DNA of 64,000 nt from UHGV virus genome UHGV-1455077. The stretch is one strand, 5' to 3'. The position numbers and the translations under genes are program-made. Below the pieces are notes generated by a model. That model did no database searches. It saw only the letters and a program-made list of their open reading frames with translations, and was not told the DNA's origin. How positions within the stretch are numbered: position 1 is the stretch's first letter; the number at the start of each line of letters is the position of its first letter. Shown in pieces: positions 1 to 64,000 of this stretch. This stretch comes from a virus.

Positions 1-1
1 G

Positions 2-202
2 GTAAATTTATTAAAACCTTATAATAATATTAATTATAGTGTTTTATGTCAATATGCAATGGATTCAAATTCTACTGGAAGATTTTTATCTATTGGAAAT
101 AAAACAAATTCTTCATTCTTAGTTAGAACAGGAGCATCAAATTTAGATTCTTGGAATGGTGGTTATCCAGTACCTTTTTATTGGGAAACCAAAGGATATT
201 AA
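2..202 (+). CDS. 3' end of an upstream ORF (partial, about 66 codons, unknown function)
   Basis: Open frame from the window edge to TAA at 200-202; followed by a palindromic hairpin terminator. Confidence 0.3.
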   Translation, partial: VNLLKPYNNINYSVLCQYAMDSNSTGRFLSIGNKTNSSFLVRTGASNLDSWNGGYPVPFYWETKGY

Positions 203-232
203 AAAAGAGAGGTTTTAAAACCTCTCTTTAAT
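201..232. terminator. Bidirectional rho-independent terminator between the upstream + ORF and nrdD (-)
   Basis: Perfect palindrome AGAGAGGTTTT/AAAACCTCTCT flanked by A-run upstream and T-run downstream, so a U-tract on both strands. Confidence 0.6.
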
Positions 233-2371
233 TTATCCGTGTAACGAATCATCAATAAATGTTCTTCGTTGAAATTCCCAATTTCTTCTTGTTGGATTCC
301 AAGAATCTACTGGAACAAAGAAACCAACAACACGAGTAAAGTATTGCATATGTTCATTATGACCACATTTTGAACAACTTGCAACTTTATGGTCATAAAC
401 TGAACCACACTCTGGACATTTTGAATAAACAGAATTTAATACAAAATGTTCACAACCACATTTAATAGCATATAAAATAATTTTTCTATTTTGTGCCGCT
501 GTTGTTTTAGAACCTAATTGTGCGTGTACAATACCACCACCTGTTAATAACTGATTGTATTTTCCATCAGCTTCCAATTTTTCCCAAATAGTTGCATCTT
601 CCCATAATGGAACAAACTGATTGGCATATAATGGAGCATCAATTATATTATCATTGAAAATTAAATTATCAACTGTTGCCAATCTTACAGCATAGGATTC
701 TCCTGGAATCTGTTCAATATTAGAAAATAAACCTAATTCTTTTGCATATTCTTGTGAATGTTTATTTAAATAAACTAAATAATCATTCATTACATCCTGA
801 CCTTCTTTAATTTCATCAGAAAATTTAGTTTCAAGGATTTTTTTAGCTTCAACAACACCCAGAATACCAAATGTTGAGAATAATCTATCCATACGAATCC
901 AACCACGAGTAATAAATGGTTCAAGACCTTTAGCTTCCATTTTACCAATTAATACTTTATGAGCTTTTAAAACTTTTGCCGCACCACGAATTCTTTTATC
1001 TAAAATTTTATAGAAATCTTCCATTGAATTAGCTTCATATGCAATACGAGCAAAATTAATAGTTACAACACGATGTGAACCCATTGATACAGTTGAGCCA
1101 CCAAATGAATTAACTGTCGAACCCATATCTAATAATTCAGCATCATTAATTAAACGACAACAAGAAGCAACTTTTGTTCCCTTAGAAGTAAAAATATTGA
1201 ATCTTGTAATATCACGTTGGCAAACAAAATCAAAAAAGTTTTCATCTAAGATATTTCCATCATCATCTTTTGAAATATTCATAGTAGTAACAGGAAAACG
1301 ATATGGAATACCATTATTTAATGGGTCACCTTTTTCGTGGAATTTTGCATAAATTTCTTGTAATTCCATAATATAATTAATAACAAAATCTTTCCATTCA
1401 TCAGCAGACATTTTATCTTCTAATCCATTATCAAGAGCAATATCTTTTTTATTTGCAAAATACCATCCATAATTATCTGCACCAACTAAACCTGATAATT
1501 TTACTCTATCAAATAATGAAATATTAGTAAATGGAGATTCTACACCATTTCTCGACAAATGATTTACTGAATGAACAAATGTTTGAAAACAATTTTCAAT
1601 ATATTTTCTCATTGTTGGGTCATTTTTAACAACTTCAAATGGAACACGTTGTTTATAAATTAAAATATGTGCAATATCTAAGAAAAATGTTCCAACAGCA
1701 ATTGCACCTGCTAAATGAGAAGACATCTGATGTACAGTTTCATCTAATGCAGAAATATATGAATCAACACGATGAACAGGGGCAGATGGTAATTGACCGA
1801 ATTTACGACCTTCCATAACTAATTTAGAAGCATCTAATGCCCAACAATATGGAATTAAAATATTAGTTGAATCTGATAAGCCTAATGAAAAATCATATAA
1901 ATCACCAGATAATACTTTAGCTTCGGCTTGACCATATAAATCTTTCATTACTCCATAAAGCATATGATAACCAATCAATTTACGATTAGAAGCAGTAATT
2001 TCATTGTTTACGCCTGCAATTGTCTTTTCATTTTTATTTGAATTATCATCAATTGATACATCATTAACACGTGAATCTAAAATTTTTGCAAAGTTTGCCA
2101 ATGTATCAAAATTGGTAGCATCTAAACCGTGAATATTTAAAATTTTAGATGTTAATTCTTTTAATTCACCATTTGAAAATCCATATTTTTTCTTTAAAGC
2201 TGATGCTAAAGTTTTTTTAATATTTTTAATTGTTCGTGTTGTTTCCGCATTAATTAAAATATCGTCTGAAACTTTATCTAATTCTTTTTTAAAATCTTCA
2301 TCTTCATAGTAAGAATCCACAATAGTTGGACTCTTAACATTTAATATTTTTTTAACTGTCAAATCAGACAT
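233..2371 (-). CDS. nrdD: Anaerobic ribonucleoside-triphosphate reductase (class III RNR) NrdD
   Basis: 712 aa; C-terminal Zn ribbon CGCEH...CPECG and glycyl-radical motif TRVVGFF; AAGGAG RBS; ATG confirmed. Confidence 0.9.
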   Translation of the reverse strand: MSDLTVKKILNVKSPTIVDSYYEDEDFKKELDKVSDDILINAETTRTIKNIKKTLASALKKKYGFSNGELKELTSKILNIHGLDATNFDTLANFAKILDSRVNDVSIDDNSNKNEKTIAGVNNEITASNRKLIGYHMLYGVMKDLYGQAEAKVLSGDLYDFSLGLSDSTNILIPYCWALDASKLVMEGRKFGQLPSAPVHRVDSYISALDETVHQMSSHLAGAIAVGTFFLDIAHILIYKQRVPFEVVKNDPTMRKYIENCFQTFVHSVNHLSRNGVESPFTNISLFDRVKLSGLVGADNYGWYFANKKDIALDNGLEDKMSADEWKDFVINYIMELQEIYAKFHEKGDPLNNGIPYRFPVTTMNISKDDDGNILDENFFDFVCQRDITRFNIFTSKGTKVASCCRLINDAELLDMGSTVNSFGGSTVSMGSHRVVTINFARIAYEANSMEDFYKILDKRIRGAAKVLKAHKVLIGKMEAKGLEPFITRGWIRMDRLFSTFGILGVVEAKKILETKFSDEIKEGQDVMNDYLVYLNKHSQEYAKELGLFSNIEQIPGESYAVRLATVDNLIFNDNIIDAPLYANQFVPLWEDATIWEKLEADGKYNQLLTGGGIVHAQLGSKTTAAQNRKIILYAIKCGCEHFVLNSVYSKCPECGSVYDHKVASCSKCGHNEHMQYFTRVVGFFVPVDSWNPTRRNWEFQRRTFIDDSLHG

Positions 2372-2403
2372 TTAATTCTCCTTAAATCTCAAAAATATTT
2401 TTA

Positions 2404-2919
2404 TTAGTTTTTAAAATAGTATACACCATCTTGACTCAAACAACAATAATTCGAATCAAAAAGTTGCTGATTTGTTGAAGCAAATCTCATATATTCATCC
2501 ATCTTTTCTGAAGGTTGTGCATTATTTTCATCATACAAACCACATTTTACAAATGTAAAATTTTTAACATCCATCATTTTTACATAGTCAATATTATGAC
2601 CAGTATAAACACAAACCTCAAATGGTGATTTTTCAAGAAACTCTTTTGTAAATTGAACATTAAAACAAGATAATGGGTCGCCACCAGATAAAACAATTTT
2701 ATTTGTTCTATGACGTATTGATAATTGTTTTAATTCAGCAATTAATTCATCAACTGAATATTCTTTAGTTTCTGTATTAAAATCTGGATTTTTAAAGTTG
2801 GGGTTTTGACATTTTGGACAACCATTATCACAACCCATCATTACGACAACTAAACTACAATCTTCTTTATCAGGATAATCAAGCCAAGTTGAAGTAATTG
2901 GTTGTAAAATTCTTGTCAT
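2404..2919 (-). CDS. nrdG: Anaerobic RNR activating protein NrdG (radical SAM)
   Basis: 171 aa; CDNGCPKC (CxxxCxxC) cluster near N-terminus; directly downstream of nrdD; GGGAGA RBS. Confidence 0.85.
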   Translation of the reverse strand: MTRILQPITSTWLDYPDKEDCSLVVVMMGCDNGCPKCQNPNFKNPDFNTETKEYSVDELIAELKQLSIRHRTNKIVLSGGDPLSCFNVQFTKEFLEKSPFEVCVYTGHNIDYVKMMDVKNFTFVKCGLYDENNAQPSEKMDEYMRFASTNQQLFDSNYCCLSQDGVYYFKN

Positions 2920-3037
2920 TTTTTATTCTCCCATAGCGAAATGTAATTATATTTATTATTGTTATTGGTTTTTTATTTTATATCAATTTTGTAAAATATT
3001 AAGTAAAATCAATGGTTTAGTGTTTTGTCAATTTCAT

Positions 3038-3448
3038 CTAATTAAAATTTTTTATACTATCAATTAAAACTTGTGAAGTGATAACTTCTTTCAATCTTGG
3101 GTGTAAAGGTTTAGGTGGAAAATCAATATCTACCCACGCATAACCATCATTTTCGTGATTTAACTTTGGAATAAATTCATTATCAGTTAAAAGTAAAAAT
3201 GAATGATATTGAAATTTTTTATCCATAGACGTAAAACAATTAAATGCAATCCATTTATTAATCGGTGGTAAGAACCCAATTTCTTCTTCAATTTCTCTTT
3301 CAAGTCCTTCTAATAAAAATTCATCGTGGTGGACTTTTCCGCCAACTAAACCCCAACGAGAAGGATAAGAACTTATTGAACTTCTCAATAAGAACAAATA
3401 TCTATTTGTATTAACAGATTTAATTAATGCACCTGCCGATTTTATCAT
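3038..3448 (-). CDS. NUDIX hydrolase
   Basis: Nudix box GGKVHHDEFLLEGLEREIEEEIGF (GX5EX7REUXEEXGU); 136 aa. Confidence 0.7.
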   Translation of the reverse strand: MIKSAGALIKSVNTNRYLFLLRSSISSYPSRWGLVGGKVHHDEFLLEGLEREIEEEIGFLPPINKWIAFNCFTSMDKKFQYHSFLLLTDNEFIPKLNHENDGYAWVDIDFPPKPLHPRLKEVITSQVLIDSIKNFN

Positions 3449-3496
3449 TTTAACCTCATATTTTTCTTTATATTAACAAAAATCTTATTTCATTTT

Positions 3497-3534
3497 CAAT
3501 AATAAATATCTATATTATATAAAAGGTTTTAATT
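3497..3534 (+). promoter_or_regulatory. T4-late-like promoter box AATAAATA (3501-3508) plus AAGG leader upstream of the gp13-like gene
   Basis: CAATAATAAATATCTATATTATATAAAAGGTTTTAATTATG; the same arrangement recurs upstream of six other genes. Confidence 0.45.
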
Positions 3535-4308
3535 ATGATAACTGACAATACTAAAGCTCGTGAAAAATTAGCAAATGATATATTAATAAGACTTGGTGAT
3601 ACAATGATTGATGTTGAATTATCACCACAGCAAATTCAAAAATGTATTGATTTAGCATTTGCAAAACTTAAACAGCAAGGTGATGCCTTTGTTGAAGAAT
3701 CATTAGTTTTATTAACTTTAAAGAAAAACCAAAAAGAATATATTCTTCCTGATGAAATAGTTGAAATTCAACAAATTTATCGTAGAAATTATGGAAGAAC
3801 ATATGGTTCTACTGGCGGTCAAAATATTGACCCATTCCAAATGGCTTGGACAAATGTTTATATGGCTGGTGCAATTAATGGAGTTAGAACAGGTGGTTTA
3901 GTAACTTATGAACTTCATAATGATTATTTAAAAACTGCTGGAAAAATGTTTGGTATGTATATCAATTACACTTTTAATGAAAACACACATAAATTAATTA
4001 TTGCTGAAAATCCCCGAGCTGATGATGAAGTTATTCTTCTTCATTCATATGTTGATAAGCCTGAATATGAATTAATTCAGGATAGATATGCTGGTTTATG
4101 GATAGAAAATTGGGCATTAGCTGAAGCTAAAGAAATTCTTGGAACAATTCGTAATCGTTTTGGTAATTTACCAGGGCCAAATGGTACTGTAACTCAAGAT
4201 GGAGCAGAATTAAAACAAGAAGCTAAAACTATGAAAGAAGAATTAACAAAAGAATTAATGAATTTTGTTCCAGGCGGAGATATTCCCTGTATGCCATTTT
4301 TAGGATAA
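3535..4308 (+). CDS. gp13: Neck protein, T4 gp13-like
   Basis: N-terminal ILIRLGDTMIDVELSPQQIQKCIDLAF resembles T4 gp13 [27 protein letters not shown] (recalled from memory); C-terminal region also similar; 257 aa. Confidence 0.5.
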   Translation: MITDNTKAREKLANDILIRLGDTMIDVELSPQQIQKCIDLAFAKLKQQGDAFVEESLVLLTLKKNQKEYILPDEIVEIQQIYRRNYGRTYGSTGGQNIDPFQMAWTNVYMAGAINGVRTGGLVTYELHNDYLKTAGKMFGMYINYTFNENTHKLIIAENPRADDEVILLHSYVDKPEYELIQDRYAGLWIENWALAEAKEILGTIRNRFGNLPGPNGTVTQDGAELKQEAKTMKEELTKELMNFVPGGDIPCMPFLG

Positions 4309-4314
4309 AATATA

Positions 4315-6117
4315 ATGAGATACAACCAAATATTAAATAAAACAATTAACAAATATAATAACTTCCTTTTTAATAAAATATTAAATGAAGGAATTGAAGA
4401 CATAAAAAAATATTTTCCAAAATTAGATGAAAAATCTTTACGTAAATTAATTTCTCTTGACCCAACTTATAAAGGCGGAGAACAATTAGGAAAATATGGT
4501 CAATGGATTATACGTTTATTCTATAATAATATAAAAAATATTGAGCGTAAAAAACAATTTAATGAATTATTACAACAATATCCAGATGGAATTAATCCTA
4601 AAACAGGTCAAAAATTTGAACAACCTAAAATGTTACCTGCTATTAAATCAGAAGATTTAGAAAAAATTCCAAATTCGTTAAAACAATATGAAATATATAA
4701 AAATAAAATTAAAAAGCCTATTGATTTATTTAAAACATTACCAGAATTAGATACGGAACTTGAAAAAATTAAATCATTAGGTATTCCAACAGATAAAAAA
4801 GTATTAGATAGATATAATCTTTTTGAAAAATATGCTGATAAAGGATTAAAGAAAATTTTTGAAAATGCTGATTGGATTATTGCAATTCCAACAAAATTAG
4901 AATGTTCAGTTCCATTTGGTGAATATACTTCTTGGTGTACAACATCACCTCACGGAAAATATTACTATTATTATTCTGATAAAGGATTATTATACATTCT
5001 TTTAAATAAGAAAACAGGGGAATTTTATCAATTCCACTTTGAAACTCAATCTTTTATGGATGCATCTGACAGTAGAATTAATATGGATACTTTTACAGAA
5101 AAATATCCTGACATTGCTAAATTTTTATTTAATTATCAAAAAGATTCTGTTGAAAATAAACCTTCACCTTTAATTCAACTACAAGAAACTTTTTCGGATT
5201 TATTAAAAAATCCAAATGAAATGAATAAAAGATTATTTCCATCAATTCATAATTTTAAAATTGAAGGAGATACAATAACAGGAACTATTGATTCATTTGA
5301 TGAGCTTGAAGATGTATATGATGATAATAGATATTCTATATCATTTGATTGGATTGATAAATTTATTCAAGACCCATATACTACTATAGATTTTCATCCA
5401 AGCTATTCCATTAGTGAAATCCAAAATATGTATATTGGTACCGATTGGGATAATTATGCCAAAAAAAATAATTTAAATATTTCTTTTGATGATTTATGTA
5501 CATTGGTAAGTATTTCTGATGAATTACCACAAAATCTTGAAACATTTTTAAATGAAGAATTTTCAGATTTAGGTGGATTTGTTGATACAGTTACCTCATT
5601 AGAAGAAACAGGAACAATAGATGAAGTTTTTAAACAGATTAAAGATTCTTTAGAATCGAATTTTCCAATATTTAAAAATATTGAATTTATAGATGATAAT
5701 ATTAAAATTTATTTAGAAATGCCTGTTCAATTTGCTTTTACTTATCTTGTTGTTGATAAATTAGGTTTAGATATTTTAGAAAAAGGAAATATTCCTTCTT
5801 ATAAAGAACCTATTCAACAGGAATTTAATTTTAATGAATCTAAATATAAATTTAAAGATGAATGGTATATGCAATGGGTTAAATATGATGACGATGATGA
5901 CCCTTGGGCATATAATGAAGAATATGAAAGAAATTGGTTATATGTTTATCGTTATTCTATAGATGATGGAAATGGTAAATTTAGTATTAGCGAATCAAAT
6001 TATAACTGGTATGGATTTGATGAGTCAGATTGGAAAATTATTTGTAACAATAGCACCGAAGAATTAAAACAATTAATTGGTGATAAAACATTACAAGATT
6101 TTATTAGTCAAGAATAA
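4315..6117 (+). CDS. Hypothetical protein, paralogue family A (SWCT motif family)
   Basis: 600 aa; shares N-terminal and central SWCT...LY.I.NK...DA(S/N)DS regions with minus-strand ORF 29307-31019. Confidence 0.5.
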   Translation: MRYNQILNKTINKYNNFLFNKILNEGIEDIKKYFPKLDEKSLRKLISLDPTYKGGEQLGKYGQWIIRLFYNNIKNIERKKQFNELLQQYPDGINPKTGQKFEQPKMLPAIKSEDLEKIPNSLKQYEIYKNKIKKPIDLFKTLPELDTELEKIKSLGIPTDKKVLDRYNLFEKYADKGLKKIFENADWIIAIPTKLECSVPFGEYTSWCTTSPHGKYYYYYSDKGLLYILLNKKTGEFYQFHFETQSFMDASDSRINMDTFTEKYPDIAKFLFNYQKDSVENKPSPLIQLQETFSDLLKNPNEMNKRLFPSIHNFKIEGDTITGTIDSFDELEDVYDDNRYSISFDWIDKFIQDPYTTIDFHPSYSISEIQNMYIGTDWDNYAKKNNLNISFDDLCTLVSISDELPQNLETFLNEEFSDLGGFVDTVTSLEETGTIDEVFKQIKDSLESNFPIFKNIEFIDDNIKIYLEMPVQFAFTYLVVDKLGLDILEKGNIPSYKEPIQQEFNFNESKYKFKDEWYMQWVKYDDDDDPWAYNEEYERNWLYVYRYSIDDGNGKFSISESNYNWYGFDESDWKIICNNSTEELKQLIGDKTLQDFISQE

Positions 6118-6193
6118 ATAAAATTAATATTGAAACAAATTTTATTTTAGATGTATAGTTTAAATAAAATTTTTGTGTGGGAAATTATAATTA

Positions 6194-8089
6194 ATGAAAA
6201 ATGTATATTTAAGTGATAAATATTTTACGAGCCTTGATGATTTTAATAAGGATTTGATTGCCCACAAGTCAAATTTCTTTAAAGATTATCAAGGCTTTCC
6301 TTTTATATCGCTTTTAAATGCTCTTTCATACAATACTGATTTCAATACAAAAAATTATCGCTGGGGAAAACGTTATTTCAATATGGATAATAAAGATTTT
6401 TGTTGGATAACATCCAATGAGAATAAAAAAATCAATAAATCATTTTGGAATAAAGATACTTTTTCATATGTTTCTAAAGAAATTAATGCATACTTTACAG
6501 ATGTCAATATTAAAGAACATTTTTTATCTTGTTTTAAGCCGCATAGAAAAATTAATTTCTTTTATAAATTATCAAAAAATGAACAAAATGAATTAAAAAA
6601 TTATTCAACATCTTTACAAAATTTATATATGGTATCTGATAAAACCTATGGCTCATCACAACAAATAGGAACAGATATTCTTTTAATTGATATTGATAAT
6701 TATGAAGATAGACACGCTTTAGAAACTTTAAATATGTTTTTAGATTTTGTTAATTTAAAAATTAATGATTTAATTTTTATCGAACAAAATGCATTTACAG
6801 GTGGAATTCACACCGCTTTGAAATTACCTCAAGTAATTTCAAACATAAATTTCTATCCAACTTTAATGAAAGAACTTCAAAAAAATGATATTCGCATAGA
6901 ATGTAATTTCATTAATACCATTTTACGATTTCCATTATCTTTTGAATATGTTGCTATTCAAAAAGATGAACGCATTTTAAATTATGATGAATTTATTCCA
7001 ACACAATTTTGGGAAAATACTTTTGCAGATTATTTAAATAATTTGAATGATAATGTATGTAATTCAAATTATTTAAATGATTTAATTCTTAAAACACATA
7101 ATTTACAACCTGTTAATATATGGGAAAATTATTGGAAAACAAAAAAGAATCTATTCAAAAAAAATCAATCTATTGTTTTTAATAATGAAATTTATAAAAT
7201 TGAAAAAGGCAAAAGATATGAATCAATGTCTAAAATTATTCCATATTGTAAACTTCAAGGAATGAGTTTAGATGAAACTGTCAATACCATATTTGATAAT
7301 AATATTGATTCAAAGGATTTATTGAAATGGTCAAGAGAAAAATTAAAGAAAAATATAGAAAAATTCTTTAATAAATGCCCCGAACAAGCATTTACAACCA
7401 TTAAGAATTATAATAAATCTTTTATTTCTAATTTAGAAAAATTACCAACAATAACTCAAGATTTCTTAAATAATAAAACTTTTAACGAATGGTTTACTAA
7501 CCGTTTTATTAAATTCTATATGAAAGAAAGAAATAAACATAATAATTCTTTTAATTCTTTCTCAACTGAAAAAATAGAAATCTTAAATAAGCAGATACCT
7601 TATTTCTTAAAAGAAATAATTGGTAAAATGTTTTATGAAATTAATACAAATAAAGAATTTATTAATGAAGAATTTAATGTCGTATTGGGTTTTCAAATAT
7701 CTGACACCTATTTAAAAGCTCTACAAGAGCAATCAATTAGTGATTTAGGATTATCTGGTGCATTAGCTAAAACATCATTACAATACCTTAAAAAAGCTCT
7801 TATTAAAGCATTATCATTAACAGAAATTAAATATAAAAATAGAACAAGAAATTGGATGTTAGGTTCTTGTAAGTCATTTCGTATTAAAAACACAAATGAT
7901 TTATACAATCTATTAAACCATCTATTTAGAAGCTGTTTTAATAATATATATAATAAAGAATTTAGAATAAACAAATCTGAATTAAATAATTTACTTATTT
8001 TATATATACAACTCGTTGAAAAATATGACATTGTGCAGTATGATGAAGTAAATTTTATAATTGAAGCTATTCCAAAATATGAAACTTAA
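6194..8089 (+). CDS. Hypothetical protein
   Basis: 631-aa ORF with ATG start; no recognisable motif. Confidence 0.5.
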   Translation: MKNVYLSDKYFTSLDDFNKDLIAHKSNFFKDYQGFPFISLLNALSYNTDFNTKNYRWGKRYFNMDNKDFCWITSNENKKINKSFWNKDTFSYVSKEINAYFTDVNIKEHFLSCFKPHRKINFFYKLSKNEQNELKNYSTSLQNLYMVSDKTYGSSQQIGTDILLIDIDNYEDRHALETLNMFLDFVNLKINDLIFIEQNAFTGGIHTALKLPQVISNINFYPTLMKELQKNDIRIECNFINTILRFPLSFEYVAIQKDERILNYDEFIPTQFWENTFADYLNNLNDNVCNSNYLNDLILKTHNLQPVNIWENYWKTKKNLFKKNQSIVFNNEIYKIEKGKRYESMSKIIPYCKLQGMSLDETVNTIFDNNIDSKDLLKWSREKLKKNIEKFFNKCPEQAFTTIKNYNKSFISNLEKLPTITQDFLNNKTFNEWFTNRFIKFYMKERNKHNNSFNSFSTEKIEILNKQIPYFLKEIIGKMFYEINTNKEFINEEFNVVLGFQISDTYLKALQEQSISDLGLSGALAKTSLQYLKKALIKALSLTEIKYKNRTRNWMLGSCKSFRIKNTNDLYNLLNHLFRSCFNNIYNKEFRINKSELNNLLILYIQLVEKYDIVQYDEVNFIIEAIPKYET

Positions 8090-8188
8090 ATAATAACTTA
8101 AAAAATTGATTGACATAATTAAAAATATATGATTTATTGTAAAAAAAGTAACAATGAATGAGTTTTATAATGTTTAGAGGAAATTAAT

Positions 8189-8446
8189 ATGTCTTTTTTA
8201 AGTTTTGTAATTTTATATTTTTTAATTGGTTTGGTAGCTATTGGCATTATGTATATATGCGATGAGGATAATTTGTTAAATATAAGAAATGATAAAGTTC
8301 TTCAAGAAAGTTTATTTTTAACTTATATATTTTGGATAGTTTTCTTTTTGATATATTTATTATATGGTTTTGTAGGTCGTTTTATGAGATGGTATATAAA
8401 TTTGTTGGAAAATATATGTATAAGAAAAAATAATTTGAAAAAATAG
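8189..8446 (+). CDS. Small membrane protein (2 predicted TM helices)
   Basis: 85 aa; hydrophobic segments FLSFVILYFLIGLVAIGIMYI and IFWIVFFLIYLLYGF. Confidence 0.35.
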   Translation: MSFLSFVILYFLIGLVAIGIMYICDEDNLLNIRNDKVLQESLFLTYIFWIVFFLIYLLYGFVGRFMRWYINLLENICIRKNNLKK

Positions 8447-8494
8447 AAATATATGTGATAAACTTCTCATTATAAAAATATAGAGGAGTTTATT

Positions 8495-8860
8495 ATGTCT
8501 TTAAATAAAGAAATTTTAACATCAATTTTAAAAGAAAATATTTGTGATGTAACATTTACAAAGAAAGATGGAACAGAGAGGGTGATGAAATCAACATTAA
8601 TGGAAGAATATGTTAAGCCATTACTTACACCATCTGATACTAATGATACCAAAACTGAACGTAAAGAAAATCCAAATCAGGTTAGAGTTGTTGATTTAGA
8701 GAAAAAGGCGTGGAGAAGTTTTAATGCTGATACAGTTAAAGGTATAACTTTGACAGAGATTGTTAATGAAGGTGTGGCTTCTATTGATTCAACACAAGAA
8801 ACTGATAAACCTTTAACAGATAATACATCTGATGAAAATATATTAATGGAAGCAAAATAA
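8495..8860 (+). CDS. Hypothetical protein
   Basis: 121 aa; AGAGGAG RBS 7 nt upstream. Confidence 0.5.
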   Translation: MSLNKEILTSILKENICDVTFTKKDGTERVMKSTLMEEYVKPLLTPSDTNDTKTERKENPNQVRVVDLEKKAWRSFNADTVKGITLTEIVNEGVASIDSTQETDKPLTDNTSDENILMEAK

Positions 8861-9154
8861 ATGAAATTAGCGAATTTAAAATTATATCAAATTCGTAAGT
8901 TGCCTGAATGTTATTGGGTTCAACATCCAATGCAGTTAGGTGGAACTAAAGAAACAAATAACGCAAAATATATTAATGCTACAATATTTCAATTAAATAA
9001 TGAAAATATATTATATGGAATGAAACATTATATGTTATATGATGAAGACCATATTTTTACAGAATTACAAGAAGCTATAGATTATTGTACTGAAAATGGA
9101 TGGGTTTATCATCTTAAAGAAAATTATAATTATAAAGGATTAGAGAATGGTTAA
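8861..9154 (+). CDS. Hypothetical protein
   Basis: 97 aa; start abuts previous stop. Confidence 0.4.
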   Translation: MKLANLKLYQIRKLPECYWVQHPMQLGGTKETNNAKYINATIFQLNNENILYGMKHYMLYDEDHIFTELQEAIDYCTENGWVYHLKENYNYKGLENG

Positions 9155-9821
9155 AATAATTGAACCAAGTGTTGAAATCGTAAGTGAAATTAATTCGGAT
9201 AAAATGTTAAAACAGATTGAAAAATGTGTCAGAAATTGTTATAAATCTGAAAATAATATTACTGAAGATACAACATCTGCTGTTAAAATGATTGGTAAAT
9301 TGATTGAAATGGGTCATACTGCAATGATTGAATTTGCTGATGTTATTGTTAATCTTCATTGTGATGTTGGTGTTTATAAAGATTTAACACGTCATCGTCA
9401 TTGCAGTTTTGCTATTGAATCTACAAGATATTGTAATTATTCTAAAGGTAAATTTGGAAATGAAATTTCTGTAATTAAACCTTGTAATATGGATGAAAAT
9501 TCTGGAATTTATCATACTTGGCTTAAAGCAATGAATGATATGGAAAGAGCATATATGCAGATGGCAGAAATTGGTGCAACACCTGACCAATTAAGAATGA
9601 TTCTTCCACACAGTACAGCCGCAAGTGTAATGATGAAAGCTAATATTAGAGAATGGCGACATATTTTTAATTTAAGATGTGCTAAAGCGGCTCATCCATC
9701 TGTTAGACAGATTATGCTTATGACTTTAAATGAATTTCATAATAAAATTCCAGTTTTATTTGATGATTTATATGAGCAATTTAAATTTGATATTGATGAT
9801 GTAAATAATAAAAAAGATTGA
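9147..9821 (+). CDS. thyX: Flavin-dependent thymidylate synthase ThyX
   Basis: ThyX signature LTRHRHCSFAIESTRY (RHRx7S...RY) and GHTAMIEFA region; 224 aa. Confidence 0.85.
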   Translation: MVKIIEPSVEIVSEINSDKMLKQIEKCVRNCYKSENNITEDTTSAVKMIGKLIEMGHTAMIEFADVIVNLHCDVGVYKDLTRHRHCSFAIESTRYCNYSKGKFGNEISVIKPCNMDENSGIYHTWLKAMNDMERAYMQMAEIGATPDQLRMILPHSTAASVMMKANIREWRHIFNLRCAKAAHPSVRQIMLMTLNEFHNKIPVLFDDLYEQFKFDIDDVNNKKD

Positions 9822-9831
9822 CAAATTAAAT

Positions 9832-9865
9832 AAAGTGTGATATTGTAGTATCACACTTTATTTTT
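9832..9865 (+). terminator. Rho-independent terminator after thyX
   Basis: 11-bp perfect stem AAAGTGTGATA/TATCACACTTT, 6-nt loop, then TTTTT. Confidence 0.75.
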
Positions 9866-9877
9866 AGGAAAAAAATT

Positions 9878-11224
9878 ATGAAATTTAATGATTATTTTAA
9901 ATTAAAAGATATAACGGTAAATGTTACAAATTCTTGTAATTTAAATTGTGTATATTGTTTTGAACATAATAAAAATGGAATGAAAATGTCTTCTGAAATG
10001 ATTGAAAAAATCATTGATGTTAGCTATAATAATTATTTAATAACAAATGAAACTAAATTTCCATTTGTTGTTAATTTTTTTGGTGGAGAACCATTTTTAG
10101 CATTTGATGTTATGGAACACGCTATGAAATATGCAAAAAATAAAAAATATCGTATTTCTTTTGGTGTTACAACTAATTTAACAATGCTTACAGACCATAT
10201 GATTGATGTTATTGAAGATTATGAGTTAGGTTTATTGGTATCTGTTGATGGAATAAAAAAAATACACGATAGAAATAGATGTAATTCTTATGATATTGTT
10301 ATGTCAAATTTAAATAAATTGATTGACCGAGGATTAAAGCATTTAGTTGAAGTTAGAATGACAGTTATGCCTGCTGATTTGAAAGATTTATTAACAGGTA
10401 TACAAGAATTATATAATATAGGAATTGATAATATTGCTCCTGTTCCAGTAACTGATACTGAATGGACAGATGCTGATTATATGAATTTACGAGATGAAAT
10501 GCATAAAATTTGGGAATGGGCATTTTCAATTTATAATGATGAAAATAATAAAAGAAATTTATCATTAAAATGTATTGATGATTATTTAGAAATGGTACTA
10601 AATCCAATCTTTTTAGTACCAGACCAACGAAAAGTTTGTACGGCTGGAACATTTTCTTCTTGTTCATTTGGTGTAACTGGGGATATTTTACCTTGTCATC
10701 AACGTCATACTATTTCAGACCATTATGATGAGTTAGTAATGGGCAATATTAATAATACTGATGAGATTAGAGAGGTTAATTTCAATAAACAAACAATTAT
10801 GAATGAAAATCATAATTGTGATGTATGTAATGCAAGAGCTGTATGTAAAGGTGGCTGTCCATCGGAAAATCTTACATTAAATAACGATGGTAATGTAATG
10901 AATGATGTTCAATGTAATGTATTAGCTTATATGGTTGATGTTGCAGAACAATTTCAATGGTATTTAATTAATGATAAAATTCCTAACATTCGTTCAAGAA
11001 AATTAAATATATTAAGTCAAAATGTTAAATTGTTAGACCATATAACAGATATTTTGCTAAATGAAAGAAGCATTAGGGAAAATGAGATTGAATTATTAAA
11101 ATTTTATGAAACTTTGGTTGATATGGAAGGAATTTTATTACCAAGTTTTAGAGAAGCTATAAATTATACTATTTCCCAGATGGTAAATATTATTGATGAA
11201 CAAATTAAAAATGAAGGTGTATAA
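9878..11224 (+). CDS. Radical SAM enzyme with C-terminal SPASM domain (rSAM-1)
   Basis: CNLNCVYC (CxxxCxxC) at aa 20-27; GGEPFL; C-terminal Cys clusters C..C..C / CDVCNARAVCKGGC typical of SPASM. Confidence 0.85.
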   Translation: MKFNDYFKLKDITVNVTNSCNLNCVYCFEHNKNGMKMSSEMIEKIIDVSYNNYLITNETKFPFVVNFFGGEPFLAFDVMEHAMKYAKNKKYRISFGVTTNLTMLTDHMIDVIEDYELGLLVSVDGIKKIHDRNRCNSYDIVMSNLNKLIDRGLKHLVEVRMTVMPADLKDLLTGIQELYNIGIDNIAPVPVTDTEWTDADYMNLRDEMHKIWEWAFSIYNDENNKRNLSLKCIDDYLEMVLNPIFLVPDQRKVCTAGTFSSCSFGVTGDILPCHQRHTISDHYDELVMGNINNTDEIREVNFNKQTIMNENHNCDVCNARAVCKGGCPSENLTLNNDGNVMNDVQCNVLAYMVDVAEQFQWYLINDKIPNIRSRKLNILSQNVKLLDHITDILLNERSIRENEIELLKFYETLVDMEGILLPSFREAINYTISQMVNIIDEQIKNEGV

Positions 11225-12042
11225 TGGCTGATAGTAATATTGTTAATAGACAAGTTTATCAAGATATTCGTGATACTTTTAAACAAAGAGCAATGAATTG
11301 GAATGGTGTATGGAAGGTATGGACAAATCAATCTCCTGATTGGGGTGGTCGTTGGGTATATGGATGGAAAGGAGTAAGAATCCAAATGTATGATACTATT
11401 CCAGAATCTGTCCGTGATAAAATTCAAAAAGAATATACTGGATTATCGGGTGAAGTTAATCAAGTTATTAATGAAGAATCTTCAAAAATTCATACTTTAG
11501 GAAATGAAAATAATATTAGAAGGGCTGTAATTCAATTAAATAATACAACTGATGCAAATATTGGTGTATATATTGGAAGTGAAAAATTACCAAAAATTGA
11601 AGTTAAAACTATTGGTACTGCTGGTAATTTTAATCCAGATGTTAATATTGCTAATACTTCTGATGATTATACTGTTAATAAATACAATACTTCATATGTT
11701 AGAGATATTCCAGCCAATAAAATTGTTAATACAACAACAGGACAGGAAGTTCCTTTAAATGCTGTTATCACTAAGGATATTAATCAAAAAACTCAAATGG
11801 AAGGTTCAACAAATCCAACTGAATCATCTCAAGCAGAAGGTATTGTTAAAAAATCTGATTATGAATTAATAAGAAGTGTATTAGAAAGAATTAAAGATTG
11901 TTTGATTCAAAAGAATTCTTGGTTTACTTATAATGGGATTTGTAGCCGTAGTTGTCAAATTAATTGTCAAAATAGATGTCAAGTAAGTTGTCAAGGTTGT
12001 AATACAAAACAATGTCACGACCAAAATTGTGGGAGTGTTTAA
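11224..12042 (+). CDS. Trp-rich protein with a CxxxC-periodic Cys-rich C-terminal tail (candidate rSAM substrate)
   Basis: 272 aa; TAATG overlap with rSAM-1; last 32 aa CSRSCQINCQNRCQVSCQGCNTKQCHDQNCGSV. Confidence 0.6.
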   Translation: MADSNIVNRQVYQDIRDTFKQRAMNWNGVWKVWTNQSPDWGGRWVYGWKGVRIQMYDTIPESVRDKIQKEYTGLSGEVNQVINEESSKIHTLGNENNIRRAVIQLNNTTDANIGVYIGSEKLPKIEVKTIGTAGNFNPDVNIANTSDDYTVNKYNTSYVRDIPANKIVNTTTGQEVPLNAVITKDINQKTQMEGSTNPTESSQAEGIVKKSDYELIRSVLERIKDCLIQKNSWFTYNGICSRSCQINCQNRCQVSCQGCNTKQCHDQNCGSV

Positions 12043-12045
12043 TTT

Positions 12046-13242
12046 ATGGAATTATTTGAAAAAATTACACGTATTGCAGTTAAACTTTATTCAGGTTGCA
12101 ATATGAAATGTTGTTATTGCTTTCAACCATATAATGATAAAATTAAACCACGAATTTTTTCTGATTATGATAATTTATATAAATTTGTTAAATCTTTGCC
12201 GTTATCTGATATTGTAATTGTTACATTAGTTGGTGGAGAGGTAACATTAAGACCTGATTTAGTAAAACTTTGTATTAAAAAAGTATTTAAAAGAATTGAG
12301 AGAGAACAAGATGTAACTTTTCATTGTGCAACTATTTCCAATGGAACTAATTTAGATATTTTACTTGATTTATGTAATGAAAATTATTTTTATTCTAAAC
12401 ATTGCTGTATTTCTTGGGATGGTTTATTTTCATCAAGTTTATCAAGAAAGATAAATGGAAAATATGATGATGAATATTTTAAAAATATGATACTACAATT
12501 GGGTAAATCTGAATACAATGATAAAATTTCCATAGTTCACGCTTTAACACCTGAAACTTTACCATATTTGGCTGATAGTTTTAAGTTTTGTTTTGATAAT
12601 AATGTTTTAAGTTTGGGTTATTATTATATTCACGAAGCAAATTATAATAGTGATTATATATATAAAGAATTTGAAAAACAAATTAGAAAAATTTGTGATA
12701 TGTATATTCAAAATGATAAAATTAATTTTTATAATTGGGTTAATTATTTTCAACGAAGAAGAAATCCTGATAATTTTTTTACTTGTGTAAAATTAGGAAA
12801 TAATTATTTTATTAATCCAGAAGGAGAAATTTATCCTTGTATTTATTTAGGAGACCATAAAGCATATAACCTTGGTAATATTAAAGATGGAATTGATTTA
12901 AATAAACAAAATGAATTTGTTAAGGAATATTATCATTATCCATTATGCAAATATAAAACTTGTAAATGTTATCAATGTTCTGAATGTCCTGCGGCTAATT
13001 ATGTTAATAATGGAAGTTTACATAAAAGATTTGAAGGGGCGTGTGAATTATATAAAATTGAAAATAAAGTTTTTGAAGAATATTATGAAAAAATAAAAAA
13101 TAATATAATGTTTAATAATGAATATTTAAATGAAATGTTGCCAACTTATGATTTGAATAAATTTACTGAATGTGATTTTGAATTTCATTATTCAGAATCC
13201 AAATCTCCAAATTTGAATATTGTTCAACAATGGAATAAATGA
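12046..13242 (+). CDS. Radical SAM/SPASM enzyme (rSAM-2)
   Basis: CNMKCCYC cluster; GGEVTL; C-terminal CKYKTCKCYQCSECPAAN SPASM-like Cys cluster. Confidence 0.85.
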   Translation: MELFEKITRIAVKLYSGCNMKCCYCFQPYNDKIKPRIFSDYDNLYKFVKSLPLSDIVIVTLVGGEVTLRPDLVKLCIKKVFKRIEREQDVTFHCATISNGTNLDILLDLCNENYFYSKHCCISWDGLFSSSLSRKINGKYDDEYFKNMILQLGKSEYNDKISIVHALTPETLPYLADSFKFCFDNNVLSLGYYYIHEANYNSDYIYKEFEKQIRKICDMYIQNDKINFYNWVNYFQRRRNPDNFFTCVKLGNNYFINPEGEIYPCIYLGDHKAYNLGNIKDGIDLNKQNEFVKEYYHYPLCKYKTCKCYQCSECPAANYVNNGSLHKRFEGACELYKIENKVFEEYYEKIKNNIMFNNEYLNEMLPTYDLNKFTECDFEFHYSESKSPNLNIVQQWNK

Positions 13243-13243
13243 A

Positions 13244-14401
13244 ATGAAGAAAACAACTTTACCGCCAATGATAAATCATTGTTTTTTGATGTTATCTGAA
13301 CAATGTAATTTAAGATGTAAGTATTGTTATATTCAAGGGAGAGATAATCCATATACTATTGATATTTCGGTAATGGAAAAAATTAAAAAAATGTTTACTT
13401 GCTATAATAAGCCACGAATTATATTTTTTGGTGGAGAACCATTATTAAGAGTGAATTTAATTAAAGAAATTGTTAAAAAATATAAAGATGATTTTCAATA
13501 TCAAGTTGTTACAAATGGAACAGTAAATTTTAATGAATTTATGGATGAAGTATATCAACCATTTAATCATATTTTTGATGTTCAAATTTCGTGGGATGGT
13601 AATATTGATACTCGTAAATCTGTAACTAATAAGATTACAAATAATATTGTATATGATAATATTATTACTCAATTAAAAAAAGGGTATAGATTAGAAGGAA
13701 GATGTGTTTTAGATGAAACATCAGTAAAAAATTTTTTTGAAACTTACAAAATATTTAAAGATTTACATCATACATATAAATTTAGTGGAGATTTTACAAT
13801 AGCTCATCAGCCCCAATTTAAAGAATCATATTGGAATGATTTGGAAGTTCAATTAAATTTGATTTTTTCTGATATTAAAAATAATTTAGTTAATGATAAT
13901 AAAATTTATATTCCACGATTTTTATATAAAAACATTACTAATGTTATTGAAAATAAGCCAGTAATATCTTGTGATGTTGGAAATTATGTTGTTATCCGTC
14001 CAAATGGAGATATATATCCTTGTACTATTTTATCGCAAATAGATGAAAGATTTAAAATGGGGAATATCAATGATGAAATTGATACAGAAATTATAGACGA
14101 TTTAAAATATAAATCATCTTGTAAAAAAGAATGTGAATATAAATCTATATGTGATGGTGGTTGTCGTTATGAAAGAATAAAAAATTTTTCAAATAGTTGG
14201 AAAGAAAATATATGCCCATTTACTTGTGAAATTTATAAGGTTATTTATGAATGTACAAACAAATTTTTAAATTCATTAGATGCTGACCAACAGAATAAAT
14301 TGTATGAACTGATTACTCAATATAATTTATGGAGTATTGATTATTGTAATGGTAGTTCAAAATTAAATAAAGATGACGGAATGATAAAATTAAATGTATA
14401 A
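13244..14401 (+). CDS. Radical SAM/SPASM enzyme (rSAM-3)
   Basis: ATG at 13244, 1 nt after rSAM-2 stop (the ORF track starts at an upstream TTG); CNLRCKYC cluster; GGEPLL; C-terminal CKKECEYKSICDGGC. Confidence 0.85.
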   Translation: MKKTTLPPMINHCFLMLSEQCNLRCKYCYIQGRDNPYTIDISVMEKIKKMFTCYNKPRIIFFGGEPLLRVNLIKEIVKKYKDDFQYQVVTNGTVNFNEFMDEVYQPFNHIFDVQISWDGNIDTRKSVTNKITNNIVYDNIITQLKKGYRLEGRCVLDETSVKNFFETYKIFKDLHHTYKFSGDFTIAHQPQFKESYWNDLEVQLNLIFSDIKNNLVNDNKIYIPRFLYKNITNVIENKPVISCDVGNYVVIRPNGDIYPCTILSQIDERFKMGNINDEIDTEIIDDLKYKSSCKKECEYKSICDGGCRYERIKNFSNSWKENICPFTCEIYKVIYECTNKFLNSLDADQQNKLYELITQYNLWSIDYCNGSSKLNKDDGMIKLNV

Positions 14402-14428
14402 ATAATTTATATATTTTAAGGAAATAAA

Positions 14429-15571
14429 ATGATAATTTTTATGCCAGAACGTGTTTATGAATATTTTAAAAATGATGATTTTTTAAATGAAAAAATTAAA
14501 GAAATTAGTAATAAAGTTTATAATGAATCTCAACATTATGATTTAAAAAATTTTTTAAGTATTGATGAACATATTTTTGATGAAGTTAATCAATATATGT
14601 TGAATAATGTTTCAGATGAATTGCGTGATGAATTAAATATTTGCTTAAATGGTTATAATCAAAAAGCTAATTTATTTGCTAAGAATATTGAAAAATATGA
14701 TATTGAAACTCAAATATATTTAATGTATATGCTTAATGATGGAGATATGAGTCCGTCAGAAGATTTATTTAATAGATATAAACGAATTAATGAATTATAT
14801 GAACAAAATGATTTAAATTTTTCGGCTTTTATACATACCATTTATTATTTTACAAATTTATATTTACAATGGGTTGATAGTGATAATTTGAAAAAAATTA
14901 ATGAAAATGGATTTTTTTCATATCAAGAAGTGAAAAAAATGTTAAGCTATGAAGATACATTATTTTCTAAAATGAAAAATAAAGTAAATTCTGAACAATA
15001 TTTTAATATTTTATTTCATAAACGAATTCAAATGATGTATCTTTTTATGTTGTTTATTGGACAATTTAGTGAAAATTTTGATGATGTCGTTGAATTAATT
15101 ATTAGAAAAATTTATGATAATAGATTTAAATATGATAATTTTAATTATTTAAAATTGGCAATTAATCATATCTTTTTTCAAACATATTTTGATAAAGGAG
15201 ATTTTACTAAAGCTAAGAAATATTTAATGTATAATATATCTATGATTAATTATGGATTTGCTCATAAATTTGAAATGGTTAAAGCATTAAACCATTTTAA
15301 TAAGATTTTTAGTAAAGAATTTTGTAATTATTTGTTTTTCTTATATACAATGATTCGTGTTTATATTCCAAGTTTACAAAAAGAATTTAATATTTTAAAT
15401 AGTGAAAATGCCACGGAATTTGAAAAGAGATTGTTATTTGGTAAATTGCAAGATGATGAAAAAATGTTCGGTTTAGATTTAAATCCAAATGAATGGTTAT
15501 CTTTTAAATGGTGTCAACTTAATAAAAGTTCGTTTGATTATTTTAATAAAAATGTTGACAATTTATCTTAA
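14429..15571 (+). CDS. Hypothetical protein
   Basis: 380-aa ORF immediately downstream of the rSAM operon. Confidence 0.5.
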   Translation: MIIFMPERVYEYFKNDDFLNEKIKEISNKVYNESQHYDLKNFLSIDEHIFDEVNQYMLNNVSDELRDELNICLNGYNQKANLFAKNIEKYDIETQIYLMYMLNDGDMSPSEDLFNRYKRINELYEQNDLNFSAFIHTIYYFTNLYLQWVDSDNLKKINENGFFSYQEVKKMLSYEDTLFSKMKNKVNSEQYFNILFHKRIQMMYLFMLFIGQFSENFDDVVELIIRKIYDNRFKYDNFNYLKLAINHIFFQTYFDKGDFTKAKKYLMYNISMINYGFAHKFEMVKALNHFNKIFSKEFCNYLFFLYTMIRVYIPSLQKEFNILNSENATEFEKRLLFGKLQDDEKMFGLDLNPNEWLSFKWCQLNKSSFDYFNKNVDNLS

Positions 15572-15583
15572 ATAATTTATAAT
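15555..15583 (+). promoter_or_regulatory. Sigma70-type promoter TTGACA-N17-TATAAT upstream of the DNA ligase gene
   Basis: TTGACA at 15555-15560, 17-nt spacer, TATAAT at 15578-15583; ATG at 15616. Confidence 0.6.
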
Positions 15584-15615
15584 CTTCATAAAAAATAATT
15601 TATGGAGATTTTTTT

Positions 15616-17550
15616 ATGAAAACTTTAATTGATATTTTAAGAGTTTGTTCTGATTATTATACAAATACAGGCGATTACTATATTTTTGATGATGAAGATA
15701 AACTAATTTTACAAGAATATGGTATTGAAGCAGATATTTCAACAGATGATGTATATGATAGTTTATATGATATTGGAAAAAAGTTTTATCCTAATGATAT
15801 TTTCTTTTTGTCTATTGGTTCTGAAGTTAGAGGTGATAAAGTTAAATTGCCAATACCGCTTGGTTCAATGACAGAATGTAAAGAAGATGAACTATTAAAA
15901 TGGATTTCTCCGAATGAAAAATATATGGTATCAGCTAAATTAGATGGATGCTCTTGTTTATGTTGTTATGAAAATGGACAGTTAAAAATTGCTTATTCTC
16001 GTGGTGATGGAGAAAATGGGCAAGATATTACTCGCATTATTAACACTTTTGAAAATTCGATTACTTCTTTAAAAATTCCTGATAATGTTATGATACGTGG
16101 TGAAGTTATTGTTTCTAAAGAAAATATTCCATTGATGATTGATGAATTATATAAAGAAACTCATTATCGTTATAAAAATGGTCGTAATACTGTTGCTGGT
16201 CAATTAAACTCAAAAGTGTGTGCAAAAACATTTTCAAAATATGCCCATTTTGTAGCTTATAAAATTATGAATTTTAATGGTTCAGAAGAAGAAATGTTTC
16301 AAAAACTTGAAGAATATGGTTTAGAAACGGCACAACATTCAATGGTTGATGGTCAGTATGTAACCGAACAAAGTGCTAAATTAGGTGTTCAATCAGTTAG
16401 AGATGACTATGAATATGAATGTGATGGAATTATTTTTACTGTTAATCGTAAATCTGAAAATTATAATGGTTATGAAACAAGTACATATAATCCAAAGGAA
16501 TCTCGTAAATTTAAAGTTGGAGCAGTAGTTAATTCTGCTGAAACCGAAGTAGAATTTGTTGAGTGGAATGTTTCTAAAAATGCTTTGTTAAATCCACGCA
16601 TTAAAGTTAAACCAGTAGATATTAATGGTGTAACTATTGATTGGGTAACTGGACATAATTATAAAAATATTGTTGATAATAAAATCGGTCAAGGTGCAAA
16701 GATTGTAATTACTCGGCGTGGAGATGTTATACCATATGTTGAAAAAGTTATTTCTCCGTGTGAAGAAGATAAGTTAGGAATTCCAACAATTGACCGTTCA
16801 ATGTGGGATACAACAGAAAATGGTGTATTTGCATTTTATTATGAAGGAACTAATGATGAATTAGATAGAATTGTTTCTTTACAACGATTAGTATACTTTT
16901 GTAATAAATTAAATGTTAAATTTGCTGGAGAAGGTAATTTAACAAGAATTATGAATTTTACTGAATTAAATACAATGAGTCCTTATAATTTAATTAATTT
17001 GCCTGCATCAGTTTTTACACAAACTATTGGAATTAATGGAATTAAATTATATGCTTCTTTACACGAGTGTCTTAAAAAAGCAACAATTCAGCAATTAATG
17101 GATGCTGTTGGAGCATTTGGTGATGGTATTGGTGAACTTAAACTTAATAGAATTGTTGACACTTATGGTGAATTAATATATGATAGAGATAAAATTATGC
17201 AGGTTGATGGTTGGTCGGATATTTCAGCAGACCAATATTGTTCAAGATATGCAGTTTATTTGAATTGGTGTGAGAAATTTCGTTCATCTGGAATTGAATT
17301 AAAGTATGCAGAAGTTCAAATTCAATCTGAAAAATTTAAAAATATTATTGCTTGTTTTACTGGGATTAGAGATAAGGAAATGGAATATAATATTGTTTCG
17401 GGTGGCGGAAAAATTGTAACATCTGTAACAAAAATATGTAATTTGTTAATTACAAAAGAAAATAATAGCACTTCATCAAAAGCTGAAAAAGCAAGAGAAA
17501 AAGGTATTGAAATCATTTCTTATGATGAAGCTGTAAAAAGATTTAAATAA
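15616..17550 (+). CDS. ligA: NAD-dependent DNA ligase (LigA type, with HhH and BRCT)
   Basis: Adenylation motif KLDG and LigA motif SRGDGENGQDIT; C-terminal BRCT-like region; 644 aa. Confidence 0.8.
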   Translation: MKTLIDILRVCSDYYTNTGDYYIFDDEDKLILQEYGIEADISTDDVYDSLYDIGKKFYPNDIFFLSIGSEVRGDKVKLPIPLGSMTECKEDELLKWISPNEKYMVSAKLDGCSCLCCYENGQLKIAYSRGDGENGQDITRIINTFENSITSLKIPDNVMIRGEVIVSKENIPLMIDELYKETHYRYKNGRNTVAGQLNSKVCAKTFSKYAHFVAYKIMNFNGSEEEMFQKLEEYGLETAQHSMVDGQYVTEQSAKLGVQSVRDDYEYECDGIIFTVNRKSENYNGYETSTYNPKESRKFKVGAVVNSAETEVEFVEWNVSKNALLNPRIKVKPVDINGVTIDWVTGHNYKNIVDNKIGQGAKIVITRRGDVIPYVEKVISPCEEDKLGIPTIDRSMWDTTENGVFAFYYEGTNDELDRIVSLQRLVYFCNKLNVKFAGEGNLTRIMNFTELNTMSPYNLINLPASVFTQTIGINGIKLYASLHECLKKATIQQLMDAVGAFGDGIGELKLNRIVDTYGELIYDRDKIMQVDGWSDISADQYCSRYAVYLNWCEKFRSSGIELKYAEVQIQSEKFKNIIACFTGIRDKEMEYNIVSGGGKIVTSVTKICNLLITKENNSTSSKAEKAREKGIEIISYDEAVKRFK

Positions 17551-17554
17551 TCTA

Positions 17555-17582
17555 TTGACAAAATAAAAATTTATGTTACATT
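17555..17582 (+). promoter_or_regulatory. Candidate sigma70-type promoter TTGACA-N16-TACATT
   Basis: TTGACA at 17555-17560; weak -10. Confidence 0.3.
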
Positions 17583-17619
17583 AAACCTATCAATTTATTT
17601 TTGATAGGTTTAATTTATT
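17583..17619 (+). terminator. Rho-independent terminator after ligA
   Basis: 11-bp stem AAACCTATCAA/TTGATAGGTTT, 7-nt loop, then an A/T-rich tract. Confidence 0.5.
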
Positions 17620-17634
17620 AAATTGAGGTATAAA

Positions 17635-18087
17635 ATGACAGATGGATTTATAAAATTATTTGAAGAACTTGATGAATGCTATAGTGATTTTATAGAATTT
17701 GAAGAATTTGAATATAATGAAAATCTTATGAATGAAGTTTATTTTATGCTTGACTATTTAAATAGTTATAATATTGATTTAACTAAGTATGAAATTAATG
17801 ATTTTGAAAGTGATGATGGAGAAAAAGTCGGTGTTGAATATTGGATGAAAAATAAAAAAGAATCTTGGGTTCTTGGAATTCTTATTCACGAACAAGATTT
17901 AAATAGTAGTTTGATTGAAGTTTCTTTTGTCAATGATGCAATTGTTGATGTTTATACAATTGAAATTAATAAAAAAAATTGTTTAAATATTGTTGAAATT
18001 GTTAAAGATATTGAGGAATTATTTCAAAAAAGAAATAAGAGAAACTTAAAAAAATATCTTAAAAGTAAAAATGCGAGTATATTATAA
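17635..18087 (+). CDS. Hypothetical acidic protein
   Basis: ATG at 17635 with GAGG RBS (ORF track starts at TTG 17623); 150 aa. Confidence 0.45.
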   Translation: MTDGFIKLFEELDECYSDFIEFEEFEYNENLMNEVYFMLDYLNSYNIDLTKYEINDFESDDGEKVGVEYWMKNKKESWVLGILIHEQDLNSSLIEVSFVNDAIVDVYTIEINKKNCLNIVEIVKDIEELFQKRNKRNLKKYLKSKNASIL

Positions 18088-18671
18088 TGAAACATTTAAA
18101 AACTAAAATATCATTTTTTGATATTGATGAAACAATTTTTCATACACACGCTCTGATTAATGTTATGAAAAATGAACAAATCATTAAGAAATTGACCAAT
18201 AAAGAATTTAATACATATAAATTACAGGATGGAGAAAGTTTTGATTTTTCTGAATTTAGAGATTCATCTGTTTTTTATAATACATCTGAACCTATTAATA
18301 ATGTTATTAAATTGGTTAAACGATATATTGATAATATTAAAGGTAATGATAGAGTTATTTTTCTGACAGCTCGTGAAGATTTTAAAGATAAAAATAAATT
18401 CTTAGAAACATTTAGAAAATATGGAATCAATATAGACCATCCAAATGTATATGTTGAAAGAAGTGGTAATTTAAAATTTATTGAGAAAGTTCATCAACGA
18501 AAAAATTTTATTGTTCGTAAGTATCTTAAAACGAAACTATATACTGATGTTAAAATGTATGATGATAGTCATAATAATTTATCTAATTTTATGATGTTAC
18601 AAAAGTCATTTCCTAAATGTAATTTTAATGCTATTCAAGTAATTGGAAATGGTAAATTAAAGAAATTTTAG
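18087..18671 (+). CDS. HAD-superfamily phosphatase (possible nucleotidase)
   Basis: Motif I FFDIDETIF (DxDxT); motif II VIFLTAR; 194 aa. Confidence 0.5.
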   Translation: MKHLKTKISFFDIDETIFHTHALINVMKNEQIIKKLTNKEFNTYKLQDGESFDFSEFRDSSVFYNTSEPINNVIKLVKRYIDNIKGNDRVIFLTAREDFKDKNKFLETFRKYGINIDHPNVYVERSGNLKFIEKVHQRKNFIVRKYLKTKLYTDVKMYDDSHNNLSNFMMLQKSFPKCNFNAIQVIGNGKLKKF

Positions 18672-19036
18672 TATCCACACGCATACCACCATCCAGTTGC
18701 ATTGTATGAACCTGAACGACTAAAAGTTATTTGATGGTTATTGACAATTGATACTCTTAAATTAACAGAATTTGAATCATTTCTAATTGCTATGCATATT
18801 GTATAATTAGTATTAGAAAATGCTTTATGAATTGTTTTAGTTTCTGTATTTATTGTATTAGTTCCTAAAAAACCACCTTGTTCAATCCAGCCATCTGACC
18901 AAACACGATACCATTCAGTTCCTTCATTCCAAGTTTCCACAACATATTTCATTGAATTAAGTTTATCAGTTACTTCTTCAAGTTTATCAAGTAATCCATT
19001 AATTCGTTCCATATCAATTTTTGAAACATCAGTCAT
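18668..19036 (-). CDS. Hypothetical protein
   Basis: 122 aa; GGAG RBS; 5' leader hairpin directly abuts the SD. Confidence 0.45.
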   Translation of the reverse strand: MTDVSKIDMERINGLLDKLEEVTDKLNSMKYVVETWNEGTEWYRVWSDGWIEQGGFLGTNTINTETKTIHKAFSNTNYTICIAIRNDSNSVNLRVSIVNNHQITFSRSGSYNATGWWYACGY

Positions 19037-19047
19037 ACATTATCTCC

Positions 19048-19078
19048 TTTGAAGAATATTTAATAAATATTCTTCAAA
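19048..19078. promoter_or_regulatory. 13-bp perfect hairpin, either a +strand terminator or a leader structure abutting the SD of minus gene 18668-19036
   Basis: TTTGAAGAATATT-TAATA-AATATTCTTCAAA; on + strand followed by CTTTATTTTTG; on - strand ends 1 nt before GGAG. Confidence 0.45.
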
Positions 19079-19117
19079 CTTTATTTTTGTTAGAATCAAT
19101 TTTTTAAAAAAATGGGT

Positions 19118-19125
19118 TATAAATA
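19118..19125 (+). promoter_or_regulatory. Exact T4-late consensus TATAAATA upstream of ORF 19165
   Basis: GGGTTATAAATATTTTT; 39 nt to ATG; AAGGAG RBS. Confidence 0.45.
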
Positions 19126-19164
19126 TTTTTATAACAAAATTAAGTTTATTCAAGGAGAAAAAAT

Positions 19165-19785
19165 ATGAGCGGTATAATTAATCCAGAAACTGGTAAGCCT
19201 TTAAGACATTATGCACAGGATTTGGTTACAAGAGCAAGATATATTATCATTTCTTTACAGAATGATACTGATAAAGATACTTGTTCAGTAGTTGATATTG
19301 ATGCATTGGATTCAGATACACGTGCTGAATTAGTTAATTTGGTTAATAGTGAGGAATGCCAGCATCAACCAGAAATTTGGAAAGTTTTAGATAGAAAATA
19401 TTTTATGAATTATCCAAAGCAGACAATGTTGAAAGTTTTAAGAGGATTAAAACAGATTAGAATTGTTAAGTCTGCACAAGTTGCAATTCAATGCCCAGAT
19501 GATGTTGTTAGAACACCAAAAGATATTATTGAAGGTTTGAATGTTTATTATGCAACAAAAGCAAATCAAGGAAAAATTGGTATGTCTAATCCATATATGC
19601 CAACCGAGATGATGCAGACAGCTCCAGTTCAGGCACTTCCAACAGCTATTGACAATCAACCAGCAAATGATTCTGAAATTAAAGAAATTAAAGAAGAAAT
19701 GACTCAAATTAAAGAAACAGTTGGTGCATTAACGACATCAATTTCTGAATTAGTAAAGGCTTTATCAGAATCTAAAAAAGGTTAA
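19165..19785 (+). CDS. Hypothetical protein
   Basis: 206 aa; AAGGAG RBS. Confidence 0.45.
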   Translation: MSGIINPETGKPLRHYAQDLVTRARYIIISLQNDTDKDTCSVVDIDALDSDTRAELVNLVNSEECQHQPEIWKVLDRKYFMNYPKQTMLKVLRGLKQIRIVKSAQVAIQCPDDVVRTPKDIIEGLNVYYATKANQGKIGMSNPYMPTEMMQTAPVQALPTAIDNQPANDSEIKEIKEEMTQIKETVGALTTSISELVKALSESKKG

Positions 19786-20072
19786 TGATGATAACTGATG
19801 AACAATGGAAAAAAATGACAAGCGATGTTTTTTCAATTTTTTTGCCATCATCAGAAATTGTTGAAAAAATAGAAGTAAGCTGGTATAATGGAGAAGTTAA
19901 AGAATTTAATACTTCTGGAGAATTAATGGCTTATTTATATACTTTGCAAGATTATGTAGATTATGATATTTTTCAAATTATAAAAATGAATTTTAAATTG
20001 AAAGATGAAGAAAAGCATAAAAAAGATATAGATTATTTAGTTCAACAAGTTATAAAAAATATTGGGGGTTAA
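19785..20072 (+). CDS. Hypothetical protein
   Basis: 95 aa; ATGATG overlap with previous stop. Confidence 0.4.
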   Translation: MMITDEQWKKMTSDVFSIFLPSSEIVEKIEVSWYNGEVKEFNTSGELMAYLYTLQDYVDYDIFQIIKMNFKLKDEEKHKKDIDYLVQQVIKNIGG

Positions 20073-20090
20073 TTAACCCCCCATTTTTTA
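20063..20090. terminator. Bidirectional terminator between convergent genes
   Basis: TGGGGGTTAATTAACCCCCCA palindrome with T-runs on both strands. Confidence 0.7.
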
Positions 20091-20576
20091 TTCTTCTACA
20101 TCTTCAACAAATAATATTGCCGATGCTGTAATATTCATATTAATACCATTAGTATTTCCGACAACACCAGCAGGGCAAAACATACATAAATATTGAGATG
20201 GATTTAATGTAATATTTTTTTCAATGTAAAAAGATGCACCTGGGACAACCCGAACATCGTGTGCAATATATGTTTGAATATTGCTATTTGAACCATCTTT
20301 GATGTATAAATCTACTGATTTAAAATTTGAAGGTTCATAACGAGGATATGTATGTGTATTTGCATCATATTCTTCAATACGTGGGTCAAAAACATTACAA
20401 ATATATAATGAGTGAATTTGAGCAGTTGAGCCTTCTTCACGTAAAACTTCTCCCATACTACTTGAGCCAGATAAAACATTAGTAGTATTTTGACCAGCTA
20501 AAGCAGAAGGAATAATAATTTTTTCAGTACCAACTTGTTTTGAAACAGATAAAAAGTTTTTAAATATTTCAGCCAT
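20088..20576 (-). CDS. Hypothetical protein with a weak dUTPase/dCTP-deaminase-like signature
   Basis: 162 aa; IIIPSALA and SGSSSMGEV loosely resemble the Dcd/dUTPase HPGE and GRSS motifs; not secure. Confidence 0.3.
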   Translation of the reverse strand: MAEIFKNFLSVSKQVGTEKIIIPSALAGQNTTNVLSGSSSMGEVLREEGSTAQIHSLYICNVFDPRIEEYDANTHTYPRYEPSNFKSVDLYIKDGSNSNIQTYIAHDVRVVPGASFYIEKNITLNPSQYLCMFCPAGVVGNTNGINMNITASAILFVEDVEE

Positions 20577-20638
20577 TTAAAATCCTTAATTTTTAATTAT
20601 AATAATATTTATTGAAAAGAGATTGAATGATGTAGTAG

Positions 20639-20646
20639 AATAAATA
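20639..20646 (+). promoter_or_regulatory. Late-promoter-like box AATAAATA upstream of uvsW
   Basis: 22 nt upstream of ATG 20669; T4 uvsW is itself transcribed late. Confidence 0.4.
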
Positions 20647-20668
20647 ACAAAGTTAATTGAGGATTATT

Positions 20669-22150
20669 ATGGTTAAATTAACAATAATTTATAAAGATTA
20701 TATTCATTGTACTGTTCGTGGTTTATTACCTGATGATATAGCTAAATGTATTAAGGAATTTAAAGTTTTTATTCCTTCAGCACGTTTTCAACCATCTTAT
20801 AAATTGGGTCGTTGGGATGGTTACAAACAATATTTTACTATTACAGGTCAAACTTATGTTAATTTATTGCCACGTATGTTTGAAATTATAAATGTTTCTC
20901 AATATGAAGTTGAAATAATACGTCCTGAAAATGTTATTGAAGACCCAGATTTAGGTGAAGATATTGATAATACTTATTTTTCTTATTTAAAATGGTATAA
21001 AGGTCATTATAAGGAAGATGAACCTATTATGTTGGAAGACCATCAAGTTAGAGTTGTTAATACTTGCTTAAAAAATCACAGATGTATTATTGATGCCGCT
21101 ACTGGTTCAGGAAAAACTTTAATATCAGCAGTTTTAGCAAAAAAGGTACTCCCTTTTGGAAAAACAATACTTATTGTTCCTTCTAAAGATTTGGCTTTTC
21201 AGTCAGCTAATGAATTTAAGCAATGGGGTTTAGATGCTGGTATTGTTGGTTGTAATTTAAGAGAATTTGGACACGATGTAACTGTTTGTACTTGGCAAAC
21301 AATTAATTCAATGGAGCGTTCAAAAACTGAAAAACCATTATCAGTTGAGGAATTAAGTAAATTAAAAGATGGGGTTGTATCTTTAATTTTTGATGAATGT
21401 CATCAATGTAAATCTTATCATATTCAACAAGTTTGTGATTCAACATTTAAAGATGTTCCAATTAAATGGGGATTAACAGGTACTGTACCTAAAGAAAAAT
21501 CAGATTATTATTGCTTATATACTTCATTGGGTGGTGTTGGAGCAGTTGTTGAAGCTAAAGAATTGCAAGATAAAGGATTTTTAGCTAATTGTAATATAAA
21601 TTGTATTCGTTTAGAAGATAATACTTTATGTCAAGATTTTACATCTGAAATTGAATATTTAGAAAGTAACGATGAAAGAATATCTTTTATCACACAACTT
21701 TTACATTCGATTGTACAAACATCTGGTAATACATTGGTTTTATTAAGTCATAAAAAGTTTGGTAAAAATTTAACTGAAAAATTAATTAAGTTAGGAACAA
21801 ATGCCATATTTTTAAATGGCGATGTAAAATCAACTAAACGTTTTGAAGAATATGAAAAAATTAAGACAGAAAATAATAAATGTATTGTTGCAATTGATAA
21901 AATTGCATCAACTGGATTAAGTATTTCAAGATTGTTTAATTTAGTTTTTATTGATTATGGTAAAGCATTTACAAAAACTATTCAATCAGTTGGTCGTGGA
22001 TTACGATTGGCAAAGGATAAAGATTTTGTTGAAATTTATGATATATCATCAACAACTAAATATTCAAAAAAACATTTTAATGATAGAATACATTACTATG
22101 ATGAAAAAAAATATCCATTTAGAATACTTAATATTGACAAATGGAGATAA
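20669..22150 (+). CDS. uvsW: UvsW-like SF2 DNA helicase
   Basis: ATG at 20669 with GAGGA RBS (track starts at TTG 20657); N-terminal GRWDGYKQYF resembles T4 UvsW GNWDGRIRLL; Walker A AATGSGKT; DECH box. Confidence 0.8.
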   Translation: MVKLTIIYKDYIHCTVRGLLPDDIAKCIKEFKVFIPSARFQPSYKLGRWDGYKQYFTITGQTYVNLLPRMFEIINVSQYEVEIIRPENVIEDPDLGEDIDNTYFSYLKWYKGHYKEDEPIMLEDHQVRVVNTCLKNHRCIIDAATGSGKTLISAVLAKKVLPFGKTILIVPSKDLAFQSANEFKQWGLDAGIVGCNLREFGHDVTVCTWQTINSMERSKTEKPLSVEELSKLKDGVVSLIFDECHQCKSYHIQQVCDSTFKDVPIKWGLTGTVPKEKSDYYCLYTSLGGVGAVVEAKELQDKGFLANCNINCIRLEDNTLCQDFTSEIEYLESNDERISFITQLLHSIVQTSGNTLVLLSHKKFGKNLTEKLIKLGTNAIFLNGDVKSTKRFEEYEKIKTENNKCIVAIDKIASTGLSISRLFNLVFIDYGKAFTKTIQSVGRGLRLAKDKDFVEIYDISSTTKYSKKHFNDRIHYYDEKKYPFRILNIDKWR

Positions 22151-22163
22151 TTTTTATTATAAT
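22134..22163 (+). promoter_or_regulatory. Sigma70-type promoter TTGACA-N18-TATAAT
   Basis: Sits at the end of uvsW, upstream of ORF 22184. Confidence 0.5.
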
Positions 22164-22183
22164 TTATGAAAAAAGGATAAAAA

Positions 22184-22744
22184 GTGGAAATATTATTACC
22201 AGAAAATGAACCATTTAATTTAAATCAACCAAAAAGTAAATTAATAGATTCTAAAATATGTGTATTTGATTATTCTGATAAAGATGATAAGGATTTTTTA
22301 TTTAAAAAAATAACATCATTTTTTTCTTATGGGTATCATATGGTAGAATTGCAAATTGGGCAGAAGTATAAATTAGAAGTTCCTTTAAATTGGAGAGTAA
22401 TGGTTATTAATGACCACGATTTAATGTGTCAGCTTGTATCTATTGATGAGTTATTGCATTTTAATCATCAAACAGTTATTTTTAATCCTTTTTATGTTGG
22501 TATACCAAAAATTGTTGACATTAAAATAAATTCTGTTAATATAAACAAAGTTCAATGTTTTGTTCCTAAATTACCAAAGAAAAATTTATTGGTTACGCCT
22601 TTAGGAACAAAAAAGGATTGGGATAATAAAATTATTGATAAAAATACTGGAAAAGTTTCATATTATCCCGATTGTATAATGATGTGTGATGATATTGATA
22701 CGTCAAAATGTGAACTGGATTTATATGACGATATAATCGTTTAA
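22184..22744 (+). CDS. Hypothetical protein (GTG start)
   Basis: 186 aa; AAGGA RBS 9 nt upstream of GTG. Confidence 0.4.
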   Translation: MEILLPENEPFNLNQPKSKLIDSKICVFDYSDKDDKDFLFKKITSFFSYGYHMVELQIGQKYKLEVPLNWRVMVINDHDLMCQLVSIDELLHFNHQTVIFNPFYVGIPKIVDIKINSVNINKVQCFVPKLPKKNLLVTPLGTKKDWDNKIIDKNTGKVSYYPDCIMMCDDIDTSKCELDLYDDIIV

Positions 22745-22771
22745 TTAAACTTTTTTGTGGGAGAAAACATA

Positions 22772-23269
22772 ATGTCTGTTTGTGCAGTACGAAAAACTGA
22801 TAAATTTATTGAACTTAGTTGTGATACACAATTGACTTGCGATACAACGATTTCATCTGAATTTTTAGATTCAAGTAAAATGTTTGAAAAAAATGGAATG
22901 ATTGTAGCAGGAGCTGGCCCGATTCGTGAAATAAATATGTTGAAAATCTTTATGGAAAAAAATTTAATTGGTGAGCCAACCGAAGAAAATATTTTAATGT
23001 TTATGTTTGATTTTCAGCAATTTAAACAGCAAATGGGATTGCCACCAGAAATTGAATGTCAGTTTATTTTAATTTTAGGAAATAAAGTTTTTAGTGTTAT
23101 TCAGGGAGAAGTTTTAGAAATTCCAAGATTTTATGCTATTGGTAGCGGACAAGATTTTGCACAGGCGGCATTGTATCTTGGACATACAACTGAACAATCA
23201 GTAAAAGTTGCGTGTAATTTAAATGTTTATTGCCACGAGCCAGTTAAAACAATAACAAAAGAAATTTAA
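22772..23269 (+). CDS. HslV/proteasome-beta-like Ntn hydrolase
   Basis: ATG at 22772 with GGGAG RBS; FYAIGSGQDFAQAALYL matches HslV LIAIGSGGPYAQAAARAL; N-terminus MSVCAV, so Ser replaces Thr1. Confidence 0.55.
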   Translation: MSVCAVRKTDKFIELSCDTQLTCDTTISSEFLDSSKMFEKNGMIVAGAGPIREINMLKIFMEKNLIGEPTEENILMFMFDFQQFKQQMGLPPEIECQFILILGNKVFSVIQGEVLEIPRFYAIGSGQDFAQAALYLGHTTEQSVKVACNLNVYCHEPVKTITKEI

Positions 23270-23291
23270 TAAAAAATATGAAAATCTTTCT

Positions 23292-23299
23292 AATAAATA
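23292..23299 (+). promoter_or_regulatory. Late-promoter-like box AATAAATA
   Basis: 24 nt upstream of ATG 23324, followed by AAGGATTTTTAATTATG leader. Confidence 0.4.
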
Positions 23300-23323
23300 A
23301 AAATATTAGAAGGATTTTTAATT

Positions 23324-23875
23324 ATGGATATTATTGATACTCGTAGAACTTTTGATGAAGATTATGCTAAAATGCGTTATACTTTGTATATTCAAAAAGT
23401 TAATACTTTATTAGAAAATCATCAAAAACCTCATAACAAAAAATATAAGCAAGGTTTTTTCATTCCAAAAAGACCTCTTAAAGTTATGAATATTATGGAA
23501 ACTACTGAACCACAACCAATTGTATGGAGAAGTAGTTGGGAAAAAGATTTATGTGAATGGTTAGATACAACCGATGCAATTGTTCGTTGGGGTTCAGAAA
23601 TTGTTCAAATTTTATATCGTGACCCAACAAAAAATAAAATGTCTTTTTATACTCCTGATTTTTATGTTGAATATTTGGATGCTAATAAAGTTCTTAGAAA
23701 AACAATGATTGAAGTTAAACCATTAAAAGAAGCTACACTTAAAAAAGCATCAAATGGTTGGGATAAAATTTTAGTTGCAAAAAATGCAATGAAATGGGTT
23801 GCCGCTAATGAATATTGTAAAAAACGAGGAATTACATTTAAAGTTATGCACGAACATAATTTAGGAATTTTATAA
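23324..23875 (+). CDS. PD-(D/E)xK nuclease-fold protein
   Basis: YTPDFYVEY...IEVKP (D...E-V-K) core; 183 aa. Confidence 0.45.
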   Translation: MDIIDTRRTFDEDYAKMRYTLYIQKVNTLLENHQKPHNKKYKQGFFIPKRPLKVMNIMETTEPQPIVWRSSWEKDLCEWLDTTDAIVRWGSEIVQILYRDPTKNKMSFYTPDFYVEYLDANKVLRKTMIEVKPLKEATLKKASNGWDKILVAKNAMKWVAANEYCKKRGITFKVMHEHNLGIL

Positions 23876-25360
23876 TTTTAAATTCATATAGTATTGATAT
23901 GCTCTTTTTATTAATTTTTCTTTATTAGGTTTTGTTAATTTATCATAATTACCACGATATTGTCTAATAAAATCTTCATAAAAATCTGTAAATGACTTCC
24001 AATCTGAAAGATTAAAAAATTCTTTTTTTATCCATTCATCAAATAAAAATGCAGTTTCTTGATAATAGGCATTTTGTTCAACAGGGTCATTCCAATAATT
24101 TGTTGCCGCTTCATCTGAATCAAATTTTTGTTCAGTTGATTTGTATGTTTGTGTACGTCTTAAACTATCAATTAAATGAATACATTCGTGAATTAATGAT
24201 GGAATAACAGTTTCTTTGGAATTTTGAATATATTTAAGGATTTCCTTTCTCATATATTTTGTAAATATATTTTTTGCAAGTTCGGTAGTATCATTTGTGG
24301 TATCTTTTAATTTAATATACTCATTTAAATGTTTTTTCATTATCTTTGAAAACAAATCATTAATAGACATTGTTAAAGCAGGAAATGTGATAACTTTAAA
24401 TTTTCCGTCAATACTTTTACCAAAAGATGGATTTGGTTCAACATTCATATCACAAAAACGAAGTAAGTATTCATATGGTGAATTTTTAATAATTAGTGAA
24501 GTCTTTTTAAATGCCGAAGTCATATTGATAAATGCAGAATCCGTATTAAATAACATTTCATCATTTTTAATAGCTTTAATACAAAGTTTAGCTAATTTGT
24601 TTGCTAATATTCTATATTGTGAATCTTGCTGAATATCTTCATTTAATACAGATTCTTCTAATGATAAATTTTTATCATAATTTTTTGTAATATAATCACG
24701 AAGTTTTTGGATAAAACCATTACTTCTTAATTTTTTAAAAATAAGATTTTCTTCAGATAATTCTCCCGATGTTGTTAATCCTTCTTTTCTCATTGAATAT
24801 AAATTATCTAATAAATCATTGGCTTCTTCAGTATTATATTCAGATGATAAAATATTATCAATTTGTAAAACTAAGTCTTTATATTTTGGTGAATCTTTTA
24901 CATCTTCTACTTCTTTTGTAATTTGTTCAGGTTTTTTAATCCATTTATCAAATTTTAAAGAATATTTTCCGCCTGATTCAGCAGGTTTTGAAGCATCCTC
25001 TACATATAATTCAACGGGATGACCATAAATTGTAATATCGTGGTTTGCATTAAAAATTGTTTTTTTAGCATTAAAGTAATCTTGTAATAATTCTATGTTA
25101 ATATCATAATCACTAAATTTAACAATAATATGCAAATCAATATCAGAATCTTTATTAAAATTGAAGTTAGCCATTGAGCCTGTAAATTGAATATCAGCAA
25201 TATCAAGTGATAAATCTAAATATTGAATAAAAGCATCTGCAATTTGCATAAGTTTATTATATACTTGAGGTTTTAATTCATCTTTTTCCCAAATGTCAGT
25301 ATTTAATGTATCACTAAATTTTATTGTATCTTCTTTTAAATTTAAATCTTCAAGTTTCAT
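23870..25360 (-). CDS. Nucleotidyltransferase-fold protein (Pol-beta-like minimal NTase domain plus a large C-terminal domain)
   Basis: GSMANFNFNKDSDIDLHII = GS-x9-13-DxD NTase motif; 496 aa. Confidence 0.5.
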   Translation of the reverse strand: MKLEDLNLKEDTIKFSDTLNTDIWEKDELKPQVYNKLMQIADAFIQYLDLSLDIADIQFTGSMANFNFNKDSDIDLHIIVKFSDYDINIELLQDYFNAKKTIFNANHDITIYGHPVELYVEDASKPAESGGKYSLKFDKWIKKPEQITKEVEDVKDSPKYKDLVLQIDNILSSEYNTEEANDLLDNLYSMRKEGLTTSGELSEENLIFKKLRSNGFIQKLRDYITKNYDKNLSLEESVLNEDIQQDSQYRILANKLAKLCIKAIKNDEMLFNTDSAFINMTSAFKKTSLIIKNSPYEYLLRFCDMNVEPNPSFGKSIDGKFKVITFPALTMSINDLFSKIMKKHLNEYIKLKDTTNDTTELAKNIFTKYMRKEILKYIQNSKETVIPSLIHECIHLIDSLRRTQTYKSTEQKFDSDEAATNYWNDPVEQNAYYQETAFLFDEWIKKEFFNLSDWKSFTDFYEDFIRQYRGNYDKLTKPNKEKLIKRAYQYYMNLKL

Positions 25361-25459
25361 AAAAAATCCAATATAAATAATGTTATAATAATATTTATTG
25401 AAGGTATAATAAATTATTTAATAACTTACATTCAATAAGAAAATAGAATAAATAAACAT

Positions 25460-26443
25460 ATGAATGAATATAAAATTTATAAATTAATATTCCCAAATGG
25501 AAAAGTATATATTGGACAAACTAAGCAAGAAATTCAAAAAAGATGGGGATTTCAAGGAAAAGGTTATAAGAATTGCCCTAAAGTATATAATGCTATTTTA
25601 AAATATGGGTGGGAAAATGTTAAAAAAGAAATTTTATACGATAAATTAAATCATAATGATGCAAATATGTTAGAGATTAAATTAATAACAGAAGTATATA
25701 ATAGTAATAACAATAATTTTGGATATAATATTGAAAATGGTGGAAATACAATAGGAACACATTCGGAAGAAACAAAAAGGAAAATTGGTGAAGGTAATAA
25801 AGGTAAAATTGTATCATTAGAAACCAGAGAAAAAATAAGACAAAAAAATAAAAATAAACACTATAGTATACAAACAGAAATTTCAACTGGGCAACATTTA
25901 AGTTTTTTAACAGAATTTAAAAAAGGGGATATTCCGTGGAATAAAAATAAAAAATGCCCTCAAATTTCACAAAGGCTATATGGAAGAAAACTTTCAGAAG
26001 AAACAAAGATAAAAATTGGAGAAGCAAATTCTGGAAGAAAAATGTCCAATGAATTAAAATTAAAATTAAAATATATTAATACTGGAAGAAAACTTTCAGA
26101 AGAAACAAAAAGAAAAATTGGTGAAGGTAATAAAGGTAAAATTGTATCATTAGAAACCAGAGAAAAAATAAGACAAGCTAAATTAGGAAAGAAAGCAAGT
26201 AATGAAGCAAAAGAAAAATTAAAAAATATTTGTAAAATGTCAAATATGAAAAGAAATCAGCATTTAATATTTTTTAATGAAAAGATGTATAATTTAAAAG
26301 AATTATCAGAACTATTAAATGTTAAATATGCAACATTAAGAATGTATATCAGTAAATACTCAAAAATTTTAGGTGAACAAGAAGCAATAAATAAAATGAT
26401 TAAATACTATGGGGAAAAATATGACAAGTCCAGCGAAAAATAA
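25460..26443 (+). CDS. GIY-YIG homing endonuclease with duplicated NUMOD3-like DNA-binding modules
   Basis: YKIYKLIFPNGKVYIGQT (GIY...YIG) near N-terminus; repeated SEETKRKIGEGNKGKIVSLETREKIRQ modules. Confidence 0.8.
   Translation: MNEYKIYKLIFPNGKVYIGQTKQEIQKRWGFQGKGYKNCPKVYNAILKYGWENVKKEILYDKLNHNDANMLEIKLITEVYNSNNNNFGYNIENGGNTIGTHSEETKRKIGEGNKGKIVSLETREKIRQKNKNKHYSIQTEISTGQHLSFLTEFKKGDIPWNKNKKCPQISQRLYGRKLSEETKIKIGEANSGRKMSNELKLKLKYINTGRKLSEETKRKIGEGNKGKIVSLETREKIRQAKLGKKASNEAKEKLKNICKMSNMKRNQHLIFFNEKMYNLKELSELLNVKYATLRMYISKYSKILGEQEAINKMIKYYGEKYDKSSEK
25766..25843 (+). repeat. 78-bp direct repeat, copy A (copy B at 26099-26176, 1 mismatch)
   Basis: In-frame duplication 333 bp apart inside the GIY-YIG gene. 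Confidence 0.85.
26099..26176 (+). repeat. 78-bp direct repeat, copy B
   Basis: Identical to 25766-25843 except one base. Confidence 0.85.
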
Positions 26444-26942
26444 AGGTAATTCATTTGAACGAGAAGTTGCCAAATTTTTAACTACTATTTTTAATGAGCA
26501 TTTTAATAGAAATATTAGCGGTAGTGGTTCATATATTGGTGGTAATAATATTTATAGAAAGCAGATATTATCAGATTCGCAGGTTTGGAATAATCAAGGA
26601 GATATAATTTGTCCTGATTCATTTAATGGTAAACTTATAATAGAATGTAAATTTTATAAAGATTTTCCTTTTCATCATTTTTTAATTAATAAATCAATCC
26701 CTTTATTAGATGATTGGATAAAACAACAACTTACTATTGTAGAGGATAATAATATTTGGTTTATTGTATTTAAAATAAATCGTGTTGGAAGTTACATAGT
26801 TATTCCTGAAAAAATAATAGATATTGATGATTCATTGGGAAATCATTCAATATATTATAATAATGGAAATAGATATATCATAGCAGAATTTGAATCTTTT
26901 ATTAAATTATATAAAAATCAGATTAAAGAAAAATGCCTTTAA
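26409..26942 (+). CDS. PD-(D/E)xK nuclease-like protein
   Basis: FEREVAKFL...GDIICPD...LIIECKFYK; overlaps the 3' end of the GIY-YIG gene by 35 nt. Confidence 0.4.
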   Translation: MGKNMTSPAKNKGNSFEREVAKFLTTIFNEHFNRNISGSGSYIGGNNIYRKQILSDSQVWNNQGDIICPDSFNGKLIIECKFYKDFPFHHFLINKSIPLLDDWIKQQLTIVEDNNIWFIVFKINRVGSYIVIPEKIIDIDDSLGNHSIYYNNGNRYIIAEFESFIKLYKNQIKEKCL

Positions 26943-28728
26943 TATTATTTCCATAATATCCATTTAATATTGCTTGTACGCCTTCTTTGGAAATTGATTG
27001 ACCGTCATAGTTTGATATTTTTTGTTTAATGCTTTCATCTGTTCCTGTAACTTTTGTATCATTAAAACGTGATAATAAATGACGACATAAGTTAATAAAT
27101 TTTGGTTTATTTTTATAAAAATTAAAATAAAAATATTCAGTTTTTTGTCCTTGTTTAAAGCATTTTAACATAAATTCATATGATGCTGGGTCACAACTGA
27201 ATAATATAGCATCAGATGACATAATATATTTAATATCTTCTTGTATTTCTGTTAATTTATTTTCTGTTAGAACATTCTTTTTTAATAAGAAGTATTCAAT
27301 AACAATTTTATTATTAAACATATCAATAGTATCTTGTTCCATATGTATTTTAGGAAAATAAGTTTTTAATATTGAATTATTATCTAATTTTTTTGCTTGT
27401 TCTATAAACCATTTTTTGTCATCATCAGTATAACCATCATTTTTTTTAAAATTATAATCTTGAAAATATACATTTCCATTATATGCAAATAAATGTTTGG
27501 TATTTCTAACATCATATTCTTCTTCAACTTGATGATGAAGTAATGGAGTATCGGCTGACCATATAGCAATTCCTGTATTTGATAATAAAATACGATACCA
27601 TTTATTTCTTTTTACTAAATCATTAAATTCTTTTTTTGTGGGATTTAATAATACTTCAATATCATCAATATAATCATAATCTTCCATAATGTTACTTGAA
27701 TTATCAACCATTCTTTGAGGTAATTGGTCTTTTGTATTTAATCCAACTCCTCTTATATCATATTTTTTAAATTGAATATTTTTAAATAATGGAACTTGTT
27801 GCATTTTTTTAAGTTCATCTGGAGCATTATAATAAGATGGAGCTAATTCATTATTTCTAAAAATAACATATTGATTATCATCTAATTTTCCAATAAAAGC
27901 ATATTTATATCCATCAGAACGAGAAAAGGATTTATAATCAGTTTCATCAATTACTTTAAACATTGCACAATTTTTATCCAGATATTCATAAATTTCTTTA
28001 TCAACAATTGGATATGACAAATGCTCTTTTCCATATAATTTCATTTTTTCAATTAAATCTGCGTGAATAACATTATATGCATCGCCAAAAATATAAATTT
28101 TATGTTTTAAATCATATATTCCACGAACAGGGTTTTTGGTTAATAATGTTGAAATCATTTGTTTAGCTTCAGATTCAGAAGATGTATAATAAAGAATAGG
28201 ATTTTCTGAATAATCTTTAACAAAAGATTCATATATGTTATTACTATTGGGATTCCAATCACCATTATTATCAATTGATTTAATTTGATTTGGCTCAAAT
28301 ACAATTATTTCACTTACAAAATCCATACCATTTTCAGGAAATCCAACAATAATACCATCATAATCTTTTAATAATTCTTTATTTCTAAAATAAACAGCTT
28401 TTTCTAATTCTTCTGGCATATCTCTATTAAACCAAAGAGGATTTTCCATTTTTAAATAAACAGATTTTAATTTAGAACCATAAGATTTTCCAACACTATA
28501 ATTAGGAGTAAAATAAATTCCAGCACCAAAATGACCATTTATTGATTTATTAAAAGAATTAAATTTGTTATTTGTTCCGTGATAGCAAATTAATGGATTG
28601 CCATTTTCATCTACGATTTTAGAATTGCCAAACCATTTCCAAAAATTATCATTTAAATTATTATTTAAATCATTTTTAGATTCTTTAACAAGTTCTTTAA
28701 TTAAATTATTATATTTGCCACGATACAT
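26923..28728 (-). CDS. Large protein with an N-terminal PARP-like (H-Y-E) ADP-ribosyltransferase domain
   Basis: CYHGTNNKFNSF...GAGIYFTPNYSVGKSY parallels PARP WHGSRTTNFAGI...GKGIYFADMVSKSANY; C-terminal region homologous to ORF 51068-53182. Confidence 0.6.
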   Translation of the reverse strand: MYRGKYNNLIKELVKESKNDLNNNLNDNFWKWFGNSKIVDENGNPLICYHGTNNKFNSFNKSINGHFGAGIYFTPNYSVGKSYGSKLKSVYLKMENPLWFNRDMPEELEKAVYFRNKELLKDYDGIIVGFPENGMDFVSEIIVFEPNQIKSIDNNGDWNPNSNNIYESFVKDYSENPILYYTSSESEAKQMISTLLTKNPVRGIYDLKHKIYIFGDAYNVIHADLIEKMKLYGKEHLSYPIVDKEIYEYLDKNCAMFKVIDETDYKSFSRSDGYKYAFIGKLDDNQYVIFRNNELAPSYYNAPDELKKMQQVPLFKNIQFKKYDIRGVGLNTKDQLPQRMVDNSSNIMEDYDYIDDIEVLLNPTKKEFNDLVKRNKWYRILLSNTGIAIWSADTPLLHHQVEEEYDVRNTKHLFAYNGNVYFQDYNFKKNDGYTDDDKKWFIEQAKKLDNNSILKTYFPKIHMEQDTIDMFNNKIVIEYFLLKKNVLTENKLTEIQEDIKYIMSSDAILFSCDPASYEFMLKCFKQGQKTEYFYFNFYKNKPKFINLCRHLLSRFNDTKVTGTDESIKQKISNYDGQSISKEGVQAILNGYYGNNIKGIFL

Positions 28729-28737
28729 TCATAATCC

Positions 28738-29307
28738 TTAATAACATAACATAATTTTTTCAACATTTCCTAAGACTGATAAAGACATTCTTCTATCATA
28801 TGCTTGAGTATAATTTGGTGTCCAATTTTCATAATATGCTGGGTCATATTGTGGATTTAAATTTGATGTTGGGTAAGGTGCGTGTGTATATGTTGCATCA
28901 TCAACTTTTGAACTCATAATATATGTTTTAGATTTTATATCAAATGGTGCAAATGGAGAACGAACCAATGGCAGATAACTTCTATCTAATTTTGCTCTTA
29001 ACCAAACATATGAACCATTAATATTATAATAATCAGCTTGTCTTTTAACAAGTATTGGATTATAATTAGAATATTCAATGTATGGAGTTTCATTAGTTAA
29101 AGGAATAATAAACCAATCCAAATCTTCTTTAGGTTCATTTTTTAATGAACCTTCTAACCAAATTCTACCAGTAAAATTTGTTGTATGAATGACGATAGTA
29201 TTACTTCTTTTATTGGTTTTATGTAAATTGTATGCAACTGCTTTAACAGCTTTACCAACAAAATCTGTTTTACCACTCATATTATCTAATAAAACTTGTG
29301 TTTGCAT
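28738..29307 (-). CDS. Hypothetical protein
   Basis: 189 aa; ATG overlaps the stop of the upstream gene (TAATG). Confidence 0.45.
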   Translation of the reverse strand: MQTQVLLDNMSGKTDFVGKAVKAVAYNLHKTNKRSNTIVIHTTNFTGRIWLEGSLKNEPKEDLDWFIIPLTNETPYIEYSNYNPILVKRQADYYNINGSYVWLRAKLDRSYLPLVRSPFAPFDIKSKTYIMSSKVDDATYTHAPYPTSNLNPQYDPAYYENWTPNYTQAYDRRMSLSVLGNVEKIMLCY

Positions 29308-31019
29308 TATAATATTACTCCTGAAATTCTTAAAACTTCTTCAATTTCATCATTTTCTTCATCATCATCTTCTTCAATAAATTTATTATATTCTGGTATT
29401 GACATAAAAATATCTAAAATGTCACCTGCATCTTCTTTTGACCATTCTGTTCCATATTGAGAAAAATCAATATTATTGATTGAAATATCTCCTTCTTCTT
29501 CATCAATGTAAAGATTTAAATCATCATAAACTTCATTTAATGATTTTTGACCATTATTTGTATATTCACGATAAAATTGTTCGACACTATGGCAATCATA
29601 TAATGTATATATGAAGTTATATTCATAATCAGTATATTTGGAACGTGATGGTGGTGTCCAGCCGAACTTACGTAATTGGTCATAAACATATTCATCAATA
29701 ACTTGATTAAATGTAGATTTTGAAATTTTTTTATAAATTAATTCTTCCCATTTATTATCTTTAGATGAAAACCATTTTTCAAGATTTTTATCATTATATT
29801 TTGAATCATTTGTATTAAATAAAGTATTTAAAAATTTTTCAAAATCAATATCATCAGATGATAAACTATTTTCTTTAAGATAAAATTTATATAATGTTTT
29901 TAATTGTGTATCTTCCCAATTTACATCTTCAACAAAACTTATATCTTGAATAGCTTTTTTGTAAAATTTAGAAACGTTATAACCACTCGGATAATCTAAA
30001 TAACCATTCATTGCCATTTCTTTATAATCATTAATATCAGTTAAATAGTTGTGTCTTAATAGTGTTGAATAAGAAATCTGTAAAGCAATTTCTCCAACAT
30101 CTGTACGTGTTAAATCATATTCATATGCAATATCATTTTCTCTGTCTTCATCCCATTCATCGTCTTCTGAAGGGTCTTCAAGATTTTTATATGAATTAGT
30201 TACATCTTCTTGGGTTAAAAAGAAATCTAATAATTCTGGATTTTCGTGTACAAATTCTCTAAATTTAACAGAATCATTATTGGCATCTCTAAATTCACGG
30301 TCTCTGCCTTGATATTCATCAGGGACAAATAATTGCAATTTTTCTTTTTGATTATCTTTATTAATAATAACATATAAAGTTCCATCAGCAGTATAATTAT
30401 CATAATATAAACAATTATCACCGCCAGTACACCAAGATGCTCCTCGTCTTAATGCTTTAGAACCTTCATAAGTATGAGGTGTCCAAACTTCCCAATTATC
30501 TCCATTAAATAATAACTCAACAGCACCGTCCATATACATACCAGGTTTTTTTTCACCTTGTAATTCTTTTTGGTTTCTTTTAGCATCTTTATTTTTTTGA
30601 TTAACAGTTAGATTGTCTTTGGCAGTTGATAATGCATTTTTTAATTCATCAATTGTTTTATAACTGTTAATATCATTGCTAGGTAATAAATTTTTTCTAT
30701 TTTTTGCTTGGGTAAATGCTTTAAGATATTGTTGCATTTTTTCTGGAGATATATTTTTTAATTCTCCAATTTTATTCATTTTTAATAACCAACGACTATA
30801 ATTTTCAGGTGTTGAAGCTAAGACATCATTAGATAAATTTTGGATATTTCCTAAAACAGGGTCAAATGAAATTAAATATTTAAATTCTTCATCAGATAAA
30901 TTTGAAGCATTTTTTTGACGGACATCTAAAAGGGATTCATTTAATATTGAACTAAAATGAATATTATTAATATTAACTTTTTTTCCTAAATGTATTTTAT
31001 TAAAATATGAAAGTTTCAT
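29307..31019 (-). CDS. Hypothetical protein, paralogue family A; C-terminus ends in the shared linker motif EEVLRISGVIL
   Basis: 570 aa; SWCTGG...LYVIINK...DANNDS similar to ORF 4315-6117. Confidence 0.5.
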   Translation of the reverse strand: MKLSYFNKIHLGKKVNINNIHFSSILNESLLDVRQKNASNLSDEEFKYLISFDPVLGNIQNLSNDVLASTPENYSRWLLKMNKIGELKNISPEKMQQYLKAFTQAKNRKNLLPSNDINSYKTIDELKNALSTAKDNLTVNQKNKDAKRNQKELQGEKKPGMYMDGAVELLFNGDNWEVWTPHTYEGSKALRRGASWCTGGDNCLYYDNYTADGTLYVIINKDNQKEKLQLFVPDEYQGRDREFRDANNDSVKFREFVHENPELLDFFLTQEDVTNSYKNLEDPSEDDEWDEDRENDIAYEYDLTRTDVGEIALQISYSTLLRHNYLTDINDYKEMAMNGYLDYPSGYNVSKFYKKAIQDISFVEDVNWEDTQLKTLYKFYLKENSLSSDDIDFEKFLNTLFNTNDSKYNDKNLEKWFSSKDNKWEELIYKKISKSTFNQVIDEYVYDQLRKFGWTPPSRSKYTDYEYNFIYTLYDCHSVEQFYREYTNNGQKSLNEVYDDLNLYIDEEEGDISINNIDFSQYGTEWSKEDAGDILDIFMSIPEYNKFIEEDDDEENDEIEEVLRISGVIL

Positions 31020-31408
31020 TAATTTTCTCCTAATGGATAAACACCAGTTGATGGATTATTAAATTTTTCTAAAGTTATATCTAAATTCCAACTTTCAGGC
31101 AATCCATCTAAATAACTAACTGTACAATCAAACACCCACCCTTTTTCCATATCAATTGGGTTAATATCCAATAAAGTAAAACGAGGTTCTTCTTGAAAGG
31201 TTTCAATTAGTTCATCTTGAATATCATTTCTTACTTGTATTGTTTTTGGTTGAAATAAACGATTACGAATTGTTGTACCAAAATTTGGATTCCAATCGCA
31301 TTCACCTTTGGTTGTATAAATTCTAATTAATAAATCGTGTTTAGCTAATTCTTTATCAATCAAAATTTCCCATTCATCATTTATTGTTGTATAACCTGTA
31401 ATTGTCAT
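31019..31408 (-). CDS. gp25: Baseplate wedge protein, T4 gp25-like (GPW/gp25 family)
   Basis: TKGECDWNPNFGTTIRNRLFQ matches T4 gp25 RKGSRPFDPEFGCDLSDQLFE; 129 aa. Confidence 0.7.
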   Translation of the reverse strand: MTITGYTTINDEWEILIDKELAKHDLLIRIYTTKGECDWNPNFGTTIRNRLFQPKTIQVRNDIQDELIETFQEEPRFTLLDINPIDMEKGWVFDCTVSYLDGLPESWNLDITLEKFNNPSTGVYPLGEN

Positions 31409-31436
31409 AAAAAATCCTTATATAAAGATATTTATT
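31409..31436 (-). promoter_or_regulatory. Late-promoter-like box AATAAATA plus AAGGA leader upstream of the gp25-like gene
   Basis: Minus strand reads CAATAAATATCTTTATATAAGGATTTTTTATG. Confidence 0.45.
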
Positions 31437-31489
31437 GACAAACTTATTGTTTAATGGTAATGTTTTTCATATTAAAATAGAGGTAAAAT

Positions 31490-32515
31490 ATGAAATATAT
31501 AATTTTTACAGATATTCATTTTGGAAATAAAGGAAATAAAGATGACTTTAATAAAGAATGTTTAGATTTTCTTAATTTTGTTGAAGAAAAAACATCTAAA
31601 ATGAATGATATTGATGGAGCAATATTTTTAGGAGATTGGTTTCATAACCGAAATTCTATAAATGTTAAAACATTAAAATATGGTATTGAAGGTTTATATA
31701 AATTCGGTAGTATTGGACGTGGTAATTCATATTTAATTTTAGGAAATCACGATTTATATTATATAGATAGGAGAGATGTTAGCAGTATATTTGTTCCAGA
31801 AGGAGAAATAGGAGTTAATATTGTTGAAGAACCTATATATATGGAAAATGAAAAATTTTTATTTTTGCCGTGGTTAATTAATGAAGAAAAATTAGAAAAT
31901 TACATTAAAAAATATAATCCTGAATATGTATTTGGTCACTTTGAAATTCCATCATTTTCTTTTAATAAATTGATTAAAAAAGAAGGCGAATATAATCCAG
32001 AAAATTATAAAGGGCCAAAAAGAATTTTATCTGGACACTTTCATTTACGGCAAGAAAAAAATAATATTACATATATTGGTAATTGTTTTTCACACGATTT
32101 TTCTGATGTTAATGATTGGCATAATAAAGGATTTGCAATATTAGATACAAATAAAAATGAATTAGAGTATTTTGAATGGGAAAATGCTCCAAAATATTGT
32201 ACAACCTCAATTAGTAAACTAAATTCTATTGAATTTAGTAATAATATGTATTTAAAATTGATTAATGATGTGCAAATGAAACAAATGGAAGTTAATCAAT
32301 TAAAAGAAGAATTAGAAAATTTGCCTAACATTGTTGATTGTTTCATTTATCCAAATGAGTTAGAGTTAGCAAAATCAATCGTTGAAGATGAATCATTGGA
32401 ACATATTTCTAACATTGAAGATTTAATTGTTTCATTGCTAAATGAATTGACAATGGAAAATATTAATAATTCAAAATTAATTGAAATATATAAGAATTTA
32501 GAAATAAATTCTTGA
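31490..32515 (+). CDS. gp47: Recombination endonuclease subunit, T4 gp47-like (Mre11/SbcD metallophosphatase)
   Basis: IIFTDIHFG...LGDWFH...GNHD phosphoesterase motifs; 341 aa (T4 gp47 is 339 aa). Confidence 0.8.
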   Translation: MKYIIFTDIHFGNKGNKDDFNKECLDFLNFVEEKTSKMNDIDGAIFLGDWFHNRNSINVKTLKYGIEGLYKFGSIGRGNSYLILGNHDLYYIDRRDVSSIFVPEGEIGVNIVEEPIYMENEKFLFLPWLINEEKLENYIKKYNPEYVFGHFEIPSFSFNKLIKKEGEYNPENYKGPKRILSGHFHLRQEKNNITYIGNCFSHDFSDVNDWHNKGFAILDTNKNELEYFEWENAPKYCTTSISKLNSIEFSNNMYLKLINDVQMKQMEVNQLKEELENLPNIVDCFIYPNELELAKSIVEDESLEHISNIEDLIVSLLNELTMENINNSKLIEIYKNLEINS

Positions 32516-32540
32516 CATTGATAGTAATAGCTTTTATAGA
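32512..32540 (+). promoter_or_regulatory. Candidate sigma70-type promoter TTGACA-N17-TATAGA
   Basis: Upstream of ORF 32578. Confidence 0.35.
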
Positions 32541-32577
32541 ATGTGTTAATAATTATTTTAAGGATTAAAAAAGATTT

Positions 32578-33102
32578 ATGTATATTAATAAAAAGGATTA
32601 TACGGGAGAATCCGCAAGAATGGGGCAAACTGCCGAAGATTTGTTTGAAAATTGGCTTAAAGAACACCAACGAAAGTATCGTAAAGCAACATTATCTGAA
32701 CAATATAAACATATTGATTTTATCATTAATAGTGAAAAGCTCAATAAAGATATTAAAATAGATGTAAAGGCTTCCAAAAAAGTTAATAGAAATGATACAT
32801 CAACAAATAATGATATATTATGGGTTGAATTTAAAAATGTTCAAGGAAAAAATGGTTGGCTATATGGAGAAAATGATTATATAGCTTTTCATAAATCAGA
32901 TGAAAATTGTTTTTATTTAGTAGAAACACAAGAATTAGCAAAGGTTTGTGAAAATATTTGCAATCAAGGAATTGCATTATATTCTAAAGATGCATTATAT
33001 CATAGATATACACGAAAAGGCAGAAAAGATGAATTATCAATGATATATTTTGATGATTTGAAAAAATGTAATTATACAATTATAAAATTAGGAGAAAATT
33101 AA
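32578..33102 (+). CDS. Hypothetical protein (possible nuclease-like fold)
   Basis: 174 aa; HIDFII...IDVKASK weakly PD-(D/E)xK-like. Confidence 0.4.
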   Translation: MYINKKDYTGESARMGQTAEDLFENWLKEHQRKYRKATLSEQYKHIDFIINSEKLNKDIKIDVKASKKVNRNDTSTNNDILWVEFKNVQGKNGWLYGENDYIAFHKSDENCFYLVETQELAKVCENICNQGIALYSKDALYHRYTRKGRKDELSMIYFDDLKKCNYTIIKLGEN

Positions 33103-34238
33103 TGACTCAAATAAGAGATAGTGTGGAATTGGATTTTTGTGATGTATTGTTTAGACCTAAACGAACAACATTAAATTCACGTAGTGAAGCGGATATAATT
33201 AGAGAATATAAATTTAAATACTATCCAAAAACAATTAAATCTTGTGGAATTATGGCGGCAAATATGGCAACCACAGGAACTTTTAAAATGAATGATGTTT
33301 TGCAAAAATATAAAGCATTTACTTGTTTGCATAAACATTACAAAGAAACAGAATTGCGTTCATATATGGCAACTAATTATATGGATGATGATTCAGAATA
33401 TAATTCTTTTACTTTTATTTCTACTGGATTAAAAGATGATAAAGAAAAGGTGTTTAGTTATTTAGAATCTGGAACACAAATTGATAAAATTTGTATTGAT
33501 ATTGCTAATGGTTATATACCAAAATTAATTGAATTTGTTCGTGAAGTTAGAAATAAATTTCCAAGTTCATTAATTATGGTTGGTAATGTTGTTACTGGTG
33601 ATATGACACAAGATTTAATTCTTAATGGTGCAGATATTGTTAAAGTTGGAATTGGGCCTGGTTCAGTTTGTACCACACGTAAATTAACAGGTGTTGGAAG
33701 ACCGCAGTTATCTGCAATTTTAGAATGTGCTGATGCCGCACACGGTGTAGGTGGATTAATTTGTGCTGACGGTGGTTGTACTTGTGCTGGTGATGTTGCA
33801 AAAGCATTTGGTGCTGGTGCAGATTTTGTAATGATTGGTGGAATGTTTGCAGGTACAGATGAATCTGCTGGAGAATTAATTACTAAATGTTATAAATCTA
33901 ATGAAATACTTCCATCAGGTTATGATGAATATGATGAACCTATTTTTGATGAACCAAGATATAAATTTGAAATTAAACAATTTAAACAATTTTATGGTAT
34001 GTCATCTCAATTAGCACAAGAAAAACATTGGGGTGGAATGGCAAAATACAGAGCTTCTGAAGGTAAAGTTGTTGAAGTTCCGTATAAAGGTTCAGTTGAA
34101 AATGTTATTCAGGAAATTCAAGGCGGCTTGAGAAGTACAATGTCTTATATTGGAGCTAAAAGATTAAAAGACATTCCGAAGTGTACTACTTTTTACCGAG
34201 TAAGCAGACAATTGAATGAAGTATTTGGAAAAAGTTAG
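33102..34238 (+). CDS. guaC: GMP reductase (GuaC/IMPDH family, no CBS domains)
   Basis: VGIGPGSVCTTR, GVGRPQLSAI, GGMFAGTDES, YRASEGKVVEVPYKGSVE closely parallel bacterial GuaC; 378 aa. Confidence 0.8.
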   Translation: MTQIRDSVELDFCDVLFRPKRTTLNSRSEADIIREYKFKYYPKTIKSCGIMAANMATTGTFKMNDVLQKYKAFTCLHKHYKETELRSYMATNYMDDDSEYNSFTFISTGLKDDKEKVFSYLESGTQIDKICIDIANGYIPKLIEFVREVRNKFPSSLIMVGNVVTGDMTQDLILNGADIVKVGIGPGSVCTTRKLTGVGRPQLSAILECADAAHGVGGLICADGGCTCAGDVAKAFGAGADFVMIGGMFAGTDESAGELITKCYKSNEILPSGYDEYDEPIFDEPRYKFEIKQFKQFYGMSSQLAQEKHWGGMAKYRASEGKVVEVPYKGSVENVIQEIQGGLRSTMSYIGAKRLKDIPKCTTFYRVSRQLNEVFGKS

Positions 34239-34248
34239 GAGATGAAAA

Positions 34249-34521
34249 ATGGAACAAATAATTAATATGGTTAAAGAACTTCTTAATAGTGAAATAAAAG
34301 AAGAATTTAAAAATCCATATATTGTAATGCTTATAAATTCCAAAACTCAACAATTAATACATTTGGTATGTTTTGAATCTCAACCACGTACACAAGATAT
34401 ATTATTTCTAGGTGCAGAATTAGCAACTGATAAAGAATTAAATGTTGATTTATCATTAATTGATGACATATATATTGTACAGTATGATGAATTATTAAAA
34501 GAATGGGAAAAATATAATTAA
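34249..34521 (+). CDS. Hypothetical protein
   Basis: 90 aa. Confidence 0.4.
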   Translation: MEQIINMVKELLNSEIKEEFKNPYIVMLINSKTQQLIHLVCFESQPRTQDILFLGAELATDKELNVDLSLIDDIYIVQYDELLKEWEKYN

Positions 34522-34602
34522 TAAAGTTTAAAATTTAAGATTTATATAATGATTTTTTAACAGATTTTAATTATAATATAGAAAATATAAGAGGTATAAC
34601 AT

Positions 34603-36723
34603 ATGAATTTAGAATTTAAATCTATTATTTTAAGAAATTTTTTATCATTTGGAAATGTTGAAGAAACAATTCCTTTAAATAAAGAATTATACCAAGTTAT
34701 TGTTGGTATGAATAGAGATAAATCTGATTCATCAACAGACCGTAATGGTGTTGGTAAATCTACCATTTTTGAAGCATTGCATTATGCGATGTTTGGAAAA
34801 TCAATTGGTAATAAAATTACTTTAGGTGATTTAATTAACAATATTAATAAAAAAAATATGGTTGTTACTCTTGTATTTGAAAAAAATGGAATAGAATATA
34901 CTATTCAAAGAGGTCGTTCGCCAAATTTTTTAAAATTTTTTAAAAATGGTGACCAAGTTGTTTCAGATGAATCTCAAGGAGATTCAAGGGAAACGCAAAA
35001 AGAAATAGAAAAAGTTTTAGGAATGAATGAAGATATTTACAATCAAATTGTATGTTTATCTTGTAAAGTTCCTATCTTTACTGACCAAACAACTGCTAAT
35101 CAAAAGAATATTATCGAGCATATTTTAGGAATTAATATTATTTCTGAAAAGATTGAGTGTTTAAAGGCTCTTATTAAAGAAACAAAAAATTCACTTAATA
35201 ATGAACAGTTTAAATATAATACTATTAAAACTCAAAATGATAGTTTGTTAATGTCAATTAATAAGCAAATTTCAGATATGAATGTTGCAAAAGAAAAATG
35301 GGAATTAGGAATTTCACAACAAATTAAAATTGCTGAAGAACAAATTTTTCAAATGAAAAAGATTGATATTGATGAAGAACTTAAAAACTTTCAGTTGCTT
35401 GAAAATTATTTAAAGCAAGAGGGGGTGAACCAACAAAATCAGCAACTGAAAGATTCTTTAAATAAGCAAATTTCTGAAAAAGAAATTTTTATAAAAAATT
35501 ATCAAATTAGAATTAATGATTTGCTAAAATATGATTTTGTAACTGAAAAACAAAATATTTTGCATAATGAAATTGAAAATGCAGAACAGATAAAATATAG
35601 TATTGAAGAAAATCAATATAAAACAAGAAAGACATTTAAAGAGCAAAATCTTGATTATAATTTTCATAGAATTGCTAAAGAAATTGAAAAAAAAGAAACG
35701 GAGTTAGCAAATATTAAAGAAGATATTTGTCCAACTTGCGGGCATCCAATGTCTGTTGAAGCTGTTAATAAATTAAGAGAAGAAAAGAAAGATGAACTGG
35801 ATAAATTAAGAAATGAATATCATAAAATTGATATGGAGATTTTAGAAACAAATCATTTTTTAAATTCGTTTGTTCCAAGAACTTTTGAATTTAAACCAGT
35901 ATCTTTTAATAATATGAATAGCTTATTAGAAAAAGAAAACGAATTAAATCAATTAAAAATTAAATTGGAAGAAACTGCAAAAGAATATACTGAATTAAAA
36001 GAGCAAGAGAAAAAAATTGTTATTGTTGATTTAGGAATTAAGCCTGTTACTCATTATTCTAATATTCAAGAAGCGTTACAGCATCAGGCAAAATTAGAAT
36101 CATTGAATGTTACAATTAATAGTTTAAAAAATCAATTATTAACAAATCCATTTGAACAACAAGAAAAATCAATTGAAGAATTAAAAAATAATTTACAAGT
36201 ATTAGATGATACTAATTTAAAAAATATTCAAGATGATTTAATGCATCAAGAAGTATTGCTTAAATTATTAAACAGTCCATCATCATTTATTAGAACCACA
36301 ATTTTAGAAAAGTCTTTGGAATTTTTAAATTCTAAAATTATGCAATATCTTGAACAACTCGGTTCTTTACACGTTATTTCTTTTAATAGTGATATGTCAA
36401 TTACAATTGAATATATGGGTATTAAATATGGTTATGTATCAACTGGAGAAATGGGCAGAATAACATTAGCTTTAACATTGGCTTTTAGAGATGTTTGGGA
36501 AACTTTAAATAATTGCAAAATTAATTTATTTGCAATGGATGAAGTGATTGACCGTATAGGTTTAGATACATCTGGAGTTGAGATGACTGTTAATGCTTTA
36601 CAGCGTAAAAATGATAAAAATATTATGTTAGTAACGCATAATGATACTTTAATTAATCAAGCTCCTAAATTGTTAACATTAATTAAAGAAAATGGATTTA
36701 CAGAAATTATTGGAAATGAGTAA
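34603..36723 (+). CDS. gp46: Recombination endonuclease ATPase subunit, T4 gp46-like (Rad50/SbcC)
   Basis: N-terminal Walker A NGVGKST; long coiled coil with CPTCGHP zinc hook; C-terminal signature/Walker B region; 706 aa. Confidence 0.8.
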   Translation: MNLEFKSIILRNFLSFGNVEETIPLNKELYQVIVGMNRDKSDSSTDRNGVGKSTIFEALHYAMFGKSIGNKITLGDLINNINKKNMVVTLVFEKNGIEYTIQRGRSPNFLKFFKNGDQVVSDESQGDSRETQKEIEKVLGMNEDIYNQIVCLSCKVPIFTDQTTANQKNIIEHILGINIISEKIECLKALIKETKNSLNNEQFKYNTIKTQNDSLLMSINKQISDMNVAKEKWELGISQQIKIAEEQIFQMKKIDIDEELKNFQLLENYLKQEGVNQQNQQLKDSLNKQISEKEIFIKNYQIRINDLLKYDFVTEKQNILHNEIENAEQIKYSIEENQYKTRKTFKEQNLDYNFHRIAKEIEKKETELANIKEDICPTCGHPMSVEAVNKLREEKKDELDKLRNEYHKIDMEILETNHFLNSFVPRTFEFKPVSFNNMNSLLEKENELNQLKIKLEETAKEYTELKEQEKKIVIVDLGIKPVTHYSNIQEALQHQAKLESLNVTINSLKNQLLTNPFEQQEKSIEELKNNLQVLDDTNLKNIQDDLMHQEVLLKLLNSPSSFIRTTILEKSLEFLNSKIMQYLEQLGSLHVISFNSDMSITIEYMGIKYGYVSTGEMGRITLALTLAFRDVWETLNNCKINLFAMDEVIDRIGLDTSGVEMTVNALQRKNDKNIMLVTHNDTLINQAPKLLTLIKENGFTEIIGNE

Positions 36724-37465
36724 TATTGAATTAATAAATGATAATTGTTTATCTATTTTAGATGACTTTATTTTAAAAAATCGTAGGGTTGATTGTATTA
36801 TTACATCTCCACCTTACAATATGAATTTAAGAATTATGAAAGGAAAATATATTTCTCGGTGTAATAATAAAAACCATAAAATAGAATTTTCGACAAAGTA
36901 TGAAAATTATAATGATGACCTTTCAATGGAAGATTATTTTAATTTTCAAAAAGAATTTATTGAAAAGGCATTAAAAGTTTCTGATTTGATATTTTATAAT
37001 ATACAAATGATAACAGGTAATAAAATAGCATTATTTCAATTAATGGGTTATTTTGCTGATAAAATTAAAGAGATTATTATTTGGGATAAAGGTTATAGTC
37101 AGCCTGCAATGCAAGTTGGTATGTTAAATAGTCAATTTGAATTTATCATTGTATTTGATAATAATAAACCATATAATAGAGCATTTGATTGTGCAAAATT
37201 TACCAGAGGGACTGAATCAAATGTTTGGGAAATTAAACGTGAAAGAAATAAATTTATTAAAGCGGGTTTTCCAAAATCATTAATTGAAAAAATTTTAATA
37301 AATTTTACAAATGAAAATGATACAATTCTTGACCCTTTTATGGGAAGTGGAACTTGTGGTATTGTTTGCAAAGAAATGGATAGAAATTTTATTGGTATTG
37401 AATTAGATGAAAATTATTTTAATATCGCTAAGGAGAGAATTGAAAATATAAATAATGACAAATAG
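36692..37465 (+). CDS. DNA methyltransferase, beta-class (N6-adenine or N4-cytosine)
   Basis: Motif IV SPPY precedes motif I DPFMGSGT; start may instead be ATG 36716. Confidence 0.75.
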   Translation: MDLQKLLEMSNIELINDNCLSILDDFILKNRRVDCIITSPPYNMNLRIMKGKYISRCNNKNHKIEFSTKYENYNDDLSMEDYFNFQKEFIEKALKVSDLIFYNIQMITGNKIALFQLMGYFADKIKEIIIWDKGYSQPAMQVGMLNSQFEFIIVFDNNKPYNRAFDCAKFTRGTESNVWEIKRERNKFIKAGFPKSLIEKILINFTNENDTILDPFMGSGTCGIVCKEMDRNFIGIELDENYFNIAKERIENINNDK

Positions 37466-37474
37466 GATTTTGAT

Positions 37475-38125
37475 ATGAAAGTTTCAACATTATACTTAGC
37501 AGATATTTCTGAATATGATAATTTTATTGAAAAGCTATTCAATGAAATTAATAAAAAGTTTGTTGGAAAAAAAATAAATTCCATTTTGATTAGTCGTTTT
37601 ATTTCTTATTTAAGAAAAGAATTTTCGGCATATGCTTCAATTAAGTTAAATAAAAAAATTAATGTATTAGTATATATTCCAAGAATATCAACAAATGTTA
37701 TTGAATCAAATATATGTAATGATATTAATAAGATTAAAATTCGTATTAATTATGATAAATTAAATGAAATTTTAGAAGGTAAATGTGAGAATTTAGAAGA
37801 TTATATTAATGAATTAGTAAGTCAATTTAATGATTATGTTTTAGAAAAACCAACTTATAATTTTTCAAATTATTTAAGTTTACAAATTGATAATTTAGTT
37901 GATATATGTTATAATGAATTAATTTGTACATATCAGCCAATGATATTGTTTAATAAAATTATGAAAAATAAAGGATGGCTAACATTATCCAGAAAATCAT
38001 CTATATTTAATGATTATTATAAATTATTTCAACAAAATAAGATTGAAAATAAAAACATTTTTCATAAATTTTTATATAAATTAATTTTAAAAATTAAGGA
38101 AACATTAAATGAAATCACCAATTAA
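37475..38125 (+). CDS. Hypothetical protein
   Basis: 216 aa, between the two methyltransferase genes. Confidence 0.45.
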   Translation: MKVSTLYLADISEYDNFIEKLFNEINKKFVGKKINSILISRFISYLRKEFSAYASIKLNKKINVLVYIPRISTNVIESNICNDINKIKIRINYDKLNEILEGKCENLEDYINELVSQFNDYVLEKPTYNFSNYLSLQIDNLVDICYNELICTYQPMILFNKIMKNKGWLTLSRKSSIFNDYYKLFQQNKIENKNIFHKFLYKLILKIKETLNEITN

Positions 38126-38885
38126 ATATTATGGGGGAAAATCATATATGACAAATATTATTATTAATCATTTTCCAAAAGAGTATGATATTTATGTAGA
38201 AGGTTTTGGTGGTGGAGCATCTGTTTTATTTCAAAAAGATAAAACAGCTCTTGAAGTTTATAATGATTTAGGAGAAAATGTTTATTCTTTATTTAAAGTT
38301 CTTTCAGATAAAGAAATGTTTCTTAAATTAAAAGAAAGAATGGACTTGGCAGTATATTCTGCACAATTACGAGAAGAATATAAAAAAGATTTAAAAACAA
38401 ATTTAAGTTTAGAAGATAGAGCTTATAAATTTTTATATGTAAATAGGTCATCTTTTAACGGTGTCGGTGGTTTTTCTACAACAATGATAGTTAGAAGAAA
38501 TATGAGTAAATCGACATCTGATTTTCTGGCAATGATTGATAAATTGCCAGAAATACATAATCGTTTATCTTCAGTTATCATTGAACATAGAGATATTTTT
38601 GATTTATTAGACAAATATAATAAAGAAAATGTGTTTATGTATTTAGACCCACCATATGTTAAAGAAACAAGATTATCAAATCAGTTGTATGAATGTGAGA
38701 TGACCGATGAACAGCATTTACAACTGTGTGAAAAGTTATTAACATTTAAAGGTAAAATATTATTATCAGGATATGATAATGAAATATATAAAATTTTAGA
38801 TTCTAAATTTAAAAAAGTATCTTTTGAAAGTCCAAATTCAGGCTCAACAGCCATTGAAACATTATGGATGAATTATGATTGTTGA
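38109..38885 (+). CDS. dam: DNA adenine methyltransferase, Dam family (alpha class)
   Basis: N-terminal KYYGGKSY...EGFGGGASV; DPPY motif; 258 aa. Confidence 0.8.
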   Translation: MKSPIKYYGGKSYMTNIIINHFPKEYDIYVEGFGGGASVLFQKDKTALEVYNDLGENVYSLFKVLSDKEMFLKLKERMDLAVYSAQLREEYKKDLKTNLSLEDRAYKFLYVNRSSFNGVGGFSTTMIVRRNMSKSTSDFLAMIDKLPEIHNRLSSVIIEHRDIFDLLDKYNKENVFMYLDPPYVKETRLSNQLYECEMTDEQHLQLCEKLLTFKGKILLSGYDNEIYKILDSKFKKVSFESPNSGSTAIETLWMNYDC

Positions 38886-38989
38886 ATTTAAATTTATTCT
38901 GGGTTTATTATTAATATGTTCATTTATGATGTTTTGTATATATAAATCAATTAATGATGACAAATGGAGACCTTAAGTAAAATAAATCC

Positions 38990-39018
38990 TTGACATTTAT
39001 TTGTTTAACGATTATATT
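38990..39018 (+). promoter_or_regulatory. Sigma70-type promoter TTGACA-N17-TATATT
   Basis: Followed by AAGAGG RBS and ATG 39043. Confidence 0.55.
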
Positions 39019-39042
39019 AAAATAATAAAAAGAGGTTAAAAA

Positions 39043-39285
39043 ATGGATAAAGAAAAATTACTTGATTTTATTCAAAAATATAATATTGTTCCACAGAAGT
39101 ATTATATTTTTGAAGAAGGAAAATTAAAAGTTAAATATACACTTATGAATGGTTCTTATGAATGTGAAAGAATTATGGAACAAGTTCAAAAAGAATTTGA
39201 TGTTGATTTTTATACATTTGCATATGAAGCTTTTTGCTTGTTGAATATTAAATATTCACAAGAAAATGAATTTTTTATTGATTAA
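39043..39285 (+). CDS. Hypothetical protein
   Basis: 80 aa; strong promoter and RBS. Confidence 0.5.
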   Translation: MDKEKLLDFIQKYNIVPQKYYIFEEGKLKVKYTLMNGSYECERIMEQVQKEFDVDFYTFAYEAFCLLNIKYSQENEFFID

Positions 39286-39301
39286 AATTAGGAGAAAATA
39301 A

Positions 39302-39931
39302 ATGAAAGAAAATAAAAATGCATTCAATGATGACGTTACAACTATTGTTTTGCACGTTCCATTGTTGCTTGATGATATGCTAGAAGATGTACAGAATAAT
39401 GATGAATCAAAATGTCATTGTGGATGTTCTTGTTGCGTTGATAGTAATGAAGATGATGTTAATATAGATGACTTGATTGGTGATTTAACTTCTTTTGATG
39501 AATTGCTTAATTCACTTTTAAATGATGAACATAATAAGCCATCTGAAAAAAATGAAGAATATAAGCCATCTAAAAAAGAGAAAAAGATGCTGGTTGATTC
39601 TCCTGTTAATGTTACCAAAAATAATAAATGTTATGAAAGTAAAATTATTACGGCTTCTGAATTAAGGAAAAAACAAAAATCAAATACTAATATTAATAGA
39701 GCTATTGATGAAATTATTAAATGTATTGATACACAATTAGTATATGTTGCAGTACATACTAACGAAAATAAATTAGTTGTATGGCTTGATTCAATTAATT
39801 TTCCATCAGTATTTATGTTGACAAATAAAGAACTTAATGAAGTTATTGTTAAAGTTGTTGACCAGTTAAATAAAGTTGGATATGAAACTGAAATTGAAAA
39901 AGATAAGAAAATAATTACTATCAAATGGTAA
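39302..39931 (+). CDS. Hypothetical acidic protein
   Basis: 209 aa; AGGAG RBS. Confidence 0.45.
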   Translation: MKENKNAFNDDVTTIVLHVPLLLDDMLEDVQNNDESKCHCGCSCCVDSNEDDVNIDDLIGDLTSFDELLNSLLNDEHNKPSEKNEEYKPSKKEKKMLVDSPVNVTKNNKCYESKIITASELRKKQKSNTNINRAIDEIIKCIDTQLVYVAVHTNENKLVVWLDSINFPSVFMLTNKELNEVIVKVVDQLNKVGYETEIEKDKKIITIKW

Positions 39932-39938
39932 AAAGTTC

Positions 39939-39987
39939 TTGACAATAAAAATAAATGCTCTATATTTTGTGTATAGAGCATTTTTTA
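39939..39987 (+). promoter_or_regulatory. Promoter TTGACA-N16-TATATT overlapping a terminator hairpin (39957-39987)
   Basis: Stem GCTCTATA/TATAGAGC, loop TTTTGTG, then TTTTTT; the -10 lies in the stem. Confidence 0.5.
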
Positions 39988-40007
39988 TTACTGAAAGGAA
40001 TTTATTA

Positions 40008-40706
40008 ATGGCTGAAATTGAAATTGCTCAATTGATTACAAAGAAAAAAGGGAGAGAGTTAATAAAAACAATACCTCTTGAGAAATTGGATGTACTGGCA
40101 ACAAGGTCTTTAAATTCATTGTCTTCAAGTAAAAATGATAAACGGCATTTAGTATCTATTATGAACAATAGTATGATTGTAAATGTTATGACACAAATTT
40201 CATTACTTTCACTTTTTAATGATACTTGCCCAGAATGTGGTAGAACATTTACACATTATGCATTAATTGATTCATTATCAAAAATTAACGATAAACCAAT
40301 TTATATTTTACTTCCGTGCGTTTCTGATAATGATAATTTTAAGTTTTTTAATAAAGACCATATTATTCCTCGTTCGTGTAATGGCTCTAATACAATGAAT
40401 AATTTGCAATTTATGTGTTTTGATTGTAATAGAAAAAAAAGCTCTATTGTAACATCAAATGAATTAAAATATGGTTGTTATCGGCAAGGAATTTTTAAAA
40501 CAATTATGGATAATAATATTAAGAAAATTAAAATTAAGCAAACAAATACAAAGAGTTCACAAATAATTAACATAACAGAAATTGAACAAGTTAAAGGCGG
40601 ATTGTTTTATTTAATGAGTCCAAATTTTAATACTTATTTTGATTCAAATGGGATTAGTATTGATAAAAAATTTATGATAAGAGGAATATCAAATAATGAA
40701 TACTAA
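40008..40706 (+). CDS. HNH homing endonuclease
   Basis: ATG at 40008 (track starts at TTG 39939); CPECG zinc motif; HNH core DHIIPRSCNGSNTMNNLQFMCFDCNRKK. Confidence 0.7.
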   Translation: MAEIEIAQLITKKKGRELIKTIPLEKLDVLATRSLNSLSSSKNDKRHLVSIMNNSMIVNVMTQISLLSLFNDTCPECGRTFTHYALIDSLSKINDKPIYILLPCVSDNDNFKFFNKDHIIPRSCNGSNTMNNLQFMCFDCNRKKSSIVTSNELKYGCYRQGIFKTIMDNNIKKIKIKQTNTKSSQIINITEIEQVKGGLFYLMSPNFNTYFDSNGISIDKKFMIRGISNNEY

Positions 40707-40980
40707 AATAAAATTTAAGAAATCAGGTATAATTATAAGTGTTCCAACATTTATAGATAAAGATAATGTTTTAAGATTTGAGAAATCATTTAATCCTAAG
40801 CCGTGGAATGAAAGAGAATGGAATGATTTATATCTTCAATGGTTAAGAGGAGAAATTTCCGATGAAGAATATATCATTGCAAGTATTGTTGACGGTGTAT
40901 CTGTTAATTTTATTGATGAAACATTTGGTTGGGAAGGGAATTTAGATATTATTGAAATATTGGGAGATAAAGATGAGTGA
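40696..40980 (+). CDS. Hypothetical protein
   Basis: 94 aa. Confidence 0.4.
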   Translation: MNTKIKFKKSGIIISVPTFIDKDNVLRFEKSFNPKPWNEREWNDLYLQWLRGEISDEEYIIASIVDGVSVNFIDETFGWEGNLDIIEILGDKDE

Positions 40981-41980
40981 TGAATTAGCAGTATTTTCGG
41001 CATTAAAACATCCATTAAAAATTGGAACGAAGTTGGATATTAATAAAAATATGCAACAAACAATAGAAATTGTGGATTGTAAATGGAATGAACAAGAAAA
41101 TATGTATGTTTATAAATGTTTAGTATTATCAGGAAAAAATAATAATACATATAAAACTTTATATTCTACTTCACCACATTATATTAGAAATTATAAAAAT
41201 TTAACAACTGAAATTGAGGAAAAAACGATGATTCAATATACTGTAAAAAGTGATGATATGCCTGCAATAACTAATGATTGCCCTGTATATAATGAAATTG
41301 AAAAAACACCAGAAGATTTTCTGGTAGACATTTATAATAGTTATTTGGAAAGTAATCATTTTAATAAAATGTATGCTAAATTAGAAGATTTGCAACATAT
41401 TTTATATATTGATAAAAATAAAAATTGTATTTTATCTTATGAAGCAAAATTATTTAAATATGATATGACTGTTACATATGGAGAATTTGGAAAAAGTTTA
41501 TGTTATATTCCACGTCAAGATAATTTAATTTTGAAAGATAAATTTATTTGTTATGCATATAAAGATTTTCTAAAAATTATTCAAGAACATTTTTATGAAT
41601 ATAATATGTATGATGAATATAAATTTATATTGGAAAATGATAAACATAAAAATCTTAAAATTGGCGATGAAGTTTATGTAATTCCTTTAGATTGGAAATA
41701 TGGCGTTTATCGTTTGGAAGAATTAACAGATAATTTGGAATTACAAGTAAAAAAATTAATTTATAAAAATGATTTAGAAAAACATTTAAAAAAATATCTT
41801 ATTTCTGAAATTAGTATATATAATAATATATTATGTTTTGGAGTGCAGAATAATACAGAAAATTTCAAAGTACCTTCAAATCTTATATATAGTGTTAATG
41901 AATTTACTGATAATAAAGATATTATTCTTGAAAAAATAATTAATGATGTAATTAAAAATAATCTTAAAAACTCAAAATAA
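40973..41980 (+). CDS. Hypothetical protein
   Basis: ATG at 40973 with GGGAG RBS (track starts at TTG 40952); 335 aa. Confidence 0.45.
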   Translation: MSDELAVFSALKHPLKIGTKLDINKNMQQTIEIVDCKWNEQENMYVYKCLVLSGKNNNTYKTLYSTSPHYIRNYKNLTTEIEEKTMIQYTVKSDDMPAITNDCPVYNEIEKTPEDFLVDIYNSYLESNHFNKMYAKLEDLQHILYIDKNKNCILSYEAKLFKYDMTVTYGEFGKSLCYIPRQDNLILKDKFICYAYKDFLKIIQEHFYEYNMYDEYKFILENDKHKNLKIGDEVYVIPLDWKYGVYRLEELTDNLELQVKKLIYKNDLEKHLKKYLISEISIYNNILCFGVQNNTENFKVPSNLIYSVNEFTDNKDIILEKIINDVIKNNLKNSK

Positions 41981-42006
41981 TAATTAATATTTATGGAGAA
42001 AAATTT

Positions 42007-43242
42007 ATGGCAAATTTTGAATGTAAAATTGTTAAAATTGAAAAGAAAGCAAATCATCCTAACGCTGACCGTTTGACAATTTATAATATTGGTGGATATA
42101 ATTGTATTTCTAATAAATTGCCAGATGGTTCTGACCGTTATGATATTGGAGATTTGGTTGTCTATATTCCAGAAAATGCTTTGCTTCCTGAATGGTTGCT
42201 TAAGAAAATGGATTTTTGGAATGAAGAAAAAGGTAAGGGTATTCTTGCTGGTAAAGAAGGAAATAGAGTAAAACCATTGAAACTTCGTGGAATTTTTTCT
42301 GAAGGTGTTCTTTATCCTTGCTTGACAATGAGAGAATATGAAGAAGGATTTAGTGTTGATGAGGTTGTTAAATCTTATGGATATGATGAAAATACTAAAT
42401 TCGTATTTCAGGAAAAATCAGCAGAAGGATATGTTGGTTTTACGCCTGCTGTTGAAGGAATAGATGTTGCAGATTTTCTTGGAATTACAAAATATGAACC
42501 AATAATTCCTGCAAAAATGAGTGGTGAAATTTTTAATGGTGGAACTGAAATTGTTGTTCCTTATGATGTTGAACCTATTCAGAAGTATATGGATGCTTTT
42601 GTTGAAGGAGAAATGTTTGAAGCAACAGAAAAAATTCACGGAACTCAAACTCGTTTTATCTTTACTAAAGGTAATGTAAATGAAGAAACTTTTGGTGAAA
42701 ATAAAGATATTTATATTGCTTCAAAGGGTCAGGGAGATAAAGGTTTATTCTTTAAAAATAATCTTTCTAACTCAAATTCTTATTATGTTAGAGCATTTAA
42801 GCTTAATAATATTGAAGAAAAAGTTATTAATTCTGAATTGTATAAAAGTTCTGATATGTTGACTTTGTTTGGTGAAACATATGGTATGCAGGATTTGAAA
42901 TATGGTTTGGAAAATGGACACATTGGGTATCGTTTGTTTGATGTATATGTTGGCAAACCTCGTCAAGGTCGTTTTCTGAATTATGAAGAATGTAAATCAT
43001 TTGCTGAAGAACTTGGAATTGAACGTGTTCCTTCATTGTATATTGGTGAATATTCTTTTGATAAAGTTATGGAATTGACAAGTGGTAAAACAACTCTTGG
43101 TAAAAATAAAGACCAAATTAGAGAAGGTGTTGTTATCCGTCCTTTGAATGAAAGATATGTTGAAGAACTTGGTCGTGTATTTTTGAAATCAGTTTCAGAA
43201 GCATATAAACTTCGTAAAGGTGAAACAACTGAATATAATTAA
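42007..43242 (+). CDS. RNA ligase (Rnl2-like nucleotidyltransferase) fused to an N-terminal tRNA-binding OB-fold domain
   Basis: N-terminal IVKIEKKANHPNADRLTIYNIGG...GDLVVYIPENALLP = tRNA_bind (Myf/Trbp111-like); Rnl2 motif I EKIHGTQ, GETYG, EGVVIRP, KSVSEAYKLRK. Confidence 0.65.
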   Translation: MANFECKIVKIEKKANHPNADRLTIYNIGGYNCISNKLPDGSDRYDIGDLVVYIPENALLPEWLLKKMDFWNEEKGKGILAGKEGNRVKPLKLRGIFSEGVLYPCLTMREYEEGFSVDEVVKSYGYDENTKFVFQEKSAEGYVGFTPAVEGIDVADFLGITKYEPIIPAKMSGEIFNGGTEIVVPYDVEPIQKYMDAFVEGEMFEATEKIHGTQTRFIFTKGNVNEETFGENKDIYIASKGQGDKGLFFKNNLSNSNSYYVRAFKLNNIEEKVINSELYKSSDMLTLFGETYGMQDLKYGLENGHIGYRLFDVYVGKPRQGRFLNYEECKSFAEELGIERVPSLYIGEYSFDKVMELTSGKTTLGKNKDQIREGVVIRPLNERYVEELGRVFLKSVSEAYKLRKGETTEYN

Positions 43243-43252
43243 AGGTTAATTA

Positions 43253-43969
43253 ATGAGAAGTGATATTTTTGAACATCGTATGGTTTTAGGTACGGCTAGT
43301 ATTCCCTACCTAAAACCAGATTTAGAAGATATTAAAAACGTATGTTTTGATGTTATTCAAACAAATTCTGATGTAAAAAATAATGTATGGGGAAACCCAA
43401 CAATTAATTTTTGTGGTATCTGCTTTATATTGGTAAAATATCAATATAAATTTAATAGTTATGAAAGTGATAATCCTTATATGGAATACGAATATAAAGG
43501 AATGGGAATTGCATCTGATTTAACTTTATTTGCATCAGATAAAAAATTAAAATATATTGTTTCTAATTATGAAAATTTAAAATATCATCCAATATCATAT
43601 ACAAATACTGTTCAGACATTAAATGGATATAATGTATGGACGACAGAGCCAACTATTTGGGTAGATAAAACAGAAATTAAAGAAACTAAAAAAGAAGTTA
43701 AGTTTGAGAAATTATCAAATTCTGAAAAATTGTTAATTGATTTGGTTAAATCAATTATTGATAAAAATTTTTCAGATATATTTTATGCGATAAATGAATA
43801 TCGTATATCTCAATATAATAAAGGAAAATTAAAAAATACAAAATTTCCGTTTCATAAAATACATTTAGATGGGATTGATAATTTTTTAGAAAATATTAAG
43901 GAAAATTATCAAAATTTTTCAAATTTTAAAAAATATTGTGATTTTGTTTTCTTTTATCTTGACAAATGA
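43253..43969 (+). CDS. Hypothetical protein
   Basis: 238 aa. Confidence 0.45.
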   Translation: MRSDIFEHRMVLGTASIPYLKPDLEDIKNVCFDVIQTNSDVKNNVWGNPTINFCGICFILVKYQYKFNSYESDNPYMEYEYKGMGIASDLTLFASDKKLKYIVSNYENLKYHPISYTNTVQTLNGYNVWTTEPTIWVDKTEIKETKKEVKFEKLSNSEKLLIDLVKSIIDKNFSDIFYAINEYRISQYNKGKLKNTKFPFHKIHLDGIDNFLENIKENYQNFSNFKKYCDFVFFYLDK

Positions 43970-44001
43970 TAAAATAATGTTATAAAAATATTGTATATAA
44001 T
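43959..44001 (+). promoter_or_regulatory. Promoter region: TTGACA-N16-TATAAA, plus a downstream extended -10 TGTATATAAT
   Basis: Upstream of ORF 44023, which has a GGAG RBS. Confidence 0.45.
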
Positions 44002-44022
44002 TTAATATTATGGAGAAAAATA

Positions 44023-44718
44023 ATGAATAAAATTAAAAGTTTGTTTAATCATATTTTGAATATTCTTGGAACTATTGTTTCATTGCTAACATTTGGAATT
44101 ATTAAACTTAATAAAACACTTCGGGCAGAATATCAAATTGAATTGTTGCAGAAGAAACAAGCAGATTTTGAAATGAAAAGAAAAGAAAATATGGATTCAT
44201 TGGTAGAGTATGTTGCCAATAGAGCCAGTTATAAAAATAAGTTGAAAAAATTGTCAACGGAACGAGAACAGATTTTAGATAATCTTGAAAAAGCTAAAGA
44301 TAAAAATGATAAAATTTTATTTGCTAAATATGCTATTCAATTAAATACAAATAAAGCAATTATGAATGATACAAATAGTTGTTTGAAAAATTGTGAAGAT
44401 ACTATTACAAGGTTTGAAAATCAGAATTTGCAGTATGATTTACTTATTGAAAAACAAAAAAGTGATATTGCTATTATCAAATCTAATAAAGATAGTGTTG
44501 AAATGAGAAAAGCAAGTAATAAATTAAATAGAGAATTGTATATGCCAGATGGAACTGATAATACATTTAATATTGATGAAATTAAAGAAAAATATCAGGA
44601 TGAGCTTATTAAAGAAGAAGCAAAATCTGAATTGATTGAAAAATTTGTACCATTGGTTGATGTTAATGAATTTTCTTCGTTGGAAGATATGGAAAAGTTT
44701 ATTGAAGAAAATAAATAA
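44023..44718 (+). CDS. Membrane-anchored coiled-coil protein
   Basis: N-terminal TM (ILGTIVSLLTFGII) followed by a long coiled coil. Confidence 0.45.
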   Translation: MNKIKSLFNHILNILGTIVSLLTFGIIKLNKTLRAEYQIELLQKKQADFEMKRKENMDSLVEYVANRASYKNKLKKLSTEREQILDNLEKAKDKNDKILFAKYAIQLNTNKAIMNDTNSCLKNCEDTITRFENQNLQYDLLIEKQKSDIAIIKSNKDSVEMRKASNKLNRELYMPDGTDNTFNIDEIKEKYQDELIKEEAKSELIEKFVPLVDVNEFSSLEDMEKFIEENK

Positions 44719-44728
44719 TTAACTTTCT

Positions 44729-44758
44729 TTTAAGGGGGAACAACCCCCCTTAAAATTT
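44729..44758 (+). terminator. GC-rich hairpin, candidate terminator
   Basis: TTAAGGGGG-AACAA-CCCCCCTTAA; weak U-tract. Confidence 0.4.
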
Positions 44759-44773
44759 CAAAGGATAAAATTT

Positions 44774-45235
44774 ATGAATAAAGAACATAAAAAAATTGTT
44801 AACATTTTGATAAAAGATTTAAAAAATTGTGATTATGATGAGCAATATTTATATAATATGTTAATGAAATATAAAATGTCCTGTGTTGAAAAAATGGTTG
44901 ATGTTGAAGAAAATATCAGATATTATTTTAATAATTATGAAATTCGTTATTTAAAATCAATTTATCAATCAAAAAATAATACTGTTAAATTTAATGAATG
45001 GGTCGCAAAAATTTTTGGATTTGAATATAAAAAAAGAATAAACTGGCAGGGAAACATATTATCATATTTAATGTCGTTATTAATAATGTTGTGTGCTTTA
45101 ATACCGACAGTAATAATGATAATTTGTAATTTACCACCAGTATTATTGTTTATATTTTTACTTTTACAAGTATTTTTGCTGTATGTAACAAATGAAATAA
45201 TTACGGGAGATATATTTTACAATGAAAGAGTTTAA
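44774..45235 (+). CDS. Membrane protein
   Basis: C-terminal multi-TM region. Confidence 0.4.
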   Translation: MNKEHKKIVNILIKDLKNCDYDEQYLYNMLMKYKMSCVEKMVDVEENIRYYFNNYEIRYLKSIYQSKNNTVKFNEWVAKIFGFEYKKRINWQGNILSYLMSLLIMLCALIPTVIMIICNLPPVLLFIFLLLQVFLLYVTNEIITGDIFYNERV

Positions 45236-45593
45236 TATAAATGAGTTATTTGATAACGCAAAACAAGATAATAAATTTAATAAAGAAAAAAGTTTAAAAG
45301 AAACATTAATTTATTGTATTACATCAATGCAAGAACATTCAAATTATATGGATGGAATTAATAAAGCTTTAAAGTGTTGTGATTTAATAGGTATTGATGA
45401 TAAATTGTATTCAGTTATTGGGGCATTAATGGAAAAATTGGTTACACCAGAAGGTTATGATTTAATAACTTGGTGGTTATATGAAGATGTTGACCATAAA
45501 TTATATTCAGTAAAGACAGATGAGGTGCTTGCTGATTTGAATAAAATAGAAGATTTGGTTGAATATATCATAGAAAATTATATTAATAAATAA
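45222..45593 (+). CDS. Hypothetical protein
   Basis: 123 aa. Confidence 0.4.
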   Translation: MKEFNINELFDNAKQDNKFNKEKSLKETLIYCITSMQEHSNYMDGINKALKCCDLIGIDDKLYSVIGALMEKLVTPEGYDLITWWLYEDVDHKLYSVKTDEVLADLNKIEDLVEYIIENYINK

Positions 45594-45611
45594 AAAATCC
45601 CTTGACAAATA

Positions 45612-45647
45612 AAATCCTTATGTTAAATTATGAACATAAGGATTTTT
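45612..45647 (+). terminator. Rho-independent terminator whose 3' arm contains the AAGGA Shine-Dalgarno of the next gene
   Basis: 13-bp stem AAATCCTTATGTT/AACATAAGGATTT then TT; ATG 45653 lies 10 nt after AAGGA. Confidence 0.6.
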
Positions 45648-45652
45648 AATTT

Positions 45653-45937
45653 ATGGAGATGCTTATGAAAAGATTAAAAGTTAAAATTAAAGAAATTGAT
45701 TTAAACGATGTTAATATTGGAGATACTGTTTTTGATGGTGTTAAACATATGAAAGTAAGATTGATTGATAAAATCAATGACAATATGTTTTCATTAAGTG
45801 TTTCTCCAGTAACTTATGCTGGAGAAAAGTATTGGGTAAAAAGAACTTACAATGTTGAAGGTAAGATTCTTAATGAAGGATATGAAAATAACATTATTGA
45901 AATTAGGAAGGATAAAAGAAATGTTAGAAAAAATTAA
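45653..45937 (+). CDS. Hypothetical protein
   Basis: 94 aa; alternative ATG at 45665 preceded by GGAG. Confidence 0.4.
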   Translation: MEMLMKRLKVKIKEIDLNDVNIGDTVFDGVKHMKVRLIDKINDNMFSLSVSPVTYAGEKYWVKRTYNVEGKILNEGYENNIIEIRKDKRNVRKN

Positions 45938-46148
45938 AAGTTTGGTTGCTAATTTTGGATTGAAATGTGGAGATGCATTTCACAGAATGATGACTTATCC
46001 AGATGAAGCAAAGAAATGGGCAATGATTGGTGTTGATATTTACATTGTTATTGTTGTTTTGATGTTCTTTGCTGAAATTTTAAAAGTTGCTCTATTGGGT
46101 GGATTGATTTATTTCTTGATTTGGTTTATTAAAAAACATTCTTTGTAA
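45921..46148 (+). CDS. Small two-TM membrane protein (holin-like size class)
   Basis: ATG 45921 with AGGAAGGA RBS (track starts at 45852); 75 aa; two hydrophobic helices. Confidence 0.4.
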   Translation: MLEKIKSLVANFGLKCGDAFHRMMTYPDEAKKWAMIGVDIYIVIVVLMFFAEILKVALLGGLIYFLIWFIKKHSL

Positions 46149-46156
46149 ACATTTAA

Positions 46157-46498
46157 GTGGATGAAAAAATGGTAAAATGTGTAAGATTTTATTCAAGAAG
46201 ATATGCAGATAATTGTCGTATTGAAATTGCTAAATCTGAAACTGGTAACTGGTTTACTCGACAATGGGAATGGACAAAATATGGATATTCTTGTTCTACT
46301 TGGAGTAAATTAGGAAATCTTGTTAAGGTAAATCGTGTAAAATTAAAATGGGAAAATCTCAATGGTAACGAATTAAAAGAACACATACTAGAATTTTATT
46401 TTAAAAATGAAGAAAGCCGTTTTAACCCTACCAAAGTTTTAAGTTTTCATTTACAAGATAAAAGCCAAGGCAAATTAAATTATCGTTTACCATATTAA
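46157..46498 (+). CDS. Hypothetical protein
   Basis: 113 aa; GTG at 46157 or ATG at 46169. Confidence 0.4.
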   Translation: MDEKMVKCVRFYSRRYADNCRIEIAKSETGNWFTRQWEWTKYGYSCSTWSKLGNLVKVNRVKLKWENLNGNELKEHILEFYFKNEESRFNPTKVLSFHLQDKSQGKLNYRLPY

Positions 46499-46512
46499 AA
46501 AGGAAAATTAAA

Positions 46513-47214
46513 ATGTTAATAGTTGATAATTTTGATAAAGTTAAAAATGTTGTTCAATGGAAGCCTGAACAAACTTATTATAAATTTGTTGCTTTAATAA
46601 GAGCAAAGGATTATAAAGATGGTGAATTTCCTGTTTTTCTTGATAAAGAAAAACAAGAATGTTTTGTTCGTCAATGGCTTGTTGATAATGAAGAATATTT
46701 TGAGCGTGTAAAGGAAGATATGAAAACTGTTGTTGAAATGTTTAAGTGTCGTTTATATATGACACTTGATAGAAAATCAACAATGAAAACATTAATAGCC
46801 GCTCGTGATGTTATAAATCGTCAATTAGATTCTTATTTAGGCGTTAAAGAACCACAAGTTTCGGTTAAAATGTTTAATAAACTTGTTCCATCTGTAACTC
46901 AATTAGCTGAATCTTCTGACCGAGATGGTCGTAGATGGATGTTTGATGTTGATACAAAAGATGTTAATGTATTAAATGTTGTCAAGAAATTATGTGGTGA
47001 ATTTTATCTTGAAACTTTTGAAACTAAAAATGGTTATCACGTTGTTGCAGATAAAAAATTTGATGCAAATGCCAGACTTCAATGTGTTAAACATAGAGGT
47101 AAATTAAGAGATTTTGATATGTCATTATATAGTAATGAAGAAAGTGAATTGCTTGAAAATTCAGAAGTTGAAGTAAAAGCTAATTCATTAATTCTTGTTG
47201 CAATGGGAAAATAA
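46513..47214 (+). CDS. Hypothetical protein
   Basis: 233 aa. Confidence 0.45.
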   Translation: MLIVDNFDKVKNVVQWKPEQTYYKFVALIRAKDYKDGEFPVFLDKEKQECFVRQWLVDNEEYFERVKEDMKTVVEMFKCRLYMTLDRKSTMKTLIAARDVINRQLDSYLGVKEPQVSVKMFNKLVPSVTQLAESSDRDGRRWMFDVDTKDVNVLNVVKKLCGEFYLETFETKNGYHVVADKKFDANARLQCVKHRGKLRDFDMSLYSNEESELLENSEVEVKANSLILVAMGK

Positions 47215-47216
47215 AA

Positions 47217-47531
47217 ATGAAATTTTATCATCCTTTTATTAAACAATTTCATATTAAATTTGATTTAACGATATGGGAAAATGAAAAACTGGTATGGTTA
47301 AATAATTTTATAATTCCAGAAAAATATTGTAGAAATAGAATTGGTACAGTAATTATGGAAGAATTTTGTAAATGGCTTGATGAAAATAAAATGAATAGCA
47401 AACTTTTAATTTCAAACTGTTATGGAACACCAGAAGATATTTTAATTAAATTTTATTCACGATTTAATTATAATATTGAAGAAAAGAAAACAAAAAATAT
47501 TTATATGATAAGGAATTTTACAAATGCTTAG
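47217..47531 (+). CDS. Hypothetical protein (possible GNAT-like)
   Basis: 104 aa; RNRIGTVIMEEF loosely resembles GNAT motif A. Confidence 0.3.
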   Translation: MKFYHPFIKQFHIKFDLTIWENEKLVWLNNFIIPEKYCRNRIGTVIMEEFCKWLDENKMNSKLLISNCYGTPEDILIKFYSRFNYNIEEKKTKNIYMIRNFTNA

Positions 47532-47949
47532 AGAAAAGCCTGTTAAATTTAGATTTTATGATTCTAAAGAGAAACAATTATTGTATCCTGAAAATACCTC
47601 AACAGCCAATGATATTTATTATATGGTTGATGGAGAACAAAGAACAATTGGTTATTTGTTTTCACATTCTGAAAGATTTGAACCAAATCAGCTTGTATAT
47701 GAAGATGGTGCTTTAGCTGTTTTTGAAAATGATTTTATTGTTTATATTGATGAAAATGGTAATGATACTGACTTTGAATCTATTGTAAGAGAATTTGGTG
47801 AAGTTGAATTATTGGAAGGATATGCAGATTTTGATTTGACTTCAATCAAATATATTAATGAGTTAGGTTTGGATTTTTATATTGGTGGTAATGTATACGA
47901 GGATGAAAAATATAAAGAATTTGAAAATATTGAGGTGAATAATGAATAA
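47524..47949 (+). CDS. Hypothetical acidic protein
   Basis: 141 aa. Confidence 0.4.
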   Translation: MLREKPVKFRFYDSKEKQLLYPENTSTANDIYYMVDGEQRTIGYLFSHSERFEPNQLVYEDGALAVFENDFIVYIDENGNDTDFESIVREFGEVELLEGYADFDLTSIKYINELGLDFYIGGNVYEDEKYKEFENIEVNNE

Positions 47950-48289
47950 TAAAGAATGGAAAGAATATCTTGATAATAAAAATAAAGTATGTAAATATTA
48001 TGGCGAATTTGCTGAATATATACAACAAAATTTTGACCCATATTTTGGAACTGGTATTGCCGATGGAGAGGAATATAATTTACCACAATTTTCTGTTGAA
48101 CTAAGTGCAGTTAGAAGGGGTAACTGTACTGGATACTTAAATATTCACGCTAAAGATGAAGAACAAGTTCGTAATATTATTAGACAGCAAAAATATGATT
48201 ATGATGATATTGATTGGTGTGAGGAAGATTGTTGGGATTATGAGGATATTAAAATAGAATCTATTTCATTATTGACGGATTTGGAGTAA
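47942..48289 (+). CDS. Hypothetical protein
   Basis: 115 aa. Confidence 0.4.
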   Translation: MNNKEWKEYLDNKNKVCKYYGEFAEYIQQNFDPYFGTGIADGEEYNLPQFSVELSAVRRGNCTGYLNIHAKDEEQVRNIIRQQKYDYDDIDWCEEDCWDYEDIKIESISLLTDLE

Positions 48290-48294
48290 AAAAT

Positions 48295-48630
48295 ATGTAT
48301 GAAGTTAAAATTGCTAAAATAAATATGTTTGCTGAAGAATCTATCAATGAAATGTTTTCACAATTAGGAGAAATTCCACAATTAAATGTTACAATTGATT
48401 TTCATAATGAGCAAATATATAAGATATTTGTATTAAAAACTATTTCAACTTATATTGAACAAGTAATGCCAAATGTTTTAAATAGTTATGTTGCTTATTT
48501 AATTTATGAAAAATTGTTAGAAAAACATCCAGAATTAAAAGACGAAATAGTTAAAATTATGGAAAGTTTAGACAGTAATAAAGTACAAACGGAATTTAAG
48601 AAAAATATTTTACCATTGCCAAAGGATTAA
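48295..48630 (+). CDS. Hypothetical protein
   Basis: 111 aa. Confidence 0.4.
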   Translation: MYEVKIAKINMFAEESINEMFSQLGEIPQLNVTIDFHNEQIYKIFVLKTISTYIEQVMPNVLNSYVAYLIYEKLLEKHPELKDEIVKIMESLDSNKVQTEFKKNILPLPKD

Positions 48631-48639
48631 AAAATATTA

Positions 48640-48677
48640 AAAAGATGTGATAATAATATTGCATCTTTTTTTCTTTT
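48640..48677 (+). terminator. Rho-independent terminator
   Basis: Stem AAAGATG(TG)/(GC)ATCTTT with an A/T loop, then TTTTTTCTTTT. Confidence 0.55.
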
Positions 48678-48719
48678 ACCTCATAATAAATTTACTTATT
48701 ATGAAAAAGGAAAAAGAGA

Positions 48720-49223
48720 ATGGATAAGGATGTAGTAAAAGAAAAATATAATTGGGATAATAAGTTTAGTACACGATTTAAACTTGGAAATGAACAGACT
48801 TTACAAGTCATTCCTGATAATATTTTTATGGTGGAGTTGCCTGATTTGACAGTTGAGAATTATGCTGATATGATGAATGAAAACTGGTCTGCATCAGATA
48901 AAATATTAATATTGACTTTAAGAAGTACGAAAGATGGTTCAGTAGAAAGAGAGTTGTATGATGTATTGATGAGAACATCATTTGATTTTGAATTATCTTT
49001 ATCAAACCCAAATCAATGTCATTCAATTTATAAGGGATGTAGCGTTGAAAAAGTTAAATTTTCACCATTGTTAAATCGTCCAAACAAAGCAAATCCATTT
49101 AATTTAATTGTTTATATTAATGTGGAAGAAATTAAATATTGTGCGGCATCAGATACATTAATTTTTGGTAAAGTATCTAACAATGCATTAATTTCAGATA
49201 ATGAAGGGAATGCTAATGGTTAG
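48720..49223 (+). CDS. Hypothetical protein
   Basis: 167 aa. Confidence 0.4.
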   Translation: MDKDVVKEKYNWDNKFSTRFKLGNEQTLQVIPDNIFMVELPDLTVENYADMMNENWSASDKILILTLRSTKDGSVERELYDVLMRTSFDFELSLSNPNQCHSIYKGCSVEKVKFSPLLNRPNKANPFNLIVYINVEEIKYCAASDTLIFGKVSNNALISDNEGNANG

Positions 49224-49728
49224 TAAATACAAAATATTAATTAATGATGATAAAAATACTATTATTATTCAATTAGAAGATAAAGAATTTTCACAAGTTA
49301 TAGCAAAAGTTGGAAATATTGCTTTTAATGCTAATAAAGAATTAGAATTTGATATGGAATTACCTAAAGGTATGGAAAGTTATTATGATAGTGATTCTTT
49401 TTGTGAAAAAATTCAAGAAGTTGTTGGTGATATTGTAATGAAATCAGTTAATTATGAATGGTCAACTGCTGAAAAAGCAGTCTTAATGGATTTAGAATCT
49501 AAAGTTCGCCAAGCATTTAAACCTTATAACTTTGAACCAGAAGAAAATTCTTCATTTATTGAAATGTTTGGTAAAAAAGGATTTGTTATTTCAGAAGATG
49601 ATAATGACCGTTTGACAGCAATAAAAATCAAAGATAATAAAACTTATTATTTTGATATGCCTGAACAGTTAGCATATTTGAAAAAAGAATTAACAGGCAA
49701 AGGTATTATTTTACTTGGAGATAAGTAA
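49216..49728 (+). CDS. Hypothetical protein
   Basis: ATG 49216 overlaps the upstream stop (ATGGTTAG) with GAAGGGAA RBS; the track starts at 49201. Confidence 0.4.
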   Translation: MVSKYKILINDDKNTIIIQLEDKEFSQVIAKVGNIAFNANKELEFDMELPKGMESYYDSDSFCEKIQEVVGDIVMKSVNYEWSTAEKAVLMDLESKVRQAFKPYNFEPEENSSFIEMFGKKGFVISEDDNDRLTAIKIKDNKTYYFDMPEQLAYLKKELTGKGIILLGDK

Positions 49729-49767
49729 TATATATTTTTGTTAATTTTTACAACAACTAAATTTAAG

Positions 49768-49797
49768 AATCTCCTTGGATTTTTCAAGGAGATTTTT
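49768..49797 (+). terminator. Rho-independent terminator
   Basis: 10-bp stem AATCTCCTTG/CAAGGAGATT, loop GATTTTT, then TTT. Confidence 0.7.
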
Positions 49798-49820
49798 AAG
49801 TAAATGAATAAAAATAATAT

Positions 49821-49828
49821 AATAAATA
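49821..49828 (+). promoter_or_regulatory. Late-promoter-like box AATAAATA
   Basis: 27 nt upstream of ATG 49856, with TATATTAAAGATAAGGAACAATA leader. Confidence 0.4.
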
Positions 49829-49855
49829 CTTTTATATTAAAGATAAGGAACAATA

Positions 49856-50365
49856 ATGAATTTATTTTTGTTACAGCAATATCAATTTATTAATGATATA
49901 TATAAAAATGAAAATTATTTAGATGTTTTAATGAATATTGATGATTTTTTTGATATTTTAAATGTATATGCTTTTCCTAATTGGTTTGATGCCGAAGTTA
50001 TTGAAGTAAAATTTTTAAGACATTTTACTAATATTATATTAAAAACTCCTCGTGATAAAAAACCTGATATTAAAGGAAGTGTGTTATTATCAAAATATGA
50101 TTGTTTAGTTAAATATAAAGAATCATATGAATATCTTCCTAAAGAATATAAGACAGAAAAAGATATTAAATATAATACTCGTACAGGAAAATATGAACCA
50201 ATTATGGAGAAAAAAGATATATGGTTAATTGATATTTTGATTCCAAATAAACACATTATTAATGATAATGTTTATGATTTAGATGCCATTCAAAAGAAAT
50301 TGGATGATGAAGATGATAATGATGAAAATATTGAATCAGTTGTATCAAATGGTGATGAAATTTAA
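49856..50365 (+). CDS. Hypothetical acidic protein
   Basis: 169 aa. Confidence 0.4.
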   Translation: MNLFLLQQYQFINDIYKNENYLDVLMNIDDFFDILNVYAFPNWFDAEVIEVKFLRHFTNIILKTPRDKKPDIKGSVLLSKYDCLVKYKESYEYLPKEYKTEKDIKYNTRTGKYEPIMEKKDIWLIDILIPNKHIINDNVYDLDAIQKKLDDEDDNDENIESVVSNGDEI

Positions 50366-50374
50366 GGATAGTAA

Positions 50375-51064
50375 ATGAAATTATGTGAAGATTTAAGAGA
50401 AAAAGATTTAGCCAATTTAATTTCTTCTTATGTAAGTGTTGATGAATATACTTCAAAAATTGATGAAGATAATATTACTGTTGCTTTTTTTGTTAATGAA
50501 TTAGATGCCGCTGAAGAATTAGAAGATTTTATTGAGAAATTTTATTATATTGAAATTAGAGATATTGAAATTTCAGATTCTTTAACTGATGATAACAAAT
50601 ATATTATTTTTGTTGAATTAGAAAGAAATGATAGTTTTCCTAAAATATTTTTAGATATGATTGATACAATAAATTATGTAGCTGATAATAAAGATTGGAA
50701 TTTTTCTACCTATCAAATGAATAAGCCTGTTGAATTATCATTAGCTAATATTAGAAAATATGTTCGTTTAAGTAAATTAAGAGATACAGCGAATGTAGAG
50801 GAAAAAGAAAATAATCAAGAAGAAGTACAAGAAAGTTATCAACCATTTTTAGTTAATGATAATGGTTGGATAAGAAAATATACTCCAAAACGTTATATTA
50901 CAGAAGATGAATTAGAAAAAATTATTGAAAGTTCTGAAACATTAAATAGTCGTGATGATGGAGAGGTATCTTTATTAGAAAATGCATTTCCTGGTTATGA
51001 AGTTATTACAACAGATAACAATGTATTTTTAATTAAACATAATAAAATTTTAATGATGGAATAA
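50375..51064 (+). CDS. Hypothetical acidic protein
   Basis: 229 aa. Confidence 0.4.
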   Translation: MKLCEDLREKDLANLISSYVSVDEYTSKIDEDNITVAFFVNELDAAEELEDFIEKFYYIEIRDIEISDSLTDDNKYIIFVELERNDSFPKIFLDMIDTINYVADNKDWNFSTYQMNKPVELSLANIRKYVRLSKLRDTANVEEKENNQEEVQESYQPFLVNDNGWIRKYTPKRYITEDELEKIIESSETLNSRDDGEVSLLENAFPGYEVITTDNNVFLIKHNKILMME

Positions 51065-51067
51065 AAA

Positions 51068-53182
51068 ATGAAATTATATAGAGGTTATAATAAAGATTAT
51101 CCAAATTGGGGAATTAGACCAAATCAAAATTATATTTGGACGACTGATGATATTGATTATGCATTAGAGTATACTAAATTATTTGATAATGGCGGTTTAG
51201 TTGAATTTGATGTAGATGTAAATCAATTAAATTTAGCAGATGATTATGATGGTGAAGAATTATTTGGCGATGAATGGTATGATTTTGGTGGTTTGATTGA
51301 TGCTGATAATGATATGATTCAAGTTTTTATAGATAATGGTTTTAATTCAGCATTATTAGATAATAGTGGGATTGATTGTTATTTATTATTTGATAAAAAA
51401 TTAATTAAATCCGCAAAAGAATTACCATTAAATAATATTGAAAATAAATTAAATGAATCTTATCAATTATTTAAAAATATATATTTAAAAGAACATACAG
51501 GATTTATCGTAAGAGAAACACCAGCATCATATCTAACATATATAAAAAATTACATACAAAAAGTTCTTGATTATGAGCCAAATGCAAACAATTATCCCTT
51601 TATTACAGAAGATAAAAAATATTATTGGGATAGAATTGCAGGATATTATAATGTAGATACTAAAGAATTCATTTATATTTCACCCGATGAAACACATCAA
51701 AATGAAGAAGAATTTTATGAAAAAAATTATGTAAGATTTTTTATAGCAGATATAAAACATAGAGCATTATATGTTTCACATATTGATTATAATATTGCCT
51801 ATAAAGGCTATAAAGCTATAAAAGAAAAATATAAAGATTTTGGAATTGAATATTCTGTTGTTGAATGGTATGAAAACAATGATTGGAAAGAAATAACTTT
51901 TGATGATAAAGGACATAAAGTTAAAATAACTCAAATTTATGAAGAATTTAAAAAATATGTAATGCCATTATATGAACAACATTTTAATAAAGAAATTAAT
52001 GAAGTTTTAAGAATTGCTGGGGTTCAACGATTAAATGAATCTTGGACGGATAGTAATAATTTATATAATATATATGAAAATTATACACCATATAATGTTT
52101 TAGTGGCATTTAAAGAAGGTGAAAAAAACATTTGGTTTCCATTGATTAAACCAACAGAATATAAACAAGCGTTATTGGAATTTATGAAAATGGGTGAATT
52201 AGTAAGATTTCCAAAAGATAAAGTATTTAAATGGTTAGAAATAATTATGAAAAATACTTGTATTTTAAGCTCTAATACTTTTTTAGCAGGTCACGAAATG
52301 TATTTTCCATTTGACGATATTATAGATGCTTATCCAGAAGCAGAAAATCTTGAACAAGATTATTATGTTTTTTCTAAATTTTTAGAAGATAAAGGTTTTT
52401 ATAATTGGTGTAAATTGCCAGATGGTTCACCTGCTTGGAGTGATTATGGATTAAAACCATTATGGAATATATTAGATGAATATAAAGAAGATATGACTAT
52501 TGAACAAGTTCTTGTATTGGTTAATAGATGTTTAGATGTTTATCATCAACAAGGAGATTTAGCATCAGCATTTATTGAAGGTGGTTCATCATCATTAACA
52601 AAAATTTCTAATGAATGTGTTAAAAATAATGGTAATATAATTAATGAATCATATTTGAAAACAGATAATGGGATAATTTATTATACAAAATCAGAAAATG
52701 TTTTTATTAATACTATAAATGCAAGATTTAAGAATATACCTGTTAGAGTAATTTATGATTTAAAAAATAGATTATATGTATTTGGTGATGCTAATAAATT
52801 TGTTCATACACAAATGATGAATTATATTCTTATTAACACAAAATTATATTCTACAAAAGGGTGGAATCAAAGTTATTTTAATGAAGATGGTAATTATTGG
52901 CGAGATGGATATATAGAGGATAATTTATTTAATGCACAATGTGCTTTATTTCAAATAATTTGGGATGATGATATTGAAAAATATACAAAATATGATGGAT
53001 ATGATACAGGATATTTTACCACAATAGATAATAAAATGTATGTTGTTTGTAGACAGAATGAATTAAAATATTGTGAAAAAGTACCTTTATTATGGAATAA
53101 TCATTGGTTTTCACAAAAATATGATAATATGAAAGATTTTCAATTAAATGAATCTATATTTGGAGAAACACTTGGTTATTAA
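51068..53182 (+). CDS. Large modular protein; the N-terminus may be an R-S-E (Alt-like) ADP-ribosyltransferase; internal linker motif; C-terminal domain shared with ORF 26923-28728
   Basis: LYRGY...WTTDD...EY at N-terminus; NEVLRIAGVQRLNE at about aa 309-322; VRVIYDLKNRLYVFGDANKFVH resembles VRGIYDLKHKIYIFGDAYNVIH. Confidence 0.5.
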   Translation: MKLYRGYNKDYPNWGIRPNQNYIWTTDDIDYALEYTKLFDNGGLVEFDVDVNQLNLADDYDGEELFGDEWYDFGGLIDADNDMIQVFIDNGFNSALLDNSGIDCYLLFDKKLIKSAKELPLNNIENKLNESYQLFKNIYLKEHTGFIVRETPASYLTYIKNYIQKVLDYEPNANNYPFITEDKKYYWDRIAGYYNVDTKEFIYISPDETHQNEEEFYEKNYVRFFIADIKHRALYVSHIDYNIAYKGYKAIKEKYKDFGIEYSVVEWYENNDWKEITFDDKGHKVKITQIYEEFKKYVMPLYEQHFNKEINEVLRIAGVQRLNESWTDSNNLYNIYENYTPYNVLVAFKEGEKNIWFPLIKPTEYKQALLEFMKMGELVRFPKDKVFKWLEIIMKNTCILSSNTFLAGHEMYFPFDDIIDAYPEAENLEQDYYVFSKFLEDKGFYNWCKLPDGSPAWSDYGLKPLWNILDEYKEDMTIEQVLVLVNRCLDVYHQQGDLASAFIEGGSSSLTKISNECVKNNGNIINESYLKTDNGIIYYTKSENVFINTINARFKNIPVRVIYDLKNRLYVFGDANKFVHTQMMNYILINTKLYSTKGWNQSYFNEDGNYWRDGYIEDNLFNAQCALFQIIWDDDIEKYTKYDGYDTGYFTTIDNKMYVVCRQNELKYCEKVPLLWNNHWFSQKYDNMKDFQLNESIFGETLGY

Positions 53183-53191
53183 GGATTAATT

Positions 53192-53572
53192 ATGAAAATA
53201 TTTTTAAAACTTTTACCATATTTAATAATTATTGCTTTAGGTTTTGGAATTTATGGCGGATTTAAATATATGTCAGATGAAGTATCTAAAGCTAAGGAAC
53301 AGGTTCAAACTCTTTTAATTCAAAAATCTGAATTAGAAAATAAAGTTGATACTTTAAATACAATTAAAGATATTTCTATTGAACAACAAGTTCAACTTCA
53401 ACATAATGAAAAAGAATCTATTAAATATATTAATGATTTCAATAATAAAGTTAATGAATTGACATTTAATGAGGATAAAGACATTATACTTATGAAAATT
53501 AATAACTATGAAGTATGTATGGCAAAAAATTCATTAAATCCTGAAATTAAATGTGAATTAAATTTAAAATAA
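53192..53572 (+). CDS. Membrane-anchored coiled-coil protein (i-spanin-like architecture)
   Basis: N-terminal TM LLPYLIIIALGFGIYGGF then coiled coil; 126 aa. Confidence 0.35.
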   Translation: MKIFLKLLPYLIIIALGFGIYGGFKYMSDEVSKAKEQVQTLLIQKSELENKVDTLNTIKDISIEQQVQLQHNEKESIKYINDFNNKVNELTFNEDKDIILMKINNYEVCMAKNSLNPEIKCELNLK

Positions 53573-53585
53573 TTGATTTTTCCTA

Positions 53586-53613
53586 TTGACAAGTAATTTT
53601 TATATGTTATATT
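53586..53613 (+). promoter_or_regulatory. Sigma70-type promoter TTGACA-N16-TATATT
   Basis: Upstream of ORF 53649; the leader can form a hairpin ATTAACCTT...AAGGTTAAT around GAAAGG. Confidence 0.5.
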
Positions 53614-53648
53614 AACCTTATCAAAAACAACAATGAAAGGTTAATAAA

Positions 53649-54020
53649 ATGAAAACTTCTGATGAATTGAATGAACTGATGGCTTATGCTACTGGAACTG
53701 AAAATTATTATCGTTTCGGTTTGATTAATCCAATTCTTATTACCGATGGAGTTGAAACATTTGCAAAAAATGCTGAAACTGTTTGGTTTTTGAATGACTT
53801 TTGCATTTTTATGAATAAATGGATTAATAAAAATGCTGATGAGTATTTGTTTTCTGTTGAATTAATTTCTAAAAATGACAAAGGAAAAATGGTCATTAAA
53901 GATGGTGAAGGCAATAGATTGTATTCAAAAAATTATGATTATACTGACTGCCCAGAAGGAAATTGGAAATTCTTTTATGATAAAGAATCAAGAGTGTTGA
54001 TGTGGCACGGTGAATATTAA
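53649..54020 (+). CDS. Hypothetical protein
   Basis: 123 aa. Confidence 0.45.
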   Translation: MKTSDELNELMAYATGTENYYRFGLINPILITDGVETFAKNAETVWFLNDFCIFMNKWINKNADEYLFSVELISKNDKGKMVIKDGEGNRLYSKNYDYTDCPEGNWKFFYDKESRVLMWHGEY

Positions 54021-54031
54021 AAAATATAAAA

Positions 54032-54064
54032 ATCCCTGTAATAAATATCATTATAGGGATTTTT
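54032..54064 (+). terminator. Rho-independent terminator
   Basis: Stem ATCCCTGTAAT/ATTATAGGGAT (1 mismatch), loop AAATATC, then TTTT. Confidence 0.65.
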
Positions 54065-54075
54065 AGGATATAAAT

Positions 54076-54774
54076 ATGGAAATATCAAAATTTATGAAGA
54101 CTGTTTTAGAAATGGCTGGCGTTGAAGAACCGTTAGAAGAAATGGCTTATCCAATAAATTTTAATTTAGAAGAATTTTCTCGTATTCCAACATTTAGTGG
54201 AAGAAAAAAATATTGTGATGAGCGTTTGCAAAAAATAGGTACAGGTTCTTCCAGAATTGTTTACAGAGTTGATGATGAAAAGGCGTTAAAAATAGCTAAA
54301 AATAAAAAAGGTATTGCTCAAAATGAACACGAAGCTGATTGGGGTAGAAATAATTATGATATTTTTGCAAAAATTTATGAAGCTGATGAGAATAATTATA
54401 CTTGGATTGAAATGGAATTGGCATCAAAAATTAAACCATCTGATTTTAAAAGATTAGTTGGTGTTTCTTGGGCAGAAGTATGTTTAACAATAGAATATAT
54501 TTATGATATATATAAACCTAATAAAAATCCATATTATGTTAAAAGATATAATAGTGATTTAATGGAAAAATTTATGAATGAAGAAGTTTATTCAGAAAAA
54601 AATGAATTTCTTTTTAATTTATATGGATATATGACAGATTATCAACCAATGATGATTAATGATTGGACAAGAATCGCAAACTGGGGGATAGTTGAACGTA
54701 ATGGGCAGGAATTACCTGTTATTATTGATGATGGATTGGATGAATTAATTTATAAAACTTATTATGGATGGTAG
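54076..54774 (+). CDS. Hypothetical protein whose N-terminus carries the shared linker motif
   Basis: MEISKFMKTVLEMAGVEEPLEE resembles NEVLRIAGVQRLNE. Confidence 0.45.
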   Translation: MEISKFMKTVLEMAGVEEPLEEMAYPINFNLEEFSRIPTFSGRKKYCDERLQKIGTGSSRIVYRVDDEKALKIAKNKKGIAQNEHEADWGRNNYDIFAKIYEADENNYTWIEMELASKIKPSDFKRLVGVSWAEVCLTIEYIYDIYKPNKNPYYVKRYNSDLMEKFMNEEVYSEKNEFLFNLYGYMTDYQPMMINDWTRIANWGIVERNGQELPVIIDDGLDELIYKTYYGW

Positions 54775-54777
54775 AAA

Positions 54778-56175
54778 ATGAAAATAATTGCATATCACGG
54801 AAGTCAAACAAGTAAATTGAAAATGTATAATGGTTCTGCTTTGTATTTTACAACAAGTTATGAACAAGCTAAATCATATGCTAAACGTGAATGGGATGAA
54901 GGGCTAATTGAGGGAGAAATTCCTGTTGTATATAAAGCTGAATTAACTTTTAATAATCCTTACAAAATTGAAAATTATGATGATTTTCAAATGGAATTTA
55001 CAGATAGTAATATGAATGAATATTTTAGAGAAGAATTAATTGAAAAAGGATATGATTCTGCTATTTATAATGATAGAAAATCAACTTTGATATGTATTTT
55101 TTATCCTTCACAATATAAAATTTTAGATATAGAAAAACTTCCACCTTCATTAGACTATTATTATAATGGAGAACTTAATGATGAAGATGATGATATAAAT
55201 GACTATTATTATGAAAACGACTATGAAGATGAATTAAATGAAGTATTAAAATTATCTAATATTAAACTTATTAATGAGCAAAAAGATTTTACAACATTTC
55301 AATTACCTAAAAATATACCAAGTAATTTTTTTAAAATAACTAATTCATTAAAAGATATAAAAAATTGGAAAGCGAGAATTTTAGAAAATAATAGTGGCGG
55401 TGAAGAATTAAAAGTTGGTGATTATGATGAAGTTGGATATGTAATGATTTCATTAAAAGATAATACTATTATTCCAATTGCTCATTCCGATGAACATCAT
55501 CGTGGATATGATATTATGTATGAAATATATGAATCAAAATATAAAATTCATCCGAGTAATTTTTATAGCGTTTATTGCTTACCAAATTCTGCCAATTATC
55601 CATATAGTAAAGAAGAAGCTGATAAATTAAAAGATGCTTTAATTAAATGTGATGAATATGGAATGGATTTGGATACATCTAAAGTTTATTTAAAATATAT
55701 TGATAGTCTTTATAAAAATAAATCATATGATGAATCTTTAATTTCTGCCAGAGATTTTATTTCTGGAAAATATGGGTTGGCATCATTTGGAGAAACTGTT
55801 TCTCTTATTGGTGAGAAGTTGGTAGATGCATTTAAAAATTTATCAAATACATTTGAAAATACAAATGTTCGTGGAGATATTCCAATAACACAATTAAAAA
55901 TGGCTGTTAAAAAATTATATACAGTTGGTAGTCGTATTCAACTTCCAGATAAATTTAAGTTAATCAATCCATTAGATTTAGAAGAAATGATGGATATTAT
56001 TGAACAATATAAATCTAAATATATTGATATACAAAAATTATATAAATTATTTTTTGGATTTAATGGATTTAGAAATATTTTTCATCAAAGACTAAGAAAA
56101 AATATTGGCAATGAAGATTTAAATAAACAATTAGGTTCAGTTAAAGTTGTCATTGAAATGATAGGGGCAATATAA
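54778..56175 (+). CDS. Protein with an N-terminal PARP-like (H-Y-E) ADP-ribosyltransferase domain and an internal linker motif
   Basis: AYHGSQTSKLKMYNGSALYFTTSYEQAKSYA; linker DELNEVLKLSNIKLINE at about aa 152-168. Confidence 0.55.
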   Translation: MKIIAYHGSQTSKLKMYNGSALYFTTSYEQAKSYAKREWDEGLIEGEIPVVYKAELTFNNPYKIENYDDFQMEFTDSNMNEYFREELIEKGYDSAIYNDRKSTLICIFYPSQYKILDIEKLPPSLDYYYNGELNDEDDDINDYYYENDYEDELNEVLKLSNIKLINEQKDFTTFQLPKNIPSNFFKITNSLKDIKNWKARILENNSGGEELKVGDYDEVGYVMISLKDNTIIPIAHSDEHHRGYDIMYEIYESKYKIHPSNFYSVYCLPNSANYPYSKEEADKLKDALIKCDEYGMDLDTSKVYLKYIDSLYKNKSYDESLISARDFISGKYGLASFGETVSLIGEKLVDAFKNLSNTFENTNVRGDIPITQLKMAVKKLYTVGSRIQLPDKFKLINPLDLEEMMDIIEQYKSKYIDIQKLYKLFFGFNGFRNIFHQRLRKNIGNEDLNKQLGSVKVVIEMIGAI

Positions 56176-56957
56176 TGTTTGAAAAAGAAATTAATGAAAT
56201 ATTAAAATTATCAGGTATAGATATTTTAAATGAAATATCCTTATCTGGTTATTTGGAACGTTCACGTAATTTAAAAAATATGTTATTTCACGGAACATCA
56301 TTATTTAATGCTTATAAAATTTTTGAATCAGACCTTATAATAGGTTATACAGAAACAACACCTGTGAATGGTAAATCTTATACTGGTGTATCAACATCAA
56401 GAAATTTTGATTATTCAGCAAAGTTCGCTTTACAATATTCAGATGATTACCATTTTAAAAATTATTATTTAGATAATATATTTAATCCTGTTGTTGTTTT
56501 TTGTTTTAATAAAGATAATTTAAAATCAAAATATAAAATAGTTCCATATGATTATAATAGTACAAATGATAGTTTTTATAGTAAAAGAACCGAACAAGAA
56601 GAAGTTATTGTTGGAAATATTAAAAATATTAAAAATATAACAGAAAAAGTTGTTATGAATAAAGATGCTTTAACTCTTTTTCAATATGGTGCTATAGGTG
56701 AATTTTTAATTAAAAGATATTATTTCTTTAATAATAAAGAAGAAGAATTTTATGATGATATATTTGATATAGCCATAGAAGAAAATTTAACTTATGACGA
56801 AGATAAAGATGTATATATAACATCTGCGGGTGAAACATTATATCCTGATGATATTTATAATATTGGTTTAGAAAAAATGATTCAAAAAATGTTTCCTAAA
56901 ATGAATGAATTTTATGAATTTTTAAAAGATAAAAAATTCGAAATATATAATAATTAA
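56175..56957 (+). CDS. ART-like protein (HGT...GKSYTGVSTS) with an N-terminal linker motif; translationally coupled to the upstream gene
   Basis: MFEKEINEILKLSGIDILNE; FHGTSLFNAY; TAATG overlap. Confidence 0.45.
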   Translation: MFEKEINEILKLSGIDILNEISLSGYLERSRNLKNMLFHGTSLFNAYKIFESDLIIGYTETTPVNGKSYTGVSTSRNFDYSAKFALQYSDDYHFKNYYLDNIFNPVVVFCFNKDNLKSKYKIVPYDYNSTNDSFYSKRTEQEEVIVGNIKNIKNITEKVVMNKDALTLFQYGAIGEFLIKRYYFFNNKEEEFYDDIFDIAIEENLTYDEDKDVYITSAGETLYPDDIYNIGLEKMIQKMFPKMNEFYEFLKDKKFEIYNN

Positions 56958-56966
56958 AGGTTTATT

Positions 56967-57296
56967 ATGAAAAAAATATTAATTATTTTATTAGCTATTT
57001 TATTATGTGCCTGTACAACCGTTAAAACTGAATATGTTTATCAAACTGTTTATCCAGAATTACCACAGCTTGAATCTCCATTAATTTTAGCAAATATTCC
57101 TTGTACATTTATAATGCCTGAAAACCCTGATGAAAAAATTTTTATTGGATTTGATAAAGAAAATTATAAATGTTATTTAAAAAATCAAGAAATAAATCGT
57201 GAACAGAAACTTCTTTTTGAAAAATTTGTATCAGAAATTAACAAAGAAAGAAAAAATTGGAATTTTAAAAACAAAAAGATTGACAATAAAAAATAA
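56967..57296 (+). CDS. Lipoprotein
   Basis: Signal peptide MKKILIILLAILLCAC with lipobox LLCA-C; 109 aa. Confidence 0.5.
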   Translation: MKKILIILLAILLCACTTVKTEYVYQTVYPELPQLESPLILANIPCTFIMPENPDEKIFIGFDKENYKCYLKNQEINREQKLLFEKFVSEINKERKNWNFKNKKIDNKK

Positions 57297-57331
57297 ATGA
57301 TTTAAGATGACCTCAAAATAGAGGTATAAGT

Positions 57332-58009
57332 ATGTCATTTTTTAATTTAAAAAAAATAAAATCCCTGACAAAATTAAATAAAATTTATAGATTACTAAGT
57401 AAAACATATCATCCAGATAATAAAGTAACAGGTAATGCAGAGCAATTTATAGAATTGAAAGAAGAATATGATAATGCTAAAAAAATAGTATCATCATTGC
57501 CAACTTCAATTGTTATCAATATAACTACAACTCAAGCTTTTAAGGGAAAAGAGGTAATTTATAATTCTAAAAATGGCGAAACTGCCATAATTAAAATACC
57601 ACCAAAATTTTATAAACAAGATAATGTATTAATTAAAGATAATAATGGTAACAAGTATATTGTTTCTGTAAATATTAAACCAGACGAAGATGAAAATATT
57701 ACTTATTCTCGGAATGGCGATATAATTATTACAAAATATATTGATGTTACTCCTCTTGATTTGTTAACAGAAAATATCAAAACATTTAAATTATTTGGTG
57801 AAGAAAAGAAAATTCAAATAACTAAAAATTTAATTAATAATATTCAACAACCTTTTATGTTGTTAAATATTGGTTATCCATTGAAAAAAGATAGAAAAAA
57901 ACGTGGAAATGTTAAGATTAAATTTAGAATTAAATCTATTACATTAGATGATAATGATAAAAAAGATATTGTTAGAATGAAGGAAAAATATAAATGTCAA
58001 TTGAATTAA
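57332..58009 (+). CDS. J-domain protein (DnaJ-like co-chaperone)
   Basis: LNKIYRLLSKTYHPDNK with HPD tripeptide; 225 aa. Confidence 0.6.
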   Translation: MSFFNLKKIKSLTKLNKIYRLLSKTYHPDNKVTGNAEQFIELKEEYDNAKKIVSSLPTSIVINITTTQAFKGKEVIYNSKNGETAIIKIPPKFYKQDNVLIKDNNGNKYIVSVNIKPDEDENITYSRNGDIIITKYIDVTPLDLLTENIKTFKLFGEEKKIQITKNLINNIQQPFMLLNIGYPLKKDRKKRGNVKIKFRIKSITLDDNDKKDIVRMKEKYKCQLN

Positions 58010-60270
58010 ATGAACAAAGTATGTTAACTGAAATAGGGTTACAAGCTACCGAATTTCTTAAAAAATCTAAGGCTAAAACATTATTACCTGTGCATTTTTT
58101 AGCGGCTTTGTTACAATTTGATTATATTAAAAATCTTCTAAATAATAAAAAACCAGAAGAATATAAAAAATTGGTTGAAGAAGTTAATGATTTCATTTTT
58201 AATTCAGATAAAATTGAAAAGTTAACTGATGAAGATGACCCAAATGAAATGGAAATTAGTCCTTTAATAAGTGCTTACATTTCATATGTGAGTGTATGCA
58301 GTAAAGGAAGTGCTGATATTATAAAAGTTATTCCTGAACTACATTGGATTGATTTATTAGGAGCATTTTTATTTTTAAAGACTGATATTTCAACAATTAT
58401 TTTAACAAAATATGGAATTAATTTAGAGTTTATTGATGAAGTTTTTGAAGAACTGACCGCTGATATTATTATTGAAGAAAGAATCAAACCAATTATCAAT
58501 AATCAAACCAATGAAAATAATGCGGAAGAAGAATATTTGAAATCTTTTACAATAAATTTAACTGAAAAAGTTAAATCTACTGATTGGATTCCTATTGTTG
58601 GAAGAACAGACGATTTAGATTTAATAAAACAAATTTTATTAAGAAAAGACAAACCTAATGTTTTATTGGTTGGATATTCAGGTGTAGGTAAAACAAAATT
58701 AGTTGAAGGTTTGGCTTATGATTATTTAACATATGATAAGAATACAACATTTTTACAATTAGATACATTATCTTTAATGTCAAATATTGGTATTAAAGGT
58801 GAGTTAGAAAATCGTATTAAAAATTTGTATAGAATTATGATGAAAAAAGAAAATATTATATTATTCATTGATGAAATTCATACAGTATGTAATTCATCTC
58901 CTAATTCTGGGCAAATTGATATATCTAATTTATTAAAACCATTACTAACTGATGGAAAATTAAAACTTATAGGGGCAACAACATTTGAAGAATATAGAAA
59001 ATATATGGAAGATGATGAAGCTTTTACCAGAAGATTTTATAAATTAGTTATTAATGAGCCAACATTTGAAGAAACACAAAAAATTCTTGCTCAAATTTCA
59101 TCAAAATATGAATATTTTTATAAAATAAAATATTTAAAAAGAGCAAGAGATTCAATTTTGGATTTAACAAAAAAATATATGTTTGAAAAACATTTTCCTG
59201 AAAAAGCTATTGATGTACTGGATATGGCAGGAGCATATTGTAAGCATATTAATGAATGTGTATGTGATGTTCCACAAATTCAACAAACAATTGCTAGAAT
59301 GTTAAATCTTCCATTATCAACTGTTTCCCAGACTGAAGAAAATATGTATCAGCATATTGAAGAAAACCTTAAAAAAGAAATCATTGGTCAAGATGAAGCT
59401 GTTAAACAAGTAAGTGATGCTGTAATCATTTCTCGGTCTGGCTTACGAGAATCAAATAAAACAGCATCTTCGCTGATGTTTAAGGGTTCTTCTGGTGTGG
59501 GTAAAACAGAATTATGTAAAGTATTAGCTAAATCAATGAATATACCATTGATACGTTTTGATATGTCAGAATATATGGAAGAACATTCTGTACCAAAATT
59601 AATTGGTGCCCCTCCAGGATATAAAGATGCAGGCAATGGTAAAGCAGGAAATGGATTATTAATTAATGCAATTGATGAAAATCCATATTGCATATTATTA
59701 CTTGATGAGATAGAAAAAGCTCATCCGAAAATTCATAATTTACTTTTACAAGTAATGGATAATGGTAAATTAACATCGTCAATGGGTAAAAGTGTATCTT
59801 TTGAAAATGTATTTTTAATTATGACTTCAAATGTTGGGTCATATAATAGTCATAAAATTCGTATTGGATTTGGTAATACTGATGAAAGTCCATCTGATAA
59901 GGATTTTGAAGATAGCTTTTTGCCTGAATTTAGAAATCGTATTGATTCAGTAATTACATTTAATGATTTACCATTAAATGTGTTAAAAGAAATTTGTAAA
60001 AAATTTCTTAATGAATTAAAAGAAATGTTAAAGCAAAAAAAGATTGATTTTGTTTTTAATGATGATATTATAGAGTATATCATTTCAAAGGTTAAATCAT
60101 CTAAAGATGGTGCAAGACCGATGAAGCACGTTATTACTAATGAAATCAAAAATGAAATAGCAAAAAATATTGTATTTGGAAAATACAATAAAAATGATAA
60201 AATAAAATTATCAATTAAAAACAATATTATTAATTTTGAGGTTGTGAAAAAATGTTTGAAAGAAGATTAA
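57994..60270 (+). CDS. clpA: ClpA-like AAA+ unfoldase (two ATPase domains)
   Basis: 758 aa; Clp-N-like N-terminus; Walker A GYSGVGKT (D1) and GSSGVGKT (D2); LLLDEIEKAH Walker B; no ClpB middle domain. Confidence 0.75.
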   Translation: MSIELNEQSMLTEIGLQATEFLKKSKAKTLLPVHFLAALLQFDYIKNLLNNKKPEEYKKLVEEVNDFIFNSDKIEKLTDEDDPNEMEISPLISAYISYVSVCSKGSADIIKVIPELHWIDLLGAFLFLKTDISTIILTKYGINLEFIDEVFEELTADIIIEERIKPIINNQTNENNAEEEYLKSFTINLTEKVKSTDWIPIVGRTDDLDLIKQILLRKDKPNVLLVGYSGVGKTKLVEGLAYDYLTYDKNTTFLQLDTLSLMSNIGIKGELENRIKNLYRIMMKKENIILFIDEIHTVCNSSPNSGQIDISNLLKPLLTDGKLKLIGATTFEEYRKYMEDDEAFTRRFYKLVINEPTFEETQKILAQISSKYEYFYKIKYLKRARDSILDLTKKYMFEKHFPEKAIDVLDMAGAYCKHINECVCDVPQIQQTIARMLNLPLSTVSQTEENMYQHIEENLKKEIIGQDEAVKQVSDAVIISRSGLRESNKTASSLMFKGSSGVGKTELCKVLAKSMNIPLIRFDMSEYMEEHSVPKLIGAPPGYKDAGNGKAGNGLLINAIDENPYCILLLDEIEKAHPKIHNLLLQVMDNGKLTSSMGKSVSFENVFLIMTSNVGSYNSHKIRIGFGNTDESPSDKDFEDSFLPEFRNRIDSVITFNDLPLNVLKEICKKFLNELKEMLKQKKIDFVFNDDIIEYIISKVKSSKDGARPMKHVITNEIKNEIAKNIVFGKYNKNDKIKLSIKNNIINFEVVKKCLKED

Positions 60271-60770
60271 GTTATGAGGAAACTTTAAAACTCATTGAAA
60301 GGGGTATTTTACAAGTAAATAATGTTCATATTTGTTTAGATAATTTATCTAAACATTCAACAGATGAATGGATAATTGAATCCATTAACATTGATAAAGA
60401 TAAACAAGAGATTATATTTGGTGTTCAGCCGTTGTTCTTTCCAATTACCAGTAGTCAAGAACCAATTCCAGTTCCATATAAAATGATTAAAGAAGTTAGC
60501 AATATGCCTATTGAATGCCTGTTAGAAGCATATGATATGGCAGAAGCAAAAAGAGTTATTGAAGTTTATTTAGAAACTGATATTGAAACTGATGTTATTG
60601 GAAAAGAAGATGTTGAATTCGAAGGATATGAGTTGTATGATGGATTACAATTTATATTACATAATGATAAAACTGCCAAATATAATGATAAGATATTAAC
60701 TGTTAAAGGGGTTGGAGAAGCAATAAGATTTGTTGCAAATAGAGGACGACCTCGTAAAAAAAGAAATTAA
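60252..60770 (+). CDS. Hypothetical protein with a C-terminal AT-hook
   Basis: Ends with ANRGRPRKKRN (RGRP core). Confidence 0.45.
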   Translation: MFERRLSYEETLKLIERGILQVNNVHICLDNLSKHSTDEWIIESINIDKDKQEIIFGVQPLFFPITSSQEPIPVPYKMIKEVSNMPIECLLEAYDMAEAKRVIEVYLETDIETDVIGKEDVEFEGYELYDGLQFILHNDKTAKYNDKILTVKGVGEAIRFVANRGRPRKKRN

Positions 60771-60791
60771 ACGAATAAAATGGTTAAAGAA

Positions 60792-60828
60792 AATCCTTAT
60801 AAATATAATTATAGTTATAAGGATTTTT
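60792..60828 (+). terminator. Terminator hairpin containing an exact T4-late TATAAATA box (60798-60805) and the SD of the next gene in its 3' arm
   Basis: 11-bp stem AATCCTTATAA/TTATAAGGATT, 12-nt loop, then TTT; ATG 60830. Confidence 0.6.
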
Positions 60829-60829
60829 A

Positions 60830-62143
60830 ATGGTTTATTATAGATATGAAAATATTGGATATTGTCAAATAGATAAAAATGTCAGTTGTGACCAAATAGC
60901 TTCAACTAAAAAGCAAGCTATTAACTCAACTCGTAAAAAACCGAGTACCAAAACAACACCAACTCCATTAATACCAGTACAGCCAACAAAACCTCGTTAT
61001 ACTGGAGCAAATCATAGTCATTATGAAAGTTCAGTTACAGATAAACGAGTATATTTAAATGTATCTCCATTAGCAAAAAATAATGAAGAATATATTGATA
61101 GAATTAGATATGTTTTAGGAAGTGAAACTAGAACTTATAATGGTTCAAATATTTATGGCTTTTTATATAAATGTCTAAAGCCAACTGTTGGTATTGTATT
61201 TCCATATACGCCAAGAATATCAATTAATCACCAAGTTAATTATGAACGAACAGAAATTATTCATTCAAATTTAGCGGTGAGCCATTATAAAAATACTCCA
61301 CCACCAACTTATAGCATTGATGCTGTTTTTACTGCTGATTCAAAAGAAATGGCAAGACATATGTTATCTGCTATTTGGTTTCTTCGTGCAGTAACAAAAT
61401 GTGATTTTGGCGAAACAGCAAATAATCGTGGAGATAATAGTGTTGCTGGTATGCCACCACCAATTTTATATTTAAACGGTTGGAATAATTTATTAGATAA
61501 TATACCAGTTGTTGTTAAATCTTTTAGTTATACATTACCTGATGACCAAGATTATGTTGGATTAGGATTAAATTTAAATTTATCAACATTTGAGAGTATT
61601 AATCAATTATATACTGATTCAGTAACGGGAGAATTTTATGATACTGGATATGGTGATAAAATTAATATGAATAATACATCTGAAACAAGATATATTAATG
61701 GTATTCCTGTTAATACTTCAAAAATTATAACTCAACCAACCGCAACAGGTGTTAATAAAAATGATAGATTCTATTTAAAGAATTGGTTACCAGTTGAATT
61801 ACAAATGCATATTGAATTAGAAGTTCAACCAAATTTACAAAAATACAAAAAACGTTTTGATTTAGATTATTATAAAATGGGCGTTATGTATTTAGATAAT
61901 TATAAAGGCGGAACAACTATTTTAGTTCCCGATTCTGTTTTAAATTGTGTACAAAAAGTTGCATATAATGATGATGGAACAAGAAATGATGAATTAACAC
62001 AGAATTTAAAAAATATGTCAGTAAGTTCAATTCAAAAAGACGTTGAAAGTAATTCAAATGTATATGCAGATGATTCCGTTTCAGCAGGATTTGCAATGAC
62101 ACCCCGAAAATATAGTTTTGATAGAGCTGGTTGGACTTGGTAA
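60830..62143 (+). CDS. Putative late/structural protein (unknown function)
   Basis: 437 aa; late-type promoter; followed by tightly packed ORFs. Confidence 0.45.
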   Translation: MVYYRYENIGYCQIDKNVSCDQIASTKKQAINSTRKKPSTKTTPTPLIPVQPTKPRYTGANHSHYESSVTDKRVYLNVSPLAKNNEEYIDRIRYVLGSETRTYNGSNIYGFLYKCLKPTVGIVFPYTPRISINHQVNYERTEIIHSNLAVSHYKNTPPPTYSIDAVFTADSKEMARHMLSAIWFLRAVTKCDFGETANNRGDNSVAGMPPPILYLNGWNNLLDNIPVVVKSFSYTLPDDQDYVGLGLNLNLSTFESINQLYTDSVTGEFYDTGYGDKINMNNTSETRYINGIPVNTSKIITQPTATGVNKNDRFYLKNWLPVELQMHIELEVQPNLQKYKKRFDLDYYKMGVMYLDNYKGGTTILVPDSVLNCVQKVAYNDDGTRNDELTQNLKNMSVSSIQKDVESNSNVYADDSVSAGFAMTPRKYSFDRAGWTW

Positions 62144-62152
62144 GGATAAAAA

Positions 62153-62446
62153 ATGGTAGAATTTAGTGATTATAGTTTATATACAAATACACCTGTTAAT
62201 CAATTTTATCGTGGTTATTATCAACCTATTGATATTCCACAAGATTCAAGTGATATGTTTATGTTAATTCCAAGTGATTATCAATATAAACCAGGTGGTT
62301 TAGCATATTTATTATATGGTTCAGCCAGATTAAGTTGGATATTCTCATATTTTAATAGAGAAAAGATTTCAGACCCAATATTTGATTTTAAAGAAGGTTT
62401 AATTATTCGTTGTCCAACAAAAGAAAGATTAATGACCTATTTTTAA
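62153..62446 (+). CDS. Hypothetical protein
   Basis: 97 aa; AAGGA RBS. Confidence 0.4.
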   Translation: MVEFSDYSLYTNTPVNQFYRGYYQPIDIPQDSSDMFMLIPSDYQYKPGGLAYLLYGSARLSWIFSYFNREKISDPIFDFKEGLIIRCPTKERLMTYF

Positions 62447-62460
62447 AGGATAAAAATTTA

Positions 62461-64000
62461 TGGCTTTTTATGATGAGCAAGTTGATAAAGAATTAAAAAA
62501 ATGGAATTACCAACCTAATTTGTTACAATTTTATGATAATGTAACTTATAATATTCGTTGGTATATGGTACCTCACGATATTCAAGATTATATTATTGAA
62601 CAAAATAAAACAGGTTCTAATTCGGTTTATGTTCCTGATAGCTCTAAAATTATTATAATGGAAACAGGAGTAAGTTCAAACTATTCTTTAGATAGTTTTA
62701 CAATGAAAAATGCATTTGGTGTTGTTGGCTCTGATAATTCAATTAATATTAATATGAATATGACAGTTAAAGAAATTAACGGTTGTTCATTATTTAATAA
62801 AATTACAGCAATTTCTAAATTATTAGGATATGAAAATCCTATGCAAATTCCATTTTTTATTGATATTTGGTTTACTGGTTATGAACCACCAAAAAATAAT
62901 CCTATTAATCCTATTGGTGGATTAATTACTTATAGTACAATTGTAACAAGTTGTGAATCAGATGTCGTGGATTCAGGAACAACTTGGCAAATAAAAATGG
63001 TTGGAACATCAATGGGTATTGTTTCAAAAGATATAAGTTTGTTAAATAATATTGCACCAATAAAAGCAGTAACTGTTGAAGATTTTAAAAAGAATTTAGA
63101 AGAACAAATTAATTTACAATATTTTAATTTACATCCAGAATTAAAAAAATTTTTTCCTTCTGGCGATTTTGTAACTATTAATTTATATTCATCAGAAGAA
63201 TTTTTAGAAGATACTACTCAATATCAAGATAATCAATCAACAATTAATAATGAAAAGGATTTAACTTCAACATACGGATATGAGTGGACATATAAAAATA
63301 CAAAAAATGGGCAGTTATCAAATAATGGAACTTTATATTCAATGACTGAAAATGGAAAATATATTCCTATTGGTTCAGCATTACCAAAATCTACATCTCA
63401 AAAAAGTAAACAATATACTCCTTTTAATAATTTTAAAGATTGTATTTTTGATAAAGTTGGAGAAAATATTGATACTGCGAATAAAGGACAAATAGTTTAT
63501 AAAGTTAATAATAATGATTTATTAGAAAATGTTTTTCAAGAAGTATGTCATCTTTCACCGCAATTAAGAGATAGAATTGCAAAAGTTATTTTTAATGCAA
63601 CACCATTAATTAATCGTGAAGGTCGTGAAGTTTATAAATTAACGATGAATGTATTTTTTAAAAAAAATTATTTTTTAAAATGGTTTATTGAAACAAGTAA
63701 GCAATTTGCATATGAAAATAATCCAAATGATACATCATCTATGGCAATTGATGCATATAATAAAACAATTCAACAAATGCAACTTGATTCATTAAATGAT
63801 ATGAAAATAACTAATGGATTAAAAAAGAGATATAAGTATTTGTTTAATGGAGAAGATACAAGTGTATTAGAATTAAATACAAAAATTGATAAATTATGGT
63901 ATTTAAATTCATCACAAAATTATTTAGCTGATACTGTTGCTAATACACCAAACATAACTACTTCTCTTGAAAATGCCAAACGAGTTCAAGATTTAATTGA
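62461..64000 (+). CDS. Hypothetical protein (partial, runs off the window end)
   Basis: Open frame from ATG 62461 with AAAGGA RBS to the window end. Confidence 0.45.

Follow-up and report, generated by a model that had tools for sequence, protein, structure and literature searches.

Does a phage that carries a J-domain gene, a ClpA-like gene and a gene for an HslV-like peptidase possess a proteostasis unit of its own, and which of the three genes belong to it? The question is raised by the window, the whole stretch of 64,000 nucleotides that was analysed here, in which the first two genes overlap and the third lies elsewhere; a sequence-only reading had placed all three in one module. The three open reading frames are confirmed as real by matches far beyond chance, and all three had already been named by annotation pipelines. 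The source of the window is a jumbo myophage of the human gut with a genome of ~289 kb and 25% GC, and the exact protein sequences are already public under 'Myoviridae sp. ctWb16'. On balance, and with modest confidence in the explanation as a whole, we favor the view that 57332-58009 and 57994-60270 constitute a proteostasis operon with coupled translation, such as is widespread among jumbo phages, and that its products would act as a fold-or-degrade unit that docks ClpP.

The J-domain protein and its junction with the ClpA-like gene

57332-58009, plus strand: J-domain co-chaperone ORF, 225 aa (Pfam DnaJ, PDB profile matches, AlphaFold2, Foldseek)
57410-57418, plus strand: codons of the HPD tripeptide, the Hsp70-stimulating motif (J-protein residues 27-29; translation checked)
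57994-58009, plus strand: 16-nt overlap, with the ClpA-like start inside the J ORF
57994-60270, plus strand: ClpA-like double AAA+ unfoldase, 758 aa, with a divergent N-domain, D1 ring, D2 ring and D2-small domain and no M-domain
60252-60770, plus strand: downstream ORF, 172 aa, with a 19-nt overlap at the ClpA-like stop and the AT-hook-like end RGRPRKKRN

The arrangement first described from the letters of the sequence, in which an ORF with an HPD motif overlaps the start of a 758-aa ClpA-like ATPase with two AAA+ cassettes, was borne out, the overlap being 16 nt. The J ORF opens with an ATG that has the Shine-Dalgarno sequence AGAGG 8 nt ahead, and the ClpA-like start has its own, GAAGGA, 9 nt upstream and within the J coding sequence. 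The junctions are equally tight in relatives, with a 10-nt overlap in locus L007, a 6-nt gap in locus L009 and a 9-nt gap in Pseudomonas phage PA5oct. The pair is kept in relatives, with J-protein identities of 50-68%, and a nucleotide search of the J-ClpA locus against cultured phages gave no match. It sits, on the same strand, among genes with the PHROG annotation 'virion structural protein' at 49856, 50375 and 60830. The ORF that follows the pair has no match in Pfam or PHROG and is conserved only within the clade of the window phage, and its membership in the module is uncertain.

Pfam DnaJ matches the upstream protein with E=3.3e-4 and 21.1 bits, which is under the gathering score of 27.8; a profile built from five homologues retrieved J-domains only among its matches in the PDB (20/20, best E=1.2e-4), and the HPD is invariant in all five of the close homologues compared. 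The J-domain comprises residues 1-55 and is followed by a DnaJ-type C-terminal beta-domain and a terminal helix. The AlphaFold2 model from which this fold is read is moderate overall (pLDDT 67, with residues 59-89 below 50) and reaches pLDDT 83-88 for the hairpin of helices II and III whose loop carries the HPD (helices 12-26 and 36-55). Foldseek places T. thermophilus DnaJ (4j80, E=1e-6) at the top of the matches to this model, and also finds the C-terminal domains of Brucella DnaJ, Sis1, Hdj1 and CbpA, at E values from 1e-6 to 1e-3.

The sequence contains neither a CxxCxGxG zinc finger nor a Gly/Phe-rich (G/F) stretch and scores 24 bits against TIGR02349 (DnaJ), for which the cut-off is 377, so that it is not a DnaJ equivalog. 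Judged by its model, the protein is a compact class-B-like Hsp40 that combines a J-domain bearing the HPD with a predicted DnaJ-type client-binding C-terminal domain. Class B Hsp40s such as T. thermophilus DnaJ, CbpA, Sis1 and Hdj1 likewise have a J-domain, a beta-sandwich client-binding C-terminal domain, a terminal helix and no zinc finger. Unlike them, the phage protein is much shorter (225 aa) and has no G/F linker, and outside the J-domain, where sequence similarity is undetectable, the likeness is one of the fold of the model. From the invariant HPD, and from that motif only, we infer that the protein may stimulate the ATPase activity of Hsp70. Among other phages, Rki of phage RB43 has its J-domain joined to an unrelated C-terminus, and we know of no linkage of Rki to a Clp ATPase; the protein described here differs in its DnaJ-type C-terminal domain (Foldseek) and in being operonic with a ClpA-like gene. 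Rki is also a phage-encoded J-domain protein, and it is reported to act on host DnaK (Perrody et al. 2012, PMC3486835).

A ClpA-like unfoldase with a predicted ClpP-docking loop

Two AAA+ cassettes are recognized by Pfam (AAA and AAA_2) in the downstream protein, which has E. coli ClpA as its best match in the PDB (1ksf, E=4e-131) and matches phrog_4871 with E=4e-193. Residues 172-739 align with E. coli ClpA 159-733 in a single stretch with no M-domain insertion (HMMER). The TIGR02639 ClpA model also gives a full-length single-stretch match, starting from residue 16, whereas with the ClpB and ClpC models the match is broken into two stretches. Since the TIGR02639 score of 624.3 bits is below the curated equivalog cut-off of 993.15, the product is classed by sequence as ClpA-like and not as an equivalog. 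A ClpB-like disaggregase was considered for this ATPase and rejected because there is no M-domain. The motifs below were tabulated against E. coli ClpA.

58672-58695, plus strand: D1 Walker A, GYSGVGKT
58783-58803, plus strand: D1 pore loop, NIGIKGE, with Ile in place of the usual KYR aromatic
58858-58881, plus strand: D1 Walker B, ILFIDEIH
59026-59037, plus strand: D1 arginine fingers, TRRF
59485-59508, plus strand: D2 Walker A, GSSGVGKT
59617-59655, plus strand: D2 pore loop, GYKD with a 4-aa insert
59695-59715, plus strand: D2 Walker B, LLLDEIE
59863-59871, plus strand: IGF tripeptide in a D2 loop, residues 624-626
59923-59940, plus strand: D2 arginine finger, PEFRNR
60109-60123, plus strand: D2 sensor-2, GARPM

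Each of the two rings, D1 and D2, keeps all of its Walker A, Walker B, sensor and arginine-finger residues. Absence of the arginine fingers or sensors had been named beforehand as a ground for refutation, and all are present; among 84 viral homologues, the window protein included, 83-84 retain the equivalents of K220, E286, R339/R340, K501, E565, Y540, N606, R643 and R702. A ClpP-docking tripeptide, which the sequence-only reading could not judge by eye, was located by alignment (HMMER, MAFFT), the IGF falling on I617-G618-L619 of E. coli ClpA. Across 88 aligned sequences the tripeptide is IGF in 76, LGF in 4 and VGF in 2. Residues of the IGL loop of ClpA insert into a pocket of ClpP (10.1101/820209), and with IGF at this position the phage protein has an intact predicted ClpP-docking loop.

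In architecture the protein is close to E. coli ClpA (ClpAP; PDB 1ksf, 6w1z): both are 758 aa long with two catalytically intact AAA+ rings, a D2-small domain and no M-domain, and in both a ClpP-docking loop of the hydrophobic-Gly-hydrophobic kind occupies the same position. They differ in the loop itself, which is IGF in the phage, as in ClpX, rather than IGL; in the D1 pore loop, which is GIK as against KYR; in the D2 pore loop, with its GYKD and 4-aa insert; in the N-domain, which is not recognizable as Clp_N; and in the upstream gene, which encodes a J-protein and is not clpS. Within residues 1-189 Clp_N goes undetected by Pfam, though the N-termini of the PA5oct and Phosso proteins are recognized, and a remnant of the N-domain, 'LLPVHFLAALLQ', aligns with 'MTVEHLLLALLS' of E. 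coli ClpA. At the D1 pore-loop aromatic position, 84 viral sequences have Tyr (68), Phe (12) or Ile/Val (4), and all four of the last are in the clade of the window phage, one relative of which has a catalytically dead D1. Because the D1 aromatic is lost and the GYVG of D2 is changed to GYKD, substrate handling may differ from that of ClpA.

The pair in other viruses

That the J-protein and the ClpA-like unfoldase act as a functional unit, as had been proposed, is supported by the overlap of their genes and by the recurrence of the pair in 70 of 71 assessable viral loci as well as three jumbo phages in culture. Among 77 viral ClpA-like loci a J-protein is encoded upstream on the same strand in 70, immediately adjacent in 32 and with only a peptide deformylase between in 38. 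Six loci have no upstream sequence, and one of the 71 assessable loci has no J-protein; at 60% identity the 77 loci form 18 clusters, 15 of which have the J-protein. The HPD is present in 65 of the 70 J-proteins, and five J-ORFs run off the edge of the locus; a zinc finger is present in none of the 70. ClpS is encoded in no viral ClpA-like locus, whereas three host-like loci show clpS-clpA. Adjacency of genes is evidence of co-expression and not of physical cooperation, and J-proteins are not, to our knowledge, known to work with ClpA. A literature search found no experiment on any phage J-ClpA pair and no study of J-ClpA linkage.

The cultured representatives are PA5oct (EST35_0297/0298), Sinorhizobium phage Phosso and Agrobacterium phage Atu_ph07, in which the pair is gp292/gp293 (PMC6102473). 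Gene order and strand in all three are as here, and these pairs share the IGF and the D2 pore-loop insert with that of the window. The J-protein of PA5oct is in addition close in size (229 aa), and this phage has a homologue of one gene upstream of the window pair and flanking genes for structural proteins verified by mass spectrometry; the flanks are structural here too. The ClpA proteins of the window and of these phages are only 33-42% identical, and the J-proteins about 27%. The clade of the window differs from the three in having lost the D1 pore-loop tyrosine, and Phosso differs from the window in having a peptide deformylase between the J and ClpA genes. PA5oct, Atu_ph07 and Phosso demonstrably encode ClpP; in the lineage of the window ClpP is seen in sister genomes.

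Candidate ClpP partners

In each of the three cultured phages there is a true ClpP, which shares 46-64% identity with the E. coli protein. In IMG/VR contigs 3300045988_149940 and _143958, ClpA-like, proteasome-like and 195-aa ClpP genes are found together in one genome. In the syntenic region, three ClpP-bearing contigs are only ~87% identical in nucleotides to the window genome, and all of the ClpP-bearing contigs that were examined have sister-type gene sizes. In the window and the 10 kb downstream of it there is no ClpP, ClpS or DnaK, and no HslU or peptide deformylase was found near the pair in the window and flanking sequence. The 10 kb upstream of the window contain no clpP and end inside a tail-sheath gene, ~4 kb short of the position of clpP in the sister genomes. 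An exact-match scan for a clpP of the window genome returned nothing; a strict AT-rich ClpP motif scan matched other gut jumbo phages, and a looser degenerate scan matched two sister contigs and not the IMG/VR contig of the window. ClpP variants of at least 81% identity are recorded on no contig longer than 288,903 nt, and window-type contigs reach 293,139 nt.

The ClpP of the sister genomes is 81-85% identical to that of gut Alphaproteobacteria metagenome-assembled genomes, a likeness that offers a clue to the host of a prevalent, uncultured human-gut phage. A 697-aa AAA+ protein encoded beside clpP was weighed as the main partner of ClpP and set aside, being strain-variable.

A proposed fold-or-degrade mechanism and its alternatives

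In the fold-or-degrade explanation that we favor, the J-protein would recruit and stimulate host DnaK (Hsp70), and its C-terminal domain would present clients, most plausibly the abundant late structural proteins of the phage. The ClpA-like hexamer would use its IGF loops to dock onto a tetradecamer of ClpP, which could be supplied by the host or by the phage itself, as in the sister genomes, PA5oct, Phosso and Atu_ph07. Once assembled, this complex would unfold and degrade selected proteins, possibly misfolded or scaffold-like phage proteins or proteins of the host, and the two genes would jointly provide the phage with a fold-or-degrade triage system. The cellular partner of Hsp70 is ClpB and that of ClpA is ClpS, and no pairing of Hsp70 with ClpA-ClpP is known in cells. 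A more far-reaching and tentative proposal, which we regard as possible and somewhat doubtful, is that this near-obligate jumbo-phage operon, with its J-protein, in many loci a peptide deformylase, and a ClpA with IGF, is a virus-specific triage machine in which a pared-down Hsp40 couples host Hsp70 directly to viral ClpA-ClpP. If this is true, the phage could choose whether nascent or host proteins are folded or destroyed, and the machine would be further diverged in the window clade, with the D1 aromatic lost and D1 dead in one relative. The chaperone and Clp genes of jumbo phages are scattered and their roles so far predicted; a near-constant J-ClpA operon with a near-invariant IGF yields concrete hypotheses for tractable relatives, for example PA5oct.

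A competing explanation, unlikely in our estimate, dispenses with ClpP: the J-protein, host DnaK and a ClpA-like remodeller would form an assembly chaperone or disaggregase, analogous to DnaK-ClpB, that folds or rescues virion proteins with no degradation. ClpB couples to DnaK through its M-domain, however, and the ClpA-like protein has no such domain and aligns continuously with ClpA. An IGF that is near-invariant in very divergent viral homologues is hard to explain without ClpP docking, and every cultured phage with the pair has a ClpP of its own. The embedding of the pair in virion structural genes, here and in PA5oct, is nonetheless in keeping with such a chaperone, as is the lack of clpP in or near the window, and comparable functions have been proposed by Iyer et al., for whom the ClpA and ClpX of jumbo phages might serve as translocases or in virion assembly (PMC7824862), and by Attai et al., who proposed removal of aggregates by the chaperones of Atu_ph07 (PMC6102473).

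Less probable still is that the J-protein mainly serves the viral ClpA-like ATPase, as its dedicated adaptor or regulator in the place of ClpS, with its C-terminal domain delivering substrates or binding the N-domain and with DnaK secondary. An adaptor would fit the almost obligate linkage among assessable loci (70/71), the contrast between viral loci devoid of ClpS and the three host-like loci with clpS-clpA, and an N-domain that in the window protein has diverged past Pfam recognition. The conserved HPD points instead to selection for Hsp70 stimulation, and the peptide deformylase that separates the genes in 38 loci fits a general protein-biogenesis operon better.

A proteasome-like peptidase apart from the pair

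22772-23269, plus strand: proteasome-like Ntn hydrolase of the BPH/HslV group, 165 aa, with Ser1 as predicted nucleophile, D18, K36 and G47/G49

The third gene, which bears the IMG label 'HslVU peptidase subunit', had been described as an HslV-like ORF with Ser at residue 2. This description holds (MSVCAV; phrog_1040 'peptidase HslV family', E=4.5e-22), with one correction, namely that BPH is closer than HslV. The start is ATG 22772, all homologues beginning MSVCAV; a GTG at 22757 falls in the Shine-Dalgarno sequence GGGAG. The Ser directly follows the initiator Met, with no propeptide, and is invariant in close homologues. For the AlphaFold2 monomer model (pLDDT 86, pTM 0.83), the best Foldseek match is BPH 5ovt (TM 0.82, BPH matches as a whole having TM 0.80-0.82), with HslV next at E~1e-7. 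Against HslV, hhalign gives a probability of 78%, and TIGR03692 (HslV) gives 17.8 bits, the cut-off being 157.75. A single-sequence search of the PDB returned spurious designed-repeat matches only, and a profile brought up BPH and HslV, weakly. Going by the model, HslV proper appears to be a more distant relative of the peptidase than are the proteasome homologues of BPH type.

With HslV (ClpQ) it has the same fold and the GSG and Lys33 motifs in common, and it differs in having Ser for Thr1 and in the lack of HslU beside any family member. With BPH, PPH, AAH and CPH it shares a compact, phage-borne Ntn fold without propeptide and the Ser/Thr1-Asp17-Lys33 set with an oxyanion Gly, and for these homologues no partner unfoldase is known (Fuchs, Alva and Lupas 2021, PMC8665760). 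Unlike the ~140-aa PPH type of Xanthomonas phage OP1, which starts MTT, the window peptidase has both helices, H1 and H2.

The suggestion that the protein might be a divergent or pseudo-protease is contradicted by its family, in which residue 1 is Ser in 116 and Thr in 29 of 145 representatives. The Lys33 and Gly equivalents, whose loss the sequence-only reading had named as telling against it, are present: K36 is conserved in 144/145 and G49 in 145/145, as is D18 (145/145), these being the equivalents of Lys33, Gly47 and Asp17. Its inclusion in the module fares no better. The gene lies 35 kb from the J-ClpA pair, among DNA-metabolism genes; the window encodes no HslU; and HslU, ClpX, ClpA, ClpP and J-protein genes are neighbours of the family in 0/83 viral loci (931 kb). 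ClpA-type IGF loops dock to ClpP and are not known to dock to HslV. That the peptidase forms one protease system with the ClpA-like unfoldase, or is a pseudo-protease, is very improbable and largely refuted: the two share a genome, both are proteolysis-related and the IMG name suggests such a system, but the distance between the genes, the 83 family loci with no AAA+ unfoldase or J-protein neighbour, the invariant catalytic residues and a Ser1 that is the family norm all speak against it. The product of 22772-23269 is probably an independent and active Ser1 proteasome-like peptidase, and not a partner of the ClpA-like protein. Ser1 is usual in the proteasome homologues of phages and no mark of decay, which corrects an easy misreading. 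The commonest neighbour in the loci of this family resembles dUTPase by motif.

The overlapping J-protein and ClpA-like genes

The gene pair and its immediate surroundings comprise the following features.

57332-58009 (+), J-protein of 225 aa, a DnaJ-type co-chaperone; good Shine-Dalgarno sequence, HPD at residues 27-29
57994-60270 (+), ClpA-like protein of 758 aa; ATG at 57994, 16 nt ahead of the J stop codon, with a GAAGGA Shine-Dalgarno within the J coding sequence
59863-59871, IGF tripeptide of the ClpA-like protein, residues 624-626
60252-60770, ORF of 172 aa overlapping the ClpA-like stop by 19 nt; AT-hook-like RGRPRKKRN at its end

The sequence-only reading had noticed that an HPD-bearing J ORF overlaps the start of a 758-aa ClpA-like ATPase, and the 16-nt overlap bears this out. 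Taken singly, the J-protein sequence lies under the Pfam DnaJ threshold (E=3.3e-4; 21 bits against 27.8). Despite this, the identity of the J-domain is settled, because a profile built from five J-protein homologues matches J-domains exclusively among PDB sequences, HPD is unchanged in all five, and the helix II-HPD-helix III hairpin is modeled by AlphaFold2 with pLDDT of 83-88. Foldseek places the whole model among Hsp40s, and the alignment extends over the C-terminal domains that bind clients; T. thermophilus DnaJ leads (E=1e-6), with Sis1, Hdj1 and CbpA behind it. The protein is thus a compact class-B-like Hsp40, with neither a G/F linker nor a zinc finger.

The ClpA equivalog model covers the ClpA-like protein over its full length (624 bits, where the curated cut-off is 993), phrog_4871 matches it at E=4e-193, and the alignment with E. 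coli ClpA is single and continuous (E=4e-131), so that the M-domain of ClpB and ClpC is absent. Motifs read from the residue-by-residue alignment confirm two Walker A/B cassettes, one in each AAA+ ring (D1 and D2), and the arginine fingers and sensors on which the earlier reading had staked the assignment are all present. That reading had left to be checked whether D2 carries an IGF/IGL-type tripeptide for docking on ClpP; the IGF at residues 624-626 aligns exactly on ClpA I617-G618-L619, residues that enter a hydrophobic pocket of ClpP (10.1101/820209). The protein differs from ClpA in an N-domain no longer recognised as Clp_N, in the D1 pore loop, which reads GIK in place of KYR, and in the D2 pore loop, GYKD followed by a 4-residue insert.

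Table. Motifs of the ClpA-like protein
D1: Walker A, GYSGVGKT; Walker B, ILFIDEIH; sensor-1, GATT; arginine fingers, RR
D2: Walker A, GSSGVGKT; Walker B, LLLDEIE; sensor-1, TSN; arginine finger, PEFRNR; sensor-2, GARP

The 809-aa homologue of a related phage (L009:6664-9093; 53% identity) has an intact D2 and a degenerate D1, with GVGKN at Walker A, IEDIH at Walker B and KK replacing the RR arginine fingers, and D1 may be on its way to becoming a structural ring in this clade. The 172-aa ORF has no family match and its conservation is limited to this phage clade.

Linkage of the pair across viruses

The pair is kept in three relatives of the phage, with J-protein identities of 50-68%, which is weak evidence because overall synteny is shared. 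Independent and stronger evidence comes from cultured jumbo phages and from IMG/VR. Pseudomonas phage PA5oct has a 229-aa 'chaperone protein DnaJ' directly before its ClpA gene, and the two are flanked on both sides by structural genes verified by mass spectrometry; the order in Sinorhizobium phage Phosso is DnaJ-like, peptide deformylase, Clp; and in Agrobacterium phage Atu_ph07 ClpA gp292 adjoins DnaJ gp293 (PMC6102473). GAP32 and a Vibrio phage carry ClpA without a J-protein neighbor. Scanning IMG/VR with a profile yielded 80 ClpA-like loci, three of which are host-type clpS-clpA with IGL. The J-protein gene is directly adjacent at 32 of the viral loci and separated from ClpA by a peptide deformylase at 38; six have no available upstream sequence, and one has upstream sequence yet no J-protein. 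An upstream J-protein on the same strand therefore accompanies ClpA at 70 of 71 assessable viral loci, and none of these 70 J-proteins has a zinc finger. On this count the J-protein and ClpA-like part of the phage proteostasis module proposed from sequence stands; its HslV-like part does not, on the separate locus count given below.

The linkage spreads over 18 clusters at 60% ClpA identity, with a J-protein in 15. At the IGL position of ClpA, 76 of 88 aligned sequences have IGF, four LGF and two VGF, and the catalytic residues are kept in 83-84 of 84 viral homologues. Linkage and conserved IGF together indicate that the pair is a widespread, ancient viral operon with a conserved putative ClpP-docking motif. 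The deformylase arrangement, found at 38/77 viral loci (L022-L101), constitutes a recurrent three-gene protein-biogenesis cassette; the window contains no peptide deformylase.

The individual components are known. ClpA, ClpX, ClpP, ClpS and DnaJ-domain proteins have been described as sporadic genes of jumbo phages (Iyer et al., PMC7824862), ClpA as near-core in 'moraphages' in a 2025 paper that also notes phage DnaJ and DnaK (PMC12619734), and Rki of phage RB43 is a characterised phage J-protein (PMC3486835, as cited in that paper). In IMG all three proteins discussed here are already labelled, as ClpA, DnaJ-class chaperone and HslVU peptidase subunit. Our literature search found no paper on the J-ClpA linkage or on IGF conservation.

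A possible partner ClpP and the proposed function

Searches of the window and of 10 kb downstream found no homologue of ClpP, ClpS, HslU or DnaK. Each of the three cultured phages that carry the pair encodes a true ClpP elsewhere in its genome: that of PA5oct (EST35_0272), detected by mass spectrometry, shares 46% identity with E. coli ClpP, and those of Phosso and Atu_ph07 each share 64%. A degenerate motif scan found a 195-aa ClpP (GQACSMG and MIHQP; ClpP profile E=1e-94) in IMG/VR contigs 3300045988_149940 and _143958, which also carry a ClpA-like gene and an 82%-identical proteasome-like gene, and hundreds of 280-289-kb contigs carry near-identical variants. In the fetched loci clpP follows the tail sheath, a 5'-3' exonuclease and an intein-bearing Terminase_6C, and the window genome is syntenic with ClpP-bearing genomes as far as the sheath gene, the end of the data compared; this synteny predicts a clpP about 14 kb upstream of window position 1. 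The ClpP-bearing contigs compared directly have only ~87% nucleotide identity to the window genome, and the others fetched have gene sizes of this sister type. A clpP in the window genome itself is unproven, because no variant is recorded on contigs above 288,903 nt, yet window-type contigs reach 293,139 nt, the degenerate scan did not match the window's IMG/VR contig, and a final exact-match scan for its clpP gave no match.

The function that we consider most likely, at slightly better than even odds, is a late-expressed fold-or-degrade module, in which the Hsp40 would recruit the DnaK of the host and the ClpA-like hexamer would dock by its IGF onto ClpP. This ClpP could come from the host, or from the phage itself as it does in the sister genomes and the cultured relatives.

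After phage variants, the proteins closest to the sister-genome ClpP (L218:73-660 (-); P0241-P0360) are ClpP named 'Alphaproteobacteria bacterium' from metagenome-assembled genomes, at 81-85% amino acid identity. This closeness suggests that phage and host exchanged the gene recently, and it points to a host among the gut Alphaproteobacteria.

Outside the window, many sister genomes encode a 697-aa double-AAA protein (L256:4592-6685) whose start lies 4 nt past the stop of clpP and whose C-terminus reads ANRIGF; its likeness to Cdc48/VCP is confined to the second AAA domain (PDB E~1e-17). On a fecal-virome contig whose translated frames look GC-rich, a homologue of 33% identity ends in RPIGFIH. 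An IGF tail at the C-terminus of a protein encoded next to clpP may represent a new way of docking on ClpP. Presence of the gene varies between strains: it is found in L256-L265 save L259, a locus that includes an uncalled stretch about as long, and it is absent from L268-L272 and L279-L281.

The proteasome-like peptidase

22772-23269 (+), HslV-like protein of 165 aa; true start at the ATG at 22772

In sequence the protein is only marginally similar to HslV (TIGR03692, 17.8 bits with the cut-off at 157.75; hhalign probability 78%). The AlphaFold2 model is confident (pLDDT 86), and its best structural match is BPH (TM 0.80-0.82), with HslV and 20S beta subunits next. The fold occurs in 37 phage proteins of BFVD, and an exhaustive profile search returned a family of at least 1,157 representative proteins of ~165 aa. 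The sequence-only reading had noted Ser in place of the catalytic Thr and had suggested that the peptidase may be a divergent or pseudo-protease. Among 145 full-length representatives, position 2 is Ser in 116 and Thr in 29, with no other residue, so that Ser1 is the family norm; D18 (145/145), K36 (144/145) and G49 (145/145) are retained, the latter two standing for Lys33 and the oxyanion Gly, residues of the kind whose loss that reading had considered, and the catalytic constellation is therefore strongly constrained. These frequencies argue for a probably active Ntn hydrolase and against a pseudo-protease. Phage proteasome homologues PPH, AAH and CPH have been described with a 'Thr1/Ser1' catalytic triad and without propeptides (PMC8665760).

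The suggestion that this gene belongs to a module with the ClpA-like unfoldase did not hold: none of 83 viral loci (931 kb) has HslU, ClpX, ClpA, ClpP or a J-protein near the proteasome-like gene. Its commonest neighbor is an upstream ~200-aa ORF whose motifs resemble those of a dUTPase (53/83 loci, L106-L185), followed by an ORF for a putative DnaQ-type exonuclease (38 loci); in the window the neighbors are a helicase and a TnsA-like endonuclease. The HslV-like gene is unlinked to the ClpA-like gene, and the peptidase, a Ser1 proteasome homologue, belongs to an already known phage family and is unrelated to the J-ClpA pair.

Genome context and host

GC content is 22-28% across the 64-kb window, where phage genes are densely packed. 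They include anaerobic NrdD and its activase, ThyX, an NAD-dependent ligase, SbcCD, methyltransferases and helicases, and on the virion side a head-tail adaptor, head-closure proteins and virion structural proteins. The 64 kb contain no tRNA gene, although the genome is of jumbo size. The exact ClpA-like protein occurs on many human-gut metagenome contigs (~286-291 kb) and the peptidase sequence has a public entry named 'Myoviridae sp. ctWb16'; a nucleotide search of cultured phages with the locus gave no match. NrdD hints at an anaerobic host. Two spanin-like ORFs hint at a diderm one: a lipoprotein ORF (56967-57296, lipobox LLCAC) with weak Rz-like matches, and ORF 53192-53572, which hits a family of Rz-like spanins (E=1.4e-5).

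Two ADP-ribosyltransferase-like ORFs (54778-56175 and 56175-56957) lie ~0.4-2.6 kb upstream of the J-ClpA pair, separated from it by the lipoprotein ORF only; one matches ART-PolyVal (E=5e-7) and the other, weakly, the PARP catalytic domain (E=3e-3). The region upstream of the lipoprotein ORF is variable, since in strain L006 the first of the two is missing and a 56-aa ORF stands in place of the second, the same 56-aa ORF also taking the place of the final ~23 codons of a 232-aa ORF upstream of the first. ORF 51068-53182, without a PHROG match, encodes 704 aa in the window and some strains and 520 aa in L001, L003, L004 and L006, which points to a strain-variable insertion. At L274:18289-22139 and L276:1934-9631 the terminase large subunit seems split into a 358-aa Terminase_6N and an intein-bearing 376-aa Terminase_6C, with the tail-sheath gene and 5'-3' exonuclease in the ~5.5-kb gap between them.

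Follow-up and report, generated by a model that had tools for sequence, protein, structure and literature searches.

In an AT-rich jumbo phage, the leader at the head of a baseplate operon appears to be a dual-state element, masked in RNA that reads through from the preceding operon and freed in RNA that begins at a late promoter (probability roughly 0.7). The leader lies in the window, the 64,000-nt stretch analysed here, and is built around a hairpin that encloses a T4-type late promoter box and carries the Shine-Dalgarno (SD) sequence of a 437-aa baseplate gene in its 3' arm (Table 1). In the read-through state, transcripts from the co-directional ClpA-like operon upstream would carry both arms and fold into a hairpin of 13-16 bp, in which the SD AAGGA pairs with the anti-SD TCCTT, so that the baseplate gene would remain untranslated. 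In the late state, polymerase guided by a late sigma factor of the gp55 type would initiate some 6 nt past the box, near A60811 in the loop. Such late transcripts would lack the 5' arm, leaving SD and AUG accessible and thereby tying translation of the 437-aa gene to late transcription. The same model had been proposed in the original prediction, and it is supported, since each step passes the computational tests that were possible.

Table 1. Positions of the hairpin, its parts, the neighbouring genes and other elements of the window.
Feature	Position	Strand	Remarks
T4-type late promoter box TATAAATA	60798..60805	+	spans the junction of 5' arm and loop; phage consensus nATAAATA
5' arm AAAATCCTTATAA	60790..60802	+	holds the anti-SD TCCTT; compensatory changes in relatives
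Loop, 12 nt	60803..60814	+	3 inner pairs possible; houses the predicted late start A60811 (spacing from T4)
3' arm TTATAAGGATTTT	60815..60827	+	contains the SD AAGGA, 60819-60823
T-run TTTTT	60824..60828	+	SD-to-ATG spacer; possible terminator U-tract
Sigma-70-like promoter TTGACA-17-TAAGAT	57280..57308	+	consensus match; putative activity
172-aa gene, last of the upstream operon	60252..60770	+	C-terminus ...NRGRPRKKRN, AT-hook-like; syntenic in all near relatives
437-aa virion/baseplate protein, first gene of the baseplate module	60830..62143	+	phrog_12050; CBB_243 homologue
97-aa gp53-like baseplate wedge subunit, module gene 2	62153..62446	+	phrog_7145; 39% identity to CBB_242
716-aa virion structural protein (start), module gene 3	62460..64000	+	phrog_11190; runs off the window
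Sister element before head-closure gene 23324-23875	23281..23318	+	arms AAAATCTTTCTAATA / TATTAGAAGGATTTT; box 23293-23299; SD AAGGA 23310-23314
Hairpin before gene 54076	54027..54065	+	encloses ATAAATA box 54041-54047; dG -16.6; SD outside the stem
Hairpin named in the original prediction	45611..45646	+	14 bp, 8-nt loop, dG -14.6; without late box

The anatomy of the element is closely as it had been described from the letters. An 11-bp stem had been placed at 60792-60802 (AATCCTTATAA) and 60815-60825 (TTATAAGGATT), with a 12-nt loop at 60803-60814 and a T-tract; all of these are present, and the stem in reality reaches 13 perfect bp (60790-60802/60815-60827), to which three inner pairs can be added. 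By an inverted-repeat measure the arms extend over 19 nt with 95% complementarity. The TATAAATA box at 60798-60805 does run across the 5' arm and loop, and the SD of ATG 60830 does lie in the 3' arm, as TAAGGA at 60818-60823, with the ATG 6 nt beyond its GGA. The hairpin begins 20 nt past the upstream stop codon, is flanked by AAAA on one side and by UUUUU on the other, and four residues of this UUUUU (60824-60828) are able to pair with the AAAA. Only two pairs of the stem are G-C, and the isolated hairpin has a dG of -11.8 kcal/mol. An Rfam search of 60000-61500 gave no family match on the element; the sole match in that interval, at 60117-60179 and thus clear of the hairpin, is a snoRNA hit of 17.1 bits, below the gathering score of 35.

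The gene context makes read-through transcription realistic, because the upstream genes are co-directional with the baseplate gene and are preceded by a sigma-70-like promoter. The operon behind the promoter at 57280 comprises a DnaJ-like gene, a ClpA-like gene and the 172-aa gene, and the promoter is likely, from its match to consensus, to be the source of the transcripts that would run into the gene at 60830. The one-strand order of DnaJ-like, ClpA-like, 172-aa and baseplate genes is conserved. No Pfam, PHROG or PDB relative was found for the 172-aa protein, which therefore cannot be called a transcription factor. Downstream, the N-terminus of the 437-aa protein is conserved among homologues, with an invariant M1, and the CBB counterpart of the second module gene, CBB_242, is annotated as Phage_gp53 in the CBB record.

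One reading of such an element is a chance palindrome in 25% G+C DNA that happens to coincide with a chance TATAAATA. The composition of the window (75% A+T / 25% G+C) lends itself to this explanation, and the exact 8-mer is under-represented there, with 14 copies observed against 30 expected. The hairpin itself, however, is not a product of chance, because seven perfect stems of 13 bp or more, with loops of 3-20 nt, occur in the window, whereas 100 dinucleotide shuffles contained 0.31 on average and never more than 2. Of the seven, five fall in the intergenic 3.6% of the window. The 90-nt context of the element folds at -16.8 kcal/mol (z = -3.06), a value matched by one in 200 shuffles, and its fold z-scores range from -3 to -4. 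Hairpin and box are furthermore conserved amid diverging flanks, and the box shows enrichment, a preferred position and an association with structural genes, as described below. Comparative data and shuffle statistics thus effectively refute a chance origin, the probability of which is very low.

In T4, the late promoter consists of an 8-bp TATAAATA box at the -10 position, without a -35 element, and A is tolerated at -13 (PMC2988020). The recurrence of this box was judged on about 95 kb of the 289-kb genome. Its under-representation first suggested that it was a chance sequence, a view that was reversed by the analysis of position, strand and 7-mers. All six + strand copies of TATAAATA stand 0-80 nt upstream of + strand starts, although the copy at 54069 is merely spacer plus ATG, a point in favour of chance. 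The eight - strand copies all lie inside genes: seven are antisense to + strand genes, and the remaining one (27902) is on the sense strand of the - strand gene 26923-28728. The segment directly 3' of the box, 60806-60814 (TAATTATAG), is A/T at eight of nine positions, which carries low weight in a genome with 75% A+T.

Analysis of 7-mers points in the same direction. ATAAATA is the most enriched 7-mer at positions -50 to -12 of starts, where 13 of 74 genes have it, 15 times its genome-wide frequency. Among the 21 7-mers of the same composition, it is the rarest genome-wide and the commonest upstream of starts. Composition-matched shuffles of the upstream regions contain 5.3 +/- 2.1 copies against the 13 observed, which amounts to an enrichment of some 2.4-fold, and 13 was reached in at least one of 2000 such shuffles. 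The box ends 20-39 nt ahead of the start codon, with 11 of 12 cases falling within 20-31 nt. The motif precedes all five identifiable structural operon starts (a gp13-like adaptor, the head-closure gene, a gp25-like wedge, a virion-protein operon and the baseplate operon at 60830), compared with one of 22 identifiable non-structural genes (Fisher p = 7e-5). Outside the window, it is also found ahead of the terminase gene and, to the left, ahead of the tail sheath gene at a distance of 77 nt. By these measures, ATAAATA behaves as a real promoter box in this phage.

Folding predictions indicate that the choice of start site would switch access to the SD. In read-through RNA (60700-60880), the probability that the SD is unpaired is 0.001, whereas it rises to 0.54 in RNA starting at A60811, in line with the original claim that late transcripts beginning in the loop free the SD. 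This start is assumed from T4 spacing, with the box at -13 to -6 and the start about 6 nt after the box (PMC2988020); in RNA starting at 60806-60809 the SD is just 22% unpaired. We infer the position of the start site, as well as the size of the translational effect. A strong predicted switch is found in only two of the 12 box-preceded genes of the window, and six of the 52 box-less genes (about 12%) have a fully paired SD. The second of the switching genes is the head-closure gene at 23324, which is predicted to share both the design and the switch of the gene at 60830. Its leader element at 23281 has a fold z of -5.5, and the probability of an unpaired SD is 0.002 in read-through RNA versus about 0.43 in the late transcript.

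Comparison with relatives points to conservation of the masking. The 19 distinct near relatives used here have the same gene order as this phage; they are phylogenetically related and so do not count as independent observations. The near-identical strains L001-L011 carry the hairpin unchanged and are hence uninformative. A TATAAATA or ATAAATA box stands upstream of the homologue of the 437-aa gene in all 19 (38-79% identity) and in phage CBB, while the flanks diverge. In 13 of the 19, the probability of an unpaired SD is at most 0.01 in read-through RNA and 0.33-0.83 in box-initiated RNA. The SD of the other six is partly paired or free (read-through probability 0.15-0.84), and three of these pair the AUG instead. 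One of the exceptions, L116, runs the other way, its box-initiated RNA being predicted to be less accessible than its read-through RNA (0.05 vs 0.23). In L116 and L115 different sequence forms the helix, which reaches over the AUG. Five relatives (type B) have a different stem that begins inside the box; in three of them (L026, L027 and L030) the AUG is paired in read-through RNA (probability unpaired 0.00-0.11), and in L026 and L027 a GCCAU immediately 5' of the box pairs with AUGGC.

The arms also change in concert. Both sides have changed in nine of 16 aligned pairs, and the covariation score of the arms is 0.244; shuffles score 0.106, with none out of 500 reaching the observed value, and slid partners 0.045-0.091. 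The individual folds served as anchors for this alignment, which therefore leans towards structure; on an unfitted alignment, RNAalifold recovers only the 6-bp core helix UCCUUA/UAAGGA. Judged from these alignments, the pairing is kept by compensatory changes across the relatives.

These changes bear on the idea that the inverted repeat is a DNA operator, at which a dimeric regulator would bind over the box, for instance a late-transcription repressor or the neighbouring protein with its AT-hook-like tail. The repeat does overlap the box, the upstream protein ends in RGRPRKKRN, and the sequence itself, beyond its pairing, is strongly conserved in most relatives. Compensatory changes in both arms of L019, L035, L115 and L116, however, keep the pairing and not a recognition sequence, and it is on these that the operator reading was rejected. 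In addition, the arms are wholly different among the hairpins of this phage, the half-site centres lie about 25 bp apart, and the conserved arm core is simply the SD and its complement. A role as operator is therefore highly improbable.

A more serious competitor is an intrinsic, Rho-independent terminator of the upstream ClpA-like operon, in which the overlap with box and SD would result from tight packing and masking would be incidental. The hairpin resembles such terminators in being a stem-loop with A-tract and U-tract right after a stop codon, and its dG equals that of the terminator between convergent genes at 20056-20089 (-11.8). Other terminator-like hairpins of the window, such as 49765-49800, carry GGA or GGAG in the 3' arm with no start codon nearby, and sigma-70-like promoters overlap hairpins too. 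On the other hand, the stem has just two G-C pairs, is made from the SD of the next gene and encloses the promoter of that gene. A consensus terminator scan of the window does not pick up the 60790 hairpin; it misses the other AT-rich hairpins as well and is uninformative for this genome. A U-tract of at least four residues is present in seven of the 13 type-A relatives, and the six that lack it (L115, L116, L019, L021, L023 and L024) keep the pairing of SD or AUG, partly via new sequence. Because the U-tract is missing in these six, masking of the SD or start would seem to be the conserved function, with termination as an optional extra. A terminator with incidental masking is thus rather unlikely. 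In this phage, the hairpin with its U5 may nevertheless also terminate part of the read-through transcripts, an additional role to which we give about even odds. Of the two fates originally foreseen for read-through transcripts, occlusion of the SD is predicted here and in most relatives, and termination is plausible in this phage without being a conserved feature.

The absence of the hairpin elsewhere argues in the same sense. Where the upstream gene is divergent, read-through is impossible, and at 44 such loci the box is kept in 42 and the SD is masked in just four, so that such loci mostly keep the box without the hairpin, which counts against the terminator reading. In CBB, the exact TATAAATA stands 28 nt ahead of CBB_243 (about 30% identity to the 437-aa protein) and the masking hairpin is absent. 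Both CBB and 70 distant loci have a divergent sigma gene as upstream neighbour and no masking hairpin, whereas the present clade has the co-directional ClpA-like operon upstream and the hairpin.

Further hairpins of the window show how far this design may extend. The hairpin at 54027-54065 was considered as a third masking case and rejected, as its predicted switch runs the wrong way; with its SD outside the stem, it looks like a terminator. A similar hairpin with the SD in its 3' arm had been reported at 45612-45647. It exists, one position to the left, and shares the arms AAAATCCTTAT/ATAAGGATTTT with the 60790 hairpin, but it has no late box and its SD assignment is ambiguous. Instead, a sigma-70-like promoter overlaps it, with TTGACA at 45602-45607 and, after 16 nt, TAAATT at 45624-45629 in the loop. 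For five of the window's seven strong sigma-70-like promoters, transcription is predicted to begin within a hairpin. A scan of IMG/VR with the 14-mer AATCCTTATAAATA returned random matches, with the 3' arm in none among the 120 matches listed, while a two-arm pattern scan found an identical anti-SD/TATAAATA/SD cassette ahead of gp5-like hub genes in other phage contigs. The five sigma-70-like starts within hairpins and the hub-gene cassettes lend support to a genome-wide grammar of transcription-unit boundaries, with the 60790 hairpin as one possible case, which we put forward tentatively and regard as doubtful for now. Under this grammar, the promoter of the next unit, late (ATAAATA) or early (sigma-70-like TTGACA-N16-18-TAnnnT), would lie inside the hairpin of the previous unit, and the segment would terminate or mask when transcribed from upstream and be inert when transcription starts within it.

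Late initiation would call for a suitable sigma factor. In the related jumbo phages CBB and GAP32, a gp55-like sigma factor goes together with the ATAAATA motif ahead of structural genes (PMC5259590), and the CBB record annotates a gp55-like sigma gene, CBB_244, beside CBB_243. The search in this phage used phmmer and tblastn with T4 gp55 and CBB_244, PHROG scans covering some 60 ORFs of the window, and an HMM built from 120 CBB_244 homologues. It found no gp55-like sigma gene in the window, in the 10 kb on either side or in the related loci of the near clade, with about 95 kb of the 289-kb genome covered. The same HMM finds a sigma gene beside the homologous baseplate gene in 70 distant loci. 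We infer the late timing of the promoter and its dependence on a gp55-type factor.

The closest precedents come from T4, where the genes e, soc, 49 and I-TevI have inhibitory leader hairpins, each with a late promoter inside (PMC3014915). The helix forms in their long early and middle transcripts, which are poorly translated, while late transcripts start inside the helix and are translated (PMC3014915). By analogy, the present element would be an instance of this mechanism, which is already known, and it reveals no new one. As in T4, the helix is predicted to pair the start region and the late promoter to lie inside it, and the upstream genes run in the same direction. It differs from the T4 cases in the gene under control, which encodes a baseplate protein, in the additional U-tract of the hairpin, and in the phage itself, which is AT-rich, a jumbo phage of the gut and distant from T4, belonging to the Rak2/CBB-like lineage rather than to the Tevenvirinae. 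The phage is common in human gut metagenomes. The predicted late promoters of the Rak2-like phages CBB and GAP32 have the same ATAAATA motif ahead of structural genes (PMC5259590), with the difference, in CBB, of the divergent sigma gene and missing hairpin described above. A hairpin that sequesters the ribosome-binding site is also known from the mobE homing endonuclease gene of phage Aeh1 (Gibb and Edgell 2009, as cited in PMC3014915), a gene of a different class.

The element would thus extend a classic T4 timing device to an uncultured, AT-rich jumbo phage of about 289 kb that is only distantly related to T4, and it would assign the operon headed by the 437-aa gene to the late class. With nATAAATA (20-39 nt before the start) as a working late motif alongside an early motif, one could predict temporal classes for unculturable phages using nothing but their sequence. 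The relatives also provide a natural comparative series, in which a co-directional upstream gene is accompanied by the hairpin and a divergent one by none. That the hairpin tracks the co-directional upstream gene argues for read-through as the pressure that selects such hairpins.

Sequence comparison and modelling support the interpretation of the region upstream of the 437-aa baseplate gene as a masking hairpin with an internal late promoter. The uncultured jumbo phage (~289 kb) has near-identical contigs of 286-293 kb in many metagenomes, several labelled human gut. From the stop codon of the preceding 172-aa gene (60770) to ATG 60830 the sequence is AAAATCCTTATAAATATAATTATAGTTATAAGGATTTTTAATG, which forms a perfect stem of 13 pairs (60790-60802 / 60815-60827) plus three inner pairs; the original prediction had placed the stem, promoter motif, Shine-Dalgarno (SD) sequence and T-tract correctly, and had given the stem as 11 bp. 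The T4-type late promoter motif (the box), TATAAATA at 60798-60805, spans the 5' arm and loop, and the 3' arm carries AAGGA at 60819-60823, with the ATG 6 nt further on and TTTTT after the arm. The isolated hairpin has a dG of -11.8 kcal/mol and the local fold a z of -3.1 to -4.0. In this window of 25% G+C, perfect stems of such size number seven, five of them intergenic, against 0.31 in dinucleotide shuffles. Coding regions contain two perfect stems of 13 bp or more, at 7033-7081 (ORF 6194-8089) and 39071-39115 (ORF 39043-39285).

In the proposed switch, the hairpin would pair the SD of the 437-aa gene in RNA reading through from upstream, and late RNA starting in the loop, near A60811, would have it freed. 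With this start assigned from T4 spacing, the predicted probability that the SD is unpaired is 0.001 in read-through RNA and 0.54 in RNA from 60811 (0.22-0.71 across starts 60806 to 60816), in keeping with the earlier proposal that transcripts from inside the loop have a freer SD. The same arrangement is established in T4 genes e, soc, 49 and I-TevI (PMC3014915), where a masked translation start is combined with an internal late promoter, as predicted here from sequence and folding. By this analogy the mechanism is one already known from T4. The head-closure gene is built alike, with a comparable predicted switch (0.002 vs ~0.43). A strong switch is predicted for only two of the 12 box-preceded genes of the window, the hairpin at 54027-54065 is a misfit to the masking model, and the SD is also paired in 6/52 genes lacking a box.

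The box itself behaves as a promoter motif. Exact TATAAATA is rarer than expected in the window (14 vs 30); all six plus-strand copies are located 0-80 nt before plus-strand starts, and all eight minus-strand copies are intragenic, seven antisense to plus-strand genes and one sense in a minus-strand gene. ATAAATA is the most enriched 7-mer at -50 to -12 of start codons (13/74 genes, 15-fold over genome frequency; runner-up ~6-fold). Genome-wide, its 46 copies make it the rarest of the 21 7-mers that share its composition, and upstream it ranks first among them. In composition-matched shuffles of these windows the count was 5.3 +/- 2.1 against the real 13, an enrichment of ~2.4-fold relative to local composition. 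Boxes end 20-39 nt before the start codon, 11 of 12 of them at 20-31 nt. A box precedes all five identifiable structural operon starts of the window (see table) and one of 22 identifiable non-structural genes (NrdG only; Fisher p = 7e-5 for structural vs non-structural). In the 10 kb left of the window, boxes lie 22 nt before the terminase gene, before three neighbouring genes, and 77 nt before the tail sheath gene. Phages CBB and GAP32 are reported to have a gp55-like sigma factor and to carry ATAAATA ahead of structural genes (PMC5259590), and T4 late promoters carry an 8-bp TATA box at -10, often with A at -13 (PMC2988020). No late sigma gene was found in the ~95 kb of this phage that was examined. 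The plus-strand TATAAATA at 54069-54076 is merely the spacer and start codon (AGGATATAAATATG) of gene 54076, whose plausible box is ATAAATA at 54041-54047, inside the loop of the hairpin just before it. The homing-endonuclease gene 25460-26443 (phrog_314) has exact TATAAATA 80 nt upstream, recalling the late-promoter control of T4 I-TevI; the divergent intergenic region 25361-25459 also has a box for the minus-strand gene.

Box-preceded structural starts and sigma-70-like promoters overlapping hairpins in the window
Feature	Position	Strand	Class
gp13-like adaptor	3535		structural start with box
Head-closure gene	23324		structural start with box
gp25-like wedge operon	31408	-	structural start with box
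Virion-protein operon	49856		structural start with box
Baseplate operon (437-aa gene)	60830	+	structural start with box
Promoter/hairpin overlap	9822-9877		sigma-70-like
Promoter/hairpin overlap	15572-15615		sigma-70-like
Promoter/hairpin overlap	17551-17622		sigma-70-like
Promoter/hairpin overlap	45594-45652		sigma-70-like
Promoter/hairpin overlap	53573-53648		sigma-70-like
Promoter/hairpin overlap	57280-57331		sigma-70-like

Homologues of the 437-aa gene were collected from metagenomes and IMG/VR, and include an A+T-rich near clade of 38-79% identity with 19 distinct upstream sequences. In every one of these the box lies 22-42 nt before the ATG, though the flanks diverge. A helix pairs the SD in 13/19, with an unpaired probability of at most 0.01 in read-through RNA and 0.33-0.83 in RNA starting 6 nt after the box; together with the value for this phage, this agrees with the predicted occlusion of the SD in read-through transcripts. 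The arms read UUGUUUCCUUAAUA / UAUUAAGGAAACAA in relative L019 and AAAAACCUUAAUAAA / UUUAUUAAGGUUUUU in L035, and in L115 and L116 new sequence lengthens the helix over AUG or GUG. Both sides changed in 9/16 pairs of the arm alignment, and the covariation score was 0.244, vs 0.106 in shuffles (none of 500 reached it) and 0.045-0.091 with partners slid; this alignment was anchored on the individual folds, which biases it towards structure. The core UCCUUA/UAAGGA helix was recovered by RNAalifold from an unfitted alignment. Judging from these sequences, identity alone does not account for helix retention. In the remaining six relatives, read-through RNA leaves the SD free or partly paired (0.15-0.84 unpaired). 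Of these, five (type B) form a stem of another kind, beginning inside the box, and for three of the five, read-through RNA has a paired AUG (0.00-0.11 unpaired). In L026 and L027, GCCAU directly 5' of the box pairs with the start-codon AUGGC, and this strand is likewise absent from box-initiated RNA. With its U5, the hairpin of this phage may also be a terminator, and its stability is that of the terminator between convergent genes at 20056-20089. The U-tract is missing in 6 of the 13 relatives classed as type A, so termination is not the conserved property, and the terminator originally proposed may hold for this phage but not as a conserved feature.

A hairpin at 45611-45646, previously cited as similar (as 45612-45647), has arm sequences in common because AAGGATTTTT is the phage's usual ribosome-site context, but carries a sigma-70-like promoter instead of a late box; ATG 45665, which has a GGAG of its own, may be the downstream start. 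Sigma-70-like promoters (TTGACA-N16-18-TAnnnT) also overlap strong hairpins; the one before the DNA ligase gene is a perfect TTGACA-17-TATAAT. For five of seven such promoters, transcription is predicted to start within the hairpin, and at 9878 the loop of a 16-bp terminator-like stem holds the -10 element. Nesting promoters in hairpins may be habitual in this genome.

The 437-aa gene encodes a virion structural protein (phrog_12050); next come genes for a gp53-like baseplate wedge subunit and another virion protein. Its homologue in the Rak2-like jumbo phage CBB is CBB_243, and there the same module runs on into hub/lysozyme and gp25 genes. Upstream and co-directional lie a DnaJ-like gene, a ClpA-like ATPase and the 172-aa gene, preceded by a TTGACA-17-TAAGAT promoter-like site and kept in this order in all near relatives, which makes early-type read-through into the structural operon a realistic problem for the phage. 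The distant clade (34-45% G+C) has a divergent gp55-like sigma gene upstream of the homologue in 70 loci (sigma HMM), as annotated in CBB (4919-6633), so that read-through cannot enter from that side. There a TAAATA box is present in 42/44 distinct loci and a masked SD in only 4/44; CBB lacks the hairpin and carries exact TATAAATA 28 nt ahead of CBB_243. The hairpin thus appears where the upstream gene is co-directional. The intergenic region shared by sigma and baseplate genes (L036-L112 and CBB) has a conserved TATAAACTACGCA...GTCAA(A/C)TAAATA motif; in the gut clade the two genes are no longer linked, and the ClpA-like operon takes that place.

The 172-aa protein ends in NRGRPRKKRN (60738-60770); such a basic, AT-hook-like RGRP tail is retained in most homologues (L012-L035, L115-L120; basic but lacking RGRP in L022); no family was detectable for the protein apart from this tail. 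The 704-aa gene 51068-53182 is highly variable among the otherwise near-identical strains L001-L010 (704, 782, 520, 360+330 or 42 aa by gene calls), and in strain L004 an IS1595-family transposase plus two further genes separate the DUF6876 gene (53649-54020) from gene 54076. Anaerobic ribonucleotide reductase NrdD/NrdG, a radical-SAM cluster and an ART-PolyVal-like protein, encoded at 233-2919 (minus), 9878-14401 and 54778-56175, suggest a strictly anaerobic host.

The cassette (T)TAATCCTTATAAATA - loop - TAAGGATTA - ATG also occurs in IMG/VR phage contigs of 34-45% G+C (L248, L250, L266, L276, L252, L263), before genes for a gp5-like baseplate hub, a 114-aa tail-fibre-assembly-factor-like protein and an 883-aa endolysin-like protein. 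Found before other genes in other phages as well, the device is thus widespread among phages with T4-type late promoters.
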